NCBI GenBank assembly: GCA_038870975.1
Contig: JAVZJD010000002.1
Location: forward strand, 640,001 to 704,000
From: Candidatus Bathyarchaeia archaeon
Lineage (GTDB): Archaea; Thermoproteota; CALKCG01; B24
Length of the DNA stretch: 64,000 bases
Direction: 5' to 3'
Shown: positions 1 to 64,000 of the stretch, in pieces
How positions within the stretch are numbered: position 1 is the first letter of the stretch
Layout of the letters: each line of letters begins with the position of its first letter
Made by a program: the position numbers and the translations under genes
The notes under the pieces: model-generated
What the model was told of the DNA's origin: nothing
What the model saw: only the letters and a program-made list of their open reading frames with translations
Database searches by the model: none

Positions 1-55
1 TTGCTAAATTCATCTTTAAAATTCAATTTATACTAACACTAAGGGCCGTGACCAT

Positions 56-973
56 TTATAGGCCGATTAGCTTTTTTATACCCCTTGCACGGGGAAAACT
101 CAGCAAATCCTTGAGGGGTTTAAGTCCGCTAAACCTCATTCTGCATGCTGTGTTTTCGATATACGCAGGTATAGTAAGGTATAAGGGGATTCTATAGGGC
201 ATAGTGATGTTTTTCCCCAGAAGTATGTCCTCTGCTAAAGACTGGGAAAGCCTCCAAAAGGCATGCGTAGCATTCTTTAAGCCCGCATTTTTTGTGACTT
301 TTAATATCCCCACCTCTTTTATGGATGTGTAGAGATGGAGAAAGGTCAAAATATCCGCTAGTGTTAGCTCAAATTCCTTCATGATAGCGTGTGCAGCACA
401 AATAATGAACTCAAATTTTTGATTCACTGCTGGTATACTTTCGCTTCGCAGTTCTATGCTGACGGAGTTTTCAAAAACGACCCATGCATCCAAGTATACA
501 TAGGGGCCAGCCCCTAAATCAGCATGCACGTCAAAGTCAACGTAGGTTTCATGCACAGGCTTTCGAATAGTCACCTCAGTAGTACCCTTACTTCTAAGAA
601 AGTACCCATATCTATTGATGAGTATGGAAATGAGATCCCATATTAAATGCCGCGAATTAGGATGTAACAGAATGTCTATATCATCGGGCACATAGCCTGG
701 AAACCTGAAGGTTTTAACAACAACATATCTTAACCCCACTTCATTAGCAGCCTCGTTAAACCTCATCAGTTCTTCCATTTGAGCAACACGTCTTTTAGAA
801 ACCTCAAGCCATTTATTACTTTTCTGCACCTCTGGGAAAAGCTGTCCAAGCTGGTAAAGCACCTTATTCGCTCTTGCAATTTCTATAATGGACTCCCTCG
901 GCACATGCGTAAAGTAGGCGTAAAGCAATTTATTAACTAAAGATGGAATGTGCTCCTTAGGCCCCAACACCAC
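56..973 (-). CDS. Nucleotidyltransferase-fold protein (NTP_transf_5-like) in glycosylation locus
   Basis: VVKT...PDDIDILL (DxD) motif, DFDVH; last gene of a co-oriented GT cluster. Confidence 0.6.
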   Translation of the reverse strand: MVLGPKEHIPSLVNKLLYAYFTHVPRESIIEIARANKVLYQLGQLFPEVQKSNKWLEVSKRRVAQMEELMRFNEAANEVGLRYVVVKTFRFPGYVPDDIDILLHPNSRHLIWDLISILINRYGYFLRSKGTTEVTIRKPVHETYVDFDVHADLGAGPYVYLDAWVVFENSVSIELRSESIPAVNQKFEFIICAAHAIMKEFELTLADILTFLHLYTSIKEVGILKVTKNAGLKNATHAFWRLSQSLAEDILLGKNITMPYRIPLYLTIPAYIENTACRMRFSGLKPLKDLLSFPRARGIKKLIGL

Positions 974-983
974 AAAAACACCA

Positions 984-1670
984 TCAAATATTCAATTTAC
1001 GCTTTATCAGAATCGGAATGTAGACTATTGCTCCAGCAAGCAAACCTAATAATACAAGCACGTTTTCCACTATTATGCGGAGTCTATTGCTTATTGGGTG
1101 TATGCGGCTACTTTTGAAGTTTTGAGTGTTTACGTCGTCCAGGTTTTCTTTACCATGCATATACATAATTTTCATGAAGTACATGCCGCTCCTGAAGCTT
1201 CTGGAAAGTGTTTTCCTCCATGTGCGTGATGGAACATGAACAACCGGAAATGCGTTAACAAAGCCGACCTCAAACCCCATCCTCCTAAGCCTTGCAAACA
1301 ACTCCGTATCCTCAGTGCACTTAAAGCTTTCATCAAACCTCACTTTTTTGAGTATATTTGCATCGCATGCTAGATTACAGAGATTTAAGCTAGTGGGGTT
1401 AATCTCCAACCCCTTCAGAACGGCACCTTTCCGCCAGTTTTCAACGATCTCCTCAAGCCAGTGTTCATTGAGTGGGAAAGCGTCCGACTCGATGAAAACA
1501 ATGATTTCTCCCTTAGCCCTTGATAGTGCATCATTCCAAGCCTCGGGAATCGAACCCTTAGTTGAAGTTATAAACTCAAAATCCTTGAATGTCTGTCCAT
1601 CTAAGGCTTTCCTCAGCCTATCAAACTCAGCCTCGCTTTTAGCGATCGAAATCACGCTAACTTTGGGCAT
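984..1670 (-). CDS. Glycosyltransferase family 2
   Basis: KVSVIS N-terminus, AWNDALSRAKGEIIVFIESDA, FDESF..EDTEL motifs; C-terminal TM. Confidence 0.8.
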   Translation of the reverse strand: MPKVSVISIAKSEAEFDRLRKALDGQTFKDFEFITSTKGSIPEAWNDALSRAKGEIIVFIESDAFPLNEHWLEEIVENWRKGAVLKGLEINPTSLNLCNLACDANILKKVRFDESFKCTEDTELFARLRRMGFEVGFVNAFPVVHVPSRTWRKTLSRSFRSGMYFMKIMYMHGKENLDDVNTQNFKSSRIHPISNRLRIIVENVLVLLGLLAGAIVYIPILIKRKLNI

Positions 1671-1916
1671 TTAAATCTTTTGATTTATGACTTTGGGGCC
1701 ATTAAGGTCTCTGTGGGCATTCTTAGCGTCTAGAAGCTCCCTCACTACATGAACATCATTAATCCACTCTTCCTTAAGATCGCTGAGACTTGATTCGCCA
1801 CAAAGCACAGTAACATCATGTCCTCTCCTAGCAAGCCTTTCGGCTACAGATTTGACAACGTATTCGACTCCATCAGTATAGGGGTAGTAATGTGAGACTA
1901 TGAAGAGAAGTTTCAT
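1671..1916 (-). pseudogene. Truncated GT4 glycosyltransferase (N-terminal fragment only)
   Basis: MKLLFIVSHYYPYTDGVEYVVKSVAERLARRGHDVTVLC is a typical GT4 N-terminus, but the ORF is only 81 aa and no C-terminal domain follows. Confidence 0.75.
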
Positions 1917-3115
1917 ATCTTACGCATCACTAATTTGCTCATTATTTCTTTGAAGCGCTCTGCACTTTTATTCCATGTCCTCCTTTCTATGTACCTCCTT
2001 ATCTCCCGATAATCTTTTTCCACGTTTATTTTTCTTACGGTATTCCTCATCGCAGTTATATAATCTTCTTCGCTCCACGCTATATCGATCAGATGCTTGT
2101 AGGCGAGCGCCTCAGGTATAGGCGTAGAAATTACGTTTACCCCTTGTGAAAGATATTCCCAGAGTTTGTTTGGAGCCGAATAATATGCCGTCAGATTCCT
2201 TATATCAAATGGTATGACTCCGATATCCATAGCGGCTATGTAGTCTGGAACCTTCTCATGCTCTACGAAGCCTACGTGATCAACAATATGCTCGATCCCA
2301 TATTGTTCTATCCAATTTATAACCTTCTCAGCATAGGCTGTTTGAAGCCGCCCACCTATAAGCATAAGCCTAACGTTAAATCCCTGCCTATAGGTTCTAG
2401 ATAGGGCCTTAATTAATGTCAGCATATCAAGCCAAAACTCTATGCTTCCAACGTAACCAACGATTAAATCCTCATCACCGTAACCAAATTTCTTCCTCAG
2501 TAAACGCCCGTCACGCCGATTAAGGAAATGCTCCGATACACCGTTCGGCACTATATACACCTGCCGTCGATGTTCCTCACCACGTATATCCCGTGAATAC
2601 TTTGCAAGCGCTACGCCAGGCACAGTAACTGCATCAGCCACCCTTAAAAGAGTCTGAGTCATGCATTCGAAAACCCCCTTTACAACGGCCCCTAAAGCGC
2701 TATTCACACTGCAAATGTAGCCTGCCGCAGATGTAGGGTAATAATCCTGTAGATCGAATATGAAGGAAATATTTATTTGTGAAACTTCTTTAACGAGCTG
2801 AAGGAGGAATGGTGGCAGAAGATTCCCAGCTACAATTAAATCAATCGACTCCTGCTTGATGATCCTTAAAATCTCTCTAATATGGCTTACAGCATTCAAT
2901 AGATAGTATAGCGGGGTGCTTTCAGTCTTAAACTCTAGAGGCATATCATGTATGATGCATTTACTTGACAACCTAGCCTTATTGAAAATATTAAATCTAA
3001 CAACATGAACCTCGAAATCTCTACCGTTATGAATCCTCTCGAAAATCTGGTTATGTCTCTGCGGAAAGGGATGACCTAAATAATCACTACTTGGGATTAA
3101 AAGGATTCTTATCAT
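1913..3115 (-). CDS. Glycosyltransferase family 4 (GT-B)
   Basis: IVPNGV, VGYVGS, VPDYIAAMDIGVIP, PNKLWEYLSQG motifs. Confidence 0.85.
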   Translation of the reverse strand: MIRILLIPSSDYLGHPFPQRHNQIFERIHNGRDFEVHVVRFNIFNKARLSSKCIIHDMPLEFKTESTPLYYLLNAVSHIREILRIIKQESIDLIVAGNLLPPFLLQLVKEVSQINISFIFDLQDYYPTSAAGYICSVNSALGAVVKGVFECMTQTLLRVADAVTVPGVALAKYSRDIRGEEHRRQVYIVPNGVSEHFLNRRDGRLLRKKFGYGDEDLIVGYVGSIEFWLDMLTLIKALSRTYRQGFNVRLMLIGGRLQTAYAEKVINWIEQYGIEHIVDHVGFVEHEKVPDYIAAMDIGVIPFDIRNLTAYYSAPNKLWEYLSQGVNVISTPIPEALAYKHLIDIAWSEEDYITAMRNTVRKINVEKDYREIRRYIERRTWNKSAERFKEIMSKLVMRKI

Positions 3116-4400
3116 TCAATCTACCTTTAATCCTAGCAATAAACTTCGATTTATTCTTCCCAAGTACTGGCTTTCCATCCTCACAAAAAGCTGCGAGCAG
3201 GTCGAATAACGATGAATCCTCAAGATCCTTTACCCCATCTAGAAGCCTATACTCGATCACGGGCGTTTCTCTTAAGTCCGGTTCTTCTATAGCTAAACCT
3301 TCATCGACAGCCTCCCCTAGCAATCGAGCTATTCGCTTTCCAGCTTGGCCGTCTCCAAGCGGATTCTCGAAGCTTAGCCCCCTTATTTCTTTAGTTCTTT
3401 CAGCCTGCATCAACGCAAGCTTAACTATTCTACACTTCTCGGCTCCAGCAAGTACATTAATACCGTAAAGCGTTGTTTCAGGGCGCTCAGTATTATACCT
3501 AAGCGTTACTGTGGGAACTTTAAGTGTAAACGCCTCCTCCTGAACTCCTCCGCTATCAGTAAGCACAACCCTACACCCTGAAAGGAGTGCTAAAAACTCA
3601 AAGTATCCTAAGGGCTCCACCAATCTTACCCTGCTTAAACAATCAGATAGACCAAATCTAGCTATAGCGCCTTTAGTTCTAGGATGTATTGGGAAAATCA
3701 CGGAATAATATTGCGAAAGCTCATCGAGAGCCTCAAGAATTGACTTAAGCCTCCCAGGATCATCCGTATTCTCAGCTCTATGCAGAGTCACCAGAATATA
3801 ATTCCTTACCTCAAGACCATGCTTGCCCAGAATACTATTGCTAAGATCGGCTACTTTACTCATAAACTCCTGAAGTGCATCAACAATAGTATTCCCAGTT
3901 ATATGGATAGACTTACTAGATATGCCCTCAAAAAGAAGGTTTAGCGCAGCCCACTCCGTCGGTGCAAAATGTAGACTAGCGACAACATCAGCCACACGTC
4001 TGTTAACTTCTTCAGGCATAAGCATACTCCAGCTTCTTAAGCCAGCTTCAATATGAGCAAAAGGCGTTAGACATTTAACAGATACAAGAGCACTGGCTAA
4101 GACAGTATTCGTATCGCCCTCAGCTACAACAATAGATGGAGAGTAATCCTTAATAGCCCGCTCCAATCCAAGCATAATCCTAGCAGTCTGCTCAGCATGA
4201 GAACCGCTTCCAACCCTAAGATCTACATCAGGCTCAGCTAACTCAAACTCCTCAAAGAATATACGGCTAAGCATGTAATCGTAATGCTGACCACTCCAAA
4301 CAAAAACGTAATCAACACCAAGCCTCTGAAGCCACTTAACAACTGGAGCTAACTTTACCGCCTCAGGTCTAGTTCCAGCAACAATCATTAAAGGCTTCAT
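3087..4400 (-). CDS. wecB: UDP-N-acetylglucosamine 2-epimerase (non-hydrolysing)
   Basis: GTRPEAVKLAP, GQHYD, GDTNT, HIEAGLRS, PEEVNR, TDSGGVQEEA; start taken at ATG 4400 (MKPLMIV). Confidence 0.93.
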   Translation of the reverse strand: MKPLMIVAGTRPEAVKLAPVVKWLQRLGVDYVFVWSGQHYDYMLSRIFFEEFELAEPDVDLRVGSGSHAEQTARIMLGLERAIKDYSPSIVVAEGDTNTVLASALVSVKCLTPFAHIEAGLRSWSMLMPEEVNRRVADVVASLHFAPTEWAALNLLFEGISSKSIHITGNTIVDALQEFMSKVADLSNSILGKHGLEVRNYILVTLHRAENTDDPGRLKSILEALDELSQYYSVIFPIHPRTKGAIARFGLSDCLSRVRLVEPLGYFEFLALLSGCRVVLTDSGGVQEEAFTLKVPTVTLRYNTERPETTLYGINVLAGAEKCRIVKLALMQAERTKEIRGLSFENPLGDGQAGKRIARLLGEAVDEGLAIEEPDLRETPVIEYRLLDGVKDLEDSSLFDLLAAFCEDGKPVLGKNKSKFIARIKGRLNDKNPFNPK

Positions 4401-4799
4401 ACTACGGCGCCAAGACGCTTTAAACGGAAAACTACAGTTCAACCCTTAGTGTATGGTGGTTCTGGATCTGGACATTGAACGTATCCTTCATCATTTCTTA
4501 AGCCCATTCCAAGACCAGAACCACCAACATCTTCTATTAGCTTATGAGCCTTCTCCATCTTCAACTGCTCTTTTCCACATAGTTCTTCCGCTTCAGATGA
4601 GCTTTTTGAGCTTTTCTACAAGCCTCTTTAACATCTTGAGCGTAATCTTCAACTAGTTTAGGGCTCACTTGAGCCTTCATCTAAACCATTTCTTCCTTCA
4701 ACAGGCCATCCATTGGCGTGTAACTCTAAGATAAATTCGACTACGAGCCCCCAGGCTTCAGAGTGAAGTATTCAACTACGCCTAAGATTTTGGAATTCC

Positions 4800-6308
4800 T
4801 CACATTCTTCCCTCAAGTATGCGGATTATCCTCCTCTCCATCCTTCTAAGTATTAGAGATATCGTTGCTATGGTTAACCCTTGGAGACCGGCTACGAATA
4901 AGACTAATCCAAGCCAAGACCATCCCAAAGACCAGGCTTCAGCACCATACAAGTATCTAAGCGTAAGCTGCTCCAGGAGGATTATAGCTCCAGGTACGAT
5001 CAGTAGTGCCAGTAGAGATGAGAATAGGAATACTGGGTTGTAGAGCCACATAACCCTTACGGCAGCCATCAGTATTCTAAAGCCGTCCCTCCAAGCATTA
5101 AGCTTTCCCTCGCCAACCCTCTTCCCATAGCTTACCGGGACTTCGCCTATCCTACCCAGCGACGCTATTTGACCAGCCAATTCTACTTCAACGTCGAACC
5201 CTCTAGATGCAAGTTCAAGCCTCTTAGCTACATCAGTCCTCAGAAGATACATGCCGCTGCACGGGTCCCTAATGTGCTTTCCAAACATAAGGCTGAAGGC
5301 TAGGCTTATAATCCCATTGCCAACCCTATGGAGTAAAGGTATGTTCCCCCTGTCAGACCTATAGCCTATAACCTCATCGTAGTCCTTCGCATGCATTAAG
5401 AGGCGCTCCACATCCCTAGGGTTATACGTGCAATCGCCATCCATGACGAGCATATAGGGCGTTGAAACCTTCTCTATAGCTGTTGCAATAGCCCCAGCCT
5501 TACCAATGCCATTCTGATATATGATATCGACGCCTTTAGACTTGGCTATTTCAACGGTTCTATCTGAAGAGTAGCCGTCTACGACGAGGATATTCCTATA
5601 GCCTTCAGCAATAAGACCATCTATAACGGAACCTATACCATTCTCTTCATTCAAAGTTGGAATGACGATTGTAACCGCATCCTTGGAAACGGGACCATCT
5701 AGACTGTTTGAGCCTGAGACCCTGCTAACGCCCTCAGATGAACGCTTACCATCTACTCCAGTCCCTCCAATACCGCCAACAACGCCTATAGTCTTCCCAA
5801 AGCCTTTAACCTCGAAGAACAATGGAACGGCTACGAGAAGAAGCGATATTAAAAAGCCCTCGCTCGTGAAAACAGGAGCATCCATAGTTGTGAAGTATTT
5901 GAAAACTGTAGGAGTACCTTTCACCTCCGCTGAAACCTGGGGTTTTAAACCCGCTGGAGAAACCTGTAATCCCCCGTCGACTTTAAGCCAAAGAGACCTA
6001 TCGAGCATGGGATATAATAGAGGCGTGTACGTTTGAAAACAGTCCATAACCAGATGACCTATTAAAGCGAATAATCCTAGTAGAGCCAAACCAGAGAATC
6101 TAGGCTTAAGCTTATAAACAGCCACTAAAACGGGCACGTATACCAACGCCAGCATTAGGATCGAGTGACTCATAGACCTGTGAACGTGCATAAGCACGTC
6201 TAAATCGGGTAGGAGAGCTAAAAGAGATAAGAGTAGAGCCCTCTTAATCCCAAGCCTAGGAGCCGTTAAAGCGAAAACAACTGAAAAATGTAAAGCTAGC
6301 TCAGGCAA
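4800..6308 (-). CDS. Fusion: YdjM-like membrane metal-dependent hydrolase + DPM1-like GT2 polyprenol-phosphate glycosyltransferase
   Basis: N-term H...LPDLD..HRSMSHS..GHLVMD with TM segments; C-term IVIPTLNEE, VVDGYSSDRT, MDGDCTY, 2 terminal TMs. Confidence 0.8.
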   Translation of the reverse strand: MPELALHFSVVFALTAPRLGIKRALLLSLLALLPDLDVLMHVHRSMSHSILMLALVYVPVLVAVYKLKPRFSGLALLGLFALIGHLVMDCFQTYTPLLYPMLDRSLWLKVDGGLQVSPAGLKPQVSAEVKGTPTVFKYFTTMDAPVFTSEGFLISLLLVAVPLFFEVKGFGKTIGVVGGIGGTGVDGKRSSEGVSRVSGSNSLDGPVSKDAVTIVIPTLNEENGIGSVIDGLIAEGYRNILVVDGYSSDRTVEIAKSKGVDIIYQNGIGKAGAIATAIEKVSTPYMLVMDGDCTYNPRDVERLLMHAKDYDEVIGYRSDRGNIPLLHRVGNGIISLAFSLMFGKHIRDPCSGMYLLRTDVAKRLELASRGFDVEVELAGQIASLGRIGEVPVSYGKRVGEGKLNAWRDGFRILMAAVRVMWLYNPVFLFSSLLALLIVPGAIILLEQLTLRYLYGAEAWSLGWSWLGLVLFVAGLQGLTIATISLILRRMERRIIRILEGRM

Positions 6309-7266
6309 ACAATACCTTCACTAAGTACTCTAAAGTCTTCCATAGAGCCTCTTTGGAGTCCAACTTAGGACTCCAGCCAGTTGCTCCCCTCAGCCTACCT
6401 ATGTCTAAGAGCATGAGCTTTACGTCTCCAAGCCACCCTCTACCGTCGTTCGTAGCGGGCTTGTAAACGTACTCTACGCTCTCTAAGCCCACGGCTTTAA
6501 CCGTCATATCTGCTATCTCCTTTACACTCACCCAGTCTTCAGAGCCCACGTTGAAAACCTCCTCTAAGCAGTCGCTTCCAAGCATATATTCTAGCGCCTT
6601 TAAAGTAGCATCTACTGCGTCTTCAACGTATATGTAGCTCTTCCTCTGGGAGCCGTCGCCGAGTATTTCAAGCATCCTAGGGTTTAATTTGAGCTTCCCA
6701 ATGAAGTCTACTAAAACGCCGTGCTTAGACCTAGGTCCGACCACGTTTGCATACCTCAATATAAGGCTTTTCAAACCGTAAAGCCTAGAGTACGTAGCTA
6801 TAAGCGCTTCACAAGCCAGTTTAACGGCTCCGTAGACTGATATGGGCTTTAGAGGTGTATAGTCTTCAGGCGTGGGTATCTGTTTAGCATCACCGTAGAC
6901 CGTGCTCGTAGATGCGAACACTAAGAGCGGGACTTTAAAACCCCTACAGGCTTCAAGCACGTTAAACGTCGCCTGAAGATTCTCCTCGAAGTGGACCTTA
7001 GGCTCCGTAACGCTGACCCTGACCTCTGGATTAGCGGCATAGTGGAAGACAACGTCTACGTCTTTAAACTCTTCAACCCACCCTTCGGGATTTTTAAGGT
7101 CACCCTTTACAAACCTGAATGCGGAGTTATAAAGCCAAGGTTTAAAGTTCTCAACGCATCCAGAGCTTAAATTATCTACGACTGTAACCTTACATCCTTC
7201 AGCCATAAGCCTATCCACGAGGTGGCTACCTATGAACCCTGCCCCGCCCGTAACCAGAGCCTTCAC
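6301..7266 (-). CDS. NAD-dependent nucleotide-sugar epimerase/dehydratase (GalE-like)
   Basis: VTGGAGFIGSHL, STSTVYG, YGAVK (YxxxK), LRYANVVGP. Confidence 0.92.
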   Translation of the reverse strand: MKALVTGGAGFIGSHLVDRLMAEGCKVTVVDNLSSGCVENFKPWLYNSAFRFVKGDLKNPEGWVEEFKDVDVVFHYAANPEVRVSVTEPKVHFEENLQATFNVLEACRGFKVPLLVFASTSTVYGDAKQIPTPEDYTPLKPISVYGAVKLACEALIATYSRLYGLKSLILRYANVVGPRSKHGVLVDFIGKLKLNPRMLEILGDGSQRKSYIYVEDAVDATLKALEYMLGSDCLEEVFNVGSEDWVSVKEIADMTVKAVGLESVEYVYKPATNDGRGWLGDVKLMLLDIGRLRGATGWSPKLDSKEALWKTLEYLVKVLFA

Positions 7267-8051
7267 GTATGTTTAGCCTCTATAGGCTTAAATATTCCTT
7301 CGAAAAGCCTATCTATAAGGTTGTGGTCTAACTTCTCATACTTCTCTGTAGAGCCCAAGTCGTACCAGAAGCAATCCGTGAAATACGCATTTACAGATTT
7401 GCCGAGCTCTATAATCCTAGGTATTAGATGACCCATTATGTCCAATTCAAACCCATCTACGAATTCACCCTGCAGTACATGTAAAGCATCCCTTCTAAAT
7501 ACAAGAACCCCAATGCACACTGGAACCTCTATCGTAGGCTTCTCCTCAAACCTAACTATTCTACCGTCTTCTACGTGTGCTATGCCCACTGGAAGCCTAT
7601 AGCCTTTTGAAACAGCTATGGTTGCATACGCATCTGAATTCACGTGAGCATTTAACATGTCTGATAAATCTACGTCTGACAAAATATCCCCATAGTAGAC
7701 TAAGACGTTACCGTAGCCTTTGAAGACTCCACGCTCATAGGCGTTTAAAATAGCCCATCCAGTCCCACGTCTATCAGCACGGTCTACAACGTACTCAATA
7801 TTCACATCGAATCTAGAGCCGTCTCCAAAGTAATTCAGAATCTGCTCGTACTTGTAGTTCACGAGGAATACTAAGTCGCGAATACCATGATTCTTCAAAA
7901 GCCTCACAATATACTCCAATAGAGGCTTCTGACTAGAGCCTACGGGGATCATAGACTTCTGGAAATAGTAGGTTAAAGGTCTAAGTCTACTACCTTCACC
8001 ACCGCAGAGTACGGCGGCTACGACGCTTTTAGAAGACGCTTTAACGTTCAA
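7263..8051 (-). CDS. Sugar-1-phosphate nucleotidyltransferase
   Basis: LCGGEGSRLRPLT, YYGDI, FEEKP, WYDLG; likely TTG start at 8051. Confidence 0.88.
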   Translation of the reverse strand: MNVKASSKSVVAAVLCGGEGSRLRPLTYYFQKSMIPVGSSQKPLLEYIVRLLKNHGIRDLVFLVNYKYEQILNYFGDGSRFDVNIEYVVDRADRRGTGWAILNAYERGVFKGYGNVLVYYGDILSDVDLSDMLNAHVNSDAYATIAVSKGYRLPVGIAHVEDGRIVRFEEKPTIEVPVCIGVLVFRRDALHVLQGEFVDGFELDIMGHLIPRIIELGKSVNAYFTDCFWYDLGSTEKYEKLDHNLIDRLFEGIFKPIEAKHT

Positions 8052-8742
8052 AACATGTCTCCTTAAGGACTGCTTCAACTTCTTCCAAGTCTTTCCAAGT
8101 ATCTATACTCCTCCAAAACACAGGACTCTGATATTTAACGGCTCTGAGCCTACCCTCTTCAGCTAGCCTTGGGAATAGCGTCCTCTCCAAATCCCCCCTA
8201 TCCGGCAGGTACTCGAATACATCTGGCTTGAACAAGTATACACCAGCGTTTATCCAGTGGTCGCTTATGACGGGCTTCTCCTGAAACAGCTCTACGACAC
8301 CCTTATCGTCTGAGACGACTAATCCATATGGAGACGGTAGTGGAACTAACGCTATAACACCTGTGAAGCCGTCATCACATGCCTCTAACAGCCTCCTGGG
8401 GTCTATGTCCGTCAATACATCTCCATTCACCACGTAGAAAAACCCCTCATTCTTCAGCAGAGGCTCAGCATTCTTAAGTCCTCCACCTGTACCCAATGGC
8501 TCCTCCTCCACTACGTAGGATACATGCACTCCGTATTTTCTACCGCTACCCAAAGCCTCTATAAACCTGTCCTTCAAATACCCTATCGTAACTATGAACT
8601 CATCGACGCCATAACGCTTAAGCCACTCCATCTGATGGACTATTATAGGCTTACCAGCAACCTCTATGAGAGGCTTAGGAATACTGTCTGTTAAGGGCTT
8701 TAAACGCTTACCCTGACCGCCAGCCAAAATAACGGCCTTCAG
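8041..8742 (-). CDS. Sugar-1-phosphate nucleotidyltransferase; start region altered by a 7-bp tandem duplication
   Basis: (L)KAVILAGGQGKRLKPLT..PKPL, LGTGG, NGDV, QEKP, INAGVY; frame open only to CTG at 8742. Confidence 0.88.
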   Translation of the reverse strand: MKAVILAGGQGKRLKPLTDSIPKPLIEVAGKPIIVHQMEWLKRYGVDEFIVTIGYLKDRFIEALGSGRKYGVHVSYVVEEEPLGTGGGLKNAEPLLKNEGFFYVVNGDVLTDIDPRRLLEACDDGFTGVIALVPLPSPYGLVVSDDKGVVELFQEKPVISDHWINAGVYLFKPDVFEYLPDRGDLERTLFPRLAEEGRLRAVKYQSPVFWRSIDTWKDLEEVEAVLKETCFER

Positions 8743-9143
8743 CCTTCAACTACCCCCTCAACTCTCACACGTCTTCCAACAGCTTCTGTTTGAAGACCCT
8801 CACTCCACGTAGACTTCTACTTCAAGCCCTTTGACTTCTCTAAGCATCTCCTCGAAGACCGCATGATTTAAAAACTCAAGTTAGCCTTTCCAACGACAAC
8901 GCGTAAGTCGCCAACGTAAACGGTTTTAAGCCTTAAGAAAACCTCATATGCCCGTTGGTAAGGCGAAGAGTTTAACAGAGGCGATTGGAAGCCTAGACTC
9001 ATCATCGTTTAAAAGCCTACGCATATCCTCCAGGCTAGGGGCATTTAGAAGTGCTTTTCAACCGTCTGCTCAACGTTCATCGACATATGGCTTAGCTATT
9101 TTAAGAGACCCTTCCACTCTATTTAAAGGCTCATACGCTTAAC

Positions 9144-9440
9144 TTAAGACTGCTGAGAGCCTTCAGACTTCTCTCCAGGCTTAGACTCTTCTTTCCCAAC
9201 CATCTCAAGCTCTTTCTCGATTTCTTTTTCGATCTCCTCTATAGGCTTAGGTGGAGGCGTTGTAGCAAGCGTGTAGCCTATCCAAGACAGTATGCCTAGT
9301 ACGGCGGCTACGGCTATGAAGCCCGTCAGTTGAAGTATAAGCATAGCCCATTCAGATGCGAATACGAGCCATCCATAAGCCAATATACCTAGGATACTTC
9401 CAACGCATAACAACGCTCCAACAGCTTGATCCCTACTCAT
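9144..9440 (-). CDS. Small two-TM membrane protein (archaeal, TTPPPKPIEEIEKE tail)
   Basis: Two hydrophobic helices followed by a Pro-rich and acidic tail. Confidence 0.65.
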   Translation of the reverse strand: MSRDQAVGALLCVGSILGILAYGWLVFASEWAMLILQLTGFIAVAAVLGILSWIGYTLATTPPPKPIEEIEKEIEKELEMVGKEESKPGEKSEGSQQS

Positions 9441-9444
9441 AATA

Positions 9445-9810
9445 TCACCATGCGAAGCGTGGAGGACTATTCATCTCCATGAATCCCAGATACAGTATGT
9501 AGGACTTATCCCTAAGCCACTCAATTACGCGTGGAGCCCACTTAAATACACCGCTATGCTCAAACCTAGCTTTAAGCTCTTCAGCCCTCTCCCATCCCTT
9601 CCTAAGGGCTTTAAGCTTCAGACCTCCAACAAGGATGTTCATGATGGCTCTGAGCTGGGAAACTACGAAATCGCTGACTATGCATCCTACCCTCCTAGCG
9701 AACATTAGACACAGCCTATAATAGGACTTCTGAATCCCTGAGAGTTTGCTCAAATTGCCGTTCCTCAGACCCTTAAGCCAGTAAAACCTAAGCTCTTCAT
9801 AGCCTATCAT
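9445..9810 (-). CDS. Hypothetical protein
   Basis: 121-aa ORF, 4 bp from the next co-oriented gene. Confidence 0.6.
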   Translation of the reverse strand: MIGYEELRFYWLKGLRNGNLSKLSGIQKSYYRLCLMFARRVGCIVSDFVVSQLRAIMNILVGGLKLKALRKGWERAEELKARFEHSGVFKWAPRVIEWLRDKSYILYLGFMEMNSPPRFAW

Positions 9811-10010
9811 AAATAGCTATTACGCTATATACACTTCATACTCTTTAGGCTATTCCCATAAATTGAGCCTTTTCTTCCAAAATTGGGAATTTTAGCTCAA
9901 TTTGGAGTAGAAATTTCCAATTCGATGTGGAATCCTTCTAAAAGATATTCAAGAGAACCATTTGGAGGCTTAGCCTTTTATAAGCCTATGCCTAAAGTCA
10001 TTAGGGGTTT

Positions 10011-10199
10011 ATGGTAGAAGTTGAGCTTAAGGAGATATCCTTCACAGTGCTCTGCGACTGCGGTAGGAGTTTTACAACGGAAGAGTTTGAAGGGGAATGC
10101 CCATGGTGCGGTAGGATATACCATATAGAGGTTAGGGGGAGTCGTGAGAAGGTAGAACTCTCTATCGAATTTGCTGGAATAGCTCCCTTAGAAAATTGA
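10011..10199 (+). CDS. Small Zn-ribbon protein
   Basis: CDCG...CPWCG. Confidence 0.55.
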   Translation: MVEVELKEISFTVLCDCGRSFTTEEFEGECPWCGRIYHIEVRGSREKVELSIEFAGIAPLEN

Positions 10200-10434
10200 A
10201 CTCCCCATTCAACTCGTAAACCCTACTCGTAGGACTCACTTGAACCTCTCTAACCAAGCCAATACTTACGAGCTTCTCCAAGTATCTTCGAACGCTCTTA
10301 TGGTCCATTCCAACAGCCCTAGAGAGCGCCCTCAAATTCACAGCCTCCCTTGAGGCTAAAACCCTTAGAATCTTAAACCTAGCGTCTTCCGAGTATACGA
10401 GGTGGAAGACTCTAAGCAGTTCTTCAGAAGACAT
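10162..10434 (-). CDS. ArsR-like winged-helix regulator
   Basis: RFKILRVL..NLRALSRAVGMDHKSVRRYLEKLVSIGLV; start at ATG 10434. Confidence 0.7.
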   Translation of the reverse strand: MSSEELLRVFHLVYSEDARFKILRVLASREAVNLRALSRAVGMDHKSVRRYLEKLVSIGLVREVQVSPTSRVYELNGEFNFLRELFQQIR

Positions 10435-11578
10435 GAATAAATATTCTTTAGCGAAAATATATAAGTTTAACCGTATCAGCTTGAGAAAAATCAACGCATT
10501 TTTTAAACAAAAAGCTATCAAAAACTAGAGGCGCCTCAAATAAAATTCCAATCTACCTAAATACTTTCAACCTACTGACTAACCCATGTGTTCCTTTAAA
10601 CTCGAGCCGCCGAATTCCAAGGTGAAGCCAAGCCTTTTCTAGGCAGGGATTTAGACGTATCCGTTGAAGTCGAAGGGGGCTCAAAGAAAACGCCGATCAT
10701 GTTTAATTTTGCTGTTGCATCTATAGAGAGGATTGAAGGAGAAATGGTTATCATCGGCTAAAAGAAGTATATGATAGTATAGTGGTTGTTCAGTTTGATA
10801 GATTAACACACCGCCGATCCTTCAGATTTCCAGTGTGCTTCTTCTTTTTACAGAAAGTTGAAGCAGATGGAGCTTTTCCAACAGAATCCTCCAATATCTA
10901 CTTATTTTATATTATTATATTATGCAAGGGGGGTGTTTCGCCCTCGCATCAAGTCCATTCAAAACACGATGGTCTATATGAATATAGAAAAAGCACCACT
11001 CCAAACGAAGGCCGATGAATTTCATTGTAAAAACGGAACCTTAATGTCCATAGTAAATTTTAAAGGCTTCTGTGGGCTGGGCTGTTTTATTTATTCATCC
11101 CCAACCTCTTATACACTATATATGGTTTTGTGAATAGCGGGATATGGAAAGACGACTAATATAAGCCCCATATAATATATTATATTTCTATGGTAGTGTC
11201 CGTCCGTCCGCTTTTCACGGAAAAATTTCCATAACATCAGATGGATAGTCGTCATGAACACAATAGTCATGTTCATGTTTTTTTCTTTCATTTTTGATGG
11301 AAAATACAGCTATTTTTTAAATAATGACTTTCCTTAAGTAAAAATATTTAATTATATATTTTACAGAAAATAAGTATAAAGGAGGTGAAATTTAAGTTAA
11401 TTCGTCATAGGGCTAGTTGCCGGCTAGCCTTCAGAAACTCAGAAATAAAGGAGGGCACCCACCATGAAAGAGTATATCCCTTTTATTATATAAATTTTTG
11501 GGATATACTCCATGTAAGCGGAAGATTCTCTAATTAAATTCATTTAAAAACAGTAGTGGTTTAGGTGTTAATTTACCA

Positions 11579-11767
11579 GTGTTGTTAAGGGCTTATCTTC
11601 ACCTAGAGAGCTTAGACTCTGAAACTATTTTTGAAAATGATAGGCTTTATCATAGGTATTATATGAAATTAAGGCGTTTTATAGCCTCTTTAGAGAAAAA
11701 AGGCTTAGTTGAGGTTTCTAAAATCGACGGTCTTTTATGGGTTAAGCCTAAGGTTGACTTGAGGTAA
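11579..11767 (+). pseudogene. Probable truncated wHTH-like mobile-element protein
   Basis: YMKLRRFIASLEKKGLVEV..DGLLWVKP looks like a wHTH wing; ORF ends abruptly at 62 aa. Confidence 0.3.
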
Positions 11768-11825
11768 TGTGATTGGAGTAGGTCAAGGTCAGAGGAAACT
11801 CTGTGAAGGAGGATTATGCTGAAGT

Positions 11826-11960
11826 TCAGTTTTTAGCTCTTCTACGCTTCTCACCTTTAACTTCATTGAGTAGCTTGAGGAACTCTCTAACCCAGTACGG
11901 TAGCTTCTCTAAGACCTCTGGGCTATAATCCTCTAAGCTCTTAGCCTTAGACCTCCTCAA
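11826..11960 (-). CDS. Small hypothetical protein (44 aa, not in ORF track)
   Basis: TTG start overlapping the upstream gene end; LRRSKAKSLEDYSPEVLEKLPYWVREFLKLLNEVKGEKRRRAKN. Confidence 0.35.
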   Translation of the reverse strand: MRRSKAKSLEDYSPEVLEKLPYWVREFLKLLNEVKGEKRRRAKN

Positions 11961-12387
11961 GCTTTAAGCTCACACTCCCACCCATCACATCAGGAACCCT
12001 GTACAACGCCACATACACGTTATGTCTCGGGATGTAGACGACCTCCAAGGTCTCTATCCTGGCGTTCTTCAAGCGGTAGCTGAGTTTTCGTATAGTTTCA
12101 CAGCTCTCCTTAGCATATTCTATGCGGTAGAGTATACGTTTTCGTTGAAGTCTGGTTGGCTTTGGAATAGCTGGACTATAAGTCCTAAGTGCTTCAGGGT
12201 TTAGAGTTACAGCCATGTTAAACATTAAAACTGAAGTATAACAATAGTAGAAAATCATCCTATATCTCTGTAGTAGAGCCTCGCTTACTGTCTTCTCGAC
12301 TTTAGGAGTAAAACCTGCTGGATACCGTTCTATTCTATATTGTCGTGGGGTTTCTATGTAGCTGAGCGTAGTCAGCTTCTTATACAT
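11947..12387 (-). CDS. Hypothetical protein (accessory region)
   Basis: 146-aa ATG-started ORF, no motif recognised. Confidence 0.45.
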   Translation of the reverse strand: MYKKLTTLSYIETPRQYRIERYPAGFTPKVEKTVSEALLQRYRMIFYYCYTSVLMFNMAVTLNPEALRTYSPAIPKPTRLQRKRILYRIEYAKESCETIRKLSYRLKNARIETLEVVYIPRHNVYVALYRVPDVMGGSVSLKLEEV

Positions 12388-13024
12388 TCCTATAGCTCAT
12401 ATTTGAAACCCTCCGTGGGATCCCTCATTTAGTCTAAGTTACTTCGGGATCTGGGATTGCCCATAGGCTACCCCCACTCTAATATAGATAGATGTAACCA
12501 CTTGCTTATAACGATATTGAACATTAGATTTATAAAAAAGACCCCATCCCTCAGTTAAATGTTACAGGATTCAGTAATTTTCCCTCACAACTACTGGTTA
12601 AATTAAACTAAAAACAGTAGAATAGAAGTTGGAAATTAACATAAAAGAGTAAAATAGAGAAGATTTAATGAAGTATTTTTCAAAGATTTTACAACATACC
12701 ATACACTTACCCACGTATCTTCTCAGCCTTAAAGTTAAAAAGGGGCTACTTCCAAACATTGGCAGGATTTAAACCCGATTGCAACCACGGCTAAAAGATA
12801 TCGTGTTATATTTCGAATAACATATATCATAATCCTTTCGCCTACCCCTTTTTAGAAGTATTCTATTAATTTTCAGATTTAGCGTACGAACTTAGGCTAG
12901 CTTAATTCTAGTTTATTTAATTTGATGAACTTAAGAATTTAAAAGGGGCTGAGGCTTCCATTGTTTTTACGTGGTTTCTGTTGAAACCATAATCGTTGAG
13001 TACTTTTCTCTAGTATTTTTCGAA

Positions 13025-14212
13025 TTACTTTGAAAGCTCTTTAAGCTTCTTAGCCAGTAGTGTTTTGAACTCTGGATCTTTCATTAGCATATCCATTATA
13101 TTGTCGGTCATACGTCTAATTTCTTCAAGCTCTAAGGCTACTCTAACGTCTAAGGCAAGCCCACATTTGATGCAGAATCTGGCGTCAAACTGGTTTGGCG
13201 TCTGACACCTAGGGCATAGTTTAGGCTTTAGCTTAGGCTCCGCCTCCTCGCACTTCTTAAGACCGTATATGCCTAGGACCGCATCATCTAAGTCCCTACC
13301 GGATAAATGGACGTATATGCTCGGCATTTCAGACCCTTGCTTCCATCCGAAGATTTGGTTCATCTGAGCCTCCGTGAGCTTACTGGCTAGAAAAGTAGCC
13401 CTGCTATGGCGTAGCTTGTGGGGGTGAATCTTCTTCCTAAGCCCAGCTCTCTCAGCGGCTACTTTAAGTACTTTAGCTAACGCTGGGTAGCTCATGGCTT
13501 TGCATCGGTTCACAGTTCCCATATTGACCCATAACGGTGCGTCTGACTTATTCTTCAGAGGGTGATTTTGAATCCAGTACATTAGATACGGTGTAGCTGC
13601 TACCACTATTACACGTCTAGCACCAGTCTTACCCTTAAGCGTTAGAGCCGCATAGCCTTCTTCAAACTTAACGTCTCTTATAAGCATAGAGCCCAGTTCA
13701 CCTATTCTAGCACCACTCTCGTAGAGTGTCATTATGAAAGCCTTATCCCTAGGGTTATCACACGCTTCGACGAGCTTCATAACCTCCTCCTCAGTCAAAA
13801 GATCCTCAGGAAGCAATTCATCCCTAGCCTTAAGCGTAGTCTTTATCCACTTAACCTCAGGTGGATACTCCTGATTGCCGCCTTTAAACCACTTGTAGAA
13901 CCTCTTTAAAGCAACCTTGTAGTCGTGCTTAGTCCAGGGGGAGTAATCGCTACGCTCTATGCGGTATACCAGACCCTTTATATCCTCCGCAGTAGCTTCT
14001 TCAAAGGGCTTACCCAACATATCGGATATACGCCTCAATATATCCAAGTACTTTGAAACTCTAATGGGCGTGATGCCTTCAGACAGCAGTTGCCTTTCAA
14101 ACTCAACTAGAAGCCTCTTATCACGCTTATCCATAGGGTTGTGAAGCCTAGATTCAGCCATCCTAAGCCTACCATCAGCATCGTGGATGTCTATCCTACG
14201 CTTCAAAACCAT
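13025..14212 (-). CDS. Tyrosine recombinase/integrase with C-terminal Zn ribbon (SNJ2-like architecture), intact
   Basis: YESGARIGEL (R), KGKTG (K), HKLRHSRAT (HxxR), FGW (W), SIYVH (Y); CPRC..CIKC; starts 46 bp downstream of the tRNA-Thr 3' end. Confidence 0.93.
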   Translation of the reverse strand: MVLKRRIDIHDADGRLRMAESRLHNPMDKRDKRLLVEFERQLLSEGITPIRVSKYLDILRRISDMLGKPFEEATAEDIKGLVYRIERSDYSPWTKHDYKVALKRFYKWFKGGNQEYPPEVKWIKTTLKARDELLPEDLLTEEEVMKLVEACDNPRDKAFIMTLYESGARIGELGSMLIRDVKFEEGYAALTLKGKTGARRVIVVAATPYLMYWIQNHPLKNKSDAPLWVNMGTVNRCKAMSYPALAKVLKVAAERAGLRKKIHPHKLRHSRATFLASKLTEAQMNQIFGWKQGSEMPSIYVHLSGRDLDDAVLGIYGLKKCEEAEPKLKPKLCPRCQTPNQFDARFCIKCGLALDVRVALELEEIRRMTDNIMDMLMKDPEFKTLLAKKLKELSK

Positions 14213-14247
14213 CTAAACAATATTCAACCAAAAAGGTGTATTTATAC

Positions 14248-14523
14248 TTATGGTATAAAGCCCCCGGCGGGATTTGAACCCGCGACCGTCAGCTTACAAG
14301 GCTGACGCCCTAACCGGTCTGGGCTACGGGGGCCTATATTTCTTTGAAACAGGCTTAAATTTAGAGTTTTCTCCTTTCTATCAGTACTAGTACCGGTACT
14401 AGTACTGATAATTAGTTCTTCAATAAGAGAGGGGATTGAAAGATTCCTATTTGACGCCTCCTCTTTTAAACGGTTATAGAGCGCCGTAGATATAGTTATA
14501 CATGTAAAACCTGGCTTAGGCAT
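14248..14523 (-). CDS. N-terminal fragment of split SSV1-type integrase, int(N)
   Basis: MPKPGFTCITISTALYNRLKEEASNRNLSIPSLIEELI (RHH-like) reads through the att repeat and tRNA; joins 21882-22711 in frame if the repeats recombine. Confidence 0.85.
   Translation of the reverse strand: MPKPGFTCITISTALYNRLKEEASNRNLSIPSLIEELIISTSTGTSTDRKEKTLNLSLFQRNIGPRSPDRLGRQPCKLTVAGSNPAGGFIP
14259..14333 (-). tRNA. tRNA-Thr(UGU), no encoded CCA
   Basis: Minus strand GCCCCCGTAGCCCAGACCGGTTAGGGCGTCAGCCTTGTAAGCTGACGGTCGCGGGTTCAAATCCCGCCGGGGGCT; stem TCAGC/GCTGA, loop CT-TGT-AA. Confidence 0.93.
14292..14384. repeat. 93-bp direct repeat, att site copy 1 (tRNA 5' half + 51 bp upstream)
   Basis: Identical to 22712-22804. 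Confidence 0.97.
14350..14372 (-). promoter_or_regulatory. Putative BRE/TATA promoter of tRNA-Thr (duplicated at 22770-22792)
   Basis: GAAAACTCTAAATTTAAG about 21-38 nt upstream of the mature tRNA 5' end. Confidence 0.55.
14379..14410. repeat. Perfect 32-bp palindrome at the inner edge of the att site
   Basis: TATCAGTACTAGTACCGGTACTAGTACTGATA equals its own reverse complement. Confidence 0.95.
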
Positions 14524-14587
14524 ATGTTTGAGAAAATCCTGAAAAAAAATAAAGGAATTTTTATCGAAAAAATGCAAGGACGGGCTG

Positions 14588-14932
14588 TTAGAATTTTCCA
14601 GACTGCGTGAGTTTTAACAGCTTCTGGTAAACCTCTCTGCCGTCTCTTTCAACAACTGTTTTTAAGAAGCTCTTTCTACTCTTAGGATTTAATGAAGTGA
14701 AGAGGTTTTTAAGCATTAAAGCCTTAATCTCCTCATTCTTCCAGTCTAACACTTTCCTGCTTAGAAGAACCGTATTCTCCAGCTTCATCATTATAAGTTC
14801 AAAACCCCCTTCTGTAGGAACATCATCAAATAGTTCGACTTCAACATTATTTAGATTTAAACCGTATTTTTCATTGAGATATGAAATCCAACCGTTAAAC
14901 CAAACCTCGAGAATTGGAAGCCTCTCGCTCAT
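14588..14932 (-). CDS. Hypothetical protein (element)
   Basis: 114-aa ORF, GGAGGTG RBS upstream. Confidence 0.6.
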   Translation of the reverse strand: MSERLPILEVWFNGWISYLNEKYGLNLNNVEVELFDDVPTEGGFELIMMKLENTVLLSRKVLDWKNEEIKALMLKNLFTSLNPKSRKSFLKTVVERDGREVYQKLLKLTQSGKF

Positions 14933-14938
14933 ACCTTT

Positions 14939-15274
14939 TCACCTCCATTCTTCGACGCATAATAGCTCTTTTATTTTCTTCTTTTCTTCAGCTATTTTTA
15001 AATGCTTGCAGCTTCCCCTGTATCGGAAGCCTGGGCATGTGCATGTTTTAGCCTTCAGATCGACATAATAATAAATGCCGGGTTTACTGAAGCTTTCAAC
15101 CGTCAGGATCCCGCTTTCATTCTTCACCTGGTCCACCTCCGCTTGTTGCTGAAGATCGGCTTGTTTAGGCTGTGGCGGCTTACCCGCCGGCTCGCGAATA
15201 TCCCACGGTTCAAACCTGCACCACCTGAAGAAAGTGTTGCAGAAGGTTTTATTTAAGCCTTTAGATGAAGACAA
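14939..15274 (-). CDS. SWIM zinc-finger protein
   Basis: YYVDL..KTCTCPGFRYRGSCKHL (CxC...CxH); start uncertain. Confidence 0.75.
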   Translation of the reverse strand: MSSSKGLNKTFCNTFFRWCRFEPWDIREPAGKPPQPKQADLQQQAEVDQVKNESGILTVESFSKPGIYYYVDLKAKTCTCPGFRYRGSCKHLKIAEEKKKIKELLCVEEWR

Positions 15275-15372
15275 AATTAATGGAAAAATATGGATTTTTA
15301 AAAAGACCCCTTTCTTCCCTTCTGCTTCAGATGAAGCAAAAGATTTAAAAGCTTGAAGCTCATCAATTCATT

Positions 15373-15540
15373 ATGATGAAGCCAGCCAGCCGATTGAAGA
15401 GAACCTCAATCTTTATAGTTGATGAAAAGCTGTGGGCTTGGGCGCACTATAGAGCGCGAGCTCTAGGCTTCAAAAGCGTAGCCGACTACATTTTTGAATT
15501 AATCCGACGAGATAAGGTCGAGGCGGAGAAAAAAGCCTAA
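15373..15540 (+). CDS. Ribbon-helix-helix regulator (55 aa, not in ORF track)
   Basis: MMKPASRLKRTSIFIVDEKLWAWAHYRARALGFKSVADYIFELIRRDKVEAEKKA; the only plus-strand gene called in the element. Confidence 0.7.
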   Translation: MMKPASRLKRTSIFIVDEKLWAWAHYRARALGFKSVADYIFELIRRDKVEAEKKA

Positions 15541-15683
15541 CTCTTCAACTCCATAAAACTCCATTAAAATTCATAATCTTCGAATTTTATGGTCGTTTTT
15601 ATGGTTGTTTTTTATGGTTGTTTAGACCCCCCCCTCCTAGTCGAGGAAATTAACGGATAGAAGCGGGGGAAAGCCTAAACCCT

Positions 15684-16124
15684 TCAAAGTTTCCATCCGA
15701 GTTTCAACAGTCCGCGCTCTAAGGCGTCTTTTATTGATTCTGGTAGGACTCTACGGATTAACTCGTTTATTTTTAAGCCAGACTTTGTCCCTGGATGTCT
15801 GACATACCTTGCGAATATTACCTCGCCGCCGATTTCAAACCTCAGGGCTCTGGCTCTACGCGGACGAATAATGTGTGGTCTCGAGCCGAACAGAAGCCAG
15901 CCTGGAGCCTCGAAGAAGACTCGAGACAGTCTATCGGATTCGTGGACAATCCTCACCTTCCCCTCCAGCCATCTGGTTTTTTCAAGCTCAGCAGCAATAT
16001 TATTGGCGACACTATGCGTAATTTCGGACCTTATAGATTTAATAACATCTTCTCTCAAGAATTTCACAAGATCAGGTAGATCTCTCAAATTTTTACCCTT
16101 CACACGAACCTCTACCTTAAACAT
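15684..16124 (-). CDS. HK97-gp10-like virion morphogenesis (tail completion/neck) protein
   Basis: FGSRPHIIRPRRARALRFEIGGEVIFARYVRHPGTK resembles the G(T/S)xPHxIxP..A.ALRF....F...VxHPGT signature of phage gp10-like proteins. Confidence 0.6.
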   Translation of the reverse strand: MFKVEVRVKGKNLRDLPDLVKFLREDVIKSIRSEITHSVANNIAAELEKTRWLEGKVRIVHESDRLSRVFFEAPGWLLFGSRPHIIRPRRARALRFEIGGEVIFARYVRHPGTKSGLKINELIRRVLPESIKDALERGLLKLGWKL

Positions 16125-16145
16125 GATATTTCTTCTTCACCTCCA

Positions 16146-16886
16146 TTAATTATAAATTGAAGCGGTTTTCTTTAAAGATTCTTTTTCATTTAACCGTAAT
16201 AAGTCGCCGCCTAGATTTCTTAGAAGCGTGGTTATCGGATTTAACTGTTTAATCGGTATTTTAAAGGCCTCACCGTATTTCAGCTTTTCAACCGTCATCT
16301 TCTCAACATCCTCTCTCTTAAGATAGCCCGATATCCAGGCATGTGTAAGCTTCTCGTTAAACCGTAGGAAGACATAAATATCTGCGTGATGCTGTTTAAA
16401 CCGTTCAACATTAACATAATAACATTCAGGGCTATTCTTTGATGATGAAGCCTTAACATCAATTTTAAGACTTCCAACTATAAAGTCGGCTTCACTTGAT
16501 TTTCCCTTCTTCAACTCGAAATCTTGAATTATTGGATGGTTCCAGACATGTTGGATTTTAAACTGATTAAGCGTCATATCGAAGACCTTTTCAGCAAGCC
16601 AGCCTAAGAGAAGATTTTCTTCTTCATTTTCTCTCCAATGTTCAGTTGATGGATATTTTCTAAATCTGGGTAGCAACTCCTTTAGAATGGCTTTAGCCTC
16701 TTTAAGTGTGGATTCTTCTATTTTATACTCAAGCTCACGCTTAATCATTTTCACAGCTATAAGCGGGTATCCTTTTAAACTGGGGTCATCAAAGTTGCCA
16801 CCAATTTCAAAATCCGTATATGTTAAAGGTTTTCTATCTTTTTTAAGGAAAGTCCGCAAACTTTGTTTTTCATCCCTTACAGCCAT
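16146..16886 (-). CDS. PD-(D/E)XK restriction-endonuclease-like nuclease
   Basis: GWLAEKVF (E helix) ... ADFIV ... IDVKAS, ADIYVF. Confidence 0.65.
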   Translation of the reverse strand: MAVRDEKQSLRTFLKKDRKPLTYTDFEIGGNFDDPSLKGYPLIAVKMIKRELEYKIEESTLKEAKAILKELLPRFRKYPSTEHWRENEEENLLLGWLAEKVFDMTLNQFKIQHVWNHPIIQDFELKKGKSSEADFIVGSLKIDVKASSSKNSPECYYVNVERFKQHHADIYVFLRFNEKLTHAWISGYLKREDVEKMTVEKLKYGEAFKIPIKQLNPITTLLRNLGGDLLRLNEKESLKKTASIYN

Positions 16887-19360
16887 TTTAATCGCCCACC
16901 TGGAAGCTTTACGATGAAAGCTTTTCTAAGCAGGCTGTTGAAAACTTCCAACGCCTTCTCTTCTCCCAAAATCTTTTTTAATTCATTAATGAAAAGAGGT
17001 TCCTCAGCGTAATCCTCCCCCGGAATCTTACAATTTTCAAATATACTCCTAATGTTTGAAATAATTGAATCAGTAGGGGGGTTTGGAGTTACTTTAGTTA
17101 CTGAAGTTACTTTAGTTAATAAGCCCCCCCGATTTAAAAAATCAATAGGCACATAAGCATATGAATAATTCCCCGTCCCTTTTTTAACGACGAAACCGAG
17201 GCTCGTTCTAATGTAGTTTGATATTCTTCGCGTCAAGCCTTTGACTTCTCCTTCGGTCATATCACCGTTTTTAAGACGCTCGGCGATATCCTTAATTCTT
17301 ATTGGAATTAAGTCCCTTTTTGATTTTTGTTGAGCCTCACTAACTTGAGTAACTAAAGTAACTTGAGTAACTTTTTCACTAGGGGCGAGGACTTTCACCC
17401 CTCCGCTTTCAGCGGCTATTTCCCTCATTGCCTTTGGCACCTCTTCCTCCAACCATGCATCTGGGTCTAGGCTTCTGACTTCCTCGGTTTTTAACTCGGC
17501 CAGTGATAATAGCGACTTTTTAAGCTCGGGGCTTTCAAAGACAAGCGTAAGCGGTAGAATCACTTGTCCTATTCGGGGCTCAACTTTTCCGTTGAAAGTC
17601 TCGCTAAACAATCCCTCTTTTTCCAGCTGCTTCGAAACCTCAACAATCCTCCTGTAGTTTCTGAAACGCCATAGAAGTAGCTTGTTTCTCAACCTCAACG
17701 CCTCCGCCTTGAATTGTTCACCTCTATAGAGCGGTGCCCTTCCGCTGCCCTTTCTCGATATGAAACTTATGCATCTTGATTCTAGGGCGATGTCCTTAAA
17801 CTCGCGGCGCGTGCAGAGAAGCTTAGGACCAAAGACATGGAAAGCCTCTACAAGCCTCGCGTTGTTCTCGTTGCAGCAACGATACCAGCCCTGCGATTTA
17901 GAAAACCCTATGTTAAGGATTTTAATGATCGCGGAGTATAAACTCGAGTCTGTGAAATCCGCCTCATCAATCAGTGCCGTTCCCCGCCATAAATCGAAGG
18001 TCCGCCTTATACTGGCTTCGGAGTCGCAACCCGCTAGAATCACCGGTCTATAGCATATGGAGCCGACCGTTTCAAGCCATGCTGTTTTACCACTACCCCA
18101 CCGTCCCTTAGCCCTCCGGTATGGAATCTGCGGCAGTGTATCGTATATCCATGTGAGAAACACATACACCGCGTCTAAAATTCTTTCAAAGCTATCAGGT
18201 TGCTCGTGCCATTTATTTAGAAAATCCATGACTTCGTTGAACAGCTTTTCGTCACTTTCATATTCCTCTGCCGTACTTGGAAGCATCACCTGCCCCGTTT
18301 CAACATCTTTATTCATTATTGGTTTATAGATGACATCTCCATCCTGAACCTCCTCAACTTCGCTTATGAATCCCCCTCCTAGATCGTAAACAGCAAATAA
18401 TGCTTTTCCATTTCGAAAAACCTCCTCAAGAATTTTCCCGTCGCTTAAAACAGCCGCGGGCGTGTAAACCACCTGTTTCCTCCTCACTTCGAATTTTCCG
18501 CTGAGTTTGCAAAGCTTCTCAAGGCTCTCATTGCAAATTCCTAATTCTTTCATTCCGCTACAACCATACTCATAACCATGTTTTCTAACGGATTCAAGAC
18601 ATGCTTTTACCTCTTTATCCTCTAGCGGAGGTTTATTCCGAGTATTCCATTCCTCCAACCTATTTAAAACCTCAAGTGGAGGAAGACTTCTAAAGTAGAG
18701 CCAATATGAGGCAAGTCTAACGGCAGCTTCATTACGCATACCCTCCTCAACACCATCCGCCAGTCTTCTAATGCAGGGGGGATCTTCAGAGTTTCCATGT
18801 TTAAACACACCCATTTCTCCGGCTCTAGTCCATACGACGGATTCCAGGTCGTCTACAACAGGTATTGACTGTAGTTTCCATGGGTTGTTGATAAACTCAT
18901 ATTTTACACCGGATGGATGAATGGATGGAGGGGCAACGACATAACTCCCCTCCGATTTAACATCCAGGTGGATCCCTGGTATTTTGAACGACTTCACCGG
19001 CTTGGATGTTCTGAAGTAAACATGTACACCCCTGGCGGTTTTCACAACAATGGTTGAATTCTTTATCTTTTCAAAGTTGAAAAACTTTTCGAAATATTGA
19101 AAGTCGTCGAAGTCGATTACAACCAGGTTTCCAGATATAGAGCCACAGACGACGCCTAAATTTATTCTCCCAGAGCCTAGCCATCTTTCAACTTCTTCAT
19201 CTGTTGCACACCTCTTCTGAAATTCGAGCCATTGAATTATCGGCTCTTTCGATCCATATCGTAGCGGTATAATACTGAATCCTAATCTTCTGTAAAGCTC
19301 TACATACTTTCTTAGTTCTTCTTTTCCTATATTCTCTAAATTTTCAACATTCAACGACAT
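16877..19360 (-). CDS. Replication protein: bifunctional primase-polymerase + PriCT + P-loop NTPase/helicase-like + wHTH
   Basis: GFSIIPL..SKEP, NLGVVCG..LVVIDFDD, KTARGVHVYF, YVVAPPSIHPSG; EGMRNEAAVRLA..WN.RNKPPL (PriCT); GRWGSGKT, LIDEAD. Confidence 0.9.
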   Translation of the reverse strand: MSLNVENLENIGKEELRKYVELYRRLGFSIIPLRYGSKEPIIQWLEFQKRCATDEEVERWLGSGRINLGVVCGSISGNLVVIDFDDFQYFEKFFNFEKIKNSTIVVKTARGVHVYFRTSKPVKSFKIPGIHLDVKSEGSYVVAPPSIHPSGVKYEFINNPWKLQSIPVVDDLESVVWTRAGEMGVFKHGNSEDPPCIRRLADGVEEGMRNEAAVRLASYWLYFRSLPPLEVLNRLEEWNTRNKPPLEDKEVKACLESVRKHGYEYGCSGMKELGICNESLEKLCKLSGKFEVRRKQVVYTPAAVLSDGKILEEVFRNGKALFAVYDLGGGFISEVEEVQDGDVIYKPIMNKDVETGQVMLPSTAEEYESDEKLFNEVMDFLNKWHEQPDSFERILDAVYVFLTWIYDTLPQIPYRRAKGRWGSGKTAWLETVGSICYRPVILAGCDSEASIRRTFDLWRGTALIDEADFTDSSLYSAIIKILNIGFSKSQGWYRCCNENNARLVEAFHVFGPKLLCTRREFKDIALESRCISFISRKGSGRAPLYRGEQFKAEALRLRNKLLLWRFRNYRRIVEVSKQLEKEGLFSETFNGKVEPRIGQVILPLTLVFESPELKKSLLSLAELKTEEVRSLDPDAWLEEEVPKAMREIAAESGGVKVLAPSEKVTQVTLVTQVSEAQQKSKRDLIPIRIKDIAERLKNGDMTEGEVKGLTRRISNYIRTSLGFVVKKGTGNYSYAYVPIDFLNRGGLLTKVTSVTKVTPNPPTDSIISNIRSIFENCKIPGEDYAEEPLFINELKKILGEEKALEVFNSLLRKAFIVKLPGGRLKWL
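17087..17372. repeat. Two inverted arrays of 9-bp-period iteron-like repeats (putative origin) inside rep
   Basis: AGTTACT at 17087, 17096, 17105 (+AGTTAAT 17114); AGTAACT at 17348, 17357, 17366 (+ACTAACT 17339). Confidence 0.7.
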
Positions 19361-19363
19361 TTT

Positions 19364-19951
19364 TCACCACTGTCCAATGAATGCTATCCTATTCTTTTTC
19401 TCATTCTTTCTTTCATTCTTTCTCTTCAACGGATTTCTAAAAACTTCCGTCAATTCTTCAAAGGTGGTAGGCTCTAAATCCGCATCCTTCAAGATTTCAT
19501 CTACTGGATAGTTTTCCAACATCTTCAGAAGGTTTTTCAGTTTTTCAACATTTTTATCAGTCACCCGTATTTTCCGAATTCTAAGCCACTTTTCAAGACT
19601 GGACTTATTCAACGGGCATTGGAAGTTGAAGCACCACTCCGCATCCTCACAGGAATCTTTAGTTACGACGATATCCCTGATTATCAAAACATGCATCAAA
19701 TTCCCTACCCTGTAGGGTTTTTTAGAATATCCGCAGATCCCTAAGTTTTGATAGCTTTTTCTACCGAAGCTTATTCCTCTAAAGTAAAGATTGGTCCATA
19801 CAACTGGGTAGAAAGCACCCCTAGATTCCATGAGAACACCTCCCGAAGAAGGGTCTGAAGAGGTCGAATTATGTTGAAGAAACTCCGAGGGCTTCGACCT
19901 TACACCCTTCTTCATTATATTATAATGTTTTAGCGGGTGGAAATTTTCCAT
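19364..19951 (-). CDS. Hypothetical Cys-containing protein (element)
   Basis: C..AEWCFNFQCP cluster; true start may be internal (MESRG, after GGAGGTG). Confidence 0.55.
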   Translation of the reverse strand: MENFHPLKHYNIMKKGVRSKPSEFLQHNSTSSDPSSGGVLMESRGAFYPVVWTNLYFRGISFGRKSYQNLGICGYSKKPYRVGNLMHVLIIRDIVVTKDSCEDAEWCFNFQCPLNKSSLEKWLRIRKIRVTDKNVEKLKNLLKMLENYPVDEILKDADLEPTTFEELTEVFRNPLKRKNERKNEKKNRIAFIGQW

Positions 19952-19987
19952 AAAAAATTTACACTTCCATACTTTTATCCATTAATT

Positions 19988-21094
19988 TTAATCTCGGAGA
20001 AACTCGTACTCGGCTTCATCTCTCCGCCGGTCTCTCAAGCCTAAAGCCTTCCTATACTCGTCGGGAAAAGGTGCTTTATAGTCTTTTAGCCAGTCTAACT
20101 CGCGGAGGCATTTCCATATCTGCATCCTATTTAAAGGCATACCTAGCGATATTTCATCTAGAAAGCTTTTCAAGTAGAATTTGAATGGAAGACCTTTAAA
20201 CTTCCTTTTTTGAAGCCATAAAAGCTCTCGGAAGAAGGCAGAAACCACTATGCTTTTCATGTTGTCTCCATTAAGAACGGTGAATTTTCGTAGGATTCTT
20301 GAGGTCCAAAAGAGCGCTTCCAAATAAATACCGGTTCTATTGACACCCCAGTAGGAAATCCTTAGGACTTCTGATGGACGGATGAATATGGATTCAAAGG
20401 GAAAAATTCCATATCCGAGGAGCCTCGGCAAAACCCTGTAGAAGCGCTTCAGCTCATATTCTCCGGCGATTATCGGTGTATATTCGGGTCGTCTCCATAA
20501 GGCTGTGTACAATGCGCCTGTTAAGATTAGTTCCGTCCGCTCGAGCTCGGGAAGCTTTAAACCAAGCTCTCTTCCAACAATGTATTTCGAATAGAAGTAG
20601 CGTCCAAGCGAGGAAAACTCTCCAATCTTAACCGGGTTTTTGAAAACCTTCTGAAGTATTTTAGCCATTTCTCTCAACCTTCTCTCCTCCTCGGGTAGAA
20701 CTACAATGGTTGAGCCGATTTCGAAGCCCATCAAGTCAAGCGTTTTCCTAGGCGTATACTTCCGCTTCAATTCAGCCCTTTCAACATCCATCTTAGCTTG
20801 TCTCTTTCTCCCCTCTGTGAAATAGCTGAGAAAGCTGTCATCCAACCCCGCCTGCTCAGGCGAATAGATTTCACGGTATTGTTTCTCCAGACATTGGAAG
20901 CACATTAACACGGGTTCTGTGAAAACACCGTCAACAAACTTATGGGCAATATGTAAGTCTGCTATCACAGGCTTAGCGCAGACCCCGCAGCGTCCCCCCT
21001 TCGGCTCATACGGAAGCCCAGAATTCCCCTCCTCTTTAAGCATTTCAGCTAAAACTTCAGTTAAACTTAAATATTCTCTTCTAGTTATATTCAA
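19988..21094 (-). CDS. Hypothetical protein with N-terminal Zn-finger/HNH-like motif
   Basis: CGVC...LHIAHK...LMCFQC; GAGGTG RBS upstream. Confidence 0.6.
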   Translation of the reverse strand: MNITRREYLSLTEVLAEMLKEEGNSGLPYEPKGGRCGVCAKPVIADLHIAHKFVDGVFTEPVLMCFQCLEKQYREIYSPEQAGLDDSFLSYFTEGRKRQAKMDVERAELKRKYTPRKTLDLMGFEIGSTIVVLPEEERRLREMAKILQKVFKNPVKIGEFSSLGRYFYSKYIVGRELGLKLPELERTELILTGALYTALWRRPEYTPIIAGEYELKRFYRVLPRLLGYGIFPFESIFIRPSEVLRISYWGVNRTGIYLEALFWTSRILRKFTVLNGDNMKSIVVSAFFRELLWLQKRKFKGLPFKFYLKSFLDEISLGMPLNRMQIWKCLRELDWLKDYKAPFPDEYRKALGLRDRRRDEAEYEFLRD

Positions 21095-21118
21095 ATGGGT
21101 CCACCTCGGTTATCATGA

Positions 21119-21148
21119 AGCCGTGGGTAGTGGGGGCTACCTACGGCT
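21119..21148. other. GC-rich 12-bp stem-loop between the copG-like gene and the next gene
   Basis: AGCCGTGGGTAG-tggggg-CTACCTACGGCT (one G:T pair). Confidence 0.6.
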
Positions 21149-21156
21149 GACCGTTC

Positions 21157-21324
21157 CTACTGTTGTTCTCCCTCTCCAATATTGAATGCGTTAAGCTCTT
21201 TGAGATAATTTGTAAGCGATAGCACTATGAACTGGCTTCTACTCATTTTCATCTTTTTTCTTACTCTTTCCACTATTTCATCAACACCTTTTGGTATAGT
21301 AAAAGCCCTTATTCTATAATCCAT
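21157..21324 (-). CDS. CopG/RHH regulator (55 aa, not in ORF track) heading the replication operon
   Basis: MDYRIRAFTIPKGVDEIVERVRKKMKMSRSQFIVLSLTNYLKEL...; GGAGGAGGTG RBS upstream. Confidence 0.8.
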   Translation of the reverse strand: MDYRIRAFTIPKGVDEIVERVRKKMKMSRSQFIVLSLTNYLKELNAFNIGEGEQQ

Positions 21325-21881
21325 TTTTCTCTTACACCTCCTCCTACTTTATAGTAAAATAAAAGCACTATTATAAACTTTGTTACAACGACACTTTTAG
21401 AAAAATTCACGATTTTACCGTAAAATTACGATAAGGCTCCATAGTTTTTCCATGAAGTTTACGACAAGCCCATTCTCGGCTTCTATAAAAAATACAGTAT
21501 TTGTACATTCTCAAGTTCCATCAAAATACAGTAATTTTCTAAGGTAACGAAACCTCCGTAAAACACCCTGGCTGAAGACAATTTTAACATTTTCATGTTA
21601 AAATCGAGGCTTCCCCCTTTCTGAAAAGCCTTAGCTGTTTACATTTGTATACAAAAATATAGCGGCTTATGGATTTCGCTTTAGTTTTTTATACCAGAAA
21701 TTTGTATGGGTTTTGTATGGACTCTTTTTATGGATTTTTAGACCCCCCTCCCCTCTTTAACCATTTTTTCGCCTTTTCTTTTGTAAAAAATTGCTCTTTT
21801 CAAACCTACCCCCTCCCCCGTATAGTTTTACCATTATAAATTACCCGTAGTAATATTTACGGCTGAAAAAATATGGGAAAA

Positions 21882-22682
21882 TCACAATAAGAGCTTCTCC
21901 TCCCAAGGCTTTACGGCTTTTAAAACTTTAGATCCAAGCTCTAATAAGTTGGGACGATAGTAGTATCGTGTAAATATTCCTGGCGGAATTCTCCCTTGGA
22001 GAAGATCAACAGCCTCAGTTGAAATATAGCCTCGCATGTATGTAGCCCAGGCTCTTCTGACTTCTTGAAGCTTCATCTTCAGGTTTTCACGGTGGAGCTT
22101 CTTCCTTAAAATATTATAGCTTGTTTCCTCAGTAAACTGTTCCAACGCTTCACGGACTGTTGGACTTATGAAGCTTAGATAGGCGTTCTTCTTAACCCTT
22201 AGAAACTCTTTAAACTTGAAGTGTTCCAACGCCCCGAATTCACGGTTATAGTATCCGTTTAAACCGTGCTGTTGGACCCTTCTAATCACCAAAAAGACCT
22301 CTTCAGCCCTTAAACCTGTGAGGAAGGCTAGGGTGGTGGGAAAGTAGAACCTCCATCCTAGGCTCTTCACGGCTTCAGCCCATTGGAAGAGATCATCTAA
22401 CTTAGAGCCGCCATTCAAGATATTTCTCAGGCTTTCAAAAGAGTTAGAGCTGTTCCATTTTAGACCATATTTCTGTTTAAACTCGTCGAAAAGCTCAGGA
22501 GTTCCAATATACCTTGTGAAGGCTCTAATAGCCTTGAGAAGATTAGCTTTTTGAAAACCGCTCAGATTGTGAATTCGAGGGTCATATTCAAACAACGCAT
22601 AAAAATATTTTTTTGCATAAACATAATTGTTTTTGGCATAAGTTTTCGAAAACCTACTGTTAAGCCAGCTTTTGAAATCCAT
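21882..22682 (-). CDS. C-terminal catalytic fragment of split SSV1-type integrase, int(C)
   Basis: TGLRAEE, RVKK, QEVRRAWATYM, VDLLQGR, FTRYY; frame stays open through att copy 2. Confidence 0.9.
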   Translation of the reverse strand: MDFKSWLNSRFSKTYAKNNYVYAKKYFYALFEYDPRIHNLSGFQKANLLKAIRAFTRYIGTPELFDEFKQKYGLKWNSSNSFESLRNILNGGSKLDDLFQWAEAVKSLGWRFYFPTTLAFLTGLRAEEVFLVIRRVQQHGLNGYYNREFGALEHFKFKEFLRVKKNAYLSFISPTVREALEQFTEETSYNILRKKLHRENLKMKLQEVRRAWATYMRGYISTEAVDLLQGRIPPGIFTRYYYRPNLLELGSKVLKAVKPWEEKLLL

Positions 22683-22711
22683 CCAGTTGAGCGATAAATC
22701 CTCGTAATGAT

Positions 22712-22804
22712 GCTTACAAGGCTGACGCCCTAACCGGTCTGGGCTACGGGGGCCTATATTTCTTTGAAACAGGCTTAAATTTAGAGTTTTCTCCTTTCTA
22801 TCAG
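22712..22804. repeat. 93-bp direct repeat, att site copy 2 (includes truncated tRNA-Thr 5' half, 22712-22753)
   Basis: Identical to 14292-14384; tRNA similarity stops just after the anticodon loop. Confidence 0.97.
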
Positions 22805-22906
22805 GGTATACCTGGGGTTAACCCTATTTGAAGAGCCGCCGTTTTGGACTTCAAAAGAGGCTACTTCCGTTTTAAGGCTTATGAATCTATAGTCTGGTTT
22901 CGGTAG
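22805..22906 (-). pseudogene. Relic of a second int(N) fragment outside the element
   Basis: Translates LPKPDYRFISLKTEVAS..., similar to MPKPGFTCITISTALY of int(N), in the same position relative to att; shortened and out of frame. Confidence 0.5.
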
Positions 22907-23033
22907 ACTTTTAGAGTTAACCTTAACAAAATTACCCTTAACTAGACCGTGTTCCATTTATCAATATAATTCTAGAGTTTAACAACATTTAAGTTATATT
23001 TTTTAGCTGTTTCGGCTTGATCCTCATCCATTG

Positions 23034-23263
23034 TTAGTAGCGGTCCTCCCTCACAGATTTAATAGAGAAGCCCTTAGGCACGTTTGCAGGTCCTTGCTTC
23101 CTCAATTCTTCAACAACCTTCTTAAGGATCTTCTCCCCCCTTATATTTTTCACGCGCTCAATAACGTAGTTTCTCAACTCCTCGAACCAGTTAACTTCAT
23201 CTTTCAACCTATCGAATTCCGCTTTAATTCCTTGGGTACTTTAAAACTTATTGTTTCCGACAT
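23034..23263 (-). pseudogene. Frameshifted VapB/CopG-type antitoxin, no adjacent toxin
   Basis: MSETISFKVPKELK /frameshift/ EFDRLKDEVNWFEELRNYV...VPKGFSIKSVREDRY. Confidence 0.65.
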
Positions 23264-23485
23264 AACAATTAAAAAGTATACAAAAAAGTATCTTAAAAGT
23301 TTACCAATAAGTAGACTAAAATATATTCATCTTTATAGGCACTAAATGTGCGGGATGGTGAACACATAGCATGATACATACCACAATCATAGTGATACCT
23401 ATAGCGGTCACAGTTTCAAGTGCTAAAAAGCTCTTCTTAAATACTACGATGGGCGAGATTCTACGAATAGTAGTCAAGTCGGTCA

Positions 23486-24277
23486 TCAAGATACTCCCAA
23501 TATGTTTTTTACATGCTGTATGTCTTCTTCGGCTTCTTCTCTACTCATGAACCCTATGCATACCGCTGAGACCCCCTTTTGTTCGAAGACCCATTTAAGC
23601 CAGTCGTATATCCGTCCTTCGTCGAATCTACCACTTGCTAGAGGCTTGATCGCTACAACCGGTTTCCTAGTCTTCTTTATAGCGTTCAGAATAGATTCTC
23701 GGTTGGGAAACATGTAGAACCCGATCTTGTTAACAGGAGTTGCAAATATGGAGACATCGTAATCTCCTTCATCGATCATAGTGAGCTTTTCACCATTGTG
23801 ACATGCAACACCAGGAATCATGCCGGCCTCCCTAATCATTTTCAAGTACTTCTCAAGCCCGACGGGCCTCCTGTTTTCAATAGGCCAGGAGTCTATCCAA
23901 CCGCCGTGTATACAGCATATTGGCGAGTATAAACCGTTCAGCATCTTAAGCTGTTTCTCCGTATCTTTAGGATCCCCTATCGTTGTACTTATGAAGATCA
24001 TCTCCTGCCCCGTGTTTCTCTCGGCTATTTTTATAGCCTCTATTAGCCTCGGCCATACTGGACCTAGAACGCCATATACGCCAAGTTTGATACAAAACTC
24101 GAAGACTCTAGCCACTCGTCTAGCCGTATAGTATCTTCTTATCCATCTATCTCTACCTATGCTTGTATGAGACCATCCGAGTAAACTGTTTATCCCTATT
24201 AGAAGCTTTGGCACTTCCACCCCTTCAACCTCTATCGTGGGGAAAACTGTCATATGACCATCTCCTGTAGGATTCAA
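23486..24277 (-). CDS. Aldo/keto-reductase-like TIM-barrel protein
   Basis: PKLLIG, GMIPGVACH, PVNKIGFYM, KPVVAIKPLASG, VCIGFMS..EAEE. Confidence 0.6.
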   Translation of the reverse strand: MNPTGDGHMTVFPTIEVEGVEVPKLLIGINSLLGWSHTSIGRDRWIRRYYTARRVARVFEFCIKLGVYGVLGPVWPRLIEAIKIAERNTGQEMIFISTTIGDPKDTEKQLKMLNGLYSPICCIHGGWIDSWPIENRRPVGLEKYLKMIREAGMIPGVACHNGEKLTMIDEGDYDVSIFATPVNKIGFYMFPNRESILNAIKKTRKPVVAIKPLASGRFDEGRIYDWLKWVFEQKGVSAVCIGFMSREEAEEDIQHVKNILGVS

Positions 24278-24411
24278 CTTTCAATAATAGCAGTTGACCA
24301 CTTAAACCTTAACCACTGCTAACTGAAATGTAGTCATAGCCATCGACTGTTGTAGGACTCTAAAAAACAATATATACTGCTTCCGTAGAAATCTTACATT
24401 TCAGTGGTTAA

Positions 24412-25425
24412 ATGAAGAGTTTGAGGTTGGTTTTCCCAAAACCATTTGAAGTTGAAATCGAGGAGTTTGAAGTAGGCGAACCTAATTCAGGACATGTTTT
24501 AATAGAAACTGAGCTCACCCTCATAAGTACTGGAACTGAGTTGACTGCTTTAACAGGAGACTTCCCTAAGCCTTCCGCTTGGTCAAGTTACGTGAAGTAT
24601 CCATTCATACCTGGATATACATGCATTGGAAGGGTGTTGAAAATAGGACCAAACGTTACAGGTTTTAAAATCGGTGATAGAGTTGCAGCTGTAACTCCGC
24701 ATGCTAGACATTCACTCGCCAAAGCTGAAGACCTTGTTAAAGTACCTGAGGAGGTTAAGCTGGAACATGCCTGTCTTCACACGATAGCGGCTGGTGTTAT
24801 GAATTCCGTCAGATTGGCTCATGTATCATTGGGCGAAGCGGTAGTAGTTGTAGGATTAGGTCTCCTTGGACAGATGACTGTATTGTTCAGTAGGCTTTGC
24901 GGCGCATTTCCAGTAATAGCGGTAGATGTAGCAGATAAGAGGCTTGAGCTGGCTAGACTTTCAGGAGCTACCGCCAGTATCAAGTATACCGGCTATGAAG
25001 ATTTGGAGAGGGAGATTAAGCGGTTGACGGACGGACGAATGGCAGACGTCGTCTTTGAAGTCACAGGTAATCCAAATGTTATACCCTGGGCTATAAAACT
25101 CGCTAAAAAACCGCTCGGCCGCTTTATAGTTTTAAGCTCGCCCAGGGGACCCACCACTTTAGATTTCCACGATGAGGTAAATTCTCCTAGTAGGATTATA
25201 ATCGGGACGCATTTCGGAAGTCAACCTTTTTATGAAACACCATACAACCCCTGGACCAGGAAGAGGAATACAGAGCTCTTCTTCAACCTACTTAAAGCCA
25301 ACATAATAAACCTAAACCACTTCATAACGCACGTATATCCATGGCGTAAAGCCTCTGAGGCTTATAAAATGCTCGTAGAGAATAGAACCCAAGCCTTAGC
25401 AGTACTATTAGACTTCAGAGGATAA
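24412..25425 (+). CDS. MDR-family (Zn-type) dehydrogenase
   Basis: ISTGTE, YPFIPGY, VVGLGLLGQ, DVVFEVTG. Confidence 0.85.
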   Translation: MKSLRLVFPKPFEVEIEEFEVGEPNSGHVLIETELTLISTGTELTALTGDFPKPSAWSSYVKYPFIPGYTCIGRVLKIGPNVTGFKIGDRVAAVTPHARHSLAKAEDLVKVPEEVKLEHACLHTIAAGVMNSVRLAHVSLGEAVVVVGLGLLGQMTVLFSRLCGAFPVIAVDVADKRLELARLSGATASIKYTGYEDLEREIKRLTDGRMADVVFEVTGNPNVIPWAIKLAKKPLGRFIVLSSPRGPTTLDFHDEVNSPSRIIIGTHFGSQPFYETPYNPWTRKRNTELFFNLLKANIINLNHFITHVYPWRKASEAYKMLVENRTQALAVLLDFRG

Positions 25426-25558
25426 ATATGGCTGTCAAAAATATGGGTTTTTAGAGTAAATTAGCAATGTCAGCAATCTAATACGCATGTTAGTTTTAGA
25501 TCAAATGGAAACATCATATAAGTTTATAGGAACCGACTTTAATTCTTTTTAAAACAGT

Positions 25559-26023
25559 ATGCAGATTGACGAGGACGTAAAACTACTTAAACATAGACTT
25601 AAAAGTCTCAAAGCGTCTTGCGTAAAGGCTGTAATAATGTTTGGTTCTAGAGCCAGAGGGGAGATGGAGGAAAAAAGCGATGTAGATCTTCTCATTCTTC
25701 ACGAGAATTGTAGGATTGAAGATCCAGTGTTGAGAAGAAGATACCTATACAACATCATTCAAGAGGCTGTTGGCGGTGTATTTGAAAGTATCACAGTCAT
25801 CGATATGAAACTTGAGCATTTTCTTAAGCCACTAGAAGTTAATTCACTACTTTTAAACATTTACTGGGATTCTATCGTAATTTACGATGAAAACGGCAAC
25901 CTTCAAGAGTTTCTCACGCAGATTAAGGGGGGGATAGCTAAAAGCGGGTTGAAAAGGGTTAAAGATGGAAAAGCCTACCGTTGGATTTTACCAGAGCCTA
26001 TGAAAGAGGTAAAGATCTTATGA
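25559..26023 (+). CDS. Minimal nucleotidyltransferase (MNT) antitoxin
   Basis: FGSRARG...SDVDLL. Confidence 0.85.
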   Translation: MQIDEDVKLLKHRLKSLKASCVKAVIMFGSRARGEMEEKSDVDLLILHENCRIEDPVLRRRYLYNIIQEAVGGVFESITVIDMKLEHFLKPLEVNSLLLNIYWDSIVIYDENGNLQEFLTQIKGGIAKSGLKRVKDGKAYRWILPEPMKEVKIL

Positions 26024-26455
26024 TCTTCAACCCTCTAAGTGAAGTTAGATATAGATATAGACTGGCTATGGAGCATTTAGAAAGAGCTGAAAAGTTGTTC
26101 ATGTTAAGAGATTGGGTTGGAGTAGTATCAGCATCCCAGCTGGCCATTGAAAATTTCGCTAAAGCCGTTATAGCAGTTTTCGAAGTCCCAACATGGAGTC
26201 ACGACCCTTCAAACCAATTGGATAGTTTAATAAAATCGATTACTGAGGAATGTAACAGATGAGGCTAGAGAGCTTGCTAACTTAGCTAGAGAAGTAGCTC
26301 CTGAGCATGGTAGATCAACCTATGGAGAGCCGAGCAGTGGACTAGTACCAAGCGACATATACAGGGAGGAACATGCTTTAAATGCATTAGAAAATTCTAG
26401 GAAAGCTAGAAGAATTGCTGAGAGAATTTTAAATAGTTTAGATGTTAAATTTTGA
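26020..26455 (+). pseudogene. HEPN-domain toxin, +1 frameshift near 26230-26251
   Basis: Frame 1: SQLAIENFAKAV..PTWSHDP; frame 2 continues ..ARELANLAREVAPEHGRSTYGEP..PSDIY..ARRIAERIL to TGA 26455. Confidence 0.8.
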
Positions 26456-26544
26456 ACAGTTTAAAGACTAGGATCTACTCCATGGCAAGTAGTAAAAATA
26501 TAATTATAAGAAGGCGGTATTTGTCGATTTGAAGGTTTTAGTTT

Positions 26545-26967
26545 ATGAGTATGGAGGAGATCAGTAGAACTGTTAAGGAGATAAAAACCCTCGTTGAAAA
26601 CCTGCAGTGTAGAGTTGAAGCATTAGAGAAAGCCGTTAAAACCAGTAATGTGATTGTTAAAGTTGAAGTTCCAAAAGTTATTCTTGAAAAGAAGGCTCTT
26701 GAAATTAGAATTGGTGAAGATGAACTTCTAGGTAGAATGATACTGCTCGTAAAATAGGGTTTCTTTAATGAAGAAAGAACTGCAAGCGATGTAGCGGATG
26801 AATTGATACGAAGATGCTGGCATCCAAAGGATTTGAAGTACATTAGACCAAGCTTAGAGCAACTTGTCATCCTCGGGATTCTAGAAAGGTCTAAGATTAG
26901 GAAGAGGAAGGGTAGGGGTTTTAAATGGGTCTACAGTAAAAGTGGAAACCTCAACTTGACTGAGTAG
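26545..26967 (+). pseudogene. Coiled-coil + wHTH protein interrupted by in-frame TAG (26755-26757)
   Basis: Same frame continues GFFNEERTASDVADEL...LEQLVILGILER...KWVY to TAG 26967. Confidence 0.7.
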
Positions 26968-27084
26968 ACGGCCCAAGTTTACTCTTAACAATAGCCTTTT
27001 TAAATGAAGGCTTACATCGCTACTTCGAGCGGAGAATAGTTATGCTTATAACGGAGTAGATACCTATATAAACTCTTCAGGATT

Positions 27085-28083
27085 ATGGAGTTTAAACTTC
27101 CACAGGAAGTAGTGGATATTATAAACGGTATAAGCTCTATGCAGATAAGAGGAGCGTCGAAAATAGCGGAAGCCGGTATTAAAGCGTTAAGTATAGTTGC
27201 TGAGAACAGTAAAGCCGAAAGCCCTGAAGGAGTATTTGAAGAATTAGACTACGTATCTCAGAAGCTTTTAGCTACACGACCTACAGCCGTCTCTCTTCCA
27301 AACGCTGTAAGGTATGTCATGTTCGAGGTCTATAAGGCTAAAGAAAATGGGTTGAAAACAGAGGAAGTTAAAACCAAAGCTTTAGATGCATGTAGAGAAT
27401 TTCTCAGAAGGATAAGAGAAGCATCCATAAGAATAGGTGAAATAGGGGCTAGGAGAATAAACGATGGGGATACTATAATGACGCATTGTCACAGTACTGC
27501 TGCTTTAAACGTGATAAAGACTGCCCATAGAATGGGAAAAAATATAAAAGTAATAGTTACCGAGACCAGGCCGCTTTATCAAGGGCTGATAACGGCAGAA
27601 GAGCTTGAAAAAAGTGGAATACCGTTTACATTGATCATAGATAGCGCCGCTAGATTCCTCATGAAAAAAGTGGATAAAGTAATTGTGGGTGCAGATGCTG
27701 TAGCGGCTAATGGAGCTGTGGTAAATAAGATAGGTACATCCATCATAGCTTTAGCTGCATATGAGTCTAGAGCATTGGTGTTTGTCGCAGCGGAAACCTA
27801 CAAGTTCAGCCCGGAAACTCTCACCGGAGAACTTGTTAAAATCGAAGAGAGAGACCCAGAGGAAGTAGCACCAGCCAGCGTCTTTAAACGTTGGAAGTAT
27901 GGCTCTATCAGAAACCCCGCTTTCGACGTAACACCTCCAGAATACATAGACCTTATAATAACTGAAAGAGGAATAATACCCCCTCAAGCAGCCTTTACGA
28001 TAATTAGAGATGAGCTTAAAGACATGCCTTACGAATTTCAGATGAAGTATAGCACGTACTGGGAGAGGAGTCTCGAAGTTTAA
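27085..28083 (+). CDS. Ribose-1,5-bisphosphate isomerase (eIF-2B family)
   Basis: IRGAS, TRPTAVSLPNA, THCHS, ETRP, VGADAV, NKIGT, NPAFDVTP. Confidence 0.9.
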   Translation: MEFKLPQEVVDIINGISSMQIRGASKIAEAGIKALSIVAENSKAESPEGVFEELDYVSQKLLATRPTAVSLPNAVRYVMFEVYKAKENGLKTEEVKTKALDACREFLRRIREASIRIGEIGARRINDGDTIMTHCHSTAALNVIKTAHRMGKNIKVIVTETRPLYQGLITAEELEKSGIPFTLIIDSAARFLMKKVDKVIVGADAVAANGAVVNKIGTSIIALAAYESRALVFVAAETYKFSPETLTGELVKIEERDPEEVAPASVFKRWKYGSIRNPAFDVTPPEYIDLIITERGIIPPQAAFTIIRDELKDMPYEFQMKYSTYWERSLEV

Positions 28084-28092
28084 GAGACGGGT

Positions 28093-28677
28093 CTATTTAA
28101 TCCATAGACCCCTACGCATGAGAATGTTCGCATCATCCTCTGCTTTTTCAATTAGAAAGTCAAGGAGCTTTTTGAAAAATCCCCTTCCACGGTATTCTGA
28201 CGACCACTCTCTAACCGCTTCAGCGTATAAGCTTCTCTCTGTCATTCTAATTTCGGCTAACTGGACGAGGCTATTGTAAGTTTCAGGGTCTATGTAATCG
28301 TTATCGTATATTAAACCTGGGCAGACCTTAACTGCACTCTTGTTGACTTCTATGCTAGTAACTCTACCGTTGGAAGTCACGTAGATGAATGGGTAGAAGC
28401 GGCACGTCAAAGGTTTAAACTGGTGTACAATGCAAATTTTGTTCTTATTGAAAACACAGAAACCATCGGGAAATCTTTTCAATCCTAAATACCCTTCACC
28501 ATCCCATAGTGAAACTTTGGGGAAACTGCTCTTGTAGCTATCAGCCCTGTACAACATTAGAAATCCCTGGGTATCGTAGCCACCGTAGTGTAATATACGC
28601 CAAACGTCTAAATGTGTAACTGGAACCCAATATTGCCCACAACAAACACCGCATAGTGTGCATTTAAACTTAACCAT
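28093..28677 (-). CDS. YkgJ family cysteine-cluster protein
   Basis: CTLCGVCC, CVF...CIVH..KPLTCRFYPF, CPG. Confidence 0.85.
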   Translation of the reverse strand: MVKFKCTLCGVCCGQYWVPVTHLDVWRILHYGGYDTQGFLMLYRADSYKSSFPKVSLWDGEGYLGLKRFPDGFCVFNKNKICIVHQFKPLTCRFYPFIYVTSNGRVTSIEVNKSAVKVCPGLIYDNDYIDPETYNSLVQLAEIRMTERSLYAEAVREWSSEYRGRGFFKKLLDFLIEKAEDDANILMRRGLWIK

Positions 28678-28810
28678 GTCGTTCGGCTGATACCTCTGAA
28701 AGACCTTCAGTATAAAGTTTAACTCTAAATTCTAAGGGTATTGAACGTGTGAGACTTTCAAAAACGAAAATGGTAAAATTTAGTTATGAGTTTTACTAAG
28801 TCTTATATAG

Positions 28811-29503
28811 GTGGCTTTGGTTAAAGTTGAAAGCTTCAAGGGTTTTAATGGAGTATACCAGCTGACTATCAACGGAGAGCGTAAATTAGCCACTGTAAAC
28901 TTAGCTCCGACAGTTCAAGTATACGGTGAGAGACTTATTAAAATCAACGGTGTAGAGTATAGGCTTTGGGATCCGTTTAGAAGTAAGCTGGGAGCAGCTC
29001 TGCTTAAGGGCCTTAAACGTCTACCAATTTCAGAGGGGGTTAAAGTCCTCTACCTCGGGGCAGGTTCTGGAACAACTGTAAGTCATGTCAGCGACATAGT
29101 GGGGGAAAATGGAATAGTTTATAGTGTTGAATTCAGTCCAAGAGTTATGAGGGAATTTATAAAGAGGGTTTCATCTTTTAGAAGAAACGTCATACCTATA
29201 CTTGCCGACGCTAGATTCCCAGGGTCTTACCTACCATATGTCGACGAAATCGATGTGATATACTGCGATGTTGCTCAGCCTGACCAGGCTAGAATACTGT
29301 CAGACAATGCGGACTTCTACCTTAAAAAGGGTGGAAGTAGTATGTTGGCAGTAAAGGCGAGGAGTATTGATGTATCGAGGAGGCCTGTAGAGATATTCAA
29401 AGAGGAGGCTAAGGTTTTACAGAGTAGAGGATTTAAAATCGAAGCTACGATTAAGCTAGAGCCTTTCGATAAAGACCACGTAATGATTCTCTCAACAAGG
29501 TGA
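28811..29503 (+). CDS. flpA: Fibrillarin (C/D box rRNA/tRNA 2'-O-methyltransferase)
   Basis: VYGER, YRLWDPFRSKL, VLYLGAGSGTTVSHVSD, DVAQPDQ, KARSID. Confidence 0.96.
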   Translation: MALVKVESFKGFNGVYQLTINGERKLATVNLAPTVQVYGERLIKINGVEYRLWDPFRSKLGAALLKGLKRLPISEGVKVLYLGAGSGTTVSHVSDIVGENGIVYSVEFSPRVMREFIKRVSSFRRNVIPILADARFPGSYLPYVDEIDVIYCDVAQPDQARILSDNADFYLKKGGSSMLAVKARSIDVSRRPVEIFKEEAKVLQSRGFKIEATIKLEPFDKDHVMILSTR

Positions 29504-30183
29504 ACACCATATTGCATGATACAGTAGCAGGTGTAGATGAAGCTGGTAGAGGGAGTGTCATAGGTCCGATAGTGATAGCGGGAGTCTTACTAGAAGAGAG
29601 GCTTCTAGAGACCATTAAATCTTATGGTGTTAGAGATTCTAAAAAGCTTTCACCAGCAAGAAGAGAGAGACTTTACAAGGCTGTAGTTGAAAACGCGGTG
29701 AGGGTAGCGTTTACTATAGTTGACCCATTTACAATAGACCTTTACGTTAAATCAAGGGAGAGCCTAGGTGGATTAAACATTCTAGAGCTTAAAGGGATAA
29801 GCAGTGTGGTAAGAGAGCTTAAAGCTACGAAGATATATGTCGATTGCCCAGATTTAAACCTGGCAAGGTTTTGTATGATGTTGAAGTCTGAAATCCCATG
29901 GAGTGCTGAGGTCATAGCCTTTCACAAGGAGTATGACGACCATCCCGCTGTAGCGTCAGCATCTATAGTAGCCAAGGTCTTGAGGGATAGGATTATTCAT
30001 ACGCTCAAGGACTTATACGGGGATTTCGGAAGCGGCTATCCTTCAGACCCGAAAACCGTAAGTTTTTTGAGGGAAAATTATAAGAACATAGAGCAAATCG
30101 TAAGAAAAAGCTGGAAGACCTCGAGGTTAAACCTTACGTTAGACAAATATACGGTTCAGGGGACCATTCGACCTCGCCAGTAG
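29500..30183 (+). CDS. rnhB: Ribonuclease HII
   Basis: GVDEAGRG, DSKKLS, VASASIVAKV.RD, GSGYPSDP. Confidence 0.95.
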   Translation: MNTILHDTVAGVDEAGRGSVIGPIVIAGVLLEERLLETIKSYGVRDSKKLSPARRERLYKAVVENAVRVAFTIVDPFTIDLYVKSRESLGGLNILELKGISSVVRELKATKIYVDCPDLNLARFCMMLKSEIPWSAEVIAFHKEYDDHPAVASASIVAKVLRDRIIHTLKDLYGDFGSGYPSDPKTVSFLRENYKNIEQIVRKSWKTSRLNLTLDKYTVQGTIRPRQ

Positions 30184-30227
30184 CCTTTATATAGTTTTCT
30201 TGAGACCTAATAAGGAGTTGGAAAACT

Positions 30228-31688
30228 ATGTCTAAAGAGACTTTCAACGTTGACAAAAACAATGATTTCTCCAATTGGTTTAACAGGATTATCCGCGATG
30301 CTCAACTCATAGACGATAGGTACAATGTTAAAGGCTTCATAGTTCATAGGCCTTGGTCTATGATCATGCTCAAGCATATCTATCGTCTATATGAAAAAGA
30401 GCTTGAAGAACGAGGACATAAACCCGTACTCTTCCCCACGGTAATACCTGAGGAGAACCTTTCAAAAGAGGAGGAACACGTTGAAGGTTTTAAAGCTGAA
30501 GTATTCTGGGTGACCCATGGCGGAGACGATGAACTTGAGAAAAGGCTCGCCTTAAGACCTACGTCTGAGACTGCCTTTTACCCGCTTTATGCTCTATGGA
30601 TAAGGAGTATATCAGACCTGCCTTTGAAGCTCTATCAAAGCTGCTCAGTCTTCAGGTATGAGACTAAGTCCACTAAGCCTCTAGTTAGGGGGAGGGAATT
30701 CCTCTGGATAGAGGCGCACGACGTCTTTGCTACAGAGGAGGAGGCTTATAGACAGGTTGAAGAAGATATGGAGATAGCTGAAGAAGTTATTCATAAAAGG
30801 CTTGGAGTACCCTTCATATTTCTAGAGAGGCCACAATGGGACAAGTTTAAAGGAGCGGTTAAAACGTTTGCAGCCGACTGTGTAATGCCTGATGGAAAAC
30901 TTCTCCAAATAGCCTCTACACACTACTTAGGCCAGAGGTTTTCTAAAGCCTTTGAAATCACGTTTCTAGATACTGACGGTACGCGGAAATATGCCTATCA
31001 AACATGCTACGGACCAGGTATATGGCGTATTCTAGCCGCAGTAATATCGGTACACGGCGATAATAATGGTCTCATATTGCCATTTGAAATAGCACCAATT
31101 CAAGTGATCATAGTTCCAATATTTACGAGAGAGTATAGAGAGTCTGTTGAAAAATACTGCATGGAAATCTATAGGATTTTAAAGGAGGCTGGTTTCAGAG
31201 TTGAAGCAGATCTTTCAGATAAGACCCCTGGTGCGAAATATTACTACTGGGAGATGATGGGGGTTCCGATTAGAGCTGAAGTCGGTATTAGAGAAGTTGA
31301 GACAAAATGTGTAACGCTATTCAGAAGGGATAGCCGCAGTAGGACAACTGTCCAATTAGATGAACTAGTTGAGGCTGTTAAAAAGCTTGGCTATGAAGCG
31401 CTTCAAAACATTAAAAGGAGAGCTGAAGAATTTCTCGAATTGAGAGTATTTAGAGCTAAGACTTTTAATGAGGTTAAGGATTTAGCAGATAAAGGCGGCT
31501 TTATAATTGCTCCATTCTGCTCGATAGATTTCGACGGAGAAAGCTGTTCTCTAAAGCTCAAGGAGATACTGGGTCTAGAGGTTAGAGGAGTACCTCTTAA
31601 AAACAGGGTTAAACCTTCTGAATGGGAAAAATGCATAGTGTGTGGTAGGAAAGCCGGAGAATATGTTTACCTAGGTAAAGCGTACTAG
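30228..31688 (+). CDS. proS: Prolyl-tRNA synthetase (archaeal/eukaryotic type)
   Basis: LRPTSET, FRYETK, REFLW.EAH, HYLGQ.FSKAF, C-terminal GKAY. Confidence 0.96.
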   Translation: MSKETFNVDKNNDFSNWFNRIIRDAQLIDDRYNVKGFIVHRPWSMIMLKHIYRLYEKELEERGHKPVLFPTVIPEENLSKEEEHVEGFKAEVFWVTHGGDDELEKRLALRPTSETAFYPLYALWIRSISDLPLKLYQSCSVFRYETKSTKPLVRGREFLWIEAHDVFATEEEAYRQVEEDMEIAEEVIHKRLGVPFIFLERPQWDKFKGAVKTFAADCVMPDGKLLQIASTHYLGQRFSKAFEITFLDTDGTRKYAYQTCYGPGIWRILAAVISVHGDNNGLILPFEIAPIQVIIVPIFTREYRESVEKYCMEIYRILKEAGFRVEADLSDKTPGAKYYYWEMMGVPIRAEVGIREVETKCVTLFRRDSRSRTTVQLDELVEAVKKLGYEALQNIKRRAEEFLELRVFRAKTFNEVKDLADKGGFIIAPFCSIDFDGESCSLKLKEILGLEVRGVPLKNRVKPSEWEKCIVCGRKAGEYVYLGKAY

Positions 31689-31689
31689 T

Positions 31690-33006
31690 TTATAGCGTAG
31701 CTCTACCTTTCATTTTACGCATTGACAGCTTATATTGTAGAGATAGAAGCTTCTCAGGCGCCAGAAGTTTACTGGTTAGGTAGATTAGCAAGATTGTAAA
31801 TATGGCTGAATAGGGTATTCCTAGAAGCACTTCAAGTGGAAGTTCGGAGAAAAACATGCTTTGAGCTATAAGCATCGGATAGCTTGGAGGTAAAGCGTAG
31901 ATGAACAATTGTAGCGCTAACGGTAAACTTCCAATATCGCCGTACATTACTATGAACATTGGAATCATTATCGGTATTTGTACAAACCCAACCAGAGAGC
32001 CAGATATTCTGACGTCGCTACTCAATGCTCCTATTATAACGCCTAAAGAGGTGGCGAAAAATATTGCTATGAGAAGACTTACAAATAGCATTATATAGCT
32101 TTCAAATGACGCTGTTGGAAACTCTAGTGAAACGGTTAAACCCTCCCCAGCCATTATGGGGAGGCTGAAGAGACTTTGAAAGTATACGGTTAACCCAATT
32201 ATGAAGAGGATTGTCCCAAGCATAGCAACGACTGTAGACCCTATGAGTTTACCCATCAAAATGCTATACCTGCCGATGGGAAGCGTCAACAGAGTTTCAA
32301 GGGTTTTCTCCTCGTTTTCAACAGCTGTAGCAGTAGCAGCTATCTGAGCAACTGTAATTGAAACCAACATTAAAACCAATGGAACGATTATTCCAGAACC
32401 CATGAAAAACTGGTTAAATAGAATGCTTGGTGAAACTTTGATAATCCTATTCTTAACGACCGTATAGCTTATAGTAGTTAATGGTTTTAAAACATCATCA
32501 GGATTGACTTCGGGGCTTGTAGAGGATATGAAGGATTCAACTAAAGCCCTAGAATAAGCATTTAACACATTCTCAATAATGGAGAAGATGCCAACAGAAC
32601 TCAAACCCATGGTTTTAACGACGAAGTACACATTTACCTGAGCTTTTCTAAAGCTTGTAACGTTGGATTCAAAGCCATTTGGTACAACTATTAAAATTCT
32701 GACATCGATATCTTTAAGCTTTTCAATGCCATCTTCCACATCTACTGAGGAAAACTCTGATACGTTTAAACCAAGACTACGCATGAAGTCTATAAATTCA
32801 CGGCTAGTAGCTGTGCCATCTAAATCTATGACGGCGACTTTAACCCCCTCCCTTGAAATGGTTTCGATGGAGCTTTGCATTGCCGCCGAGATAGCTAAAC
32901 CGATTATAGGCATTATTAGAATGGGTGCAAGTAGACCGATGTAGATCCTGGGATCTCTCAACAGATCTTTAACTTCTTTTTCAACTAGAGGGTAGAGGCT
33001 ACCCAA
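31690..33006 (-). CDS. ABC-2/NatB-type permease
   Basis: KEVKDLLRD, ENEEKTLETLLTLP, GKL; multiple TMs. Confidence 0.88.
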   Translation of the reverse strand: MGSLYPLVEKEVKDLLRDPRIYIGLLAPILIMPIIGLAISAAMQSSIETISREGVKVAVIDLDGTATSREFIDFMRSLGLNVSEFSSVDVEDGIEKLKDIDVRILIVVPNGFESNVTSFRKAQVNVYFVVKTMGLSSVGIFSIIENVLNAYSRALVESFISSTSPEVNPDDVLKPLTTISYTVVKNRIIKVSPSILFNQFFMGSGIIVPLVLMLVSITVAQIAATATAVENEEKTLETLLTLPIGRYSILMGKLIGSTVVAMLGTILFIIGLTVYFQSLFSLPIMAGEGLTVSLEFPTASFESYIMLFVSLLIAIFFATSLGVIIGALSSDVRISGSLVGFVQIPIMIPMFIVMYGDIGSLPLALQLFIYALPPSYPMLIAQSMFFSELPLEVLLGIPYSAIFTILLIYLTSKLLAPEKLLSLQYKLSMRKMKGRATL

Positions 33007-33733
33007 CGTCTACCACCCTTGTGAAAACTTCTTCAAGGTTTGAAGCATTCCAAGATGCTTTAAGTTGATCTGGTGTACCTTCCGCCACTATTCTACCTCT
33101 GTTTATTAAGGCTACTCTACTGCAGACATATTCCACCTCGAGCATGTTATGGCTAGACATGATAATGGTTACACCGTATCTGTTTGCGTAGTCTTTTATA
33201 AGCTTCCTTATGTAGCTTGCATGTATGACGTCTAAACCCGCAGTAGGCTCATCAAGTATGGCTAGTTTAGGCTTCAACATGAAAACTCTCGCTATCTGAA
33301 GCCTCCTCTTCATACCTTTACTGTAGGTTTTAATCTTATCATGTATTTTATCGCCGAGCCCTGAGATGTTGATGGCTCGATCAACCGCTTCTAAAGCTTC
33401 ATCTTTAGAATGGAAGTATATCCTAGCCATTATTGAGAGATACTCTAATCCTGAAAGGTTTCTGTAGGCTCCAGCATCTTCAGCAAGATAGCTTATTATA
33501 CGTCTTACATCGGCGGCTTGAGAAACAACATCATATCCGAATATCTTTACAACGCCTTCTGTTGGAAGAAGGAGAGTGGCGAGAATTCTTAAAGCAGTCG
33601 TCTTACCAGCACCATTGGGTCCAATTAACCCGAAAACCTCCCCCTCCTTAACTTGGAAGGAGACGTCATCTAGGGCTTTAAACGACCCGAAGAATTTTGT
33701 AAGATTTCTAACACTAACAGCGACATTACTCAT
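32999..33733 (-). CDS. ABC transporter ATP-binding protein
   Basis: GPNGAGKTT, YSKGM, ILDEPTAGLD, SSHN. Confidence 0.95.
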   Translation of the reverse strand: MSNVAVSVRNLTKFFGSFKALDDVSFQVKEGEVFGLIGPNGAGKTTALRILATLLLPTEGVVKIFGYDVVSQAADVRRIISYLAEDAGAYRNLSGLEYLSIMARIYFHSKDEALEAVDRAINISGLGDKIHDKIKTYSKGMKRRLQIARVFMLKPKLAILDEPTAGLDVIHASYIRKLIKDYANRYGVTIIMSSHNMLEVEYVCSRVALINRGRIVAEGTPDQLKASWNASNLEEVFTRVVDVG

Positions 33734-33851
33734 TGAAATGTTCAAGTAGTCTGATAGCATTTAGAAATAAAAAGCTTATTACGGATGAGCATCCTAGGAA
33801 ATTTTCTAAAAGAAACAGATAAACTGTCAAGCACTTCTGACATTTAATTTA

Positions 33852-34109
33852 TCAACTCACGTATTTTCTCACGATCTTCAAGGCTTCTAGAAATTCTCCA
33901 CCCCTCTTGGTTAGTACATAAACCTTCATACCACCCATCGTATCTTCTCTCAAAAGACCGTGGGCTACGAGAAATTGTAGAGCTTTCTTCGCTCTATCAA
34001 CTGGAAGACCAGCACCATACGCTATTCTCGTTATGGGAGAGGGGCCTCTTCTTAAAACGGTTTCCAATACATCGGAGTATATTTCATATTTTGTTCGTCT
34101 TCCACACAT
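33852..34109 (-). CDS. Winged-helix regulator (HTH_45-like)
   Basis: RRTKYEIYSDVL..ITRIAYGAGL..YVLTKRG.EFL; start at ATG 34109. Confidence 0.75.
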   Translation of the reverse strand: MCGRRTKYEIYSDVLETVLRRGPSPITRIAYGAGLPVDRAKKALQFLVAHGLLREDTMGGMKVYVLTKRGGEFLEALKIVRKYVS

Positions 34110-34134
34110 GGCGTTCTCAACTTTTAAACTAATA

Positions 34135-35472
34135 TTATAATGGCGGGGGAGGTAGCTTTTCAACCTTTACCGGTGTTTGAGCGAACAATACCCCTTCTTC
34201 CTTCTCCAACAGTTCTGTATACTGAACTTCTCCCATTATCCTACAGCCAGACTCCACGTATATTCTTCTTGCGTAGATGTTTCTAGCCCTCGACTTCTCC
34301 TCCAACGTTAAAATATCAGCGTATACATCTTCAACCCTAGCCCTCTCCTGTATGAGAATTCTGCCACCTATTAAAGGCCCTCGAACCTCGCCCTTTATAC
34401 CGATCTCTATATAGGCGGCTTTCACACCTTCTAAGGTCTCTATCGACCCCCCAACTCTTACAGCGTCTAAAGCTTCAACCCTTAATGCTTTCAAAGAACC
34501 GCCAACATCAATAGATTTAGCTTTCACACGATCGCCTATTTCAACCGAACCGCCGACGTCTAGTTTACCTGATAAGCTTAAACTTTTCTCTATACTGAGT
34601 TTACCGCCAACATCAATGTTTTCACCTTGAGCCTCGCCAGTTATTTCAACAGTACCGCCAACATCGATGCTCGTAAACACAAGGCTACCGTCAACTATCA
34701 AAGAGCCACCAACATCGATGCTTCCGCCTTCACACCGATTGGAAAGCTTTACAGTACCGCCAACATCAATTCTATTGAACTTAAGGGAGCTGGTGGATTC
34801 AAACGTCCCCCCTACGCGAATGTTTCTCTTCACTTCACCGCCCTTGATTACAGCCGTACCGCCAACATCTATATCTTCAATCTTAACTTCAGCTTCGGTT
34901 TTAAACGTACCACCAACCGTCACCCTTCCAACTTCCACCAACCCCTTTCCTCTGAAAGACCCGCCTACGTCTATTCTAGAACCTTTTACAATCCCTCCAA
35001 TATCGACCGCTCCACCTACGCTAATTGTCTCCATTTCCACATTTCCATATCCCTTGTAGGATCCGCCTACGTCTATATCCAGGGCTTTTGTGTTACCTCC
35101 AACTTCAAGACTTCCACCGACTTTAACTTTTTCAACGTTAAGGTCCCTATCAACCGTGACTTTCCTATCTACATCTACTGTTTTTGCTGAAAGGTTTCCG
35201 ATTACATGAAGCCCACCTTCTCTGATTTTTACCCTAGTGCTAACCGATAGGTCTCCCTCAATTGTAACATCTCCCTCGCGTCCATCTAGTGATTCAGCTA
35301 CTAAACCACAGTTGAAGGTACAGTCCCCTTCACAGCGCACAATACCTGAAACTGTAACGCTTCGCAATCCTTCTTCAGCATTTATAGTGGATCCTCCGCC
35401 TATATGTAAGTCTCCATCAACAAGCCCTAGGGTTGCGGTTGAACCGGGTGGAATAGATACGACTTTACGCAT
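34135..35472 (-). CDS. Long bactofilin-like (polymer-forming cytoskeletal) beta-helix repeat protein
   Basis: 14 consecutive ~17-aa units containing (I/V)xVGG(S/T); no signal peptide or TM evident. Confidence 0.65.
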   Translation of the reverse strand: MRKVVSIPPGSTATLGLVDGDLHIGGGSTINAEEGLRSVTVSGIVRCEGDCTFNCGLVAESLDGREGDVTIEGDLSVSTRVKIREGGLHVIGNLSAKTVDVDRKVTVDRDLNVEKVKVGGSLEVGGNTKALDIDVGGSYKGYGNVEMETISVGGAVDIGGIVKGSRIDVGGSFRGKGLVEVGRVTVGGTFKTEAEVKIEDIDVGGTAVIKGGEVKRNIRVGGTFESTSSLKFNRIDVGGTVKLSNRCEGGSIDVGGSLIVDGSLVFTSIDVGGTVEITGEAQGENIDVGGKLSIEKSLSLSGKLDVGGSVEIGDRVKAKSIDVGGSLKALRVEALDAVRVGGSIETLEGVKAAYIEIGIKGEVRGPLIGGRILIQERARVEDVYADILTLEEKSRARNIYARRIYVESGCRIMGEVQYTELLEKEEGVLFAQTPVKVEKLPPPPL

Positions 35473-35647
35473 GATTACACCGTTGAGGTAGTCTACTGGA
35501 AGAAGCTTTTAAAACTAAAGCACATGTAGAGAGTACTAAATATGACTACAATGAGTTATTATGCGTCTTCAAACCAACAGTCGAAGATACGATTTCCTAA
35601 AACATAATCCTTTTAATACTGATTGACTACCATTTAACTGGACGACT

Positions 35648-35938
35648 ATGCCTAAGAAGAGGAAGTCCAGAGGCCGTAGTAAGGGAACAAAGGGTAGAAC
35701 CGAGCTTGTGGAATGCGACAACTGTGGAGCACTCGTACCCAGAGATAAGATTAAGAGAGTTACAGTTAGAGTCTCACCCGTAGATCCACAACTTGCTAAA
35801 GAACTTAAATCAAAAGGAGCGTATATAAGCTCATACACCACCGTTAAAAACTACTGCGTATCTTGCGCGGTTCATTATGGTGTTGTAAAGGTCAGACCTA
35901 GGGAAGAGCGTAAGCTTATTAGGCCTCTAAGAAGGTAG
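35648..35938 (+). CDS. rps26e: 30S ribosomal protein S26e
   Basis: MPKKRKSRGR, CDNCG..VPRDK, YCVSCAVH. Confidence 0.97.
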   Translation: MPKKRKSRGRSKGTKGRTELVECDNCGALVPRDKIKRVTVRVSPVDPQLAKELKSKGAYISSYTTVKNYCVSCAVHYGVVKVRPREERKLIRPLRR

Positions 35939-35953
35939 TGTTAGTGGTAGGAC

Positions 35954-36310
35954 TTGGCATATAGACGCCTCACTAGAAAACTGACAGTTGAAAACATATG
36001 GATGTACATATTGAGAATACTACTTGAAAGACCATTATACGCATATGAGATTAAGAATATCCTAAAGAACAGATTTGGCTTCAACGTGGCAACGATAACC
36101 GTATACATGGTCTTATATAAGATGGAGAGGGAGGGCTTAATAGGAAAAACCACTAGAAAGGAAAAAGCCCGCAGACAGTACTATGAGATTACACCACTCG
36201 GCTTAAAAACATTAAAAGATGGACTTTCATTTCTTGAAAAAACCCTTAAGAATTTAAGTCTACCTGAGTCTTCTGTAGACATAAAGGATTCTTTGAACAA
36301 CCGTAACTAA
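35954..36310 (+). CDS. PadR-family regulator
   Basis: LYAYEI..TVY.VLYKMEREGLI..YYEITPLG. Confidence 0.85.
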   Translation: MAYRRLTRKLTVENIWMYILRILLERPLYAYEIKNILKNRFGFNVATITVYMVLYKMEREGLIGKTTRKEKARRQYYEITPLGLKTLKDGLSFLEKTLKNLSLPESSVDIKDSLNNRN

Positions 36311-36829
36311 GGACAAAACTGCTAAAATCCATATGCCGATATCCATAGCTTTTAAAAACCCTGAGAGGGCTATTATTAAAATTCTCTCACCTCTCTCAAC
36401 AAGACCAACACCAGACATCTCTAATCCCAAAGATTCTGCTTTAGCTCTCACATAGCTCGTTAAAAGAGAGCCTATTAACGATATAAACCCAAGCTCTATG
36501 GGCACTCTTCCGCTTAGGATTAAACCACCTATTATTGCAGAGTCTGAAAACCTATCCATCGTGGAATCTAGGAAAGACCCTAAACGATCTGCGGTACCAG
36601 TTGCTCTTGCCACAGCACCATCAAGCATGTCGAAAAAACCTGAAAGTATCACTAAAACGGAGGCAATGTAAAGTCCTACTTCTCCTTTAATAGAATACGT
36701 TAAACCTGCCAATATGGCTGCAAGTAAACCTAGAAAGCTTAAGTATTCGGCTTTAAAGCCAACCTGGGCAAATAGTTTCGCTAGAACATCTGTAAATTTC
36801 TCGGCAGTAGCCCTTACCTTATTCAGCAT
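36260..36829 (-). CDS. CDP-alcohol phosphatidyltransferase (archaetidylinositol-phosphate synthase-like)
   Basis: DMLDGAVAR..G.FLDSTMDR, SYVRAKAE, G..ERGER. Confidence 0.9.
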   Translation of the reverse strand: MLNKVRATAEKFTDVLAKLFAQVGFKAEYLSFLGLLAAILAGLTYSIKGEVGLYIASVLVILSGFFDMLDGAVARATGTADRLGSFLDSTMDRFSDSAIIGGLILSGRVPIELGFISLIGSLLTSYVRAKAESLGLEMSGVGLVERGERILIIALSGFLKAMDIGIWILAVLSLVTVVQRILYVYRRLR

Positions 36830-36975
36830 CTCATAATTACAGTTGCCAAGTCGCTATTATAGTTTAATGTCGTTTCTGTAGGGGGCGTTTCAGCGGGTAT
36901 TTGCAGTTATATTGAAACTACTCTGAGCTTTCTTGGAGCAATCTTTATAAAATGATGAAGTTTTATTTAAACTTG

Positions 36976-37097
36976 CCCGGGGTAGCTCAGCCTGGTAGAG
37001 CTTCCGGCTGTAGACCTCGCCGTGATTGGCGTGGGTCACTCAGCTTACCAGGCGGACAGAAACCGGAGTGTCGTCGGTTCAAATCCGGCCCCCGGGA
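36976..37097 (+). tRNA. tRNA-Tyr(GUA) with 48-nt intron (37014-37061) at position 37/38
   Basis: Acceptor CCCGGGG/CCCCGGG-A; anticodon CT-GTA-G; canonical BHB: helix CTGT/ACAG with bulges AGA and AAA. Confidence 0.95.
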
Positions 37098-37213
37098 CTT
37101 ACATTCTTCCCCTAAGAAGAATATCCTCTACTTCTTTTCCAATCCATTATATGGATTTATAACAGCTAAAGTCTTATAGTAGCCTTGAAGTTAGAATTAG
37201 ATCGGTGTAAACC

Positions 37214-38101
37214 GTGATAATAGACTGTCATGTCCATAGTTTGGGTGTTGAGAAGGTAGATGTTATTCTGAAGGGTATGGATAAGGCTGGGATAGATAGA
37301 GCGGTTATATTTTCGCCGTATCCGTCGCCCTACATGGGTTTGGAAGAGAGGATAATCCCTAGGACGGCTCCAGGTGTAACTAGGTATCTAGAGTTTAGCT
37401 ATCCGAACGTTACGTCTGAGAAGCAAATGGAGGCTGTGGAGTTCATAGCTAGACTTCAGAAGGAGGCACCAGACAGAATCATAGGATTTGTCTGGCTTGA
37501 GCCTAGGCTTAAAGACGCAGTTCAAATTTTAGAGAAGGCTATTACATCTAGAGAGCTGAAGGGGATTAAAATGATACCTGACCACTGGTATCCATACGAT
37601 GAATTCATGTACCCGGTATATAAGAAGGCTGAAGAACTGAATATTCCAATACTATTCCACTCAGGTATACTGTACGGGTTTAAAGATTCCTCAAGGTTCT
37701 GCAGACCCGTTAACTACGAAGTTTTACTGAGTTTTCCAAACCTTAGATTTGCACTGGCTCACGTAAGCTGGCCGTGGGTAGATGAATGTATAGCCGTATG
37801 GGGGAGGTTTAGAGCCTCTCTTGAAGAGATTGAAGGGGAGCGGAAAGAGGTTCAAATGTTTATAGATGCCACTCCAGGTACACCCCTGATATACCGTAAA
37901 GATGCCCTTCAAAAGATTATGGCCTTCGGTGCTGAAAACAACGTTTTATTCGGCACCGATTGTACGGCCGGAAGACTAGAGTATGGAAAATACCACATTG
38001 AGAGAGACGTGGCCATCTTACGCCAGGTGATAGGCGTATCGAAGGAAACCGTCGATAAGTTTCTCGGTGGAAACGCTTTAAGGTTTCTAGGTTTAAAATA
38101 G
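37214..38101 (+). CDS. Amidohydrolase_2 family protein
   Basis: IDCHVH, KGIKM, ILFHSG, LAH, LFGTD. Confidence 0.88.
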   Translation: MIIDCHVHSLGVEKVDVILKGMDKAGIDRAVIFSPYPSPYMGLEERIIPRTAPGVTRYLEFSYPNVTSEKQMEAVEFIARLQKEAPDRIIGFVWLEPRLKDAVQILEKAITSRELKGIKMIPDHWYPYDEFMYPVYKKAEELNIPILFHSGILYGFKDSSRFCRPVNYEVLLSFPNLRFALAHVSWPWVDECIAVWGRFRASLEEIEGERKEVQMFIDATPGTPLIYRKDALQKIMAFGAENNVLFGTDCTAGRLEYGKYHIERDVAILRQVIGVSKETVDKFLGGNALRFLGLK

Positions 38102-38105
38102 ATGG

Positions 38106-38891
38106 GTGTTAAAGTTGAAGTGGGAAGAACTCACGGCCGACGACCTTGCAGAACTCTCTAAGAGAGATGACATGGTGGTGGTTATCCCGGTTGGCTCTTT
38201 AGAGAAGCATGGTCCTCATCTACCTCTTGGAACGGATGCGCTAACGGTCTATAAAGTAGCTTTGAAAGCCTCGGAAATAGAGCCGTGCATAGTGCTACCT
38301 CCACTATTCTACAGCTATGTGGCGGATATGCGTCAATTCCCCGGAGCTATAAACGTAAGAGAAGACCTGCTTTTAAACCTCTTAGAAAACATATGTGAAG
38401 AAGTCTACAGAAACGGGTTTAAGAAAATAGTCATATTGAACGGTCACGGTGGAAACGTAAGCCTTCTAAGGCTTTTCGCAGCAAGCAGACTCACTAGGAG
38501 AACAAACTATTCACTATACGTTCTCGCTGAGCCGTGGGCTTTTGAGCAGAAGGTCCTACAAGAGGTTAAAGAGACTGAAGAGATAGGGCATGCATGTGAA
38601 ATAGAGACCAGTTTCATGCTTTATCTTTACCCTGAGCTTTGTAAGATGGAGCGTGCTAAACCAGCTAAAACTAAGACTAGACCGTTAAGTGGTCTACCAG
38701 TAGTTACGCCAGTGGACTGGGTTGCATACTGTCCAGAGGGGTACGTGGGCGACCCCACTAAGGCAACCAGTGAAAAAGGCAGGAAGCTCGTGGAGGCGTT
38801 CGTAAACGGTCTTGTTGAAACCCTCAGAAGGATAAAAGAAGATAGGGTGGTAGACGAAACCGTAAAACTACTGGGCTTAGAAAGACTTTAA
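38106..38891 (+). CDS. Creatininase family amidohydrolase
   Basis: GSLEKHGPHLPLGTD, NGHGGN, GHACEIETS, GDPTKA. Confidence 0.92.
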   Translation: MLKLKWEELTADDLAELSKRDDMVVVIPVGSLEKHGPHLPLGTDALTVYKVALKASEIEPCIVLPPLFYSYVADMRQFPGAINVREDLLLNLLENICEEVYRNGFKKIVILNGHGGNVSLLRLFAASRLTRRTNYSLYVLAEPWAFEQKVLQEVKETEEIGHACEIETSFMLYLYPELCKMERAKPAKTKTRPLSGLPVVTPVDWVAYCPEGYVGDPTKATSEKGRKLVEAFVNGLVETLRRIKEDRVVDETVKLLGLERL

Positions 38892-39715
38892 ATCTCATAC
38901 TTCTCCAAGAATTTTTTACCACGCTTTATGGATTCTACGACGTCGACACCCGTTTCATCTTCAATGGCAAACCAACCTCTGTAACCAATATCTCTCAAAG
39001 CGGCTATGTAATCATCCCATGGAACAAGACCTTCGCCCACAGTAGCCCTTCTAGTCTTGGGATTATGATCCTTAGCATGCGTGTGAACTATCCACTCCCC
39101 TAGCGTTTTAACCCCTTTCACAACTTCATCAACTCCAAAATGAAGCATATTAGCCGGGTCGTAGTTCACTTTTAGCGCAACACTTCCTACATCCTCCAAG
39201 AAGCTTCTTAATACGTCAGCAGGCTCCATACCGGTTTCTATACAGAAAAACGCACCTACCTCTTCACCGTACTTAGCTATTTCAGATACGCTTCTTCTTA
39301 TAGTAGTATAAATTGAGCTGCCCCTATCCTTAGGGATCCTACCTGGGTGCGTTGTAACGATTGGCGCATCCATATCTGCCGCCAGTTTTAAAGCTTTCTT
39401 TGTTTTTTCGATACGTTTGTCCAATCCATCTTCTTCATCCAATCCTCCAAATCTGGTCGGACCGGAAAGTTGAGCGCAGAAACCCGATATTTCAAGTCCA
39501 TAGGATTTAACGAGCTCTTTGATTTCATATCTTAGTTTGCTGTTGCATCTATCTGGGTCTAAGACACAGGGTGTTTTCAGGTCGTAGTCTACGCACCACA
39601 ATTGAACACCTTTGACGCCTATTTCAGCCGCTACCTTAAGCTGGTCTTCTAGAGTTTTAATGTCTGGAGAGACGCCCAGAGACCAGAGAGCTAAACCTAT
39701 CTTAAGCTTACCCAT
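38888..39715 (-). CDS. Sugar phosphate isomerase/epimerase (AP-endonuclease-2 TIM barrel)
   Basis: IETG.E, NYDPAN, HTHAKD, GEG.VPW, IEDE; start at ATG 39715. Confidence 0.85.
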   Translation of the reverse strand: MGKLKIGLALWSLGVSPDIKTLEDQLKVAAEIGVKGVQLWCVDYDLKTPCVLDPDRCNSKLRYEIKELVKSYGLEISGFCAQLSGPTRFGGLDEEDGLDKRIEKTKKALKLAADMDAPIVTTHPGRIPKDRGSSIYTTIRRSVSEIAKYGEEVGAFFCIETGMEPADVLRSFLEDVGSVALKVNYDPANMLHFGVDEVVKGVKTLGEWIVHTHAKDHNPKTRRATVGEGLVPWDDYIAALRDIGYRGWFAIEDETGVDVVESIKRGKKFLEKYEI

Positions 39716-39834
39716 ATATACCGGAAGTATATGCTCCGATGCGCAATATAAGCTTCTCTCAAGCTTAAATCTATGGAAAAAGGGCGTTGGGAGGAGTTTG
39801 TTAGCGATTTTAAGCGTCTGTATTCGCAATAAGG

Positions 39835-40341
39835 CTAAAACGCGAAGAAAGCCCGGCGTTCCTTCTCACCAATTCTAGAGAAGTGCTCATGTACTATTCG
39901 CCATACACCATCCCGTTTAATAAGCACCGTAGAGACTCTAGACCTTATATCGAAGTCTAGCCGTCTAATTCTACCTCTATAGGCTATGTAGAAGCTCGCT
40001 ACCGCTACATCGCCAAGTATATCTATACGCCAACCGCTGACCTCGTATTCATACCTTACGAGAACCTTCAAAGCTTTAGCCTCCTCGTTTAAGGCAAATT
40101 CACCCTCCAATCTCGTGAAGGGAGGCCAATCATCAAATTTGGTATAGAGTGCTTTATCGACCAGCTCTTCAATGGTTTTAGGGTCTCTGTTCCTTATGGC
40201 TTCTACCCTCTTTAAAACAACATCCATAACAGCCCTCTGCTCAGGGGTGAAAAGCTCAACCCCTTTAAGTTTAAAACCACATTTTGAGCAAAAATTGTCC
40301 TCTGCTGAAACTTGATTTCCACAATTTGGGCAGTAAGGCAT
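39835..40341 (-). CDS. Zn-ribbon + NTF2/SnoaL-like domain protein
   Basis: CPNCG..FCSKCG; C-terminal WRIVHEHFS. Confidence 0.8.
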   Translation of the reverse strand: MPYCPNCGNQVSAEDNFCSKCGFKLKGVELFTPEQRAVMDVVLKRVEAIRNRDPKTIEELVDKALYTKFDDWPPFTRLEGEFALNEEAKALKVLVRYEYEVSGWRIDILGDVAVASFYIAYRGRIRRLDFDIRSRVSTVLIKRDGVWRIVHEHFSRIGEKERRAFFAF

Positions 40342-40536
40342 TTTCCAAACACCTATAGTAGTATTATTGAAAACTATATATTAAATCGACCTATAGAGGG
40401 CTGAGGAAATTTTGCAACCATTGAGGAACCCATTATGCGTCATCAGACGCTATTCCATCGATTCTATGGAAACAATACACAGCGAGTTGAACCCAATCTT
40501 GTCAAGTCATGATATAGACCATTCTACCATGTTTGC

Positions 40537-40734
40537 TTATGCGCCTATGAATCCCTCGTCGTAGAATACCGGCTTGTAGCCTTTATTCGCCACCCATTTA
40601 ACCGCTTCAATTACTTTCTCCTCGTAATCTGGTTGGTATTCAGGTCTGCTACGGTAGAATTGCTGCTCATGTATCATCAACTCCATGATCTCAGATTGAT
40701 GTGGGTCTTCAGCTACCATGTTGAGATGTTGGGG
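40537..40734 (-). pseudogene. 3' fragment of the gene interrupted by IS607
   Basis: ..QHLNMVAEDPHQSEIMELMIHEQQFY..; co-oriented with 42578-43570 on the other side of the IS. Confidence 0.7.
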
Positions 40735-40786
40735 TAACAGTTCCTGAATAATTAACTTTATATAACATTTCTTAACACTTATTTAC

Positions 40787-41413
40787 ATGATGATTGAGAA
40801 GTTGTTGACGCTCAGTGAAGCCTGTAAGAGGTTAGGCATTCATCCTAATACGCTTAGAAAATGGGATAAACAAGGTAAGGTTAGAGTTGTTAGAACTGTT
40901 GGTGGTAGGAGGAGGATACCTGAGAGTGAAGTTGAACGTTTGATGGGCATTGTTAAACCAGATATATCTAAAAAGGCTGTGATTTATGCTAGAGTTTCTT
41001 CTCATGACCAGAGAGGGGATCTAGAGAGACAGAAGCAAAGTTTACTGGATTACGCCAGGTCGAAAGGATATGAAGTTATCGCACTCTTAGAGGATGTGGC
41101 AAGCGGGCTTAACGAAAATAGAAAGTCCTTGAATAAAATTTTTGACATGGTTGAGAAAACGGAGGTAGGAACTGTCGTAATAGCTTTTAAGGATAGGCTT
41201 ACAAGGTTCGGCTTTAAATACTTGGAGCATTATTTCGCTTCTCATAACGTAAAAATTGAAGTTGTTAACGGTGAAGAGCCTAAAGATGCCTACCAAGAGC
41301 TTGTAGAGGATCTCATCGCTTTGGTTTCAAGCTTTGCGGGGAAGCTCTATGGTTTGAGAAGCCACAGGTATAAGAAGGTGGTTGAAGGTGTCAGGAAGCT
41401 TATTGCTGAGTGA
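40787..41413 (+). CDS. tnpA: IS607 transposase (MerR-like HTH + serine recombinase)
   Basis: TLRKWD..G.RR, IYARVSS, DL.RQ, DRLTRFG, ELVEDL...SFAGKLYG.RS. Confidence 0.95.
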   Translation: MMIEKLLTLSEACKRLGIHPNTLRKWDKQGKVRVVRTVGGRRRIPESEVERLMGIVKPDISKKAVIYARVSSHDQRGDLERQKQSLLDYARSKGYEVIALLEDVASGLNENRKSLNKIFDMVEKTEVGTVVIAFKDRLTRFGFKYLEHYFASHNVKIEVVNGEEPKDAYQELVEDLIALVSSFAGKLYGLRSHRYKKVVEGVRKLIAE

Positions 41414-42563
41414 GACTTGCAAGTTTAAGCTCCAGCCCAACGATGAGCAAGCGATCGTTCTTGAGGATCTTTTTAAGACTTACTCAGAGATGGTTAAAGC
41501 GTGTTTGGATAGAGCTATACGTTTAAACGCAACCTCACGTAAGAAGCTCCATGAAGCAATTTATAAGGAGCTGAGGACGAAATATCCGAACCATCCATCT
41601 CATTACATCTATACGGCTATAACACAGGCTCTAAGCGTGTTCAAATCTTACAGGAGGCTCTCTAGGAGGAGGAAAGGAATTAATCCTCCAAGAATTGAAA
41701 AGCTGAACACGATCCTCTTGGACGATACCCACCTATTCTGGTTCAGCTGGGGAAGCATAAAGTTGGCTACGCATAAAGGACGCATCACAATTCCGTTCAA
41801 GGCTCATAAGCATTCAAGGAAGTTCATGCATTGGCAGGTTAAAGGCTCAAGGCTTGTAAGACTTGGTAATGAATACTATCTTCATGTCACTTTTAGAAAG
41901 ACGATTGAAGAGAAAGAGGCTGAAGGCGTACTGGGCATCGATGTTAACGAGAGAAGCATAGACCTGGCTGTCGTGAAGTCGAACAAGGTTAAGTTCATCA
42001 AGATAGATGTAAGCGAGGCGAAATACATCAGAGACAGGTACTTCAAGAAGAGGAGGAGCATTCAGAGCAAGGCTTCGGGGAAGACAAAAGCTAAGCTGCT
42101 AGCAAAGTATTCTGGAAGGGAAAAGCGGAGGGTAAACGACATACTCCATAGAGCAACGAAAATTATAGCCGGTATAATCGCCGAAGAAAACGTTAAACCT
42201 GTAATGGAGGGGCTCACTCACATCAGGGAAAGGATACGGTATGGCAGGAAGGTGAACAGAAGGCTCCACAGCATGCCGTTCAGAAAAATTCAGTTCTACA
42301 TCTCCTACAAGTCGATGGAGCTGGGCTTTAAGCCAGAAACCGTTAAAGCGGAGAACACCTCTAGGACGTGCCCGATGTGTGGCGAAATTAGTAAGCCGAA
42401 TGGGCATGTCTTCAAATGCAGAAAGTGCGGTTTCCAGGCAGATAGACACTTTGTCGCCGCATGGAATATAGCCGTGAAACTCCCAATGTGCCGTCCTTTA
42501 CCGTTGGCGGCGAAAGCCACCGATGAATTTAAAGAGGTGGAACGGATAGTTATAAAATGTTAA
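41382..42563 (+). CDS. tnpB: TnpB RNA-guided endonuclease family protein
   Basis: GIDVN (RuvC-I), VMEGL (RuvC-II), TSRTCPMCG..FKCRKCG, ADRHFVAAWNIA. Confidence 0.92.
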   Translation: MKVSGSLLLSETCKFKLQPNDEQAIVLEDLFKTYSEMVKACLDRAIRLNATSRKKLHEAIYKELRTKYPNHPSHYIYTAITQALSVFKSYRRLSRRRKGINPPRIEKLNTILLDDTHLFWFSWGSIKLATHKGRITIPFKAHKHSRKFMHWQVKGSRLVRLGNEYYLHVTFRKTIEEKEAEGVLGIDVNERSIDLAVVKSNKVKFIKIDVSEAKYIRDRYFKKRRSIQSKASGKTKAKLLAKYSGREKRRVNDILHRATKIIAGIIAEENVKPVMEGLTHIRERIRYGRKVNRRLHSMPFRKIQFYISYKSMELGFKPETVKAENTSRTCPMCGEISKPNGHVFKCRKCGFQADRHFVAAWNIAVKLPMCRPLPLAAKATDEFKEVERIVIKC

Positions 42564-42570
42564 CTATCCG
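42543..42570 (+). other. Right-end hairpin of IS607 (probable omegaRNA/reRNA element)
   Basis: CGGATAGTTA-taaaatgt-TAACTATCCG, perfect 10-bp stem spanning the tnpB stop. Confidence 0.65.
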
Positions 42571-42577
42571 ACAACGG

Positions 42578-43570
42578 TTATTTGATCCAATCAAGCGTGT
42601 TTATGACTATATCATGTCTTATGAAGGTTATCCCAGCCTTCAAATCCATCCAGTAGTCGCGTCTACTAAGGTATTTCACTACTTCATTATCTAAATAGTA
42701 TGATACACAGGGTTTGTCCGTTATAATCCTCTCGTAAGGCGAGGGACTGGTGTAATTCCAAGTGAAATATCCAACCAAACCCTTAATTCCGCAATTCCTC
42801 AAAGCTATGCATGCTTCTAGAGGCGCTTCACCCCAGTGAATCGTCGTAAAACTACTTAAAAGCTCTCTACCAGCAAACCTCTCTATCTCCTTAGTGACTA
42901 AGAGGTAGTCGTGCTTCATTTCACCGTATGTAGCGTTTTTATATGGAAGGTCTGGTTTTTCTTGAAGTGCGTGAAACGTCAGTCTTAACCAATCCCTATT
43001 TTCCAACCAATCGGACTTATACTTGCTCGGCATCTTAGATAAATCGAACCCCTCCGTTTGATAGAATATATTGAAGTGGATTTTTGCACCATATCTATCA
43101 TGCACATCCTTCCAGAAACTCAAAAACTCATTATCGAATATTGAACGGTATTTTTGAGCATTTAACGCTAGGTCTTTAAGAAAGATAATGTTATCGTCCA
43201 CTGAAACCCTATACCGTTTCACCGAGTTTTTATCCCATATAACCGTTACGGTATCGACACATTTGGGCTCACCATCCACTCCTCTAGCAAAAGCGACAAT
43301 CCTATTCTCTAAATTCTCCAATGTAACATGGCAAGTGAACGTATTACCATTAACCTCAGCCCTGTTCTCGTCCACCCAAACATTGCTATACCTCTCTGAG
43401 AGAACGCCTCTAACCGTTATTTCCAACCCTTCCGACGTCAATCTTCCATCATTCCTGTTCAGAATAGCTCCATCAATAGGCTCAACTATCCTAATCAACC
43501 ATAAACCACTAGGAATGCGGTTTGTCTTTCCTCGATATAAAACTTCGCAGTCAGTAGAACTTACGACCAT
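42578..43570 (-). pseudogene. 5' part of IS-interrupted gene (Ig-like + polysaccharide-deacetylase-like fold)
   Basis: YRVSVDDN, LRLTFHA, TTIHWG; ends at the IS right boundary. Confidence 0.6.
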
Positions 43571-43729
43571 ACAGTCTTCTGAACTTCAACTTAACTTAAT
43601 CTTTCTCTGCAACTGTAAACTTATGACGCGTGAATACATGTAAGAGTACGTGGAATATGCAGACACGTCTACTGCTTCGAAGATTAAATTTAAGCTACTG
43701 TAGGTCGATAGTTAGTCGGAGGTGTTAGG

Positions 43730-43921
43730 TTGCCCGTTGTACACGTCTATATGTGGGCTGGAAGAAGCGAAGAAGTTAAGGAGAAGATTATAGAAGGCAT
43801 AACTAAAGTGTTTACAGACAACCTAGGCATACCGGCTGAAGCAGTTACAGTAGTGATACATGATATCCCCAGAGAAAACTGGGGGATGGCGGGTAAGCAG
43901 GCCTCGAAGACTAAGATTTAA
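43730..43921 (+). CDS. 4-oxalocrotonate tautomerase family protein
   Basis: N-terminal Pro, GRSEEVK, ENWG.AG; GGAGGTG RBS. Confidence 0.92.
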   Translation: MPVVHVYMWAGRSEEVKEKIIEGITKVFTDNLGIPAEAVTVVIHDIPRENWGMAGKQASKTKI

Positions 43922-43937
43922 CTATGAGTGATTATCC

Positions 43938-45356
43938 ATGAGTGGAGAGCATGCAACTATACCCGAAGGGCCTTTCCAACCGACTTGGGAATCGCTGAAA
44001 CAGTATAAGGTTCCAGAATGGTATCTCAATGCCAAATTTGGCATTTTCATACATTGGGGAGTTTACTCAGTACCAGCTTTTGAGAACGAGTGGTATCCTA
44101 GAAACATGTACATAAGGAATAGCTCAGCATATAAGTACCACTTGGAGAACTACGGGCCTCATGATAAATTCGGCTATAAAGACTTCATACCGTTGTTTAC
44201 AGCTGAGAGATGGGATCCGAAAGACTGGGCAAAGCTGTTTAAAGAGGCTGGGGCTAAGTACGTTGTAATCGTTGCAGAGCACCACGACGGATTCGCCATG
44301 TACGACTGTAGCTATACTAAGTGGTGTGCAACTAAAATGGGACCTAAGCGGGATGTAGTCGGTGAGCTTGCTGAAGCCGTAAGAGAGGAGGGGTTATTCT
44401 TTGGTGTCTCATATCACCGTGCAGAACACTGGTGGTTTTTCGAAGGGGGTATGGAGTTTGAGTCGGATGTTAGAGACCCGCGGTACTTCGACTTCTACGG
44501 ACCAGCACGTCCCCATAATACGCAACCAGATGAGGCGTTTTTAAACGACTGGTTTAAACGGGCCTGCGAACTCGTAGATAAGTATAGACCACAGGTGTTT
44601 TGGTTTGACTGGTGGATTGAACAACCAGCTTTTGAACCATACCTGCGTAAATTCGCCGCATACTATTACAATCGGGCGAGACAATGGGGTACTGACGTAG
44701 TGATAAACTATAAGCATAAGGCTTTCCCAGAGGGTGTTGCAGTGTTAGATGTTGAAAGGGGTAAACTTGACGATATACAGCCGTTGTTCTGGCAGACTGA
44801 TACATCAGTCTGTAGGAAGTCTTGGGGCTATATTAAAGACCATGAGTATAGAACTGTAAATTCCATTGTAGACGATTTAGTCGATATAGTGAGCAAAAAC
44901 GGGTGTCTACTTTTAAATATAGCTCCTAAACCCGACGGCACTATTCCAGAAGAGCAGAAGCAAATCTTAAAGAGTATTGGACAGTGGCTAAGTGTAAATG
45001 GAGAAGCAATATACGGCTCTAGACCTTGGAAAGTTTATGGAGAAGGACCTACTAGAGAAGTTGCCGGAGAATTTAAGGAGGAAGCATATTCACAATACAC
45101 TGGGAAAGATGTACGTTTTACAACTAAGGGTGATGTACTTTATGCTATTGCACTTGAATGGCCAGGCAATGAAGTTTTAATCCAGTCCCTTAGCACAAAC
45201 TTGAGGCTTTATAAATATAGAATTGAAAGCGTTCAGATGTTGGGACTCGGAGAGTCGTTGGAATGGATTCATGACGAACACGGCTTAAAAGTTAAAACAC
45301 CCAGTAGAAAACCCTGCGATTATGCTTTTACGTTTAAAATTCTAAAGAGGGTATAA
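43938..45356 (+). CDS. Alpha-L-fucosidase (GH29)
   Basis: PTWESL, AKFGIFIHWGVYSVP, AEHHDGF, WFDWW, VSKNG.LLLN, NGEAIYG.RPW. Confidence 0.95.
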   Translation: MSGEHATIPEGPFQPTWESLKQYKVPEWYLNAKFGIFIHWGVYSVPAFENEWYPRNMYIRNSSAYKYHLENYGPHDKFGYKDFIPLFTAERWDPKDWAKLFKEAGAKYVVIVAEHHDGFAMYDCSYTKWCATKMGPKRDVVGELAEAVREEGLFFGVSYHRAEHWWFFEGGMEFESDVRDPRYFDFYGPARPHNTQPDEAFLNDWFKRACELVDKYRPQVFWFDWWIEQPAFEPYLRKFAAYYYNRARQWGTDVVINYKHKAFPEGVAVLDVERGKLDDIQPLFWQTDTSVCRKSWGYIKDHEYRTVNSIVDDLVDIVSKNGCLLLNIAPKPDGTIPEEQKQILKSIGQWLSVNGEAIYGSRPWKVYGEGPTREVAGEFKEEAYSQYTGKDVRFTTKGDVLYAIALEWPGNEVLIQSLSTNLRLYKYRIESVQMLGLGESLEWIHDEHGLKVKTPSRKPCDYAFTFKILKRV

Positions 45357-45387
45357 AGACATATATACTAATAGAGAAAAAAATTAT

Positions 45388-47409
45388 TTGGAGAAAATGT
45401 CAGGTGAACGTGTCGAAGAAGTTAAGATAACGGTACCAGTATTGGCTTTGGTTCTTTTATTGACAGCCCTTCTAACAATCATAGGGAACATATTCGTATA
45501 CTTCTTACCGTTTCCTTTCACATGCAATATGAATGCTGGAGACCTTATAGCAACCCCAGGTGTCGACATGTTAGGCATACCATTTATGACGACTCTAATA
45601 GTCGGAGCCCTAATGTACATACCTTCCGTGAGAAAATATCTGAGACCAGTAAATCTAATGCTTCTATACGTTGTGGCTTTAGCGTCATCGGCTTTTGCAA
45701 ACCAAGATTCTCCTTGGAGAGAGGCTTTTGAACCTGTTATTGCTAGGGTTGGTACCGACCCAGCTGTTATGGCTTATGTTCCTGAATTTGTATCTCCTCC
45801 TAGAGAGGCTGCTGAAGCTCTTATACGTGGAACTGGAAGCATAACCGCCATACCCTGGGGTCAACTCCTACCAGCAATAACATGGAGGTTTTTCACATTT
45901 GCATTCTTCGCAGGAATAAGCGTAGGATTGATCAGCATATTCAGAAGACAATGGATAGACGTTGAAAGACTAGCATATCCTCAGGTTGCAATAGCATACA
46001 GCGCTATAGTTGGAGTTGGAGAAGTTAGAAATCCAAAATGGGTTGGAAGAGCTGTATTTATCCTAGGCTTTATAATAGGGTTCGGCTTAGAACTGATAAG
46101 AGCCTTCATACTATTCTTCCCATGGTTCCCAGACATATACTCATGGCGCACTGGCACCTGCGGTCCAGGAGCCCACCAGTTATCGATTCCAGGTACTACG
46201 TGGCATTACGGAATAAGTAAACACACACCTCTTTACGCGCTTCTACTTTTAGCGCCACTACATTCCCTATTTAGTGTTGTATTCTGGGGTGTATTGTATG
46301 AAATTGCAAGTACGGCTGCTTGTACTCTAGGATTTTACACAGGATATATCGATATGGGCTACTGTGGTAAAAGCTGGTGTGGGCAAAATACTCCATATGC
46401 AGAACCCCCGCTAGCTTTTGGCTCTCTCATAGTCGGTGTTACACTTGGAGTTTTCGTCATGACTGTCTTCCACGAGAGGCATCACATTGTAATGACGTTA
46501 AAGGCGGCCTTCGGTGGGAGAGGTGGGGGAGGGCTTGAAGCTGAGGAGCCTATGTCCTATAGGACGGCTTGGCTGATATTTATAGGGTCGTTCATACTTG
46601 GAATCGTTGTCTACATGGTTGCTGGAATGAGCCTATGGGCTTCATTCATAGTTATACTTACTGGTGTTGTAACCTGGTTTACAACGAGTCAGCTCTGGGG
46701 TCGAATAGGTTTTTCAAACGAGCCGGGATACAATTTTGGTCCTGGATTTGCAAAAATCTTTCTATGGCCTACTGAATATGCATTACCTGTGACTCATACC
46801 GACCATGTTTTAGCCCATACGTATGTGTATGAGCTTGCATCCCACAGGCCTAGCGTGCCATGGTGTACGACTTTCTACACCGTCTTAGGGTCTTATAAAA
46901 TGGCTAATCTGATGAAGATCCATCCGAGAAACGTGATTAAAGTAGCCTCCATATCGTTAATAGTTGCAATGCTTGTAGCATGCATTATGAACGTGATTCT
47001 ACCAGGTGTATATGGAATGGGTAGGACAACGTGTTACACTACAACCAACCTCATGGGTAGGGTTAACCACATGTGGTCTGTGCCGTCGCCACGCCCAATG
47101 GTAGATATCGCTCCATGGGTAGCGGGTGGGTTTATATTCATGGTGATTATGAGCTTACTTCACGTCAGATTTCTATGGATGCCTGATCCAGTTATGAGTA
47201 TAATTGCCTGGGATTGGATTGGTGGACTTCATGGAACTTGGATGGTGGCACTTGTCTGTAGCATCATAAAGTGGCTTATACTAAGAATCGGGGGAAGCAA
47301 ACTATACGAAGAGAGGGCTGTACCATTTGTCGGAGGCTTTATACTCGGAGCTGCCCTAAATGCGTTGATAGCAGGAATAGGCGCATTTATAACTTATAGA
47401 CCAATATAA
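45388..47409 (+). CDS. Large polytopic membrane protein (DUF6785/DUF6784, OPT-like putative transporter)
   Basis: RRQWIDVERLAYP, EEPMSYR.AW, KWLILRIGG.KLYE..VPF..GFI.G; many TMs. Confidence 0.7.
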   Translation: MEKMSGERVEEVKITVPVLALVLLLTALLTIIGNIFVYFLPFPFTCNMNAGDLIATPGVDMLGIPFMTTLIVGALMYIPSVRKYLRPVNLMLLYVVALASSAFANQDSPWREAFEPVIARVGTDPAVMAYVPEFVSPPREAAEALIRGTGSITAIPWGQLLPAITWRFFTFAFFAGISVGLISIFRRQWIDVERLAYPQVAIAYSAIVGVGEVRNPKWVGRAVFILGFIIGFGLELIRAFILFFPWFPDIYSWRTGTCGPGAHQLSIPGTTWHYGISKHTPLYALLLLAPLHSLFSVVFWGVLYEIASTAACTLGFYTGYIDMGYCGKSWCGQNTPYAEPPLAFGSLIVGVTLGVFVMTVFHERHHIVMTLKAAFGGRGGGGLEAEEPMSYRTAWLIFIGSFILGIVVYMVAGMSLWASFIVILTGVVTWFTTSQLWGRIGFSNEPGYNFGPGFAKIFLWPTEYALPVTHTDHVLAHTYVYELASHRPSVPWCTTFYTVLGSYKMANLMKIHPRNVIKVASISLIVAMLVACIMNVILPGVYGMGRTTCYTTTNLMGRVNHMWSVPSPRPMVDIAPWVAGGFIFMVIMSLLHVRFLWMPDPVMSIIAWDWIGGLHGTWMVALVCSIIKWLILRIGGSKLYEERAVPFVGGFILGAALNALIAGIGAFITYRPI

Positions 47410-47539
47410 AGAGGCTACCCATGTAAACCTCATAATCCCCCTTTATTTCCGTAAAACTGTATCGCTTAAACGTGAATCCATGGAGTTGTTAAGAGCGAAA
47501 TCAGCATCGTCATGGATGGCTTTGAATAGAAGTTGGAAA

Positions 47540-48589
47540 CTATGGGATTTTCACTAAGTCTAAGCTTTTGAATAGATGTTGCATATTGTATCTTTTAAGT
47601 GCCTGCCAAAGTATTGTACAGATAAGTTGGTCGTAAGTGAAGCCAGCGGCTCTCGCCGCTTCAGGTAGGCATGAGTGGGCTCTTGGATCCGGTATTAACC
47701 CCGGTAGTGGATTAACCTCCAACACGTGTGGTATACCATTTTCATCCAACCTCATATCTATCCTGCATACGTCGCGGCAATTGAGGACTTTGAAGGTCTT
47801 TACAGCAATATGTTTAATCTTCTCTTCAAGCCCTTTGGAAATGTTTGCAGGACACTGGAAGATATCTAGAGGTTTACTGGGTGTATCCCAAACCCATTTA
47901 GCTTCATATGAATATATTGGGTTGGCGCCGTTAGGTAACTTATCAACGAGTATCTCTACAATAGGTAGGACGACTGGATTCTCATTCCCTATTAAACCTA
48001 CTGTAAACTCTCTACCTGGTAGAAACTCTTCAACTAATGCTGGTTGTTTATACATTTCCATGATCCAGGAGACTTTCTTTCTTAAGGAGACTTCATCTTT
48101 GACTAGAGAATCGTTTCTAATGCCTTTGCTGGAACCTTCTGCTAACGGCTTCACTATTAGTGGAAACTTAAGATTCTTACGTAACTTGTCATTTGCTTTT
48201 TCAAAAACTTGAAAGTTTGTAGAGGGTATACCACTGGCCTTTAGAATACGATTGGTTAAAGCTTTATTCAACGCTATGGCTAAAGTCGACGGACCAGACC
48301 CAGTATAGGGTATGTTCAGCATCTCAAGCATGGTTGGAATGTGGGATTCGCGGCTTTCTCCACGTAAACCTTCGGCTATGTTGAACACTATGTCAGGTTT
48401 CAGAGTTTTTAGTTTGATGTAGGCTTCTTCATCCGCTTCAATCCTAGTAACATCACATCCACCTCTTTCTAAGGCTTCAGCTATGGCTGATACAGTAGTC
48501 TCCTCATCGAATTCAGCGTAAAAGTCTTCAGGCAGCCCTGGAGGAGCTTCTCTCCTTAGATTATACGTTAATCCTACTCTGAGCACCAT
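47540..48589 (-). CDS. D-Ala-D-Ala-ligase-like ATP-grasp enzyme
   Basis: VFNIAEG, IPYTGS, PLIVKP..EGSSKG, VEEFLPGREFTV, RIDMR, LEVNPLPG; start at ATG 48589. Confidence 0.88.
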   Translation of the reverse strand: MVLRVGLTYNLRREAPPGLPEDFYAEFDEETTVSAIAEALERGGCDVTRIEADEEAYIKLKTLKPDIVFNIAEGLRGESRESHIPTMLEMLNIPYTGSGPSTLAIALNKALTNRILKASGIPSTNFQVFEKANDKLRKNLKFPLIVKPLAEGSSKGIRNDSLVKDEVSLRKKVSWIMEMYKQPALVEEFLPGREFTVGLIGNENPVVLPIVEILVDKLPNGANPIYSYEAKWVWDTPSKPLDIFQCPANISKGLEEKIKHIAVKTFKVLNCRDVCRIDMRLDENGIPHVLEVNPLPGLIPDPRAHSCLPEAARAAGFTYDQLICTILWQALKRYNMQHLFKSLDLVKIP

Positions 48590-49667
48590 AGAGGGGCAAT
48601 CCCCTCGTAGGAGGTTCAGTTTCACGTGGTTGAGGGTAAACGTAAACCTTACCCTCGTAGTTTCTAAGCACAACTTTCTCATCGTCCATAGCGATTACAT
48701 AGTTCGGCTGCAGCGGTACTTTTCCTCCGCCACCCGGAGCATCTATAACATAGCGTGGCACAGCTAAACCAGACGTATAGCCTACCAAAGCCTCAATTAT
48801 CTTAAGCCCAGTTTCTACTCTAGTTCTAAAGTGGTAGGTGCCTTTAACAAGATCCATTTGGAATAGGTAGTATGGTCTAACGCGTATTTTTAGGAGTTTT
48901 TGAACGAGCTTCTTCATAACCTCTGGGTCATCGTTAACTCCTCTCAGGAGGACAGACTGATTCCCTAGAGGGATCCCGGCATCTGCAAGAAGTCCGCAGG
49001 CTCTTTCACTCTCCTCTGTTATTTCATGTGGATGATTGAAGTGGACGTTTACGTAAACCGGGTGATACTTTTTAATTATGTTGCATAGCTTCGGCGTAAT
49101 TCTCTGTGGGAAGGTGCATGGAACTCTAGAGCCTATTCTCAGTATTTCGACGTGTGGAATAGCCCTGAGCTTCTTAAGTAGGAATTCTATTTTATCGTCA
49201 GGCAAAAGTAGCGGATCACCGCCTGAGAGTAAAACGTCTCTAATAGAGGGGTTGTTTCTGACGTATTCTATATGCTTCAAGTACAAGTCTGTAGAGGGGT
49301 TAAGTATAGACTTGCCGACCATTCTTTTCCTAGTGCAGAATCTACAGTAAGTTGCACACTGCTCAGAGATGCACATGAGGACCCGGTCGGGGTATCTATG
49401 TACGAGACCAGGTATTGGACTATCGACTTCTTCATTTAACGGGTCTTCAACACCATATTCGTCTTGAAGTTCCAGTGGGCTTGGAACACACTGCTTCCAT
49501 ATTGGATCGTCAACTTCTTCTATAAGATTGAAGTAGTGCTTCGATATTTTCATCGGGTATTTCGCTACAACCGCCTCCAAAGGCTCTATATCGATTTTAA
49601 ACCTGCTTAGAAGCTGTTTTGGATGAGTTATACATTCCGAAAGAAGCCGCTTCCACTCCTCCACCAT
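48561..49667 (-). CDS. KamA-family radical SAM/PLP 2,3-aminomutase (lysine-type)
   Basis: HRYPDRV, CATYCRFCTRKR, LSGGDPL, HFNHP.E, NQSVLL, PYYLFQMD, VIDAPGGGGK. Confidence 0.92.
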   Translation of the reverse strand: MVEEWKRLLSECITHPKQLLSRFKIDIEPLEAVVAKYPMKISKHYFNLIEEVDDPIWKQCVPSPLELQDEYGVEDPLNEEVDSPIPGLVHRYPDRVLMCISEQCATYCRFCTRKRMVGKSILNPSTDLYLKHIEYVRNNPSIRDVLLSGGDPLLLPDDKIEFLLKKLRAIPHVEILRIGSRVPCTFPQRITPKLCNIIKKYHPVYVNVHFNHPHEITEESERACGLLADAGIPLGNQSVLLRGVNDDPEVMKKLVQKLLKIRVRPYYLFQMDLVKGTYHFRTRVETGLKIIEALVGYTSGLAVPRYVIDAPGGGGKVPLQPNYVIAMDDEKVVLRNYEGKVYVYPQPRETEPPTRGLPLYGAQSRINV

Positions 49668-49882
49668 CTACTTATGCGCCTCTATGTTTCAGAGAAACAC
49701 GAAAACTAAAGCTATATTTAAGTCTTTTTACTAAGATGTTAGTAAAAAAGCTTAGAACATTTACTCTAAAAACGTAAACTTTGACCTACGGAATCTATCT
49801 TCTACTCAATATATGGTGGAGTTAAACAGCTGGAAAGAGTAGATTTATATTCAGATGTAGATATTTCTGTCTTGGTGTCGCT

Positions 49883-50530
49883 ATGAGCAAACAGGAGGTT
49901 TTGGCCAGACTTAGGGATGCTATTGTAAACCTGGATATTGATGGTATTAAGAAGGCTGCTAAAGAGGCTATTGAAGTGGGTTTGACGCCTTACGAGGCTA
50001 TTATGGAGGGTATGGCTAAGGGTATGGAGATTGTCGGTCAGAAGTATGAGGCTGGTGAATACTTCTTAGCCGAGCTTATTATGGCTGGTGAGACGATGAA
50101 AGAGGGCTTATCCGTCTTAGAGCCGTATATGAAGGCTGGAGAATTAAAGCACATAGGTAGAGTCGTCATAGGAACTGTGGAAGGCGACCTACACGATATA
50201 GGTAAAAACGTTGTGATAACGCTTTTAACGGCTTCAGGCTTTGAAGTCATAGATTTAGGCGTAGACGTACCAGCGGAGAAATTTGTAGAAGCAGTTAAAC
50301 AGTATAAGCCAGACATAGTGGCAATGTCTGCACTACTAACTACGACGATGGTGAACATGGAGAAGATCATAAAAGCCCTCAAAGACGCAGGACTGAGAGA
50401 TAAAGTTAAAGTGATAGTCGGAGGGGCACCGCTAACAGAAGAATACGCTAGGCAGATAGGTGCAGACGCATATGGAAGAGATGCGGTAGAAGGGGTAAAT
50501 ATCTGCAAAAAATGGGTGTCCAAGAAGTAG
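49883..50530 (+). CDS. Methyltransferase cognate corrinoid protein (MtaC/MttC-like)
   Basis: GTVEGDLHDIGKN (DxHxxG), DLG.DVP, SALLTTT, VGGAP. Confidence 0.93.
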   Translation: MSKQEVLARLRDAIVNLDIDGIKKAAKEAIEVGLTPYEAIMEGMAKGMEIVGQKYEAGEYFLAELIMAGETMKEGLSVLEPYMKAGELKHIGRVVIGTVEGDLHDIGKNVVITLLTASGFEVIDLGVDVPAEKFVEAVKQYKPDIVAMSALLTTTMVNMEKIIKALKDAGLRDKVKVIVGGAPLTEEYARQIGADAYGRDAVEGVNICKKWVSKK

Positions 50531-50573
50531 CAGTCAATACTTTTTATTTTTATGGAAAGATAAATGGATTTTT

Positions 50574-53258
50574 TTAGAAGCTAAACGTTACTAGGATTGG
50601 TTTCTCAGGGGTTATGACAATGGTTTCCCTGAAAATTATTTCGACAAGGTTGTTCTCCCCAGGCTTAAAATGAGCCTCAACGGTTTTTCCAGCTATTAAA
50701 ACCTCTAACTTGATAGCACCAGCTTCAAATTTCAACGGAGATTCTAAAACCATACTTTTAAGGCTCAATTTACCATAGTTTAATTTAACTACGTTTTGCT
50801 GAGAATTGCTAAACCTCTTTTGAACGAACGTTCCCCATGCTCCATTAGCTGCAAAAATAGCCTTAAATGAATCCTTCGAAACCTTAGGTGCGAATTTTAT
50901 CCGTTTTTCAACTGCGTTGTAACTAAACCCTTCTAAAGCCGTCAAGAGGGCCCATACGTCCATAGCTCGGTAGTAGTGTCCACCACACTCCAAGTGGTTC
51001 CACGTCAAACCAGCTTTAGCATACCTATCGTAGACGTTTTTGGCTATGGCTAAGCCTTCATTTATTAATCCCTCTTGAATAAGCAGACTGGCGAAAGCAT
51101 ACTCAGTACCAGTCCAAGGTGTATCAGGCTGACTACCTATAGCCCAGGGCATGCCAACTTCATTAGGATACGCCATATCACCGTTTAAAGCTGGTCTTTT
51201 ACCGACAGCAGGATATGAACCGTTTATCAGCCCTTCGTCGTATTTCACATTATACTTTAGAATGGCTTTTAAAGCTGAGAGAATTTTACTCCTCTCGCAT
51301 ATAGGTGAGAGTTCTGTTAAGTTGGCATACCACTGCCCGCAGAGTTGATCGGTCATACATCCTTCATCTTTTAAGCCGCTTAATGGATCGCTCCAGAGGT
51401 TGAAATACTCGCCATTCCAAAGCATATCTTCAAAGTTTTTCAAGGCTTCTTCATAAATAGCTTTAATTTCACTAGCGTAATTTTCATCTTCCAAAACAGT
51501 AGCTATTCTTTGAACGGCTTTGAGGGCTGAAAGCCATATTCCGCATACGTAAGTGGAATATCCTAAGAAGCTCCATACATCATACGTTTGAAAGCCCATA
51601 GGTATGCTTAAGACGCCTCTCATAAATTCGAAGCCTGAAGGCGCGTAATGATATGGAAGCTTCTTATTGGCGGGGTCCATAGTTCTCAAGACGTTATCTA
51701 AAGCCTCTTTAACACTCTCCCAAAGCTCCCTCAGATTATTCTCATCACCAGTCCACAAGTAGTCTCTATACACGAGAAGTGCGTATTTAGGCATTAGATC
51801 AACCATGTGGTAGGCATCGACATCTTTAAAGGTCCCAGGGAAAAGATGCGGTATTCGACCTTTAGGGTCTAACCCCGTTTCTCTAACGACTTCGAGAAGG
51901 GCTTTCCTAAGTGTACTTGGCTCTGATAGAATTCTCGGGTTTTCTAAAGCCTTTTTAGCGAAGAGCATTCTATTCTCTGGAAAGCCTAAGACATATTCTT
52001 CATACCTTGGATTCTCAGGGTTAAGTTGAAACTTTGCCGTCAGCTTTAATTGAACTTTCTCAAGCTCTGGGAAAATTAGAGCTATCGGTATGGACCCGTA
52101 GAAGGTCACGTCTAACGTTTCAAGACCGCAACATCCAGGTCCACCCTCCCAAATAGCAAACGTCCCATCTTTCGTGTAGAAACTGCTCTTAACCATCGTT
52201 GTGAGTTGAGCAGACACAGCATCAACAACCCAGTAGTCTAAGCTAGTATCGTATAGTGTTTTATGGAAGCATTCCGTCATCTCTTTGAGCGTTTTAAGAT
52301 TTTCTACGACGTAAGTATCGACTTCTAAAGCATCTTTAAACCAGTTCTCATACATGTGGCCGATGAGGTTGCCTCTAGTATCTATATGGTTTGGAAAGAA
52401 CCAGGATAATATGAACACTATATCCCTCGCCTCGCCGGGTTTAAGAACTGTTTTAGAGCATAGAAGCCCGTAAACATCTTCTAAACTAAACGCTTCTAGA
52501 GTTTTAGAGTCTAAATGACCGTCACTTCTAAAGTCAACCCACATTCTCTTGAAAGACTGAGCTTTAGCAAGTAGACATGGTTCAAAAGATGCTTCAGGGT
52601 CCAATACTGTTAAAACCATAGAACCTCTGTATGTTGGATCTTTCTCAGGTACTCCTTCAGCCGCCATGAAAATAGAGGTTCTATCGGCTCTCTTAATGAT
52701 TCTCTGAATGTATTTCCTATTCTTAACTGGTTTGCCTATAGGGTTTTTCAAACACGATAGAAGGCTGACTTCAACCGTCTTATCAGTGGTATTTTGAATT
52801 CTAAATGCGAATATAGCTGTTGGAATACTCGAATTCTTCACATCTCCCGGTATAAATGGAGAAAAGGCTTCCAGCTCAACGTTTACCATAAGAAGTGAAT
52901 CGATAAAGCGTAGTTTTGCAAGTGGATACTCACCTAAATACTCTATAGATTCTACACCCTTAACCCATGGAAGCGTGTATAAATCGTATCCAAGCTCCAC
53001 ATCTACATACCCAAATCTCAAAAGACGTATGAGAGGTTCACCGTCCTTCGGTTTCAATCTGACCGCGAAAAATAGACCATTAGGATCCATATAGTCTTCT
53101 TTACCATCCTCCCATGGTGCGCCGCCACAACGCCAGGGCTTATTGTTAAATATCTGCCACTCGTAGAATTTTCCATCGGCTCTTATTTCAAAACTACCAG
53201 TCCCTATGCCTCCTAGAGGTATGCCAGATTCAGGTATGGGACTGACAACGTATTTCAT
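50574..53258 (-). CDS. GH116 beta-glucosidase/glucosylceramidase
   Basis: SGIPLGGIGTG, QTYDVW, WNGEYF, DQL.GQWY, WTG.EY, GHYYRAM. Confidence 0.88.
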   Translation of the reverse strand: MKYVVSPIPESGIPLGGIGTGSFEIRADGKFYEWQIFNNKPWRCGGAPWEDGKEDYMDPNGLFFAVRLKPKDGEPLIRLLRFGYVDVELGYDLYTLPWVKGVESIEYLGEYPLAKLRFIDSLLMVNVELEAFSPFIPGDVKNSSIPTAIFAFRIQNTTDKTVEVSLLSCLKNPIGKPVKNRKYIQRIIKRADRTSIFMAAEGVPEKDPTYRGSMVLTVLDPEASFEPCLLAKAQSFKRMWVDFRSDGHLDSKTLEAFSLEDVYGLLCSKTVLKPGEARDIVFILSWFFPNHIDTRGNLIGHMYENWFKDALEVDTYVVENLKTLKEMTECFHKTLYDTSLDYWVVDAVSAQLTTMVKSSFYTKDGTFAIWEGGPGCCGLETLDVTFYGSIPIALIFPELEKVQLKLTAKFQLNPENPRYEEYVLGFPENRMLFAKKALENPRILSEPSTLRKALLEVVRETGLDPKGRIPHLFPGTFKDVDAYHMVDLMPKYALLVYRDYLWTGDENNLRELWESVKEALDNVLRTMDPANKKLPYHYAPSGFEFMRGVLSIPMGFQTYDVWSFLGYSTYVCGIWLSALKAVQRIATVLEDENYASEIKAIYEEALKNFEDMLWNGEYFNLWSDPLSGLKDEGCMTDQLCGQWYANLTELSPICERSKILSALKAILKYNVKYDEGLINGSYPAVGKRPALNGDMAYPNEVGMPWAIGSQPDTPWTGTEYAFASLLIQEGLINEGLAIAKNVYDRYAKAGLTWNHLECGGHYYRAMDVWALLTALEGFSYNAVEKRIKFAPKVSKDSFKAIFAANGAWGTFVQKRFSNSQQNVVKLNYGKLSLKSMVLESPLKFEAGAIKLEVLIAGKTVEAHFKPGENNLVEIIFRETIVITPEKPILVTFSF

Positions 53259-53305
53259 GGGTATACCGTTAAAATACTGAGTGAACGATTATGAAAAACT
53301 TTTTC

Positions 53306-54475
53306 CTATACTATATGGATTAGCTCGTACTGAAGGCTACCCAATCCGAGCTTTGAAGACGCTTCTAACACCACGTAGGGGACTGGTTCCCCGTCTTTCC
53401 GGGCGAAATTTAACGGCTCCCAGAGGTTTATCTGAGCCAGTTTATCTACTCCTATGCTCGTAATTTTCAATTCTTCAGCTGCAGAGCTAGGTATTCCAGG
53501 TGCTTCTCTTATAAGGTCTATAGAGGCTTTATCTATAGCCACAGGGTCTTTTGAGGCTAAAACACCGATATCTGGAACCATGGGAATATCGCTATATGTA
53601 AAACAGTCGCAATGTGGAGTTATATCGTAGGCTAGATTTATGAAGCCGACTTTTGGTGTGAAATGTTTAACCACTCCGTACGCTGCGTCCGCTACAGCAA
53701 GGCCAAATTCTACTTGGGTTCTATGTCTCTCTCGAAAGCTTGAAATAGCATTCTCAGGACATATGCTCCAGCATCCACACCCCAGTAGGCACTTATCAGA
53801 ATCGATATAAGCCTTTCCATTTTTAACTTCGATAGCGCCTACTGGGCAGAATTTAACGCATAGAGCACATCCATTGCACTTATCGCCTTTAACATATGGA
53901 GGACTCTTTAAGTGTATTAAAGCCTTAGTAGTCTTATTGACACAGCCTACCGCTATATTCTTTATAGCTCCACCTAAACCAGTTCTAGGATGCCCCTTAA
54001 CATGGGCTAACGATATCAGAGCATCTGCTTCCGCTAGGACAGATGGCAGGGATATTTCCTTTAAAACTAAACCGTCGATTTCCACCTTCACCCCTTCAAG
54101 TCCCTTTAAACCATCCGCTACAATTATAGGCGCTCCAACAGTCTCTCTCGTGAAACCGTTCAGAGCAGCTACTTCAATACATTTCAATGCATCCCCCCGA
54201 CTTGAAGTTAAATCTAAACCCGTTGTATCTGTTACAAAAGGAGAACCGCCGAGTTCTCTAACCAATTCAACAACTGTTCTCACATGTTTAGGCCTCACAT
54301 AGGTATGGCCATATCTTTCGCCTATGTGTATTTTAACAGCTACGATGTCGCCTTTACCGATGGCTGCATCCAACCCCGCTTCTTTGAAAACCCGCCTAAT
54401 CTTATGTACTAGAGACTCCTCCTCCCTCTTAGCTCTAGAGGAGCTAAAATAAACTTTAGATAACACAACTATCAA
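53306..54475 (-). CDS. DUF362 protein with 4Fe-4S ferredoxin domain
   Basis: VKIHIGE, HVKGH..GLGGAIKN, CNGCALCVKFCP, HCDC, DPVAIDKAS. Confidence 0.88.
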   Translation of the reverse strand: MIVVLSKVYFSSSRAKREEESLVHKIRRVFKEAGLDAAIGKGDIVAVKIHIGERYGHTYVRPKHVRTVVELVRELGGSPFVTDTTGLDLTSSRGDALKCIEVAALNGFTRETVGAPIIVADGLKGLEGVKVEIDGLVLKEISLPSVLAEADALISLAHVKGHPRTGLGGAIKNIAVGCVNKTTKALIHLKSPPYVKGDKCNGCALCVKFCPVGAIEVKNGKAYIDSDKCLLGCGCWSICPENAISSFRERHRTQVEFGLAVADAAYGVVKHFTPKVGFINLAYDITPHCDCFTYSDIPMVPDIGVLASKDPVAIDKASIDLIREAPGIPSSAAEELKITSIGVDKLAQINLWEPLNFARKDGEPVPYVVLEASSKLGLGSLQYELIHIV

Positions 54476-54514
54476 AGTGATGCATGAGCCTATTTAAGGT
54501 TTAAAGCCTTCGGT

Positions 54515-54823
54515 TTAAGATATCCGGACTTCCACATATACGTCGTCCGGTATTCTAACCCTCATCAGCCTTCTTACAAACCTCTCATCGGCAGTTATGT
54601 AGAATAGCCGTTTATGGATTTTCATAACCCACTTATCGAATGTTTCACTACCCTCTCCACACGGAGACTTACGTGTAACCACCTTAAGCTTTTTAGTTGG
54701 AAGAAAAACGGGACCTGATACTTTAACGCCTGTTTTTTCAGCTATATCTTTAATCTCATTACAAACAGCATCCAGCTTTTTCAAATCTGTAGATGCGAGC
54801 TTTATTCTAGCCTTTTGAACCAT
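54515..54823 (-). CDS. rps10: 30S ribosomal protein S10 (uS10)
   Basis: [30 protein letters not shown]. Confidence 0.95.
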
Positions 54824-54870
54824 AGTGGCTCAGCACCTAGATTGAGAGGTACGACTAGTATTTAAAGTTT

Positions 54871-56013
54871 CTAAAAAGCCTCTACGAAAAACCTACGTAT
54901 ATCATCTTCTGACACAGACCTAGGGTTGTTTTCAAGATTTCGCCTGTACTGCATCGTTTCATATACGAAGATATCCACTTCATTCTCTTTAACACCGAGA
55001 CTTCTAAGACTTTTAGGAACCCCTAGCTCAGTTTGAAGCTTTACAATCATTTCAACCAGCTTATTGACGGCTTCATCGCTACTTTCATACTTAAAACCCA
55101 GGTAATCTAGGAGACGTATGACTTTATCGACCACTACTGGTGCGTTAAACATTAGCGCTAAAGGTAGAAATATTGAGTTGGCCAAGCCGTGGTGAACCCC
55201 ATGGTGAGTTGTAAGATAGTATCCCAGTCCATGGATAACGGTTGTTCCAGCACAGTTTATAGCCAATCCTCCTAGGAGGCTTGCGTAGTGTAGGCTGTCA
55301 CGGGCCTCCGGCTTACATGAGGCATTCTTTAAATCCCTTATTATAATCTTCATGCATTCTAAAGCGAAAAGGTCTGACAGTGGTTGAGAAGATTTAGACC
55401 AGTAGGCTTCAATAGCATGAGAGAAAGCGTCTAGAGCTGTGTATACAGTTAAACTTTTAGGTAAGTATTTGAGCACATCCGGGTCTATTATTGCAATCTT
55501 GGGGATAAGTGGATACCCGGCAACTACAACCTTCCTCTTAGCCTTTAAATCCAACAGAAGAGAATACCTCGTCACTTCACTGCCAGTACCACAGGTTGTA
55601 GGAATCGCAACTACTGGGAGGACTTCATCTTCAACGACATAGGGGTAAATGTAGTTTCTCACGTCTCCATTTTTAATGGATAGAAGAGCTATTGCTTTAG
55701 CAGCATCTATAACGCTTCCACCTCCAAAGCCTACGATAAAATCTACATTTAAACTCCTACATACAGAAGCACCCAATTCCACTGTTTCGAAAGATGGGTT
55801 TTGCTCAACTTTATCGAAAACTGAGACTTTAACACCTGAACTCTCCATATTGAAAGTAAGCTGTTCCAAATAGCCGTATCTCCTCGCAAACGTCTTACCG
55901 GTTACTAGTAAAGCTCTATCGCCTAGTCGATTTACACAAGCTCCAAGTTCTTGGAGTTTACCTCTACCGAATATTACTCTAGTTGGAGTGTAGAATGTGA
56001 ATGGGATACTCAT
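54871..56013 (-). CDS. Iron-containing alcohol dehydrogenase
   Basis: GGGSVIDAAK, PTTCGTGSEVT, DAFSHAIE, HGLG..HHG. Confidence 0.92.
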   Translation of the reverse strand: MSIPFTFYTPTRVIFGRGKLQELGACVNRLGDRALLVTGKTFARRYGYLEQLTFNMESSGVKVSVFDKVEQNPSFETVELGASVCRSLNVDFIVGFGGGSVIDAAKAIALLSIKNGDVRNYIYPYVVEDEVLPVVAIPTTCGTGSEVTRYSLLLDLKAKRKVVVAGYPLIPKIAIIDPDVLKYLPKSLTVYTALDAFSHAIEAYWSKSSQPLSDLFALECMKIIIRDLKNASCKPEARDSLHYASLLGGLAINCAGTTVIHGLGYYLTTHHGVHHGLANSIFLPLALMFNAPVVVDKVIRLLDYLGFKYESSDEAVNKLVEMIVKLQTELGVPKSLRSLGVKENEVDIFVYETMQYRRNLENNPRSVSEDDIRRFFVEAF

Positions 56014-56039
56014 ACAGTAGGACTTAGCATAGTAGACGT

Positions 56040-56924
56040 TTAAAACTTTTCAAGTCTTCTAAAAGTATCAAGTATCTGTTTATCTAAAGGAGGATGCTTT
56101 CTAACCCTACGCTTTTTAGCCGGGTAAGGACCAACAACCGTTAATGCTTTTTCAGCCAACTGGTCAAGCTCTCCTTCTTTGAAAGACTTCCAAGCAGAAT
56201 AGTGTTTAAACGACGTAGGATCTATCCAGCTCGGCTCGAATTTTCTGAGGTCTGATGGGGCTATACATACGCACACTACATCGAGCACTCTATGAAGACT
56301 TAGTGGACATGTGAAGACCCTCTGAGGATCCATAAGGTTTTCGACTTTCAAATTCTGAGACCTATTTGTAAGCTCTAGCAGAGAGGGGGAGGTTTTTAAA
56401 ATTACGTATTCAACTACGGCGTATGCTGCGTCAAATGGGTTGAATTTAGAAAGCATTTCCCTTGATAGAGATTTCTCATGTATGTGGATATGACAGCCTT
56501 CACCGGACCATTTAACGTAAAGAGATTCTCTAACATTCATGTCTCTGAGGAAATCCAATATTATTTCAGCGGCTTTTACAGTTGTCCTCCATTCTGATAG
56601 CGTATTGTCAACATCCCACGATGGAGTACACGCTATAATATTCTCATCATCATACAAATCCTCTTTTATGCTGATCTTCCTGTAGACTTTAGCTGAAGCA
56701 TAAATAGTTCTTAGATGTTTTCCTTTAGAAACTCTAATCTTTTCTAAATCTTCAGAGCTTCTTAGCGTTAGAGGAGAACCGTAGGTAGTGTATCTGTGAA
56801 AAGACCCATCCGTGTAGTATACGGCGACCCATCTGTTTTTGGAGAATTCTAAAATCTCGCTTATAACCTCTGGTTTAGCGTAGTGTATGGAGGCTAAGTT
56901 TGAAAAGCTATAGCCTAATGTCAC
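56040..56924 (-). CDS. Stand-alone archaeo-eukaryotic primase (AEP)-superfamily protein
   Basis: WDVDN (DxD), KWSGEGCHIH (SGxG.H), D..RVFTCPLSLH. Confidence 0.7.
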   Translation of the reverse strand: MTLGYSFSNLASIHYAKPEVISEILEFSKNRWVAVYYTDGSFHRYTTYGSPLTLRSSEDLEKIRVSKGKHLRTIYASAKVYRKISIKEDLYDDENIIACTPSWDVDNTLSEWRTTVKAAEIILDFLRDMNVRESLYVKWSGEGCHIHIHEKSLSREMLSKFNPFDAAYAVVEYVILKTSPSLLELTNRSQNLKVENLMDPQRVFTCPLSLHRVLDVVCVCIAPSDLRKFEPSWIDPTSFKHYSAWKSFKEGELDQLAEKALTVVGPYPAKKRRVRKHPPLDKQILDTFRRLEKF

Positions 56925-57196
56925 ATATGAAAGTTTTAGCTGTTTACATTATTCATTTTTATTGACAACTAGGCTTATAATTGCTGGTGTTTTTAAACCT
57001 GGTTTTCACAGTAGACTAATTATAAAAATGTGGCTCCAAAACCCCGCACAGAGTCTCATACCGCTATGGCAGTTAAGAATCGGCCATAAGAGATTTTAAA
57101 GCAGAGACAGGGGATTTTAACGCATCTAAAAAATCTACCGTTAGAGGAGAGGCTAGATAAGATGGATTTAGGATAAAAATAGTGGAGTGGAGGAGC

Positions 57197-57628
57197 CTAC
57201 TGTGGAATTTCAGAGACTATTCGCTCTATTATCTCTTTAGCTTTCTTAAGCTTATCTAAAACCATTGTTAGATAATCTAAGCCTTCTTCAGTTATCGTGT
57301 AAACCCTTTTAGCGGGTCCACTTTCTTTAATTTCCCAAGTTGAAGCTAAAAGGCCCTGGTGTTCCATAATTCTCAAAAGCCCATAGACTAGAGGCTTTGG
57401 AACATCCATATTAAATTTGTCTTTCAACGCCTGGTGGATTTCGCTTCCATGCGCTGGCTTAGACCTAACTATGCTTAAAATCGCCATGTGCAATAACCCT
57501 TTAAGAGGGACGCCTTTAAACTCAATAAATGGACCTGGATGTATGGGTGGCGGATGTCCACAGTGTATATGGTGATGATGCGGATGCCCTTTGGGAATAA
57601 TCACGTCACGATTCTCTTCTCCACACAA
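57197..57628 (-). CDS. PadR-family regulator with His-rich N-terminus
   Basis: HPHHHHIHCGH; KGLL..AIL, HGSEI, GPAKRVYTITEEG. Confidence 0.85.
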   Translation of the reverse strand: MCGEENRDVIIPKGHPHHHHIHCGHPPPIHPGPFIEFKGVPLKGLLHMAILSIVRSKPAHGSEIHQALKDKFNMDVPKPLVYGLLRIMEHQGLLASTWEIKESGPAKRVYTITEEGLDYLTMVLDKLKKAKEIIERIVSEIPQ

Positions 57629-57652
57629 TAAGATCCCTATTTAGGTATAAAA

Positions 57653-57666
57653 TATATCTAGATATA
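57653..57666. promoter_or_regulatory. 14-bp palindromic operator candidate upstream of the PadR gene
   Basis: TATATCTAGATATA, 25-38 bp upstream of the start. Confidence 0.5.
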
Positions 57667-57699
57667 AAAACTTTTCTATAGTTTGTTAATATGAGGCTA

Positions 57700-58518
57700 C
57701 TATGGGATTTCTTCCTCTCTAGACTTCTTAGCTTTAAGGATTTTTTCAGCCACCTTCCTAGGGAGTACTGTGTCTTCTCTCCTCTCCACCACGGGACCTA
57801 ATATGACTAAGCCTCTACCGTCAACTATGCTTATTTCATGTAAGTTTAAGCTATGAGGTGTATGTCTCATCTTCTCGATTAGAATATACCGTCTTAAGAC
57901 GCCTCCTTTAACACTTCTTCTAAACCTTACTATTCCATCAGCTACGTGCTCAATACCCCAGCCGAAGCTCTCAGAAGTTGTAACGGCGTACTGTGAAGTT
58001 GCCAGAATCGTGAAATCCCACTTTGATAGGACCTTCTTAATGTAGTAGCTGTATCTCCTAGCCATAGCTGGTTTATCCAGCCAGAAGGCCGACATAGAAT
58101 CCAATACAAGTCTGGCTCTACCATAGCCCAGTTTTCGTTTAGCTTCAACAACTTTGTTTACAAGCTCTTCAACGTCTAAAGTTTTAAGAGACCAAGGGTC
58201 TTCACTGGACATTAGAGCGTCTACGATTATCAGCTTATCGGTTTCAATGGCTGTTTTAAAGTCTATACCGAATTGTGCTGCCTGTCTTACTATAGATTCT
58301 CTTGCCTCTTCCGTAGTAACATATATGCATTTATCTCCTACTTTAACACCCTGAGCTATGAAATGTATGCATAGGACTGTTTTACCAGTTCCAGGTTCAC
58401 CTGTAACAGCTACTAGAAAGCCCCTTGGAATCCCGCCAGCGAGTAATACATCTAAAGCCTCTATTCCAGTTGAAAGCCTCTCAACACGGCTTAGACTAGA
58501 TAGCCCTGGAGAAGCCAT
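57700..58518 (-). CDS. Archaeal single-domain KaiC-like RecA ATPase
   Basis: GEPGTGKT, YVTTEE, LDSMS, EHVADG, IEKMR.T. Confidence 0.9.
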   Translation of the reverse strand: MASPGLSSLSRVERLSTGIEALDVLLAGGIPRGFLVAVTGEPGTGKTVLCIHFIAQGVKVGDKCIYVTTEEARESIVRQAAQFGIDFKTAIETDKLIIVDALMSSEDPWSLKTLDVEELVNKVVEAKRKLGYGRARLVLDSMSAFWLDKPAMARRYSYYIKKVLSKWDFTILATSQYAVTTSESFGWGIEHVADGIVRFRRSVKGGVLRRYILIEKMRHTPHSLNLHEISIVDGRGLVILGPVVERREDTVLPRKVAEKILKAKKSREEEIP

Positions 58519-58703
58519 CTCTAATACTTTAAAATGTAGAATTGTTTAAGATAAATCTTAACAGTAGTACATCAGTAGAACCGTTTAAAAATTGTCGTTT
58601 AAAGATTACGTGTTAAAAAGTTAATGTCTTTACATTTAAATTGTTGATGAGCTACTTGCTAAAGTTTAAAAATTTGAAGCAATCTCTCCCCTCTTAGAGA
58701 AAC

Positions 58704-60494
58704 ATGTTGTTTAGAAGGCTTGTAGAAGTCTTCGAAAGCCTTGAATCGACTACTAAAAGGCTTGAAATGACGGATATTCTAGTGAAGCTTTTCAAGGAAA
58801 CACCTAGCAATGATATAGATAAAGTGGTTTTTTTAACACTGGGTGAAATTTATCCGCCTTTTATAGGCTTAGAGCTTGGATTGGCGGAGAAATTGGCTGT
58901 AAGAGCGTTATCGCTAGCAACTGGTGTTAAAGAGGAGAGTATAGTTGAAGATTTAAAGAAGACTGGCGACCTTGGTCAGACGGGTGAAAACATCCTGTCC
59001 AATCGTAAATCTAGAACTCTGTTTTTCAGAGAACCTTTAACAGTTGATAAGGTTTACAGTACTTTGGAGAAAATATGTAGAGCCACCGGTAAAGGCGCTC
59101 AAGACCTTAAAATTAAATACTTAGCTGGGCTTTTAACGAATTCAGAGCCTAAAGAGGCGAAGTATATCCTTAGGATAGCTCAAGGTAGGCTTAGACTCGG
59201 AATAGCTGACATGACCATTCTAGATGCTTTAGCGATTGCATTCTGCGGAGGCAAGGAGTTTAGAGAGGTAATAGAGAGAGCTTACAACCTGTCTAGTGAC
59301 ATAGGGCTTGTGGCTAAAACGCTGGCTGAAGGTGGTTTTGAAGCCATTAAAAACTTTAAGGTAACCATAGGTAGACCCATAAAGCCTCAATTGGCAGAGA
59401 GATTATCAACTATAGAGGAGATTTTAGAGAAGATAGGTGGAGAATGCTACGCAGAGTATAAGTATGACGGCTTGAGAATTCAAGCTCACATTTCCCCCAG
59501 TGAGATAATCTTGTTCTCAAGGAGACAGGAAAACCTCACGCAGCAGTTTCCAGATGTAGTTGAAGCCCTTAGAGATGCTGTTAAAGCTAAAGAAGCCATC
59601 TTAGACGGTGAATGCGTTCCAGTAGACCCCCACACTGGAGAGCTTCTACCATTCCAAGTAGTTGCACATAGGAGGGGCCGTAAATACGACGTTGAAAAGA
59701 TGGTTGAAGAAGTCCCAGTCGTATATTTTGTGTTTGACTTGCTTTATGTTGATGGGGAAGATTTAACCGTTAGACCTTACTCTGAACGTAGGGAGAAACT
59801 TAAAGATGTCGTTGGAGAAACTGCGAAGGTTAAGTTGGCAGAGTACATAGTTTCAAAAGACCCTTCTGAGATTGAGAGGTTTTTCCATAAGGCTGTTCAA
59901 GAAGGCAGTGAGGGGTTGCTATGTAAATCTCCCGGTAGTCTCTACGAGGCTGGTAAAAGAGGATGGGCTTGGATAAAGTGGAAGAGAAGCTACAGGTCTG
60001 AGATGACAGACACTGTGGATTTGACTGTTGTAGGGGCTTTTGCAGGTAAAGGTAAGAGAGCTGGAACCTATGGCGCTCTTCTCATGGCTGCATATAACCC
60101 GGATGAAGACGTGTTTGAAACCGTCTGTAAGCTTGGCAGTGGTTTCACAGACGAGGATCTAGCTAAGCTTCCTGAAATATTTAAATCCTACATGAGGAAA
60201 GACCCGCATCCTAGGGTTAAAACGATAATGAAGGCTGATTACTGGTTTACTCCAGCCATCGTATTAGAAGTGATAGGGGATGAAATTACCCTAAGCCCTA
60301 TGCACACCTGCGGCATGGATGCTATAAGACCCGGTTCAGGGCTAGCCATAAGATTTCCAAGACTCGTAAGATTTAGAGATGATAAGTCACCAGAAGACTC
60401 TACGACAGTATCTGAAATGATTGAGATGTATAAGCGTCAACTTAAAAAGATAGAGCAAACTCAAATTCCTTCCGAGGAGAAGGAGTGGAGTTAA
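58704..60494 (+). CDS. lig: ATP-dependent DNA ligase
   Basis: EYKYDGLR, LDGE, FDLLY, EGLLCK, WIKWK, IRFPR.RDDK. Confidence 0.96.
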   Translation: MLFRRLVEVFESLESTTKRLEMTDILVKLFKETPSNDIDKVVFLTLGEIYPPFIGLELGLAEKLAVRALSLATGVKEESIVEDLKKTGDLGQTGENILSNRKSRTLFFREPLTVDKVYSTLEKICRATGKGAQDLKIKYLAGLLTNSEPKEAKYILRIAQGRLRLGIADMTILDALAIAFCGGKEFREVIERAYNLSSDIGLVAKTLAEGGFEAIKNFKVTIGRPIKPQLAERLSTIEEILEKIGGECYAEYKYDGLRIQAHISPSEIILFSRRQENLTQQFPDVVEALRDAVKAKEAILDGECVPVDPHTGELLPFQVVAHRRGRKYDVEKMVEEVPVVYFVFDLLYVDGEDLTVRPYSERREKLKDVVGETAKVKLAEYIVSKDPSEIERFFHKAVQEGSEGLLCKSPGSLYEAGKRGWAWIKWKRSYRSEMTDTVDLTVVGAFAGKGKRAGTYGALLMAAYNPDEDVFETVCKLGSGFTDEDLAKLPEIFKSYMRKDPHPRVKTIMKADYWFTPAIVLEVIGDEITLSPMHTCGMDAIRPGSGLAIRFPRLVRFRDDKSPEDSTTVSEMIEMYKRQLKKIEQTQIPSEEKEWS

Positions 60495-61315
60495 CATCCA
60501 TCGAATACGGATACGTCAAGTGTAAAACCGCCCTTTCAAAAAGCGCACTTCCAGGTCTAGACTACAGCTTAAATCCATACGTTGGTTGTGGCCACGGATG
60601 TATATATTGCTATGCTAAAGCCACGCTTAGAGACGAAGTTAAAGCTCTAAAATGGGGAAGGTTTGTCTTAATTAAGAGAGGCTTAGTTGAAGTACTTGCA
60701 AAAGAGGCTTTGAGAAAACCTAAAGGCATCGTGGGTTTAAGTACAGTTACAGACCCCTATCAACAGATTGAAGAAGTAACGAAGCTTAGTAGGAAGTGCT
60801 TAGAAGTTCTAGTCAAGAGAGGTTTTAAGGTTTCAATACAAACGAAGTCTAAATTGGTTCTTAGAGACTTAGATTTAATCACGCTCGGAGGCTTCGACGT
60901 GGGGTTGACGATTACGACCATGGATGATTACCTGGCGTCTCTTATGGAGCCTAGAGCTTCTAAACCCTCAGAGCGGGCTGAAGCACTGAAAAGACTTTCG
61001 GAAGAAGGGGTTGAAACTTGGCTTTTCCTAGGACCCATAATTCCGGAGCTGAACGACTCAGAGGAAAGTATACATGAAGTCGTAGAAGTTGCTTCTGAAA
61101 CTGGGAGTGAGCTTATAGTGGATAAACTAAATCTTAGAAGGTGGGTTTTAGACGGTATGAAGCCTTTTCTAGACGAATACAAGCCGAAACTTGCGGAAAA
61201 ACTCCCTATGATGCTTAAACCCAATTCACAGTACTTGAGAATGCTACACGATAGGGTTAAACGGATATGTAATGAACATGGTTTAAACTACAGTCTGTTC
61301 GATTTCACAAAATAG
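60485..61315 (+). CDS. Radical SAM protein, SplB-like
   Basis: NPYVGCGHGCIYCYA, TDPYQ, QTKS. Confidence 0.85.
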   Translation: MELTSIEYGYVKCKTALSKSALPGLDYSLNPYVGCGHGCIYCYAKATLRDEVKALKWGRFVLIKRGLVEVLAKEALRKPKGIVGLSTVTDPYQQIEEVTKLSRKCLEVLVKRGFKVSIQTKSKLVLRDLDLITLGGFDVGLTITTMDDYLASLMEPRASKPSERAEALKRLSEEGVETWLFLGPIIPELNDSEESIHEVVEVASETGSELIVDKLNLRRWVLDGMKPFLDEYKPKLAEKLPMMLKPNSQYLRMLHDRVKRICNEHGLNYSLFDFTK

Positions 61316-61344
61316 TTATATACGTTTAATGCTATGTTTACAAT

Positions 61345-61692
61345 GTGAATACTCAGCCAAAAAGTTCTACGAAGGTTTTAGACTTAGAAGGATTAAAAAT
61401 CTACATCTACGTAGAAAAGCTTGACAATGCCTTAATCATCCTCTTATCGAAGCATGGTTTTAGACTGGGAACGCTAATATTCTCCATGAAGGAATTGGAG
61501 GGGCCTTCCAGGAGTACAACTTTACTCGGTTGGAAGGGTGAAGTTCAGGGTAGGATATTTGCCGAGAGGGTATCTTCTGAAACGGGCTTAATGACTCTAC
61601 TCTCTATAAACCTAGAGGAGGAGTATACTCAGAAATACTTTCGAAGCATATTGGAGACTCTAAATCAATGCATTAGAGAAGTGGTTACTTAA
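61345..61692 (+). CDS. Hypothetical protein (possibly proteasome-assembly-chaperone-like)
   Basis: 115-aa ORF; LGTL..S, FAERVS..G..LLS pattern only. Confidence 0.45.
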   Translation: MNTQPKSSTKVLDLEGLKIYIYVEKLDNALIILLSKHGFRLGTLIFSMKELEGPSRSTTLLGWKGEVQGRIFAERVSSETGLMTLLSINLEEEYTQKYFRSILETLNQCIREVVT

Positions 61693-61758
61693 CTTCTAAG
61701 ATTGTCTTCATCTCTAGTAGAGTTGAAAATTGGATTCAAAAGTAGCAGACCACATCAT

Positions 61759-62313
61759 TTATAGCCCTAGTTGAGGCGCAATTCCTTTTAAAGCTTCTAA
61801 GGCCTCTCGTAGGAAGCTTTCTAGAGTTAACCCTATTTCTTCACACAACATTATGCGGTTTCTGTTTACGCCTCTAGCAAAGTCTTTCGATTTAAACTTT
61901 CTAAGTACTGTTTGAATCTGAACCTCCTCTATCTTCTTAGAGGGCATCACCAGTGCACAGGCTATGAGAAGACCTGAAGCAGCATCGGATGCGATTAGGG
62001 CTTTATCGAGTTTAGATTCAGGTTTAAAACCAGTATTTTCATAATTATGGGACTTTATCGCTTTTAACACTTCTGGAGGAACTATTCCTCCTATAAGTTT
62101 TTCAGCTACTAATCCATGCTTATTAGGCTCTTTTTGAGTCAGCTCATAATCTACATCGTGTAGAATACCGGTTAAACCCCAAAGTTCTTCATCTTCACCC
62201 AATAATCTCGCTACTCTACGTAGAATCGCTTCAACAGCAATACAGTGTTTAACAAAATTTTCATTCTTAACGTATTTTCTAAGCATATTGAGGGCTTCTT
62301 CACGGCTGATCAT
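61759..62313 (-). CDS. HDIG-domain phosphohydrolase
   Basis: H..AVE, GILHDVD, HG, SHN, KDFARG. Confidence 0.88.
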   Translation of the reverse strand: MISREEALNMLRKYVKNENFVKHCIAVEAILRRVARLLGEDEELWGLTGILHDVDYELTQKEPNKHGLVAEKLIGGIVPPEVLKAIKSHNYENTGFKPESKLDKALIASDAASGLLIACALVMPSKKIEEVQIQTVLRKFKSKDFARGVNRNRIMLCEEIGLTLESFLREALEALKGIAPQLGL

Positions 62314-62362
62314 TAGGATGCCTCCATTTTTAAGGGTTAAATATAATATAAACTTGACGAGA

Positions 62363-63637
62363 CTAGTATGAAACCATCTCAGAGATCGTTGGTTTACCGA
62401 ATATTCTCTCGGCGGCTTTAGCTACGGGTTTTCTATACTCCTCCCTAGAGTACACTCGGACCAGGTTCATAACGTTTCTCATCATATCTAAAAGCCTAGA
62501 TAGCACTGTAAGTCGTTGAGGAATTTTCCTACCGTTCTCATCCCTCTTAAAACACGGTATATCCATAACTTCCGAGCCAGAAGAGTAGCGGTATGATACT
62601 GAGGGAAGACTGGGTGAATCGATGAAAACATCGTCACGCGGCACTTTGGCTTCGGAGGCTATTTCCTCCTCAAGCTTAACTTTCACAGATTCATTCGTTA
62701 ATAAAGAGCTTACAAGAGAGGATTCCATGAAAAGTGTTTTCTCATATACGCATTTTAAGAGTTTACGCTCCATAATATCGGCTATTATCGGCTTTGCTTC
62801 TTCAGAACGGGTAAGGTCGGTCCATACGGTGTAATCATCCATAGCTAAATACTCCTCTGGAGTGTTGAAATCTAGAAGCCCGATGCTGTCTTTAGCAGCA
62901 TCCATAGCTTTAAGAAGCATTATTTGAACCGCCCTTGAAGCTTTATGGAAGTATATAGACCTGAAAGACTCTATTCTAGCTACTATAAACGTCTCAAGTG
63001 CTGAAATGGCTGTAGCATCTACGGCAAGTTCGTTATTTAAAACATCCATAGTGTACAGTATTCTGAAGACGTCTACAAACCCATAGCCAGCTCCAGTATG
63101 ATAGTTGTCTCTTACTATGAAGTCCATCTTGTCTATATCTACAGGCCCTCTGATGAGTTGGCTTAAATACGGTTTATCGCCTATGGGCTCTCCTACTGCT
63201 AGGGCAGCTATTTTCATGACGTCGTATGATAGGCTCTTTAAAACATCAGATAATGTTGAGCATTCTATTATCCACTTAGTCATATCTTCATGCGTCTTAC
63301 CCTTGTATTTCACAAGCAGCCCTTCATAAACATGTGAAAAAGGGCCGTGACCTATATCGTGAAGCAAAGCAGCTACACGTAGAAGCACACGGTCTTCTTC
63401 AGACAGCTCAACCATAGAGTTTTCTGCGAAAAAGCCTGCCAAATACATGACCCCTAGGCTGTGTTCAAACCTCGTGTGATTCGCCGCAGGATAGACAAAT
63501 TCCGACCCTGCAAGTTGCCTTATCCTCCTCAACCTCTGGAAGACTTTGGTGTCGATAATCGCTTTCTCGGATTCTGAGATCTTTATATAGCCATATATTG
63601 GGTCTTTAATGAAACCCCAGTATTCTCGAAGAGACAA
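62363..63637 (-). CDS. HD-domain dNTP triphosphohydrolase (SAMHD1/Dgt-like)
   Basis: DPIYG, FQRLRRIRQL, HTRFEHSLGV, LLHDIGHGPFSH, DIDKMDF.RD, YFHK. Confidence 0.88.
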   Translation of the reverse strand: MSLREYWGFIKDPIYGYIKISESEKAIIDTKVFQRLRRIRQLAGSEFVYPAANHTRFEHSLGVMYLAGFFAENSMVELSEEDRVLLRVAALLHDIGHGPFSHVYEGLLVKYKGKTHEDMTKWIIECSTLSDVLKSLSYDVMKIAALAVGEPIGDKPYLSQLIRGPVDIDKMDFIVRDNYHTGAGYGFVDVFRILYTMDVLNNELAVDATAISALETFIVARIESFRSIYFHKASRAVQIMLLKAMDAAKDSIGLLDFNTPEEYLAMDDYTVWTDLTRSEEAKPIIADIMERKLLKCVYEKTLFMESSLVSSLLTNESVKVKLEEEIASEAKVPRDDVFIDSPSLPSVSYRYSSGSEVMDIPCFKRDENGRKIPQRLTVLSRLLDMMRNVMNLVRVYSREEYRKPVAKAAERIFGKPTISEMVSY

Positions 63638-63709
63638 ATCTCAAACCTAAAATATATCTTGAAAAATAGCCATATATATGTTAACCTGGTATTAGGTAGA
63701 GGAGCTGCT

Positions 63710-64000
63710 TTGATTTTCAACGCAACCTTAGTCAATGAAGCCCTGAGAAGAATTGAACGTATTGTAGACCTAAACGACTCTTTTAACGCGGAGGTTGAAA
63801 GGGAAGTTGAGCGTATGGAAGTCCCAACCGTTTTAAAAAAAGAGTTTTCCAAGGCTTTAAGGGGGCTTCTAGACCCTGTTAAAACTCCTAGGAGGGGTTT
63901 TTTCATCGTTGTAACAGGTATCGATAAATCAGGCAAAGAAACTCAGTGTTTTAACCCCAGGAGAACCCCAGGCGTCAAATCGTTGATGGACTTCTTACTC
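63710..64000 (+). CDS. Thymidylate-kinase-like protein with N-terminal extension (partial, runs off window)
   Basis: Open frame from TTG 63710 (GAGGAG RBS) containing GFFIVVTGIDKSGKETQ. Confidence 0.6.
   Translation, partial: MIFNATLVNEALRRIERIVDLNDSFNAEVEREVERMEVPTVLKKEFSKALRGLLDPVKTPRRGFFIVVTGIDKSGKETQCFNPRRTPGVKSLMDFLL

Follow-up and report, generated by a model that had tools for sequence, protein, structure and literature searches.

A cryptic plasmid-like element of 8,420 bp has very probably integrated recently into the single tRNA-Thr(UGU) gene of a hot-spring archaeon by means of a distant SSV1-type integrase that carries attP within its own open reading frame. The host genome (1.85 Mb in two contigs, about 42% GC) comes from a hot-spring metagenome and contains one Thr-UGU gene, on the minus strand at 14259–14333 by hand-folding (14258–14334 in the ARAGORN call, tRNA-Thr(TGT)). 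The element is delimited by direct repeats of 93 nt (14292–14384 and 22712–22804, both read on the minus strand) that are 100% identical and lie 8,420 bp apart. The identity stops exactly, with not one further base matching at either side. Each repeat comprises positions 1–42 of the tRNA, reaching 2 nt beyond the anticodon loop, and 51 nt of upstream DNA, a composition described in the earlier note and borne out by re-measurement.

The upstream part of the repeat includes a TATA-like box, AAATTTAA, at about −29 to −22 of tRNA-Thr and would, as judged from its sequence, constitute the tRNA promoter. In the left (attL-like) copy this promoter-like DNA leads into the tRNA gene, which combines 42 nt of 5′ sequence from the element-adjoining repeat with a chromosomal 3′ part, and the same copy encodes integrase residues 48–78. 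In the right (attR-like) copy the promoter-like DNA and tRNA 5′ part are directed into the C-terminal portion of the integrase gene, int(C). The proposal that one stretch of DNA is simultaneously integrase codons, att site, tRNA and tRNA promoter therefore holds for the first three roles, the fourth being a reading of the sequence. A perfect 32-bp palindrome (14379–14410), the longest in the 64-kb window (the whole stretch of DNA analysed), crosses the outer att boundary, with 6 nt inside the repeat and 26 nt in the coding DNA of the N-terminal portion, int(N), and is a candidate protein-binding (arm-type) site.

The split integrase and the gene content of the element

Joining the minus-strand segments 14523→14292 and 22711→21882, as in the 8,420-bp circle put forward in the earlier note, closes a single open frame of 1,062 nt (353 codons and a stop) and reproduces the junction peptide quoted there. 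In the integrated state int(N) (14248–14523, minus strand, ATG at 14523) encodes an RHH-like N-terminal domain (residues about 9–42; phrog_11622) followed by the att-coded linker, and its frame continues into the tRNA as far as a stop at 14248. The int(C) portion (21882–22711, minus strand) has an in-frame ATG at 22682 and encodes the core-binding and catalytic domains. Residues R165, K205, R249, R271 and Y281 (P0001 numbering) are invariant in an alignment of 16 integrase sequences.

The integrase matches phrog_5127 (2e-10) and, weakly, PF16795 (archaeal phage integrase; 18.8 bits against a curated cut-off of 27 bits). The majority of the 88 homologues found carry PF16795, and the family profile matches SSV1 integrase (E = 4e-6) over the DxxQGR block (DLLQGR here). 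Close relatives were sought in metagenome contigs with P0001 peptide patterns and none were found. The predicted structure (pLDDT 82) matches archaeal XerA (4A8E) over the whole protein and also lambda Int, and the predicted catalytic domain gives a TM of 0.70 against that of SSV1 Int (3VCF). Alignment and model together place the integrase among the self-splitting tyrosine recombinases as a distant SSV1-type member with predicted catalytic activity, for which the empty and occupied sites in natural populations are indirect evidence. The open joined frame, the recombinase fold and the catalytic residues all agree with the original assignment to the SSV-type integrases, which are interrupted at their own attP.

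The 31 att-coded residues (48–78) are predicted to form part of a disordered linker. A model of int(N) plus att has helices at residues 13–25 and 30–42, with residues 39–91 at pLDDT <50, and in a model of att plus int(C) residues 1–34 have pLDDT <50. The attP site would accordingly lie in this linker, after the RHH-like domain and ahead of the core-binding and catalytic parts of the protein, a position in which the 93 nt could also be read as codons with little penalty. Recombination would exchange strands at the anticodon stem-loop. This is the end of the identity block nearest to int(C), and from it the identity extends 5′-ward across the tRNA and the 51 nt of BRE/TATA-like upstream DNA. Because the identity covers both, the tRNA gene rebuilt on integration would take its upstream DNA and 5′ part from the element-side copy and only its 3′ part from the chromosome, the other copy being left to point into the orphaned int(C). 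The crossover point, the promoter activity and the present-day mobility of the element are parts of this mechanism that we infer.

Two small ORFs (14588–15274, minus strand), one of 114 aa with function unassigned and one of 111 aa with a SWIM zinc finger, lie immediately upstream of int(N) and are probably in one operon with it. The remaining genes and motifs are on the same strand. Upstream of this row, a motif at 15596–15638 reads as GGGGTCTAA followed by three CCATAAAA units on the minus strand, and its second copy (21712–21754) is found upstream of the gene for a CopG/RHH-like regulator (55 aa, 21157–21324). A replication protein of 827 aa (16877–19360) combines a Prim-Pol (AEP) domain with PriCT-1, and inverted AGTTACT arrays are present within its gene at 17087–17118 and 17341–17372. 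ORFs of 146 and 246 aa (15684–16886) and of 195 and 368 aa (19364–21094) are without family match. Searches of all element ORFs against Pfam and PHROGs produced no match to virion families (capsid, packaging), and tblastn found no second copy of any element protein in the same genome. Judged by this gene content, an integrase, a replication protein, two RHH-type regulators and small ORFs without recognisable virion genes, the element is a cryptic plasmid-like integrated element and not a provirus. Pfam hits at E up to 1 for the five unassigned ORFs amounted to sub-threshold noise and lent no support to an HK97-gp10-like virion protein or to a satellite.

Extent and origin of the att repeats

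There is close to an even chance that an earlier related element inserted at this same 5′ site and then decayed, its int(N) stub, promoter module and 5′ half persisting as the present chromosomal attB. The 51-nt upstream part of the att would then not be a captured host promoter, and the tRNA promoter itself would be element-derived. The translation of the chromosomal flank at 22805–22957 (minus strand; PKPDY...RVNPRY) resembles the int(N) of such an element: a stretch of the flank recurs with 20/21 nt matching in an int(N)-like RHH gene at G000:C1:494475 (z = 7 relative to shuffled sequence), whose product also has the two peptide ends in common with the flank (a score reached in 4/1000 shuffles). 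The int promoter of the element recurs at the G000:C1:494475 gene with about 85% identity (z = 41). However, the fossil similarity is short and shows only at the protein level and against the C1:494 kb gene; when the right flank was compared as DNA with the present int(N), no significant match resulted. A 26-nt BRE/TATA module, identical at 26/26 positions, occurs upstream of tRNA-Leu(CAG) in a lineage-specific 277-nt insertion (missing from G002 and G005), where it adjoins the GGGGTC/CCATAAAA motif that is present twice in the element. Five of the ten other copies of this motif are <1 kb from a tRNA gene, which also favours an element-derived promoter. Against this, the diverged module upstream of tRNA-Thr in G002 and G004 could equally represent an old host promoter copied by the element.

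If the remnant of an earlier element served as attB, the long identity would reflect family sequence meeting family sequence. It is tentatively suggested, as somewhat less than probable, that the 5′-targeting split-integrase elements of this archaeon bring a portable tRNA promoter module and shed it on decay, that tRNA-Thr(UGU) and, in this lineage, tRNA-Leu(CAG) are on element-derived promoters, and that each fossil provides an extended attB for the next member (a promoter-replacement ratchet). Were the flank indeed such a fossil, the promoters of host tRNA genes would be subject to rewriting by mobile elements.

Within the integrase family, 15 of 80 loci adjoin the 5′ half of a tRNA, and the geometry has switched between 5′ and 3′ at least five times, a repeated interconversion about the symmetric anticodon stem. 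In tRNA-model positions the 5′-type relatives end at 37–44 (15/15) and the 3′-type start at about 30–34, which supports a crossover at the anticodon loop. The closest clade of the present integrase is of the 3′ type; L005, of the same clade and 43% identical, is found at the 3′ half of tRNA-Thr(UGU), in antiparallel orientation, with the TCAGC stem and the loop in common. At L085 the second match lies upstream, not downstream, of int(C), and this locus does not figure among the att lengths given below.

The length of the repeat could also have a passive origin. The functional att might be only about 40–45 bp, covering the 5′ part of the tRNA and its anticodon stem-loop, with the further upstream identity maintained by, for example, gene conversion or homologous exchange between the two copies in the integrated state, an account that is possible but rather doubtful. 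The att lengths of the four measured 5′-type relatives are 41, 43, 52 and 128 bp. The three short atts reach only 2–14 nt beyond the tRNA on its upstream side, and recombination may accordingly not depend on the 51 nt; the minimal site of pTN3 is likewise short (43 bp; PMC5495485). These three atts, together with the separation of the pTN3 tRNA from its promoter, contradict the claim of the earlier note that targeting of the 5′ half forces a promoter into the att. The 128-bp repeat belongs to an unrelated element (L028) and can be read in both directions: all five of its mismatches fall in the distal upstream part, yet it too includes 89 nt of upstream DNA. In addition, the identity in the present element breaks off sharply at −51 in both copies, and in the element the 32-bp palindrome sits on that boundary, which argues against passive extension. 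The upstream-extended, promoter-bearing att is an uncommon variant but is not unique, and the splitting mechanism itself is already known.

Empty and occupied sites in other populations

The insertion is real and polymorphic, the site being empty or filled by a variant element in other populations. Logan contigs of three other hot-spring studies (X2, X3 and X5) join 14291 directly to 22712 and represent the empty site; the 93 letters match in full on either side, and the right flank is 98.8% identical. In a genome of the same genus (G002) the tRNA is found together with the left and right genes inside 2.8 kb. Two independent metagenome contigs (L006 and L007) share the att and the 26-nt chromosomal flank with the present locus and carry an int(C) variant of 82% identity, and variants of the element at 90–95% are present in other springs. 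The suggestion that the element is recent is upheld by the empty sites in related populations, which together with the occupied ones present a natural case for examining how an essential single-copy tRNA is still expressed once its promoter side is mobile DNA.

It is rather unlikely that the element is an immobile remnant, its integrase gene having been destroyed by integration and its excision lost. With the integrase gene in two pieces, enzyme for excision would have to come from some source, and in the source run the element and the flank contigs have equal depth (19.6 versus 19–22). Logan contigs are unable to resolve a 93-bp repeat; the attP junction (int(N) side, 93 bp, int(C) side), sought as an exact match in JGI metagenome contigs, gave no hit, which also fits a remnant. 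Conversely, the perfect repeats, the intact state of every ORF, the near-identical strains with empty sites and the 90–95% variants in other springs argue against an immobile remnant. An assembly artefact, raised in the earlier note as a possible source of the repeat, is so improbable as to be ruled out: the genome is a metagenome assembly, with run X1 possibly its source, but empty-site contigs come independently from three studies, attR-like junctions with the same att beside a variant int(C) occur in two other data sets, and the reading frame closes exactly over the junction.

Comparison with known integrases and elements

The SSV1 integrase, which targets the 3′ part of tRNA-Arg, is like the present enzyme a tyrosine recombinase with attP inside its ORF. 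The present integrase differs from the SSV1/PF16795 type in its use of a tRNA 5′ part, in its score against the PF16795 cut-off (18.8 versus 27 bits) and in its RHH-like N-terminal domain.

Suicidal integrases with an att-coded segment that links Int(N) to Int(C) are also found in the pT26-2 family, in which this segment is variable and the tRNA target is often switched (Badel et al., 2020, PMC7253208). Nearly all members use the 3′ end with int antiparallel to the tRNA, whereas here the 5′ part is used and int is co-oriented; targeting of the 5′ end has been noted for AveSNP6_IE1 (PMC7253208). No sequence similarity of the present integrase to the pT26-2 family was detected.

In gene content the element resembles the CalSub-E1/NitEve-E3 type, which is small and combines an integrase with an AEP-primase-type replication protein without virion genes. 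Of the two, NitEve-E3 carries an SSV1-like integrase that is split, and CalSub-E1 uses the 5′-distal part of tRNA-Ser, its integrase not being stated to be split (PMC6563490). The survey of Thaumarchaeota/Aigarchaeota elements in which they are described reports 5′ targeting in one of 39 tRNA integrations and atts mostly <26 bp, and a promoter is not discussed there (Krupovic et al., 2019, PMC6563490).

A close parallel in organization is provided by the pTN3-like integrases of Thermococcales (pTN3, TKV4), for which targeting of the 5′ half by split integrases, set in the earlier note against the usual duplication of the 3′ part, has already been published (PMC8371274, PMC5495485); it also recurs at the 15 of 80 loci in the present family. 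As here, integration splits an integrase gene that contains attP, the tRNA 5′ half to near the anticodon loop serves as attB with int co-oriented, the rebuilt tRNA follows int(N), and int(C) comes to stand behind the original tRNA promoter. However, pTN3 has 41 bp in common with attB and a rebuilt tRNA parted from its own promoter (PMC5495485), whereas here 93 bp are identical, 51 nt of them upstream DNA with a TATA-like box. The present integrase is also shorter (353 aa) than IntpTN3 (about 430 aa, catalytic Y428; Cossu et al., 2017, PMC5495485), and att plus int(C) gave no tblastn match in phage and plasmid collections, from which pTN3 is possibly absent. Its relatives occur in Bathyarchaeia and Nitrososphaeria and its host is a hot-spring archaeon, so that self-splitting integrases acting on a tRNA 5′ half now reach beyond the plasmids of Thermococcales into a large family of Bathyarchaeia, Nitrososphaeria and hot-spring archaea, most of it uncultured.

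The insertion in tRNA-Thr and its split integrase

Recomputation of the repeats, the tRNA and the joined reading frame reproduced the coordinates and junction peptide of the earlier note and bore out its anatomy of the element, in which perfect 93-nt repeats flank the two parts of a gene that joins into 353 codons. The repeats (14292-14384 and 22712-22804) are identical, are spaced 8,420 bp apart and cease to match at the first adjoining base on both sides. The sole tRNA of the window is a tRNA-Thr(TGT) on the minus strand, with its gene, as delimited by its stems, at 14259-14333; each repeat contains tRNA positions 1-42, to two bases past the anticodon loop, plus 51 nt of upstream DNA. A AAATTTAA box in this upstream part (about -29 to -22) lies where an archaeal TATA box would be expected, suggesting from the sequence a promoter function. 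Joining 14523 (ATG) to 14292 with 22711 to 21882 on the minus strand yields a 1,062-nt frame of 353 codons that ends in a stop.

All genes of the element lie on the minus strand, in the order int(C), a CopG-like protein (55 aa), ORFs of 368 and 195 aa, a Prim-Pol/PriCT-1 replication protein (827 aa), ORFs of 246 and 146 aa, a SWIM zinc-finger protein, a 114-aa ORF and int(N). No match to capsid, portal or terminase families was found among these ORFs, and the element reads as a cryptic integrative plasmid, a kind catalogued in Thaumarchaeota (PMC6563490). Inverted arrays of AGTTACT with a 9-bp period inside the Prim-Pol gene (17087-17118 and 17341-17372) are a possible origin overlapping coding sequence.

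The protein comprising the att-coded part and int(C) (P0001, the numbering used here) produced a weak hit with PF16795 (18.8 bits, under the cut-off) and a match to an integrase PHROG (2e-10). Most of its 88 homologues, chiefly from Bathyarchaeia and Nitrososphaeria, carry the PF16795 annotation, and Arg165, Lys205, Arg249, Arg271 and Tyr281 are invariant in the alignment. Its profile matches the SSV1 integrase (4e-6), and its AlphaFold model (pLDDT 82) resembles archaeal XerA along its full length and the SSV1 catalytic domain with a TM of 0.70. The integrase is a distant SSV1-type self-splitting enzyme. Residues 1-34, the att-coded part, are modelled with pLDDT below 50, and int(N) is predicted to form RHH-like helices at 13-25 and 30-42 (phrog_11622) followed by a disordered stretch. 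In these models the att lies within a linker that connects a small DNA-binding domain to the recombinase core, which explains how 93 nt can serve as codons, att, promoter-like DNA and tRNA together. The att-coded peptide aligns at the same place in the homologues, often as G-F-E-P, the antisense of a T-arm. The outer att boundary in the element is spanned by a perfect palindrome of 32 bp (14379-14410), which encodes ISTSTGTSTD within int(N); no other palindrome in the 64-kb window exceeds 18 bp. The 32-bp palindrome is a putative binding site that the RHH-like domain might recognise.

Empty and occupied sites

In the same-genus genome G002, which lacks the element, the two flanking genes and the tRNA between them all fall inside 2.8 kb. 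Logan contigs from three hot-spring metagenomes of three studies (X2, X3 and X5) join 14291 straight to 22712, with all 93 letters matching either side and the right flank differing at 7 of 589 positions; they are the empty attB of near-identical strains. The earlier note had suggested that the element was recent or still active and had proposed a search for the empty attB; G002 and the contigs of the three studies bear out the recency. The same three runs also contain fragments 90-95% identical to the element. The att and 26 nt of the adjoining chromosomal flank also recur unchanged in another two metagenome contigs (L006 and L007), where the int(C) that follows has only 82% identity; a second variant therefore occupies the tRNA-Thr site.

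Depth is the same, about 20, for the element and its flanks in X1, which is probably the source run, and thus gives no hint of many free copies. In this run the 93-nt att unitig (22712-22804) reaches a depth of 59, which corresponds to three copies instead of two when set against the value of about 20 for the element and each flank; empty sites, circles or other strains might account for the surplus. Low-depth contigs of the 90-95% variants in X2 and X3 (14567-17844) contain joints that skip 2.3-3.2 kb or return 2.9 kb in the element; because their short sides measure just 23-38 nt, these joints are a weak hint of mosaic or rearranged relatives in other springs.

On the other side of the tRNA, a complete 395-aa PF00589-family integrase with a C-terminal zinc ribbon (13025-14212, minus strand) starts 46 nt from the tRNA-Thr 3' end and is syntenic in the same-genus genomes G002, G003 and G005 (77-79% nucleotide identity). 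It represents either an integrase that has become fixed or domesticated, or one end of an old 3'-side element. Beside this integrase in G003 (C32, L010), the sequence agrees with the tRNA region to only about 78%, and the 5' part of the tRNA was not found there by a pattern search; an identical tRNA-Thr(UGU) lies on a separate contig (G003:C31:9603-9678), and this may be a tRNA copy left behind by an element.

Origin of the promoter-like module

The 26-nt core of the att upstream part (GAAAGGAGAAAACTCTAAATTTAAGC) has three copies in the element's own genome (G000), namely both att copies and one upstream of tRNA-Leu(CAG), which agrees with the att upstream stretch at 39 of 48 positions over the full length. 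The reading of this module as a captured host promoter is complicated by four observations. The tRNA-Leu(CAG) copy sits in a 277-nt genome-specific insertion directly upstream of that gene (G000:C2:216603-216892; L003, L116), absent from G002 and G005, where the conserved flank runs to within 15 nt of the tRNA. Beside the 26-nt BRE/TATA module, this segment also carries a motif of GGGGTC plus CCATAAAA repeats. The motif, in which 3-4 spaced CCATAAAA units come after GGGGTCTAA, has 12 copies in G000: two stand upstream of the element's two gene rows (15596-15638 and 21712-21754), and five of the ten outside (e.g. C1:324325, C1:565364, C1:936704, C1:1058752 and C2:151062) are within 1 kb of a tRNA gene and mostly aimed at its 3' end, as expected of integrase-promoter ends of other integrated elements or scars. 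At G000:C1:494288-494690 the motif precedes a copy of the int promoter (about 85% identical to that of the element) and a 72-aa RHH ORF beginning MPKPGY, like int(N); no tRNA-like sequence was found after this ORF, which is a remnant of int(N) or a relative of it that stands alone. Finally, the chromosomal flank adjoining the right att translates to PKPDY...RVNPRY, has 20 of 21 nt in common with the RVNPRVY codons of the 72-aa gene (z = 7) and reaches a protein-level score attained by 4 of 1000 shuffles.

Together, the module copies, the motif, the C1:494 kb gene and the flank peptide suggest decayed earlier members at tRNA-Thr and tRNA-Leu(CAG). An earlier family member would have entered tRNA-Thr and decayed, so that what is now attB would be its leftover att with an int(N) stub, and a relative would have done likewise at tRNA-Leu(CAG), a history to which we give slightly less than an even chance. 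Against this history stands a diverged module already upstream of tRNA-Thr in G002 and another comparison genome, G004, and the transfer may therefore have gone in either direction. What merits pursuit in this finding is the possibility that host tRNA promoters derive from elements.

Geometry of the att site among relatives and known systems

A tRNA profile run on 280 nt around the int(C) start of 80 related loci places a 5' half in sense orientation (from model positions 1-2 through 37-44) next to int(C) in 15 loci and an antisense 3' half (positions about 31-75) in about 40. On a tree of the catalytic parts this state changes at least seven times, five changes being forced by well-supported branches. 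The window and L006 pair up as 5'-types, and the other classified members of the well-supported clade around them are 3'-type. Among the latter, L005 (43% identical) is antiparallel and uses the 3' half of tRNA-Thr(UGU); the TCAGC stem and 7-nt loop at which its att starts are also where the att of the window stops. This fits strand exchange at the anticodon stem-loop, shown for SSV1 according to a citation in PMC8371274; the geometry could switch by flipping of the asymmetric loop relative to the symmetric stem.

The second att copy was located in four 5'-type relatives. Those of L026 (41 bp) and L070 (43 bp) reach 2 nt upstream of the tRNA and that of L034 (52 bp) reaches 14 nt, lengths that make the earlier proposal that 5' targeting forces the element to supply a promoter too strong. 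The att of L028 is 128 bp (96% identity) and reaches 89 nt upstream; its integrase halves join into 390 aa. Extension of the att far upstream is therefore a less common arrangement, with at least two separate origins. L028 is a Bathyarchaeial 6.3-kb element whose repeat, the tRNA 5' part plus the 89 nt, occurs at G045:C62:274-314, 6674-6801 and 13017-13144; one of these three copies is partial, lies 6 kb further upstream and may reflect a tandem array.

For pTN3, Cossu et al. (PMC5495485) reported 41 bp of identity, a 43-bp minimal site and a tRNA cut off from its original promoter. The pT26-2 family targets 3' ends almost throughout, with a single 5' exception (Badel et al., PMC7253208), and 5' targeting was found in one of 39 thaumarchaeal tRNA integrations (Krupovic et al., PMC6563490). 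Integrase splitting and 5'-half use were therefore both already published, and the earlier note put the novelty of its reading too high. The element shares its 5' geometry with pTN3; what is new is the occurrence of this geometry in another lineage, together with an att of unusual length in which promoter-like DNA is included.

Follow-up and report, generated by a model that had tools for sequence, protein, structure and literature searches.

The window analyzed here, a stretch of 64,000 nucleotides from the genome of a hot-spring Candidatus Bathyarchaeia archaeon (contig JAVZJD010000002.1, positions 640,001 to 704,000), contains a discrete insertion of 8,420 bp at a tRNA-Thr gene (14292-22804 of the window), with exact direct repeats of 93 nt at both ends. 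We lean toward the interpretation that this element is an integrative plasmid with a captured viral gene for a tail-completion protein (TCP), which most plausibly interferes with, or rides on, an infecting tailed virus. A lone TCP gene on a plasmid-like element hints at conflict or hitch-hiking with a head-tailed virus.

The two copies of the repeat, identified through a repeat search, are spaced 8,420 nt apart (attL, 14292-14384; attR, 22712-22804). The repeat consists of the 5' part of the tRNA-Thr(TGT) gene and the 50 nt upstream of it. This tRNA gene, the target of integration, was located with ARAGORN at 14258-14334 on the minus strand; its 5' 43 nt are within the att repeat. The unoccupied site is present in contigs from three other hot-spring studies, X2, X3, and X8, which connect position 14291 to 22712; exactly 8,420 nt are skipped, and 93 letters are common to both sides. 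A perfect palindrome of 32 nt, read from the sequence, extends across the boundary between att site and element (14379-14410). Its center is CCGG at 14394/14395, and the assembly unitig is broken at this palindrome (14355-14408 / 14381-22741). A preliminary description of this DNA had proposed a small integrated element with both ends defined. The element is indeed small and discrete, and the repeats and the empty site give its precise bounds; however, the interval assigned to it, 14588-21324, omits the att sites and both halves of the integrase.

The catalytic part of a split tyrosine integrase, Int(C) (21882-22682, minus strand, 266 aa), had a significant match to phrog_5127 (E = 1.6e-10), so that the integrase reported earlier is present, with its gene in two halves. 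The match of Int(C) to PF16795 (E = 0.0012, 19.3 bits) is below the Pfam cut-off. The RHH-like N-terminal part, Int(N) (14385-14523, minus strand), was recognized from the rebuilt circle junction. In the integrated state, the Int(N) frame continues through attL into the tRNA; in the circle, a single open frame comprises Int(N), the att site (31 codons), 10 further codons, and Int(C). The re-formed frame is open for 383 codons, or 353 aa counted from the first ATG, and the att site is located within the integrase gene. This is an SSV-type "suicidal" tyrosine integrase, with attP inside its own gene, which is split by integration. Suicidal integrases carry PF16795 and are divided into Int(N) and Int(C) (PMC8371274).

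The replication protein (16877-19360, minus strand, 827 aa) contains Prim-Pol and PriCT-1 domains and a C-terminal Walker A/B ATPase region, as the preliminary description had stated. It matched PF09250 (E = 1.7e-20), PF08708 (E = 1.3e-6), and phrog_1156 (E = 6.5e-26); the Walker motifs were read from the translation. Sister elements share the small architecture. In one of them (L005), the replication protein is 93% identical, the element adjoins a tRNA-Ala gene, and the integrase is different; further relatives are L025, L006/L007, and G003. A SWIM zinc-finger protein of 111 aa (14939-15274, minus strand), also noted earlier, matched PF04434 above the cut-off (E = 4e-4, 20.3 bits) and is kept in L005 and L025. 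The RHH genes were likewise present, but the RHH-like ORFs number three, not two, since Int(N) is one of them. The others are an RHH/CopG-like repressor of 55 aa (21157-21324, minus strand; phrog_7325, E = 1e-4; PF01402, E = 0.058) and the sole plus-strand gene (15373-15540), whose 55-aa RHH/CopG-like product was recognized from its sequence pattern. The latter had no direct family match in Pfam or PHROG; it is 89% identical in L005, and a 75% identical paralogue is found elsewhere in the genome.

The 246-aa protein (16146-16886, minus strand) has no family; homologs are encoded by the sister elements and by two genomes from the host genus, G003 and G004. It had been called a nuclease; this label rests on a PD-(D/E)xK-like motif seen by eye, and no tool backed it. 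Three proteins are without a recognizable family, as claimed. The gene for the 114-aa protein (14588-14932, minus strand), which had no match in family searches, is variable; L005 has a 166-aa ORF in its place. A Cys-rich ORF of 195 codons with a basic C-terminal tail (19364-19951, minus strand) most likely starts at M41 (position 19831), which gives a protein of 155 aa. The 368-aa protein (19988-21094, minus strand) has an N-terminal CxxC..CxxC zinc-ribbon-like motif, and the remainder is predicted to be all-alpha; only four close homologs were found, and the AF2 model has a pLDDT of 43. A weak Atlas hint (0.78-0.80) that this protein is a TFIIB relative received no backing from hhalign comparisons to the TFBs of the host. 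Three tandem iterons of 12-13 nt adjoining a G-run (15585-15623, repeat family D3) are candidate binding sites for Rep or a regulator; they are kept in L005 and L025, and a similar motif recurs at 21701-21754. A non-coding control region of 557 nt with short direct and inverted repeats (21325-21881) may contain the origin or promoters.

The 146-aa protein (15684-16124, minus strand) is a real but atypical member of the TCP family, which includes HK97 gp10, lambda gpZ, SPP1 gp16.1, and 80alpha gp51. It had no direct HMM match in Pfam or PHROG, and the assignment is based on transitive and structural evidence. A phmmer search retrieved 1022 matches at E<=1e-3; 48 of 53 homologs matched phrog_5 and 32 of 53 matched PF04883, and the profile matched PDB entry 9mu2_P (E = 4e-6). 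The AF2 model (pLDDT 89, a confidence driven by the alignment) consists of a beta region between two long helices, one at each terminus. All BFVD matches of this model were tailed-virus proteins (E down to 1e-7), and the best match to a solved structure was the 80alpha TCP (9mu2_P, Z 7.3 over 96 residues in VIA). The earlier reading of this protein as HK97-gp10-like, made from a sequence motif, is borne out, as is its structural likeness to virion proteins. The 80alpha protein gp51 has been equated with HK97 gp10, lambda gpZ, and SPP1 gp16.1, and assigned to the neck interior, together with the DNA end and the tape measure (Kizziah et al., PMC11661146).

The TCP keeps 27 of the 35 well-conserved columns of the family, including all the invariant ones, and 22 of the 24 conserved columns in the beta-domain. 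The N-terminal hallmark motifs (P, the G of RTG, and YA) are gone; the family positions P..RTG.L and YA..VE.GT are altered or deleted. A core of 33 aa is identical at 31 positions to the core in L014, a virus contig from a Bathyarchaeia MAG, yet 22 of 102 sites differ in the DNA, which indicates purifying selection on the core after the two lineages diverged. Because the conserved segment helped to find the homologs, the argument from the retained core is somewhat circular. In the phylogeny, the TCP is on a long terminal branch whose position the tree does not resolve and which points to no particular donor. This variant is known from one strain only; L001 has an identical copy, but this contig was probably assembled from the source sample.

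The TCP gene is part of an accessory cassette of 558 bp (15646-16204, minus strand), which comprises a new 3' end of 17 codons for the 246-aa gene, the ribosome-binding site, and the TCP gene with the 38 nt that follow it. The cassette was missing from both fetched sisters (L005 and L025), where blastn gave identical breakpoints (16204/15646) and about 25 nt take its place. A third variant, in an X8 contig, also lacks it, with nearby breakpoints (15556 joined to 16204, with 106 other letters between them). The TCP gene is therefore not part of the core of these elements. Its ORF is full-length, with a ribosome-binding site (GGAGGTGA) 12 nt upstream, and follows the preceding gene after 21 nt in the same orientation. 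This stretch was not contained in any RNA run.

The contexts of related TCP genes were those of tailed viruses. In L015, the TCP gene is followed by those for tail tube and tape measure; G001 and G002, proviruses from the same archaeal family, encode TerL, portal, major head protein, adaptor, and TCP, and continue to the tape measure. The TCP gene of L002, a virus-like contig, likewise comes after a replication/recombination block. Within the element, capsid, terminase, and portal families had no match, and neither did Terminase_6N, Phage_capsid, or Phage_portal in the whole 1.85-Mb genome, which agrees with the reported lack of capsid and terminase. No packaging determinant (TerS, capsid-size, or cos/pac-like) was recognized in the element, and a comparison to the sampled virus loci revealed no non-coding or cos/pac-like similarity. 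The preliminary description had suggested searching for a co-occurring provirus with a related gp10, for the element in viromes, and for CRISPR spacer matches. No helper provirus was found in the 1.85-Mb genome, no virome record turned up, IMG/VR contained no relative of the replication protein, and none of the 161 CRISPR spacers of the host connects it with the element or with the sampled viruses. The depth of the element in the source sample equals that of the chromosome, with no excess copy.

We suggest that the element is plasmid-like and integrative, with a replicon of the prim-pol/PriCT/ATPase type, regulators of the RHH class, and an SSV-type tyrosine integrase. Its circular form recombined at the 5' half of the tRNA-Thr gene, an event that separated Int(N) from Int(C); the tRNA was preserved together with the 50 nt on its promoter side. 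The cassette entered the replication operon at its 3' end, in this lineage only, and brought in a TCP gene that stems from a head-tailed virus of archaea. The TCP gene has its own ribosome-binding site and presumably shares a transcript with the rep genes. In this reading, the element itself makes no virion, and the TCP may act as an accessory function on the tail or neck assembly of an infecting tailed virus, most likely as a poison or decoy subunit that would reduce virus yield. The TCP has kept the conserved beta-domain and lost the N-terminal hallmark motifs, and this altered motif pattern would fit a "dominant-negative decoy" slightly better than an "adaptor".

A somewhat unlikely alternative is that illegitimate recombination with a tailed virus infecting the same cell recently left the TCP gene in the plasmid as a by-product, which would have no function in the element and be destined to decay. 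Its restriction to a single lineage, the hallmarks already lost, the failure of direct HMMs to detect the protein, and the long terminal branch are all consistent with a neutral passenger. However, the intact ORF with its ribosome-binding site and close spacing, the retention of every invariant column, and the confident, though alignment-driven, structural model argue against such a passenger. That the element is an autonomous small archaeal virus, with the 368-, 155-, or 114-aa ORF encoding its capsid protein, is very improbable. None of the three could be assigned to a family, and the model of the 368-aa protein is too poor to classify; but the translations include no small hydrophobic protein of capsid type, the predicted zinc ribbon and all-alpha fold resembles neither HK97 nor jelly-roll proteins, albeit at low confidence, and neither a PHROG structural match nor an IMG/VR relative of the replication protein was found. 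The least credible explanation, already contradicted, is that the element is what remains of a larger head-tailed provirus in which deletions spared a single morphogenesis gene, a possibility raised in the preliminary description. A lone virion gene beside replication genes, as in the arrangement of L002, could suggest such a remnant, but the att repeats are exact, the empty site is precise, and the integrase frame closes over the circle junction. Moreover, the sisters are equally small, with the same gene order at other tRNA sites, and relative to them the TCP gene is an insertion and not a leftover.

The preliminary description had preferred a satellite over a plain plasmid. We consider it improbable that the element is a true satellite, excised or replicated upon infection by a helper and packaged in helper-made capsids, whether as concatemers or, in small capsids, as monomers, with the TCP adapting the tails or necks of the helper. 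The gene set (integrase, RHH regulators, and primase-helicase) is satellite-like, and the lone gp10 homolog is an intact virion-family gene with a constrained core; this part of the claim stands. Tailed proviruses occur in the same archaeal family, and there are precedents in pSSVx, a pRN-type plasmid with two fusellovirus genes that is packaged by SSV2 (bioRxiv 10.1101/2025.02.15.638363), and in NMV2S, a plasmid-derived putative satellite of an Asgard siphovirus (bioRxiv 10.64898/2026.08.12.739948). The claim is weakened by the absence of the TCP gene from the core, of recognized packaging functions or shared non-coding sequence, of a helper in the genome, and of IMG/VR relatives of the replication protein. 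The split integrase is also an obstacle to excision (PMC8371274). With 8.4 kb, the element is much smaller than the genomes of the sampled tailed viruses and proviruses, as inferred from the module sizes in L056 and L026. A TCP works on the tail side and provides no packaging specificity; we know of no route by which a tail-completion protein leads to encapsidation.

The plasmid interpretation places the element close to pSSVx and pSSVi, the satellite plasmids of the fuselloviruses SSV1/SSV2 in Saccharolobus (summarized in bioRxiv 10.1101/2025.02.15.638363 and PMC8371274). Like these, it is a small plasmid-type replicon from an archaeon whose replication protein is of the prim-pol type. It shares with pSSVi the SSV-type integrase and integration in a tRNA gene, and with pSSVx the combination of a plasmid and captured virus genes, a few of which set pSSVx apart from plain pRN plasmids. 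However, the captured gene is from a head-tailed virus here and from a spindle-shaped virus in pSSVx, the host belongs to a different archaeal lineage, and helper dependence and packaging, demonstrated for pSSVx and pSSVi, would be putative for this element. The SSV-type and pTN3/pT26-2-like suicidal integrase elements (PMC8371274) also have attP in the integrase gene, long exact att repeats, a tRNA integration that splits Int(N) from Int(C), and an in-frame ATG that starts Int(C); the element differs in its PF16795 match below the cut-off, its target (the 5' half of the tRNA plus 50 nt upstream), and its RHH-like N-terminal part.

The model of the 146-aa protein has the helix-beta-helix layout of HK97 gp10, lambda gpZ, SPP1 gp16.1, and 80alpha gp51 (PDB 9mu2 chain P). 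In contrast to known TCPs, its gene is alone in a replication operon and not between adaptor and tail-tube genes, and the protein departs from the family in having no direct HMM match and at the P..RTG.L and YA..VE.GT positions. Bacterial phage satellites (P4-like, PICI, cf-PICI, and PLE) are islands of 8-15 kb, some with a few morphogenesis genes, that resemble the element in combining integrase, regulators, and primase/helicase. Their hijacking genes form a conserved core that includes packaging or capsid-size functions, whereas the single virion gene of the element is an accessory cassette with no recognized packaging function. NMV2S, for which dependence on a head-tailed virus of archaea has been proposed, is likewise plasmid-derived and small, with an Arc/RHH-like regulator and a helicase-primase (bioRxiv 10.64898/2026.08.12.739948). 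At 3.8 kb, NMV2S is episomal, with high coverage, concatemers, and no structural gene reported, whereas the element described here is integrated, has the depth of the chromosome, and encodes a TCP.

The element was inserted at a tRNA-Thr(TGT) gene (window 14258-14334, minus strand) and is flanked by an exact 93-nt direct repeat, at 14292-14384 and 22712-22804, with a spacing of 8420 nt. The repeat consists of 43 nt of the 5' part of the tRNA gene and the 50 nt upstream of it. We aligned Logan contigs from four hot-spring sequencing runs to positions 13000-24000. In X2, X3, and X8, three runs that belong to three other studies, a contig passes from 14291 to 22712, skipping exactly 8420 nt, with 93 shared letters; the contig depths at this joint are 57, 61, and 25, respectively. 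The joint is the unoccupied att site of related strains, and its presence in three runs demonstrates that the insertion was precise. In run X1, which is probably the source, the element forms a single unitig of 8361 nt with a depth of 19.6, as compared to 22 and 19.3 for the flanks, which gives no indication of extra episomal copies; only depth is informative here, as Logan contigs are built on 31-nt words and a circle junction across the 93-nt att is not resolvable. The depth of the att unitig, 59, is probably inflated by tRNA words common to other organisms. Of the sequencing runs listed as containing the element, none is an RNA run.

A second tyrosine integrase of 395 aa (13025-14212, minus strand; Phage_integrase, 2.3e-23, with a C-terminal double zinc ribbon) adjoins the 3' end of the same tRNA gene. 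The strains with the empty att site, whose contigs cover 13000-14286, also have this integrase, which therefore lies outside the 8.4-kb element. Its neighbors (9000-13000) are a low-GC stretch with small ORFs without assignment and a wHTH gene; this region may be the remnant of an older element. A perfect 32-nt palindrome (14379-14410) spans the boundary between att and element, where the assembly graph breaks; it encodes the residues STSTGTST of the N-terminal integrase half described below.

The circle junction (22711, att, 14385) was reconstructed by script. It contains a single open frame of 383 codons (353 aa counted from the first ATG) that runs through an RHH-like ORF (14523-14385), the att sequence (31 codons), 10 further codons, and the 266-aa catalytic part (22682-21882). 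The integrase matches phrog_5127 (1.6e-10) and, weakly, PF16795 (Phage_integr_3; E-value 0.0012, 19.3 bits against a cut-off of 27). The presence of attP inside the integrase gene, with the frame restored in the circle, is the signature of an SSV-type "suicidal" integrase. Such integrases carry PF16795, and integration separates them into Int(N) and Int(C), the latter often with an in-frame start (PMC8371274). The preliminary description had listed an integrase and two RHH regulators; the integrase stands, while one of the supposed regulators is part of the re-formed frame and is thus Int(N).

All genes of the element except one are encoded on the minus strand. The 827-aa replication protein contains Prim-Pol (PF09250, 1.7e-20) and PriCT_1 (PF08708, 1.3e-6) domains, and Walker A and B motifs are seen in its translation; no helicase family was matched in it. 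It combines the Prim-Pol, PriCT, and ATPase parts that characterize prim-pol plasmid replicons (pRN/pTN-like). A relative of this protein was sought in IMG/VR, and none was found; a metagenome scan recovered sister fragments again and nothing else. The other families recognized in the element are SWIM and RHH/CopG-like proteins. The plus-strand RHH gene has a 75% identical paralogue in the host genome near a tRNA-Phe (G000:C1:565115-565258), in an island in which, by eye, toxin-antitoxin-like genes (RelE/ParE-like, HEPN/nucleotidyltransferase-like, and PIN-like) are abundant.

The proteins of 114, 246, 368, and 155 aa belong to no family in Pfam, PHROGs, NCBIfam, or PADLOC. The last of these was read as a 195-aa ORF, for which a start at M41 is likelier, and an Atlas search gave no lead for it. 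Phmmer or profile searches of the PDB also gave no match for the 368-aa protein or for the 246-aa protein, whose label as a nuclease in the preliminary description no tool supported. The AlphaFold2 model of the 368-aa protein is poor (pLDDT 43); in it, a small beta part resembling a zinc ribbon precedes an otherwise all-helical chain. The possible identity of this protein as TFIIB-like (Atlas scores of 0.78-0.80) was dropped, as hhalign gave a probability below 1% against both host TFBs. No structural or capsid family was matched among the element's proteins in Pfam and PHROGs; at pLDDT 43, the model of the 368-aa protein is of too low quality for a judgment on a capsid fold.

The 146-aa protein (15684-16124, minus strand) was expected to be HK97-gp10-like, and this assignment is correct, but the protein is an atypical member. 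It has no direct match to PF04883, phrog_5, or NCBIfam profiles even at E-values of 0.1-1, and PADLOC was also blank. An exhaustive phmmer search returned 1022 proteins at E ≤ 1e-3, mostly of 130-160 aa, including 12 at ≤ 1e-10. Among the aligned homologs, 48 of 53 match phrog_5 ("tail completion or Neck1") and 32 of 53 match PF04883; the homolog profile matches chain P of PDB entry 9mu2 ("HK97 gp10 family phage protein") at 4.4e-6. This chain is gp51 of phage 80alpha, a tail completion protein equated with HK97 gp10, lambda gpZ, and SPP1 gp16.1, and located in the interior of the neck, where it touches the DNA end and the tape measure protein (PMC11661146). We refer to the 146-aa protein as TCP, for tail completion protein.

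With the homolog alignment as input, AlphaFold2 gave a confident model of TCP (pLDDT 89) in which a beta region lies between long N- and C-terminal helices. The preliminary description had made structural similarity to virion proteins one of its tests. In BFVD, all 14 source-named matches at E ≤ 1e-3 are tailed-virus proteins (best E-value 1e-7), and the weaker rows include entries named as HK97 gp10 family (2e-3 and weaker) as well as proteins from two viruses of archaea that are tailed. The best of 48,161 PDB representatives was again 9mu2 chain P, ranked first with a moderate score (Z 7.3, rmsd 4.7, 96 aa); Foldseek, however, returned no significant match for the model against the PDB.

In the beta-domain, TCP retains 22 of 24 conserved columns, every invariant one included, although this is the same segment that recruited the homologs. 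The N-terminal hallmarks P..RTG.L and YA..VE.GT are not present in their usual form: the P, present in 81% of the family, and the YA (74% and 72%) ahead of VE.GT are deleted, and R takes the place of the G of RTG (89%). These upstream alterations and deletions explain the lack of direct HMM matches.

The proteins most similar to TCP come from hot-spring metagenomes and one Bathyarchaeia MAG. Four loci (L014 and L059-L061) share a conserved trio of a 133-aa protein, TCP, and an ABC-type ATPase; a large terminase is encoded on L002, a virus-like contig of 23 kb, and in L015 the order is TCP, tail tube, and tape measure. Two genomes of the host's archaeal family (G001 and G002) each contain a head-tailed provirus whose module runs from a large terminase (phrog_2, 8e-47) through portal, major head protein, adaptor, and TCP to a minor tail protein, the same ABC-type ATPase, tape measure, and tail proteins. 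The lineage of the host is thus infected by tailed viruses. Head-tailed proviruses from the same archaeal family and order are located at G001:C12:6300-26200 (L056, which has the canonical TCP module), G002:C30 (L057), and G008:C13 (L058). The head protein of their module has 630 aa and is possibly a protease-capsid fusion. The ABC-type ATPase (phrog_11143/phrog_293) lies inside the provirus tail module and also flanks TCP in L002, L014, and L060. Apart from TCP, no gene of the element has a homolog in the sampled proviruses.

The 33-residue core of TCP shares 31 residues with that of L014 despite 22 differences in 102 nucleotides, which shows that purifying selection has acted on the core since the two diverged. 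In a quick tree, the TCP of the element is placed on a long, unresolved branch, and the donor cannot be named.

In L005, a sister element whose replication protein is 93% identical and which adjoins a tRNA-Ala and has a different integrase, the sequence aligns with window 19982-16204 and then with 15646-14938, with about 25 nt in place of the window's 558 nt. Both breakpoints are the same in L025, another sister (replication protein 97% identical). A contig from run X8 passes from 15556 to 16204 with 106 other letters between, and the TCP cassette is absent. The 558 nt supply the 246-aa gene with a new end of 17 codons, followed by a ribosome-binding site (GGAGGTGA) located 12 nt ahead of the TCP ATG, the TCP gene itself, and 38 nt of downstream sequence. 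Within the same genus, less closely related versions of the replicon (G003) also lack the TCP gene, and no TCP variants at 61%-99% identity were found in a collection of 5.8 billion proteins. Within the element, the gene follows the replication genes and is not part of a head-tail joining or tail module. The TCP gene is an accessory cassette and is not core to the element family.

The cassette ends exactly at an iteron and G-run motif (15585-15623, after the TCP gene) that is repeated after the integrase gene (21701-21754). Both sites are conserved in the sister elements; the coincidence with the cassette end suggests a possible role of the motif as a site of recombination or replication. The sister elements L005 (6352-6427) and L007 (62-916), with replication proteins 93% identical to that of the element, are integrated beside tRNA-Ala(TGC). 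Both carry an unrelated 284-aa gene in the integrase position, which indicates that the integration module was swapped within the family.

These data establish that the element is integrative and plasmid-like, has precise boundaries, and combines a split integrase with a prim-pol replicon; in one lineage, it captured a tailed-virus TCP gene. The preliminary description had proposed a satellite of a head-tailed virus. In favor of this, the island is small, includes the combination of integrase, regulator, and own replication initiator that is expected of satellites, and contains the gp10-like gene. However, helper-exploiting genes of satellites are conserved across the family, and the TCP cassette is missing from L005, L025, and the X8 contig; no packaging determinant of the cos/pac, TerS, or capsid-redirection kind was recognized in the family searches, and comparison of non-coding sequence with the virus loci sampled here gave no match. 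We know of no route by which a few-copy neck component on the tail side, such as TCP, would lead to encapsidation. The co-occurring helper provirus and CRISPR matches that had been looked for did not appear: the host genome (92.9% complete) contains no second TCP and no match to Terminase_6N, Phage_capsid, or Phage_portal, and none of the approximately 161 spacers in its three CRISPR arrays (G000 C1:907208-908581, C2:445544-450217, and C2:453382-458001; repeats of 24-26 nt) matches the element or any fetched virus locus. Precedents nevertheless keep a nascent satellite alive as a reading: pSSVx is a plasmid with a few captured virus genes that later became a packaged satellite (10.1101/2025.02.15.638363), and the Asgard element NMV2S is a satellite candidate (10.64898/2026.08.12.739948).

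Most likely, TCP is an accessory gene that acts on the neck or tail assembly of an infecting virus. It probably does so as an interfering decoy, as suggested by the retention of the beta-domain together with the loss of the hallmarks. We rank a neutral passenger gene second, and a true satellite third. A provirus remnant or an autonomous virus comes last and is effectively excluded or unsupported. The broader proposal, that a plasmid-like element uses a remodeled TCP to parasitize or poison a head-tailed archaeal virus, we consider tentative and rather less probable than its negation. As the function is inferred from one strain, the finding is a lead and not a discovery; the sister elements with and without the cassette offer a natural comparison, which makes the question testable.

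To our knowledge, archaeal virus satellites have been shown experimentally only for spindle-shaped viruses (pSSVx and pSSVi). For head-tailed archaeal viruses, the single satellite candidate that we found, NMV2S, was described in a 2026 preprint and has no structural gene (10.64898/2026.08.12.739948). If the proposal is true, the element would be the first satellite of an archaeal tailed virus with a neck gene, or would reveal a new way for a plasmid to counter viruses, with a decoy subunit directed at a neck component that is present in few copies. A plasmid with a freshly acquired neck gene would capture the first step from plasmid to satellite, or a plasmid-borne decoy defense. We found no paper describing a lone remodeled TCP gene in such an element. 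The element itself is a further example of the integrative plasmids that combine a suicidal integrase with a prim-pol, whose range it extends to this hot-spring lineage, and its lone remodeled TCP gene is a new turn on the plasmid-virus hybrid theme.
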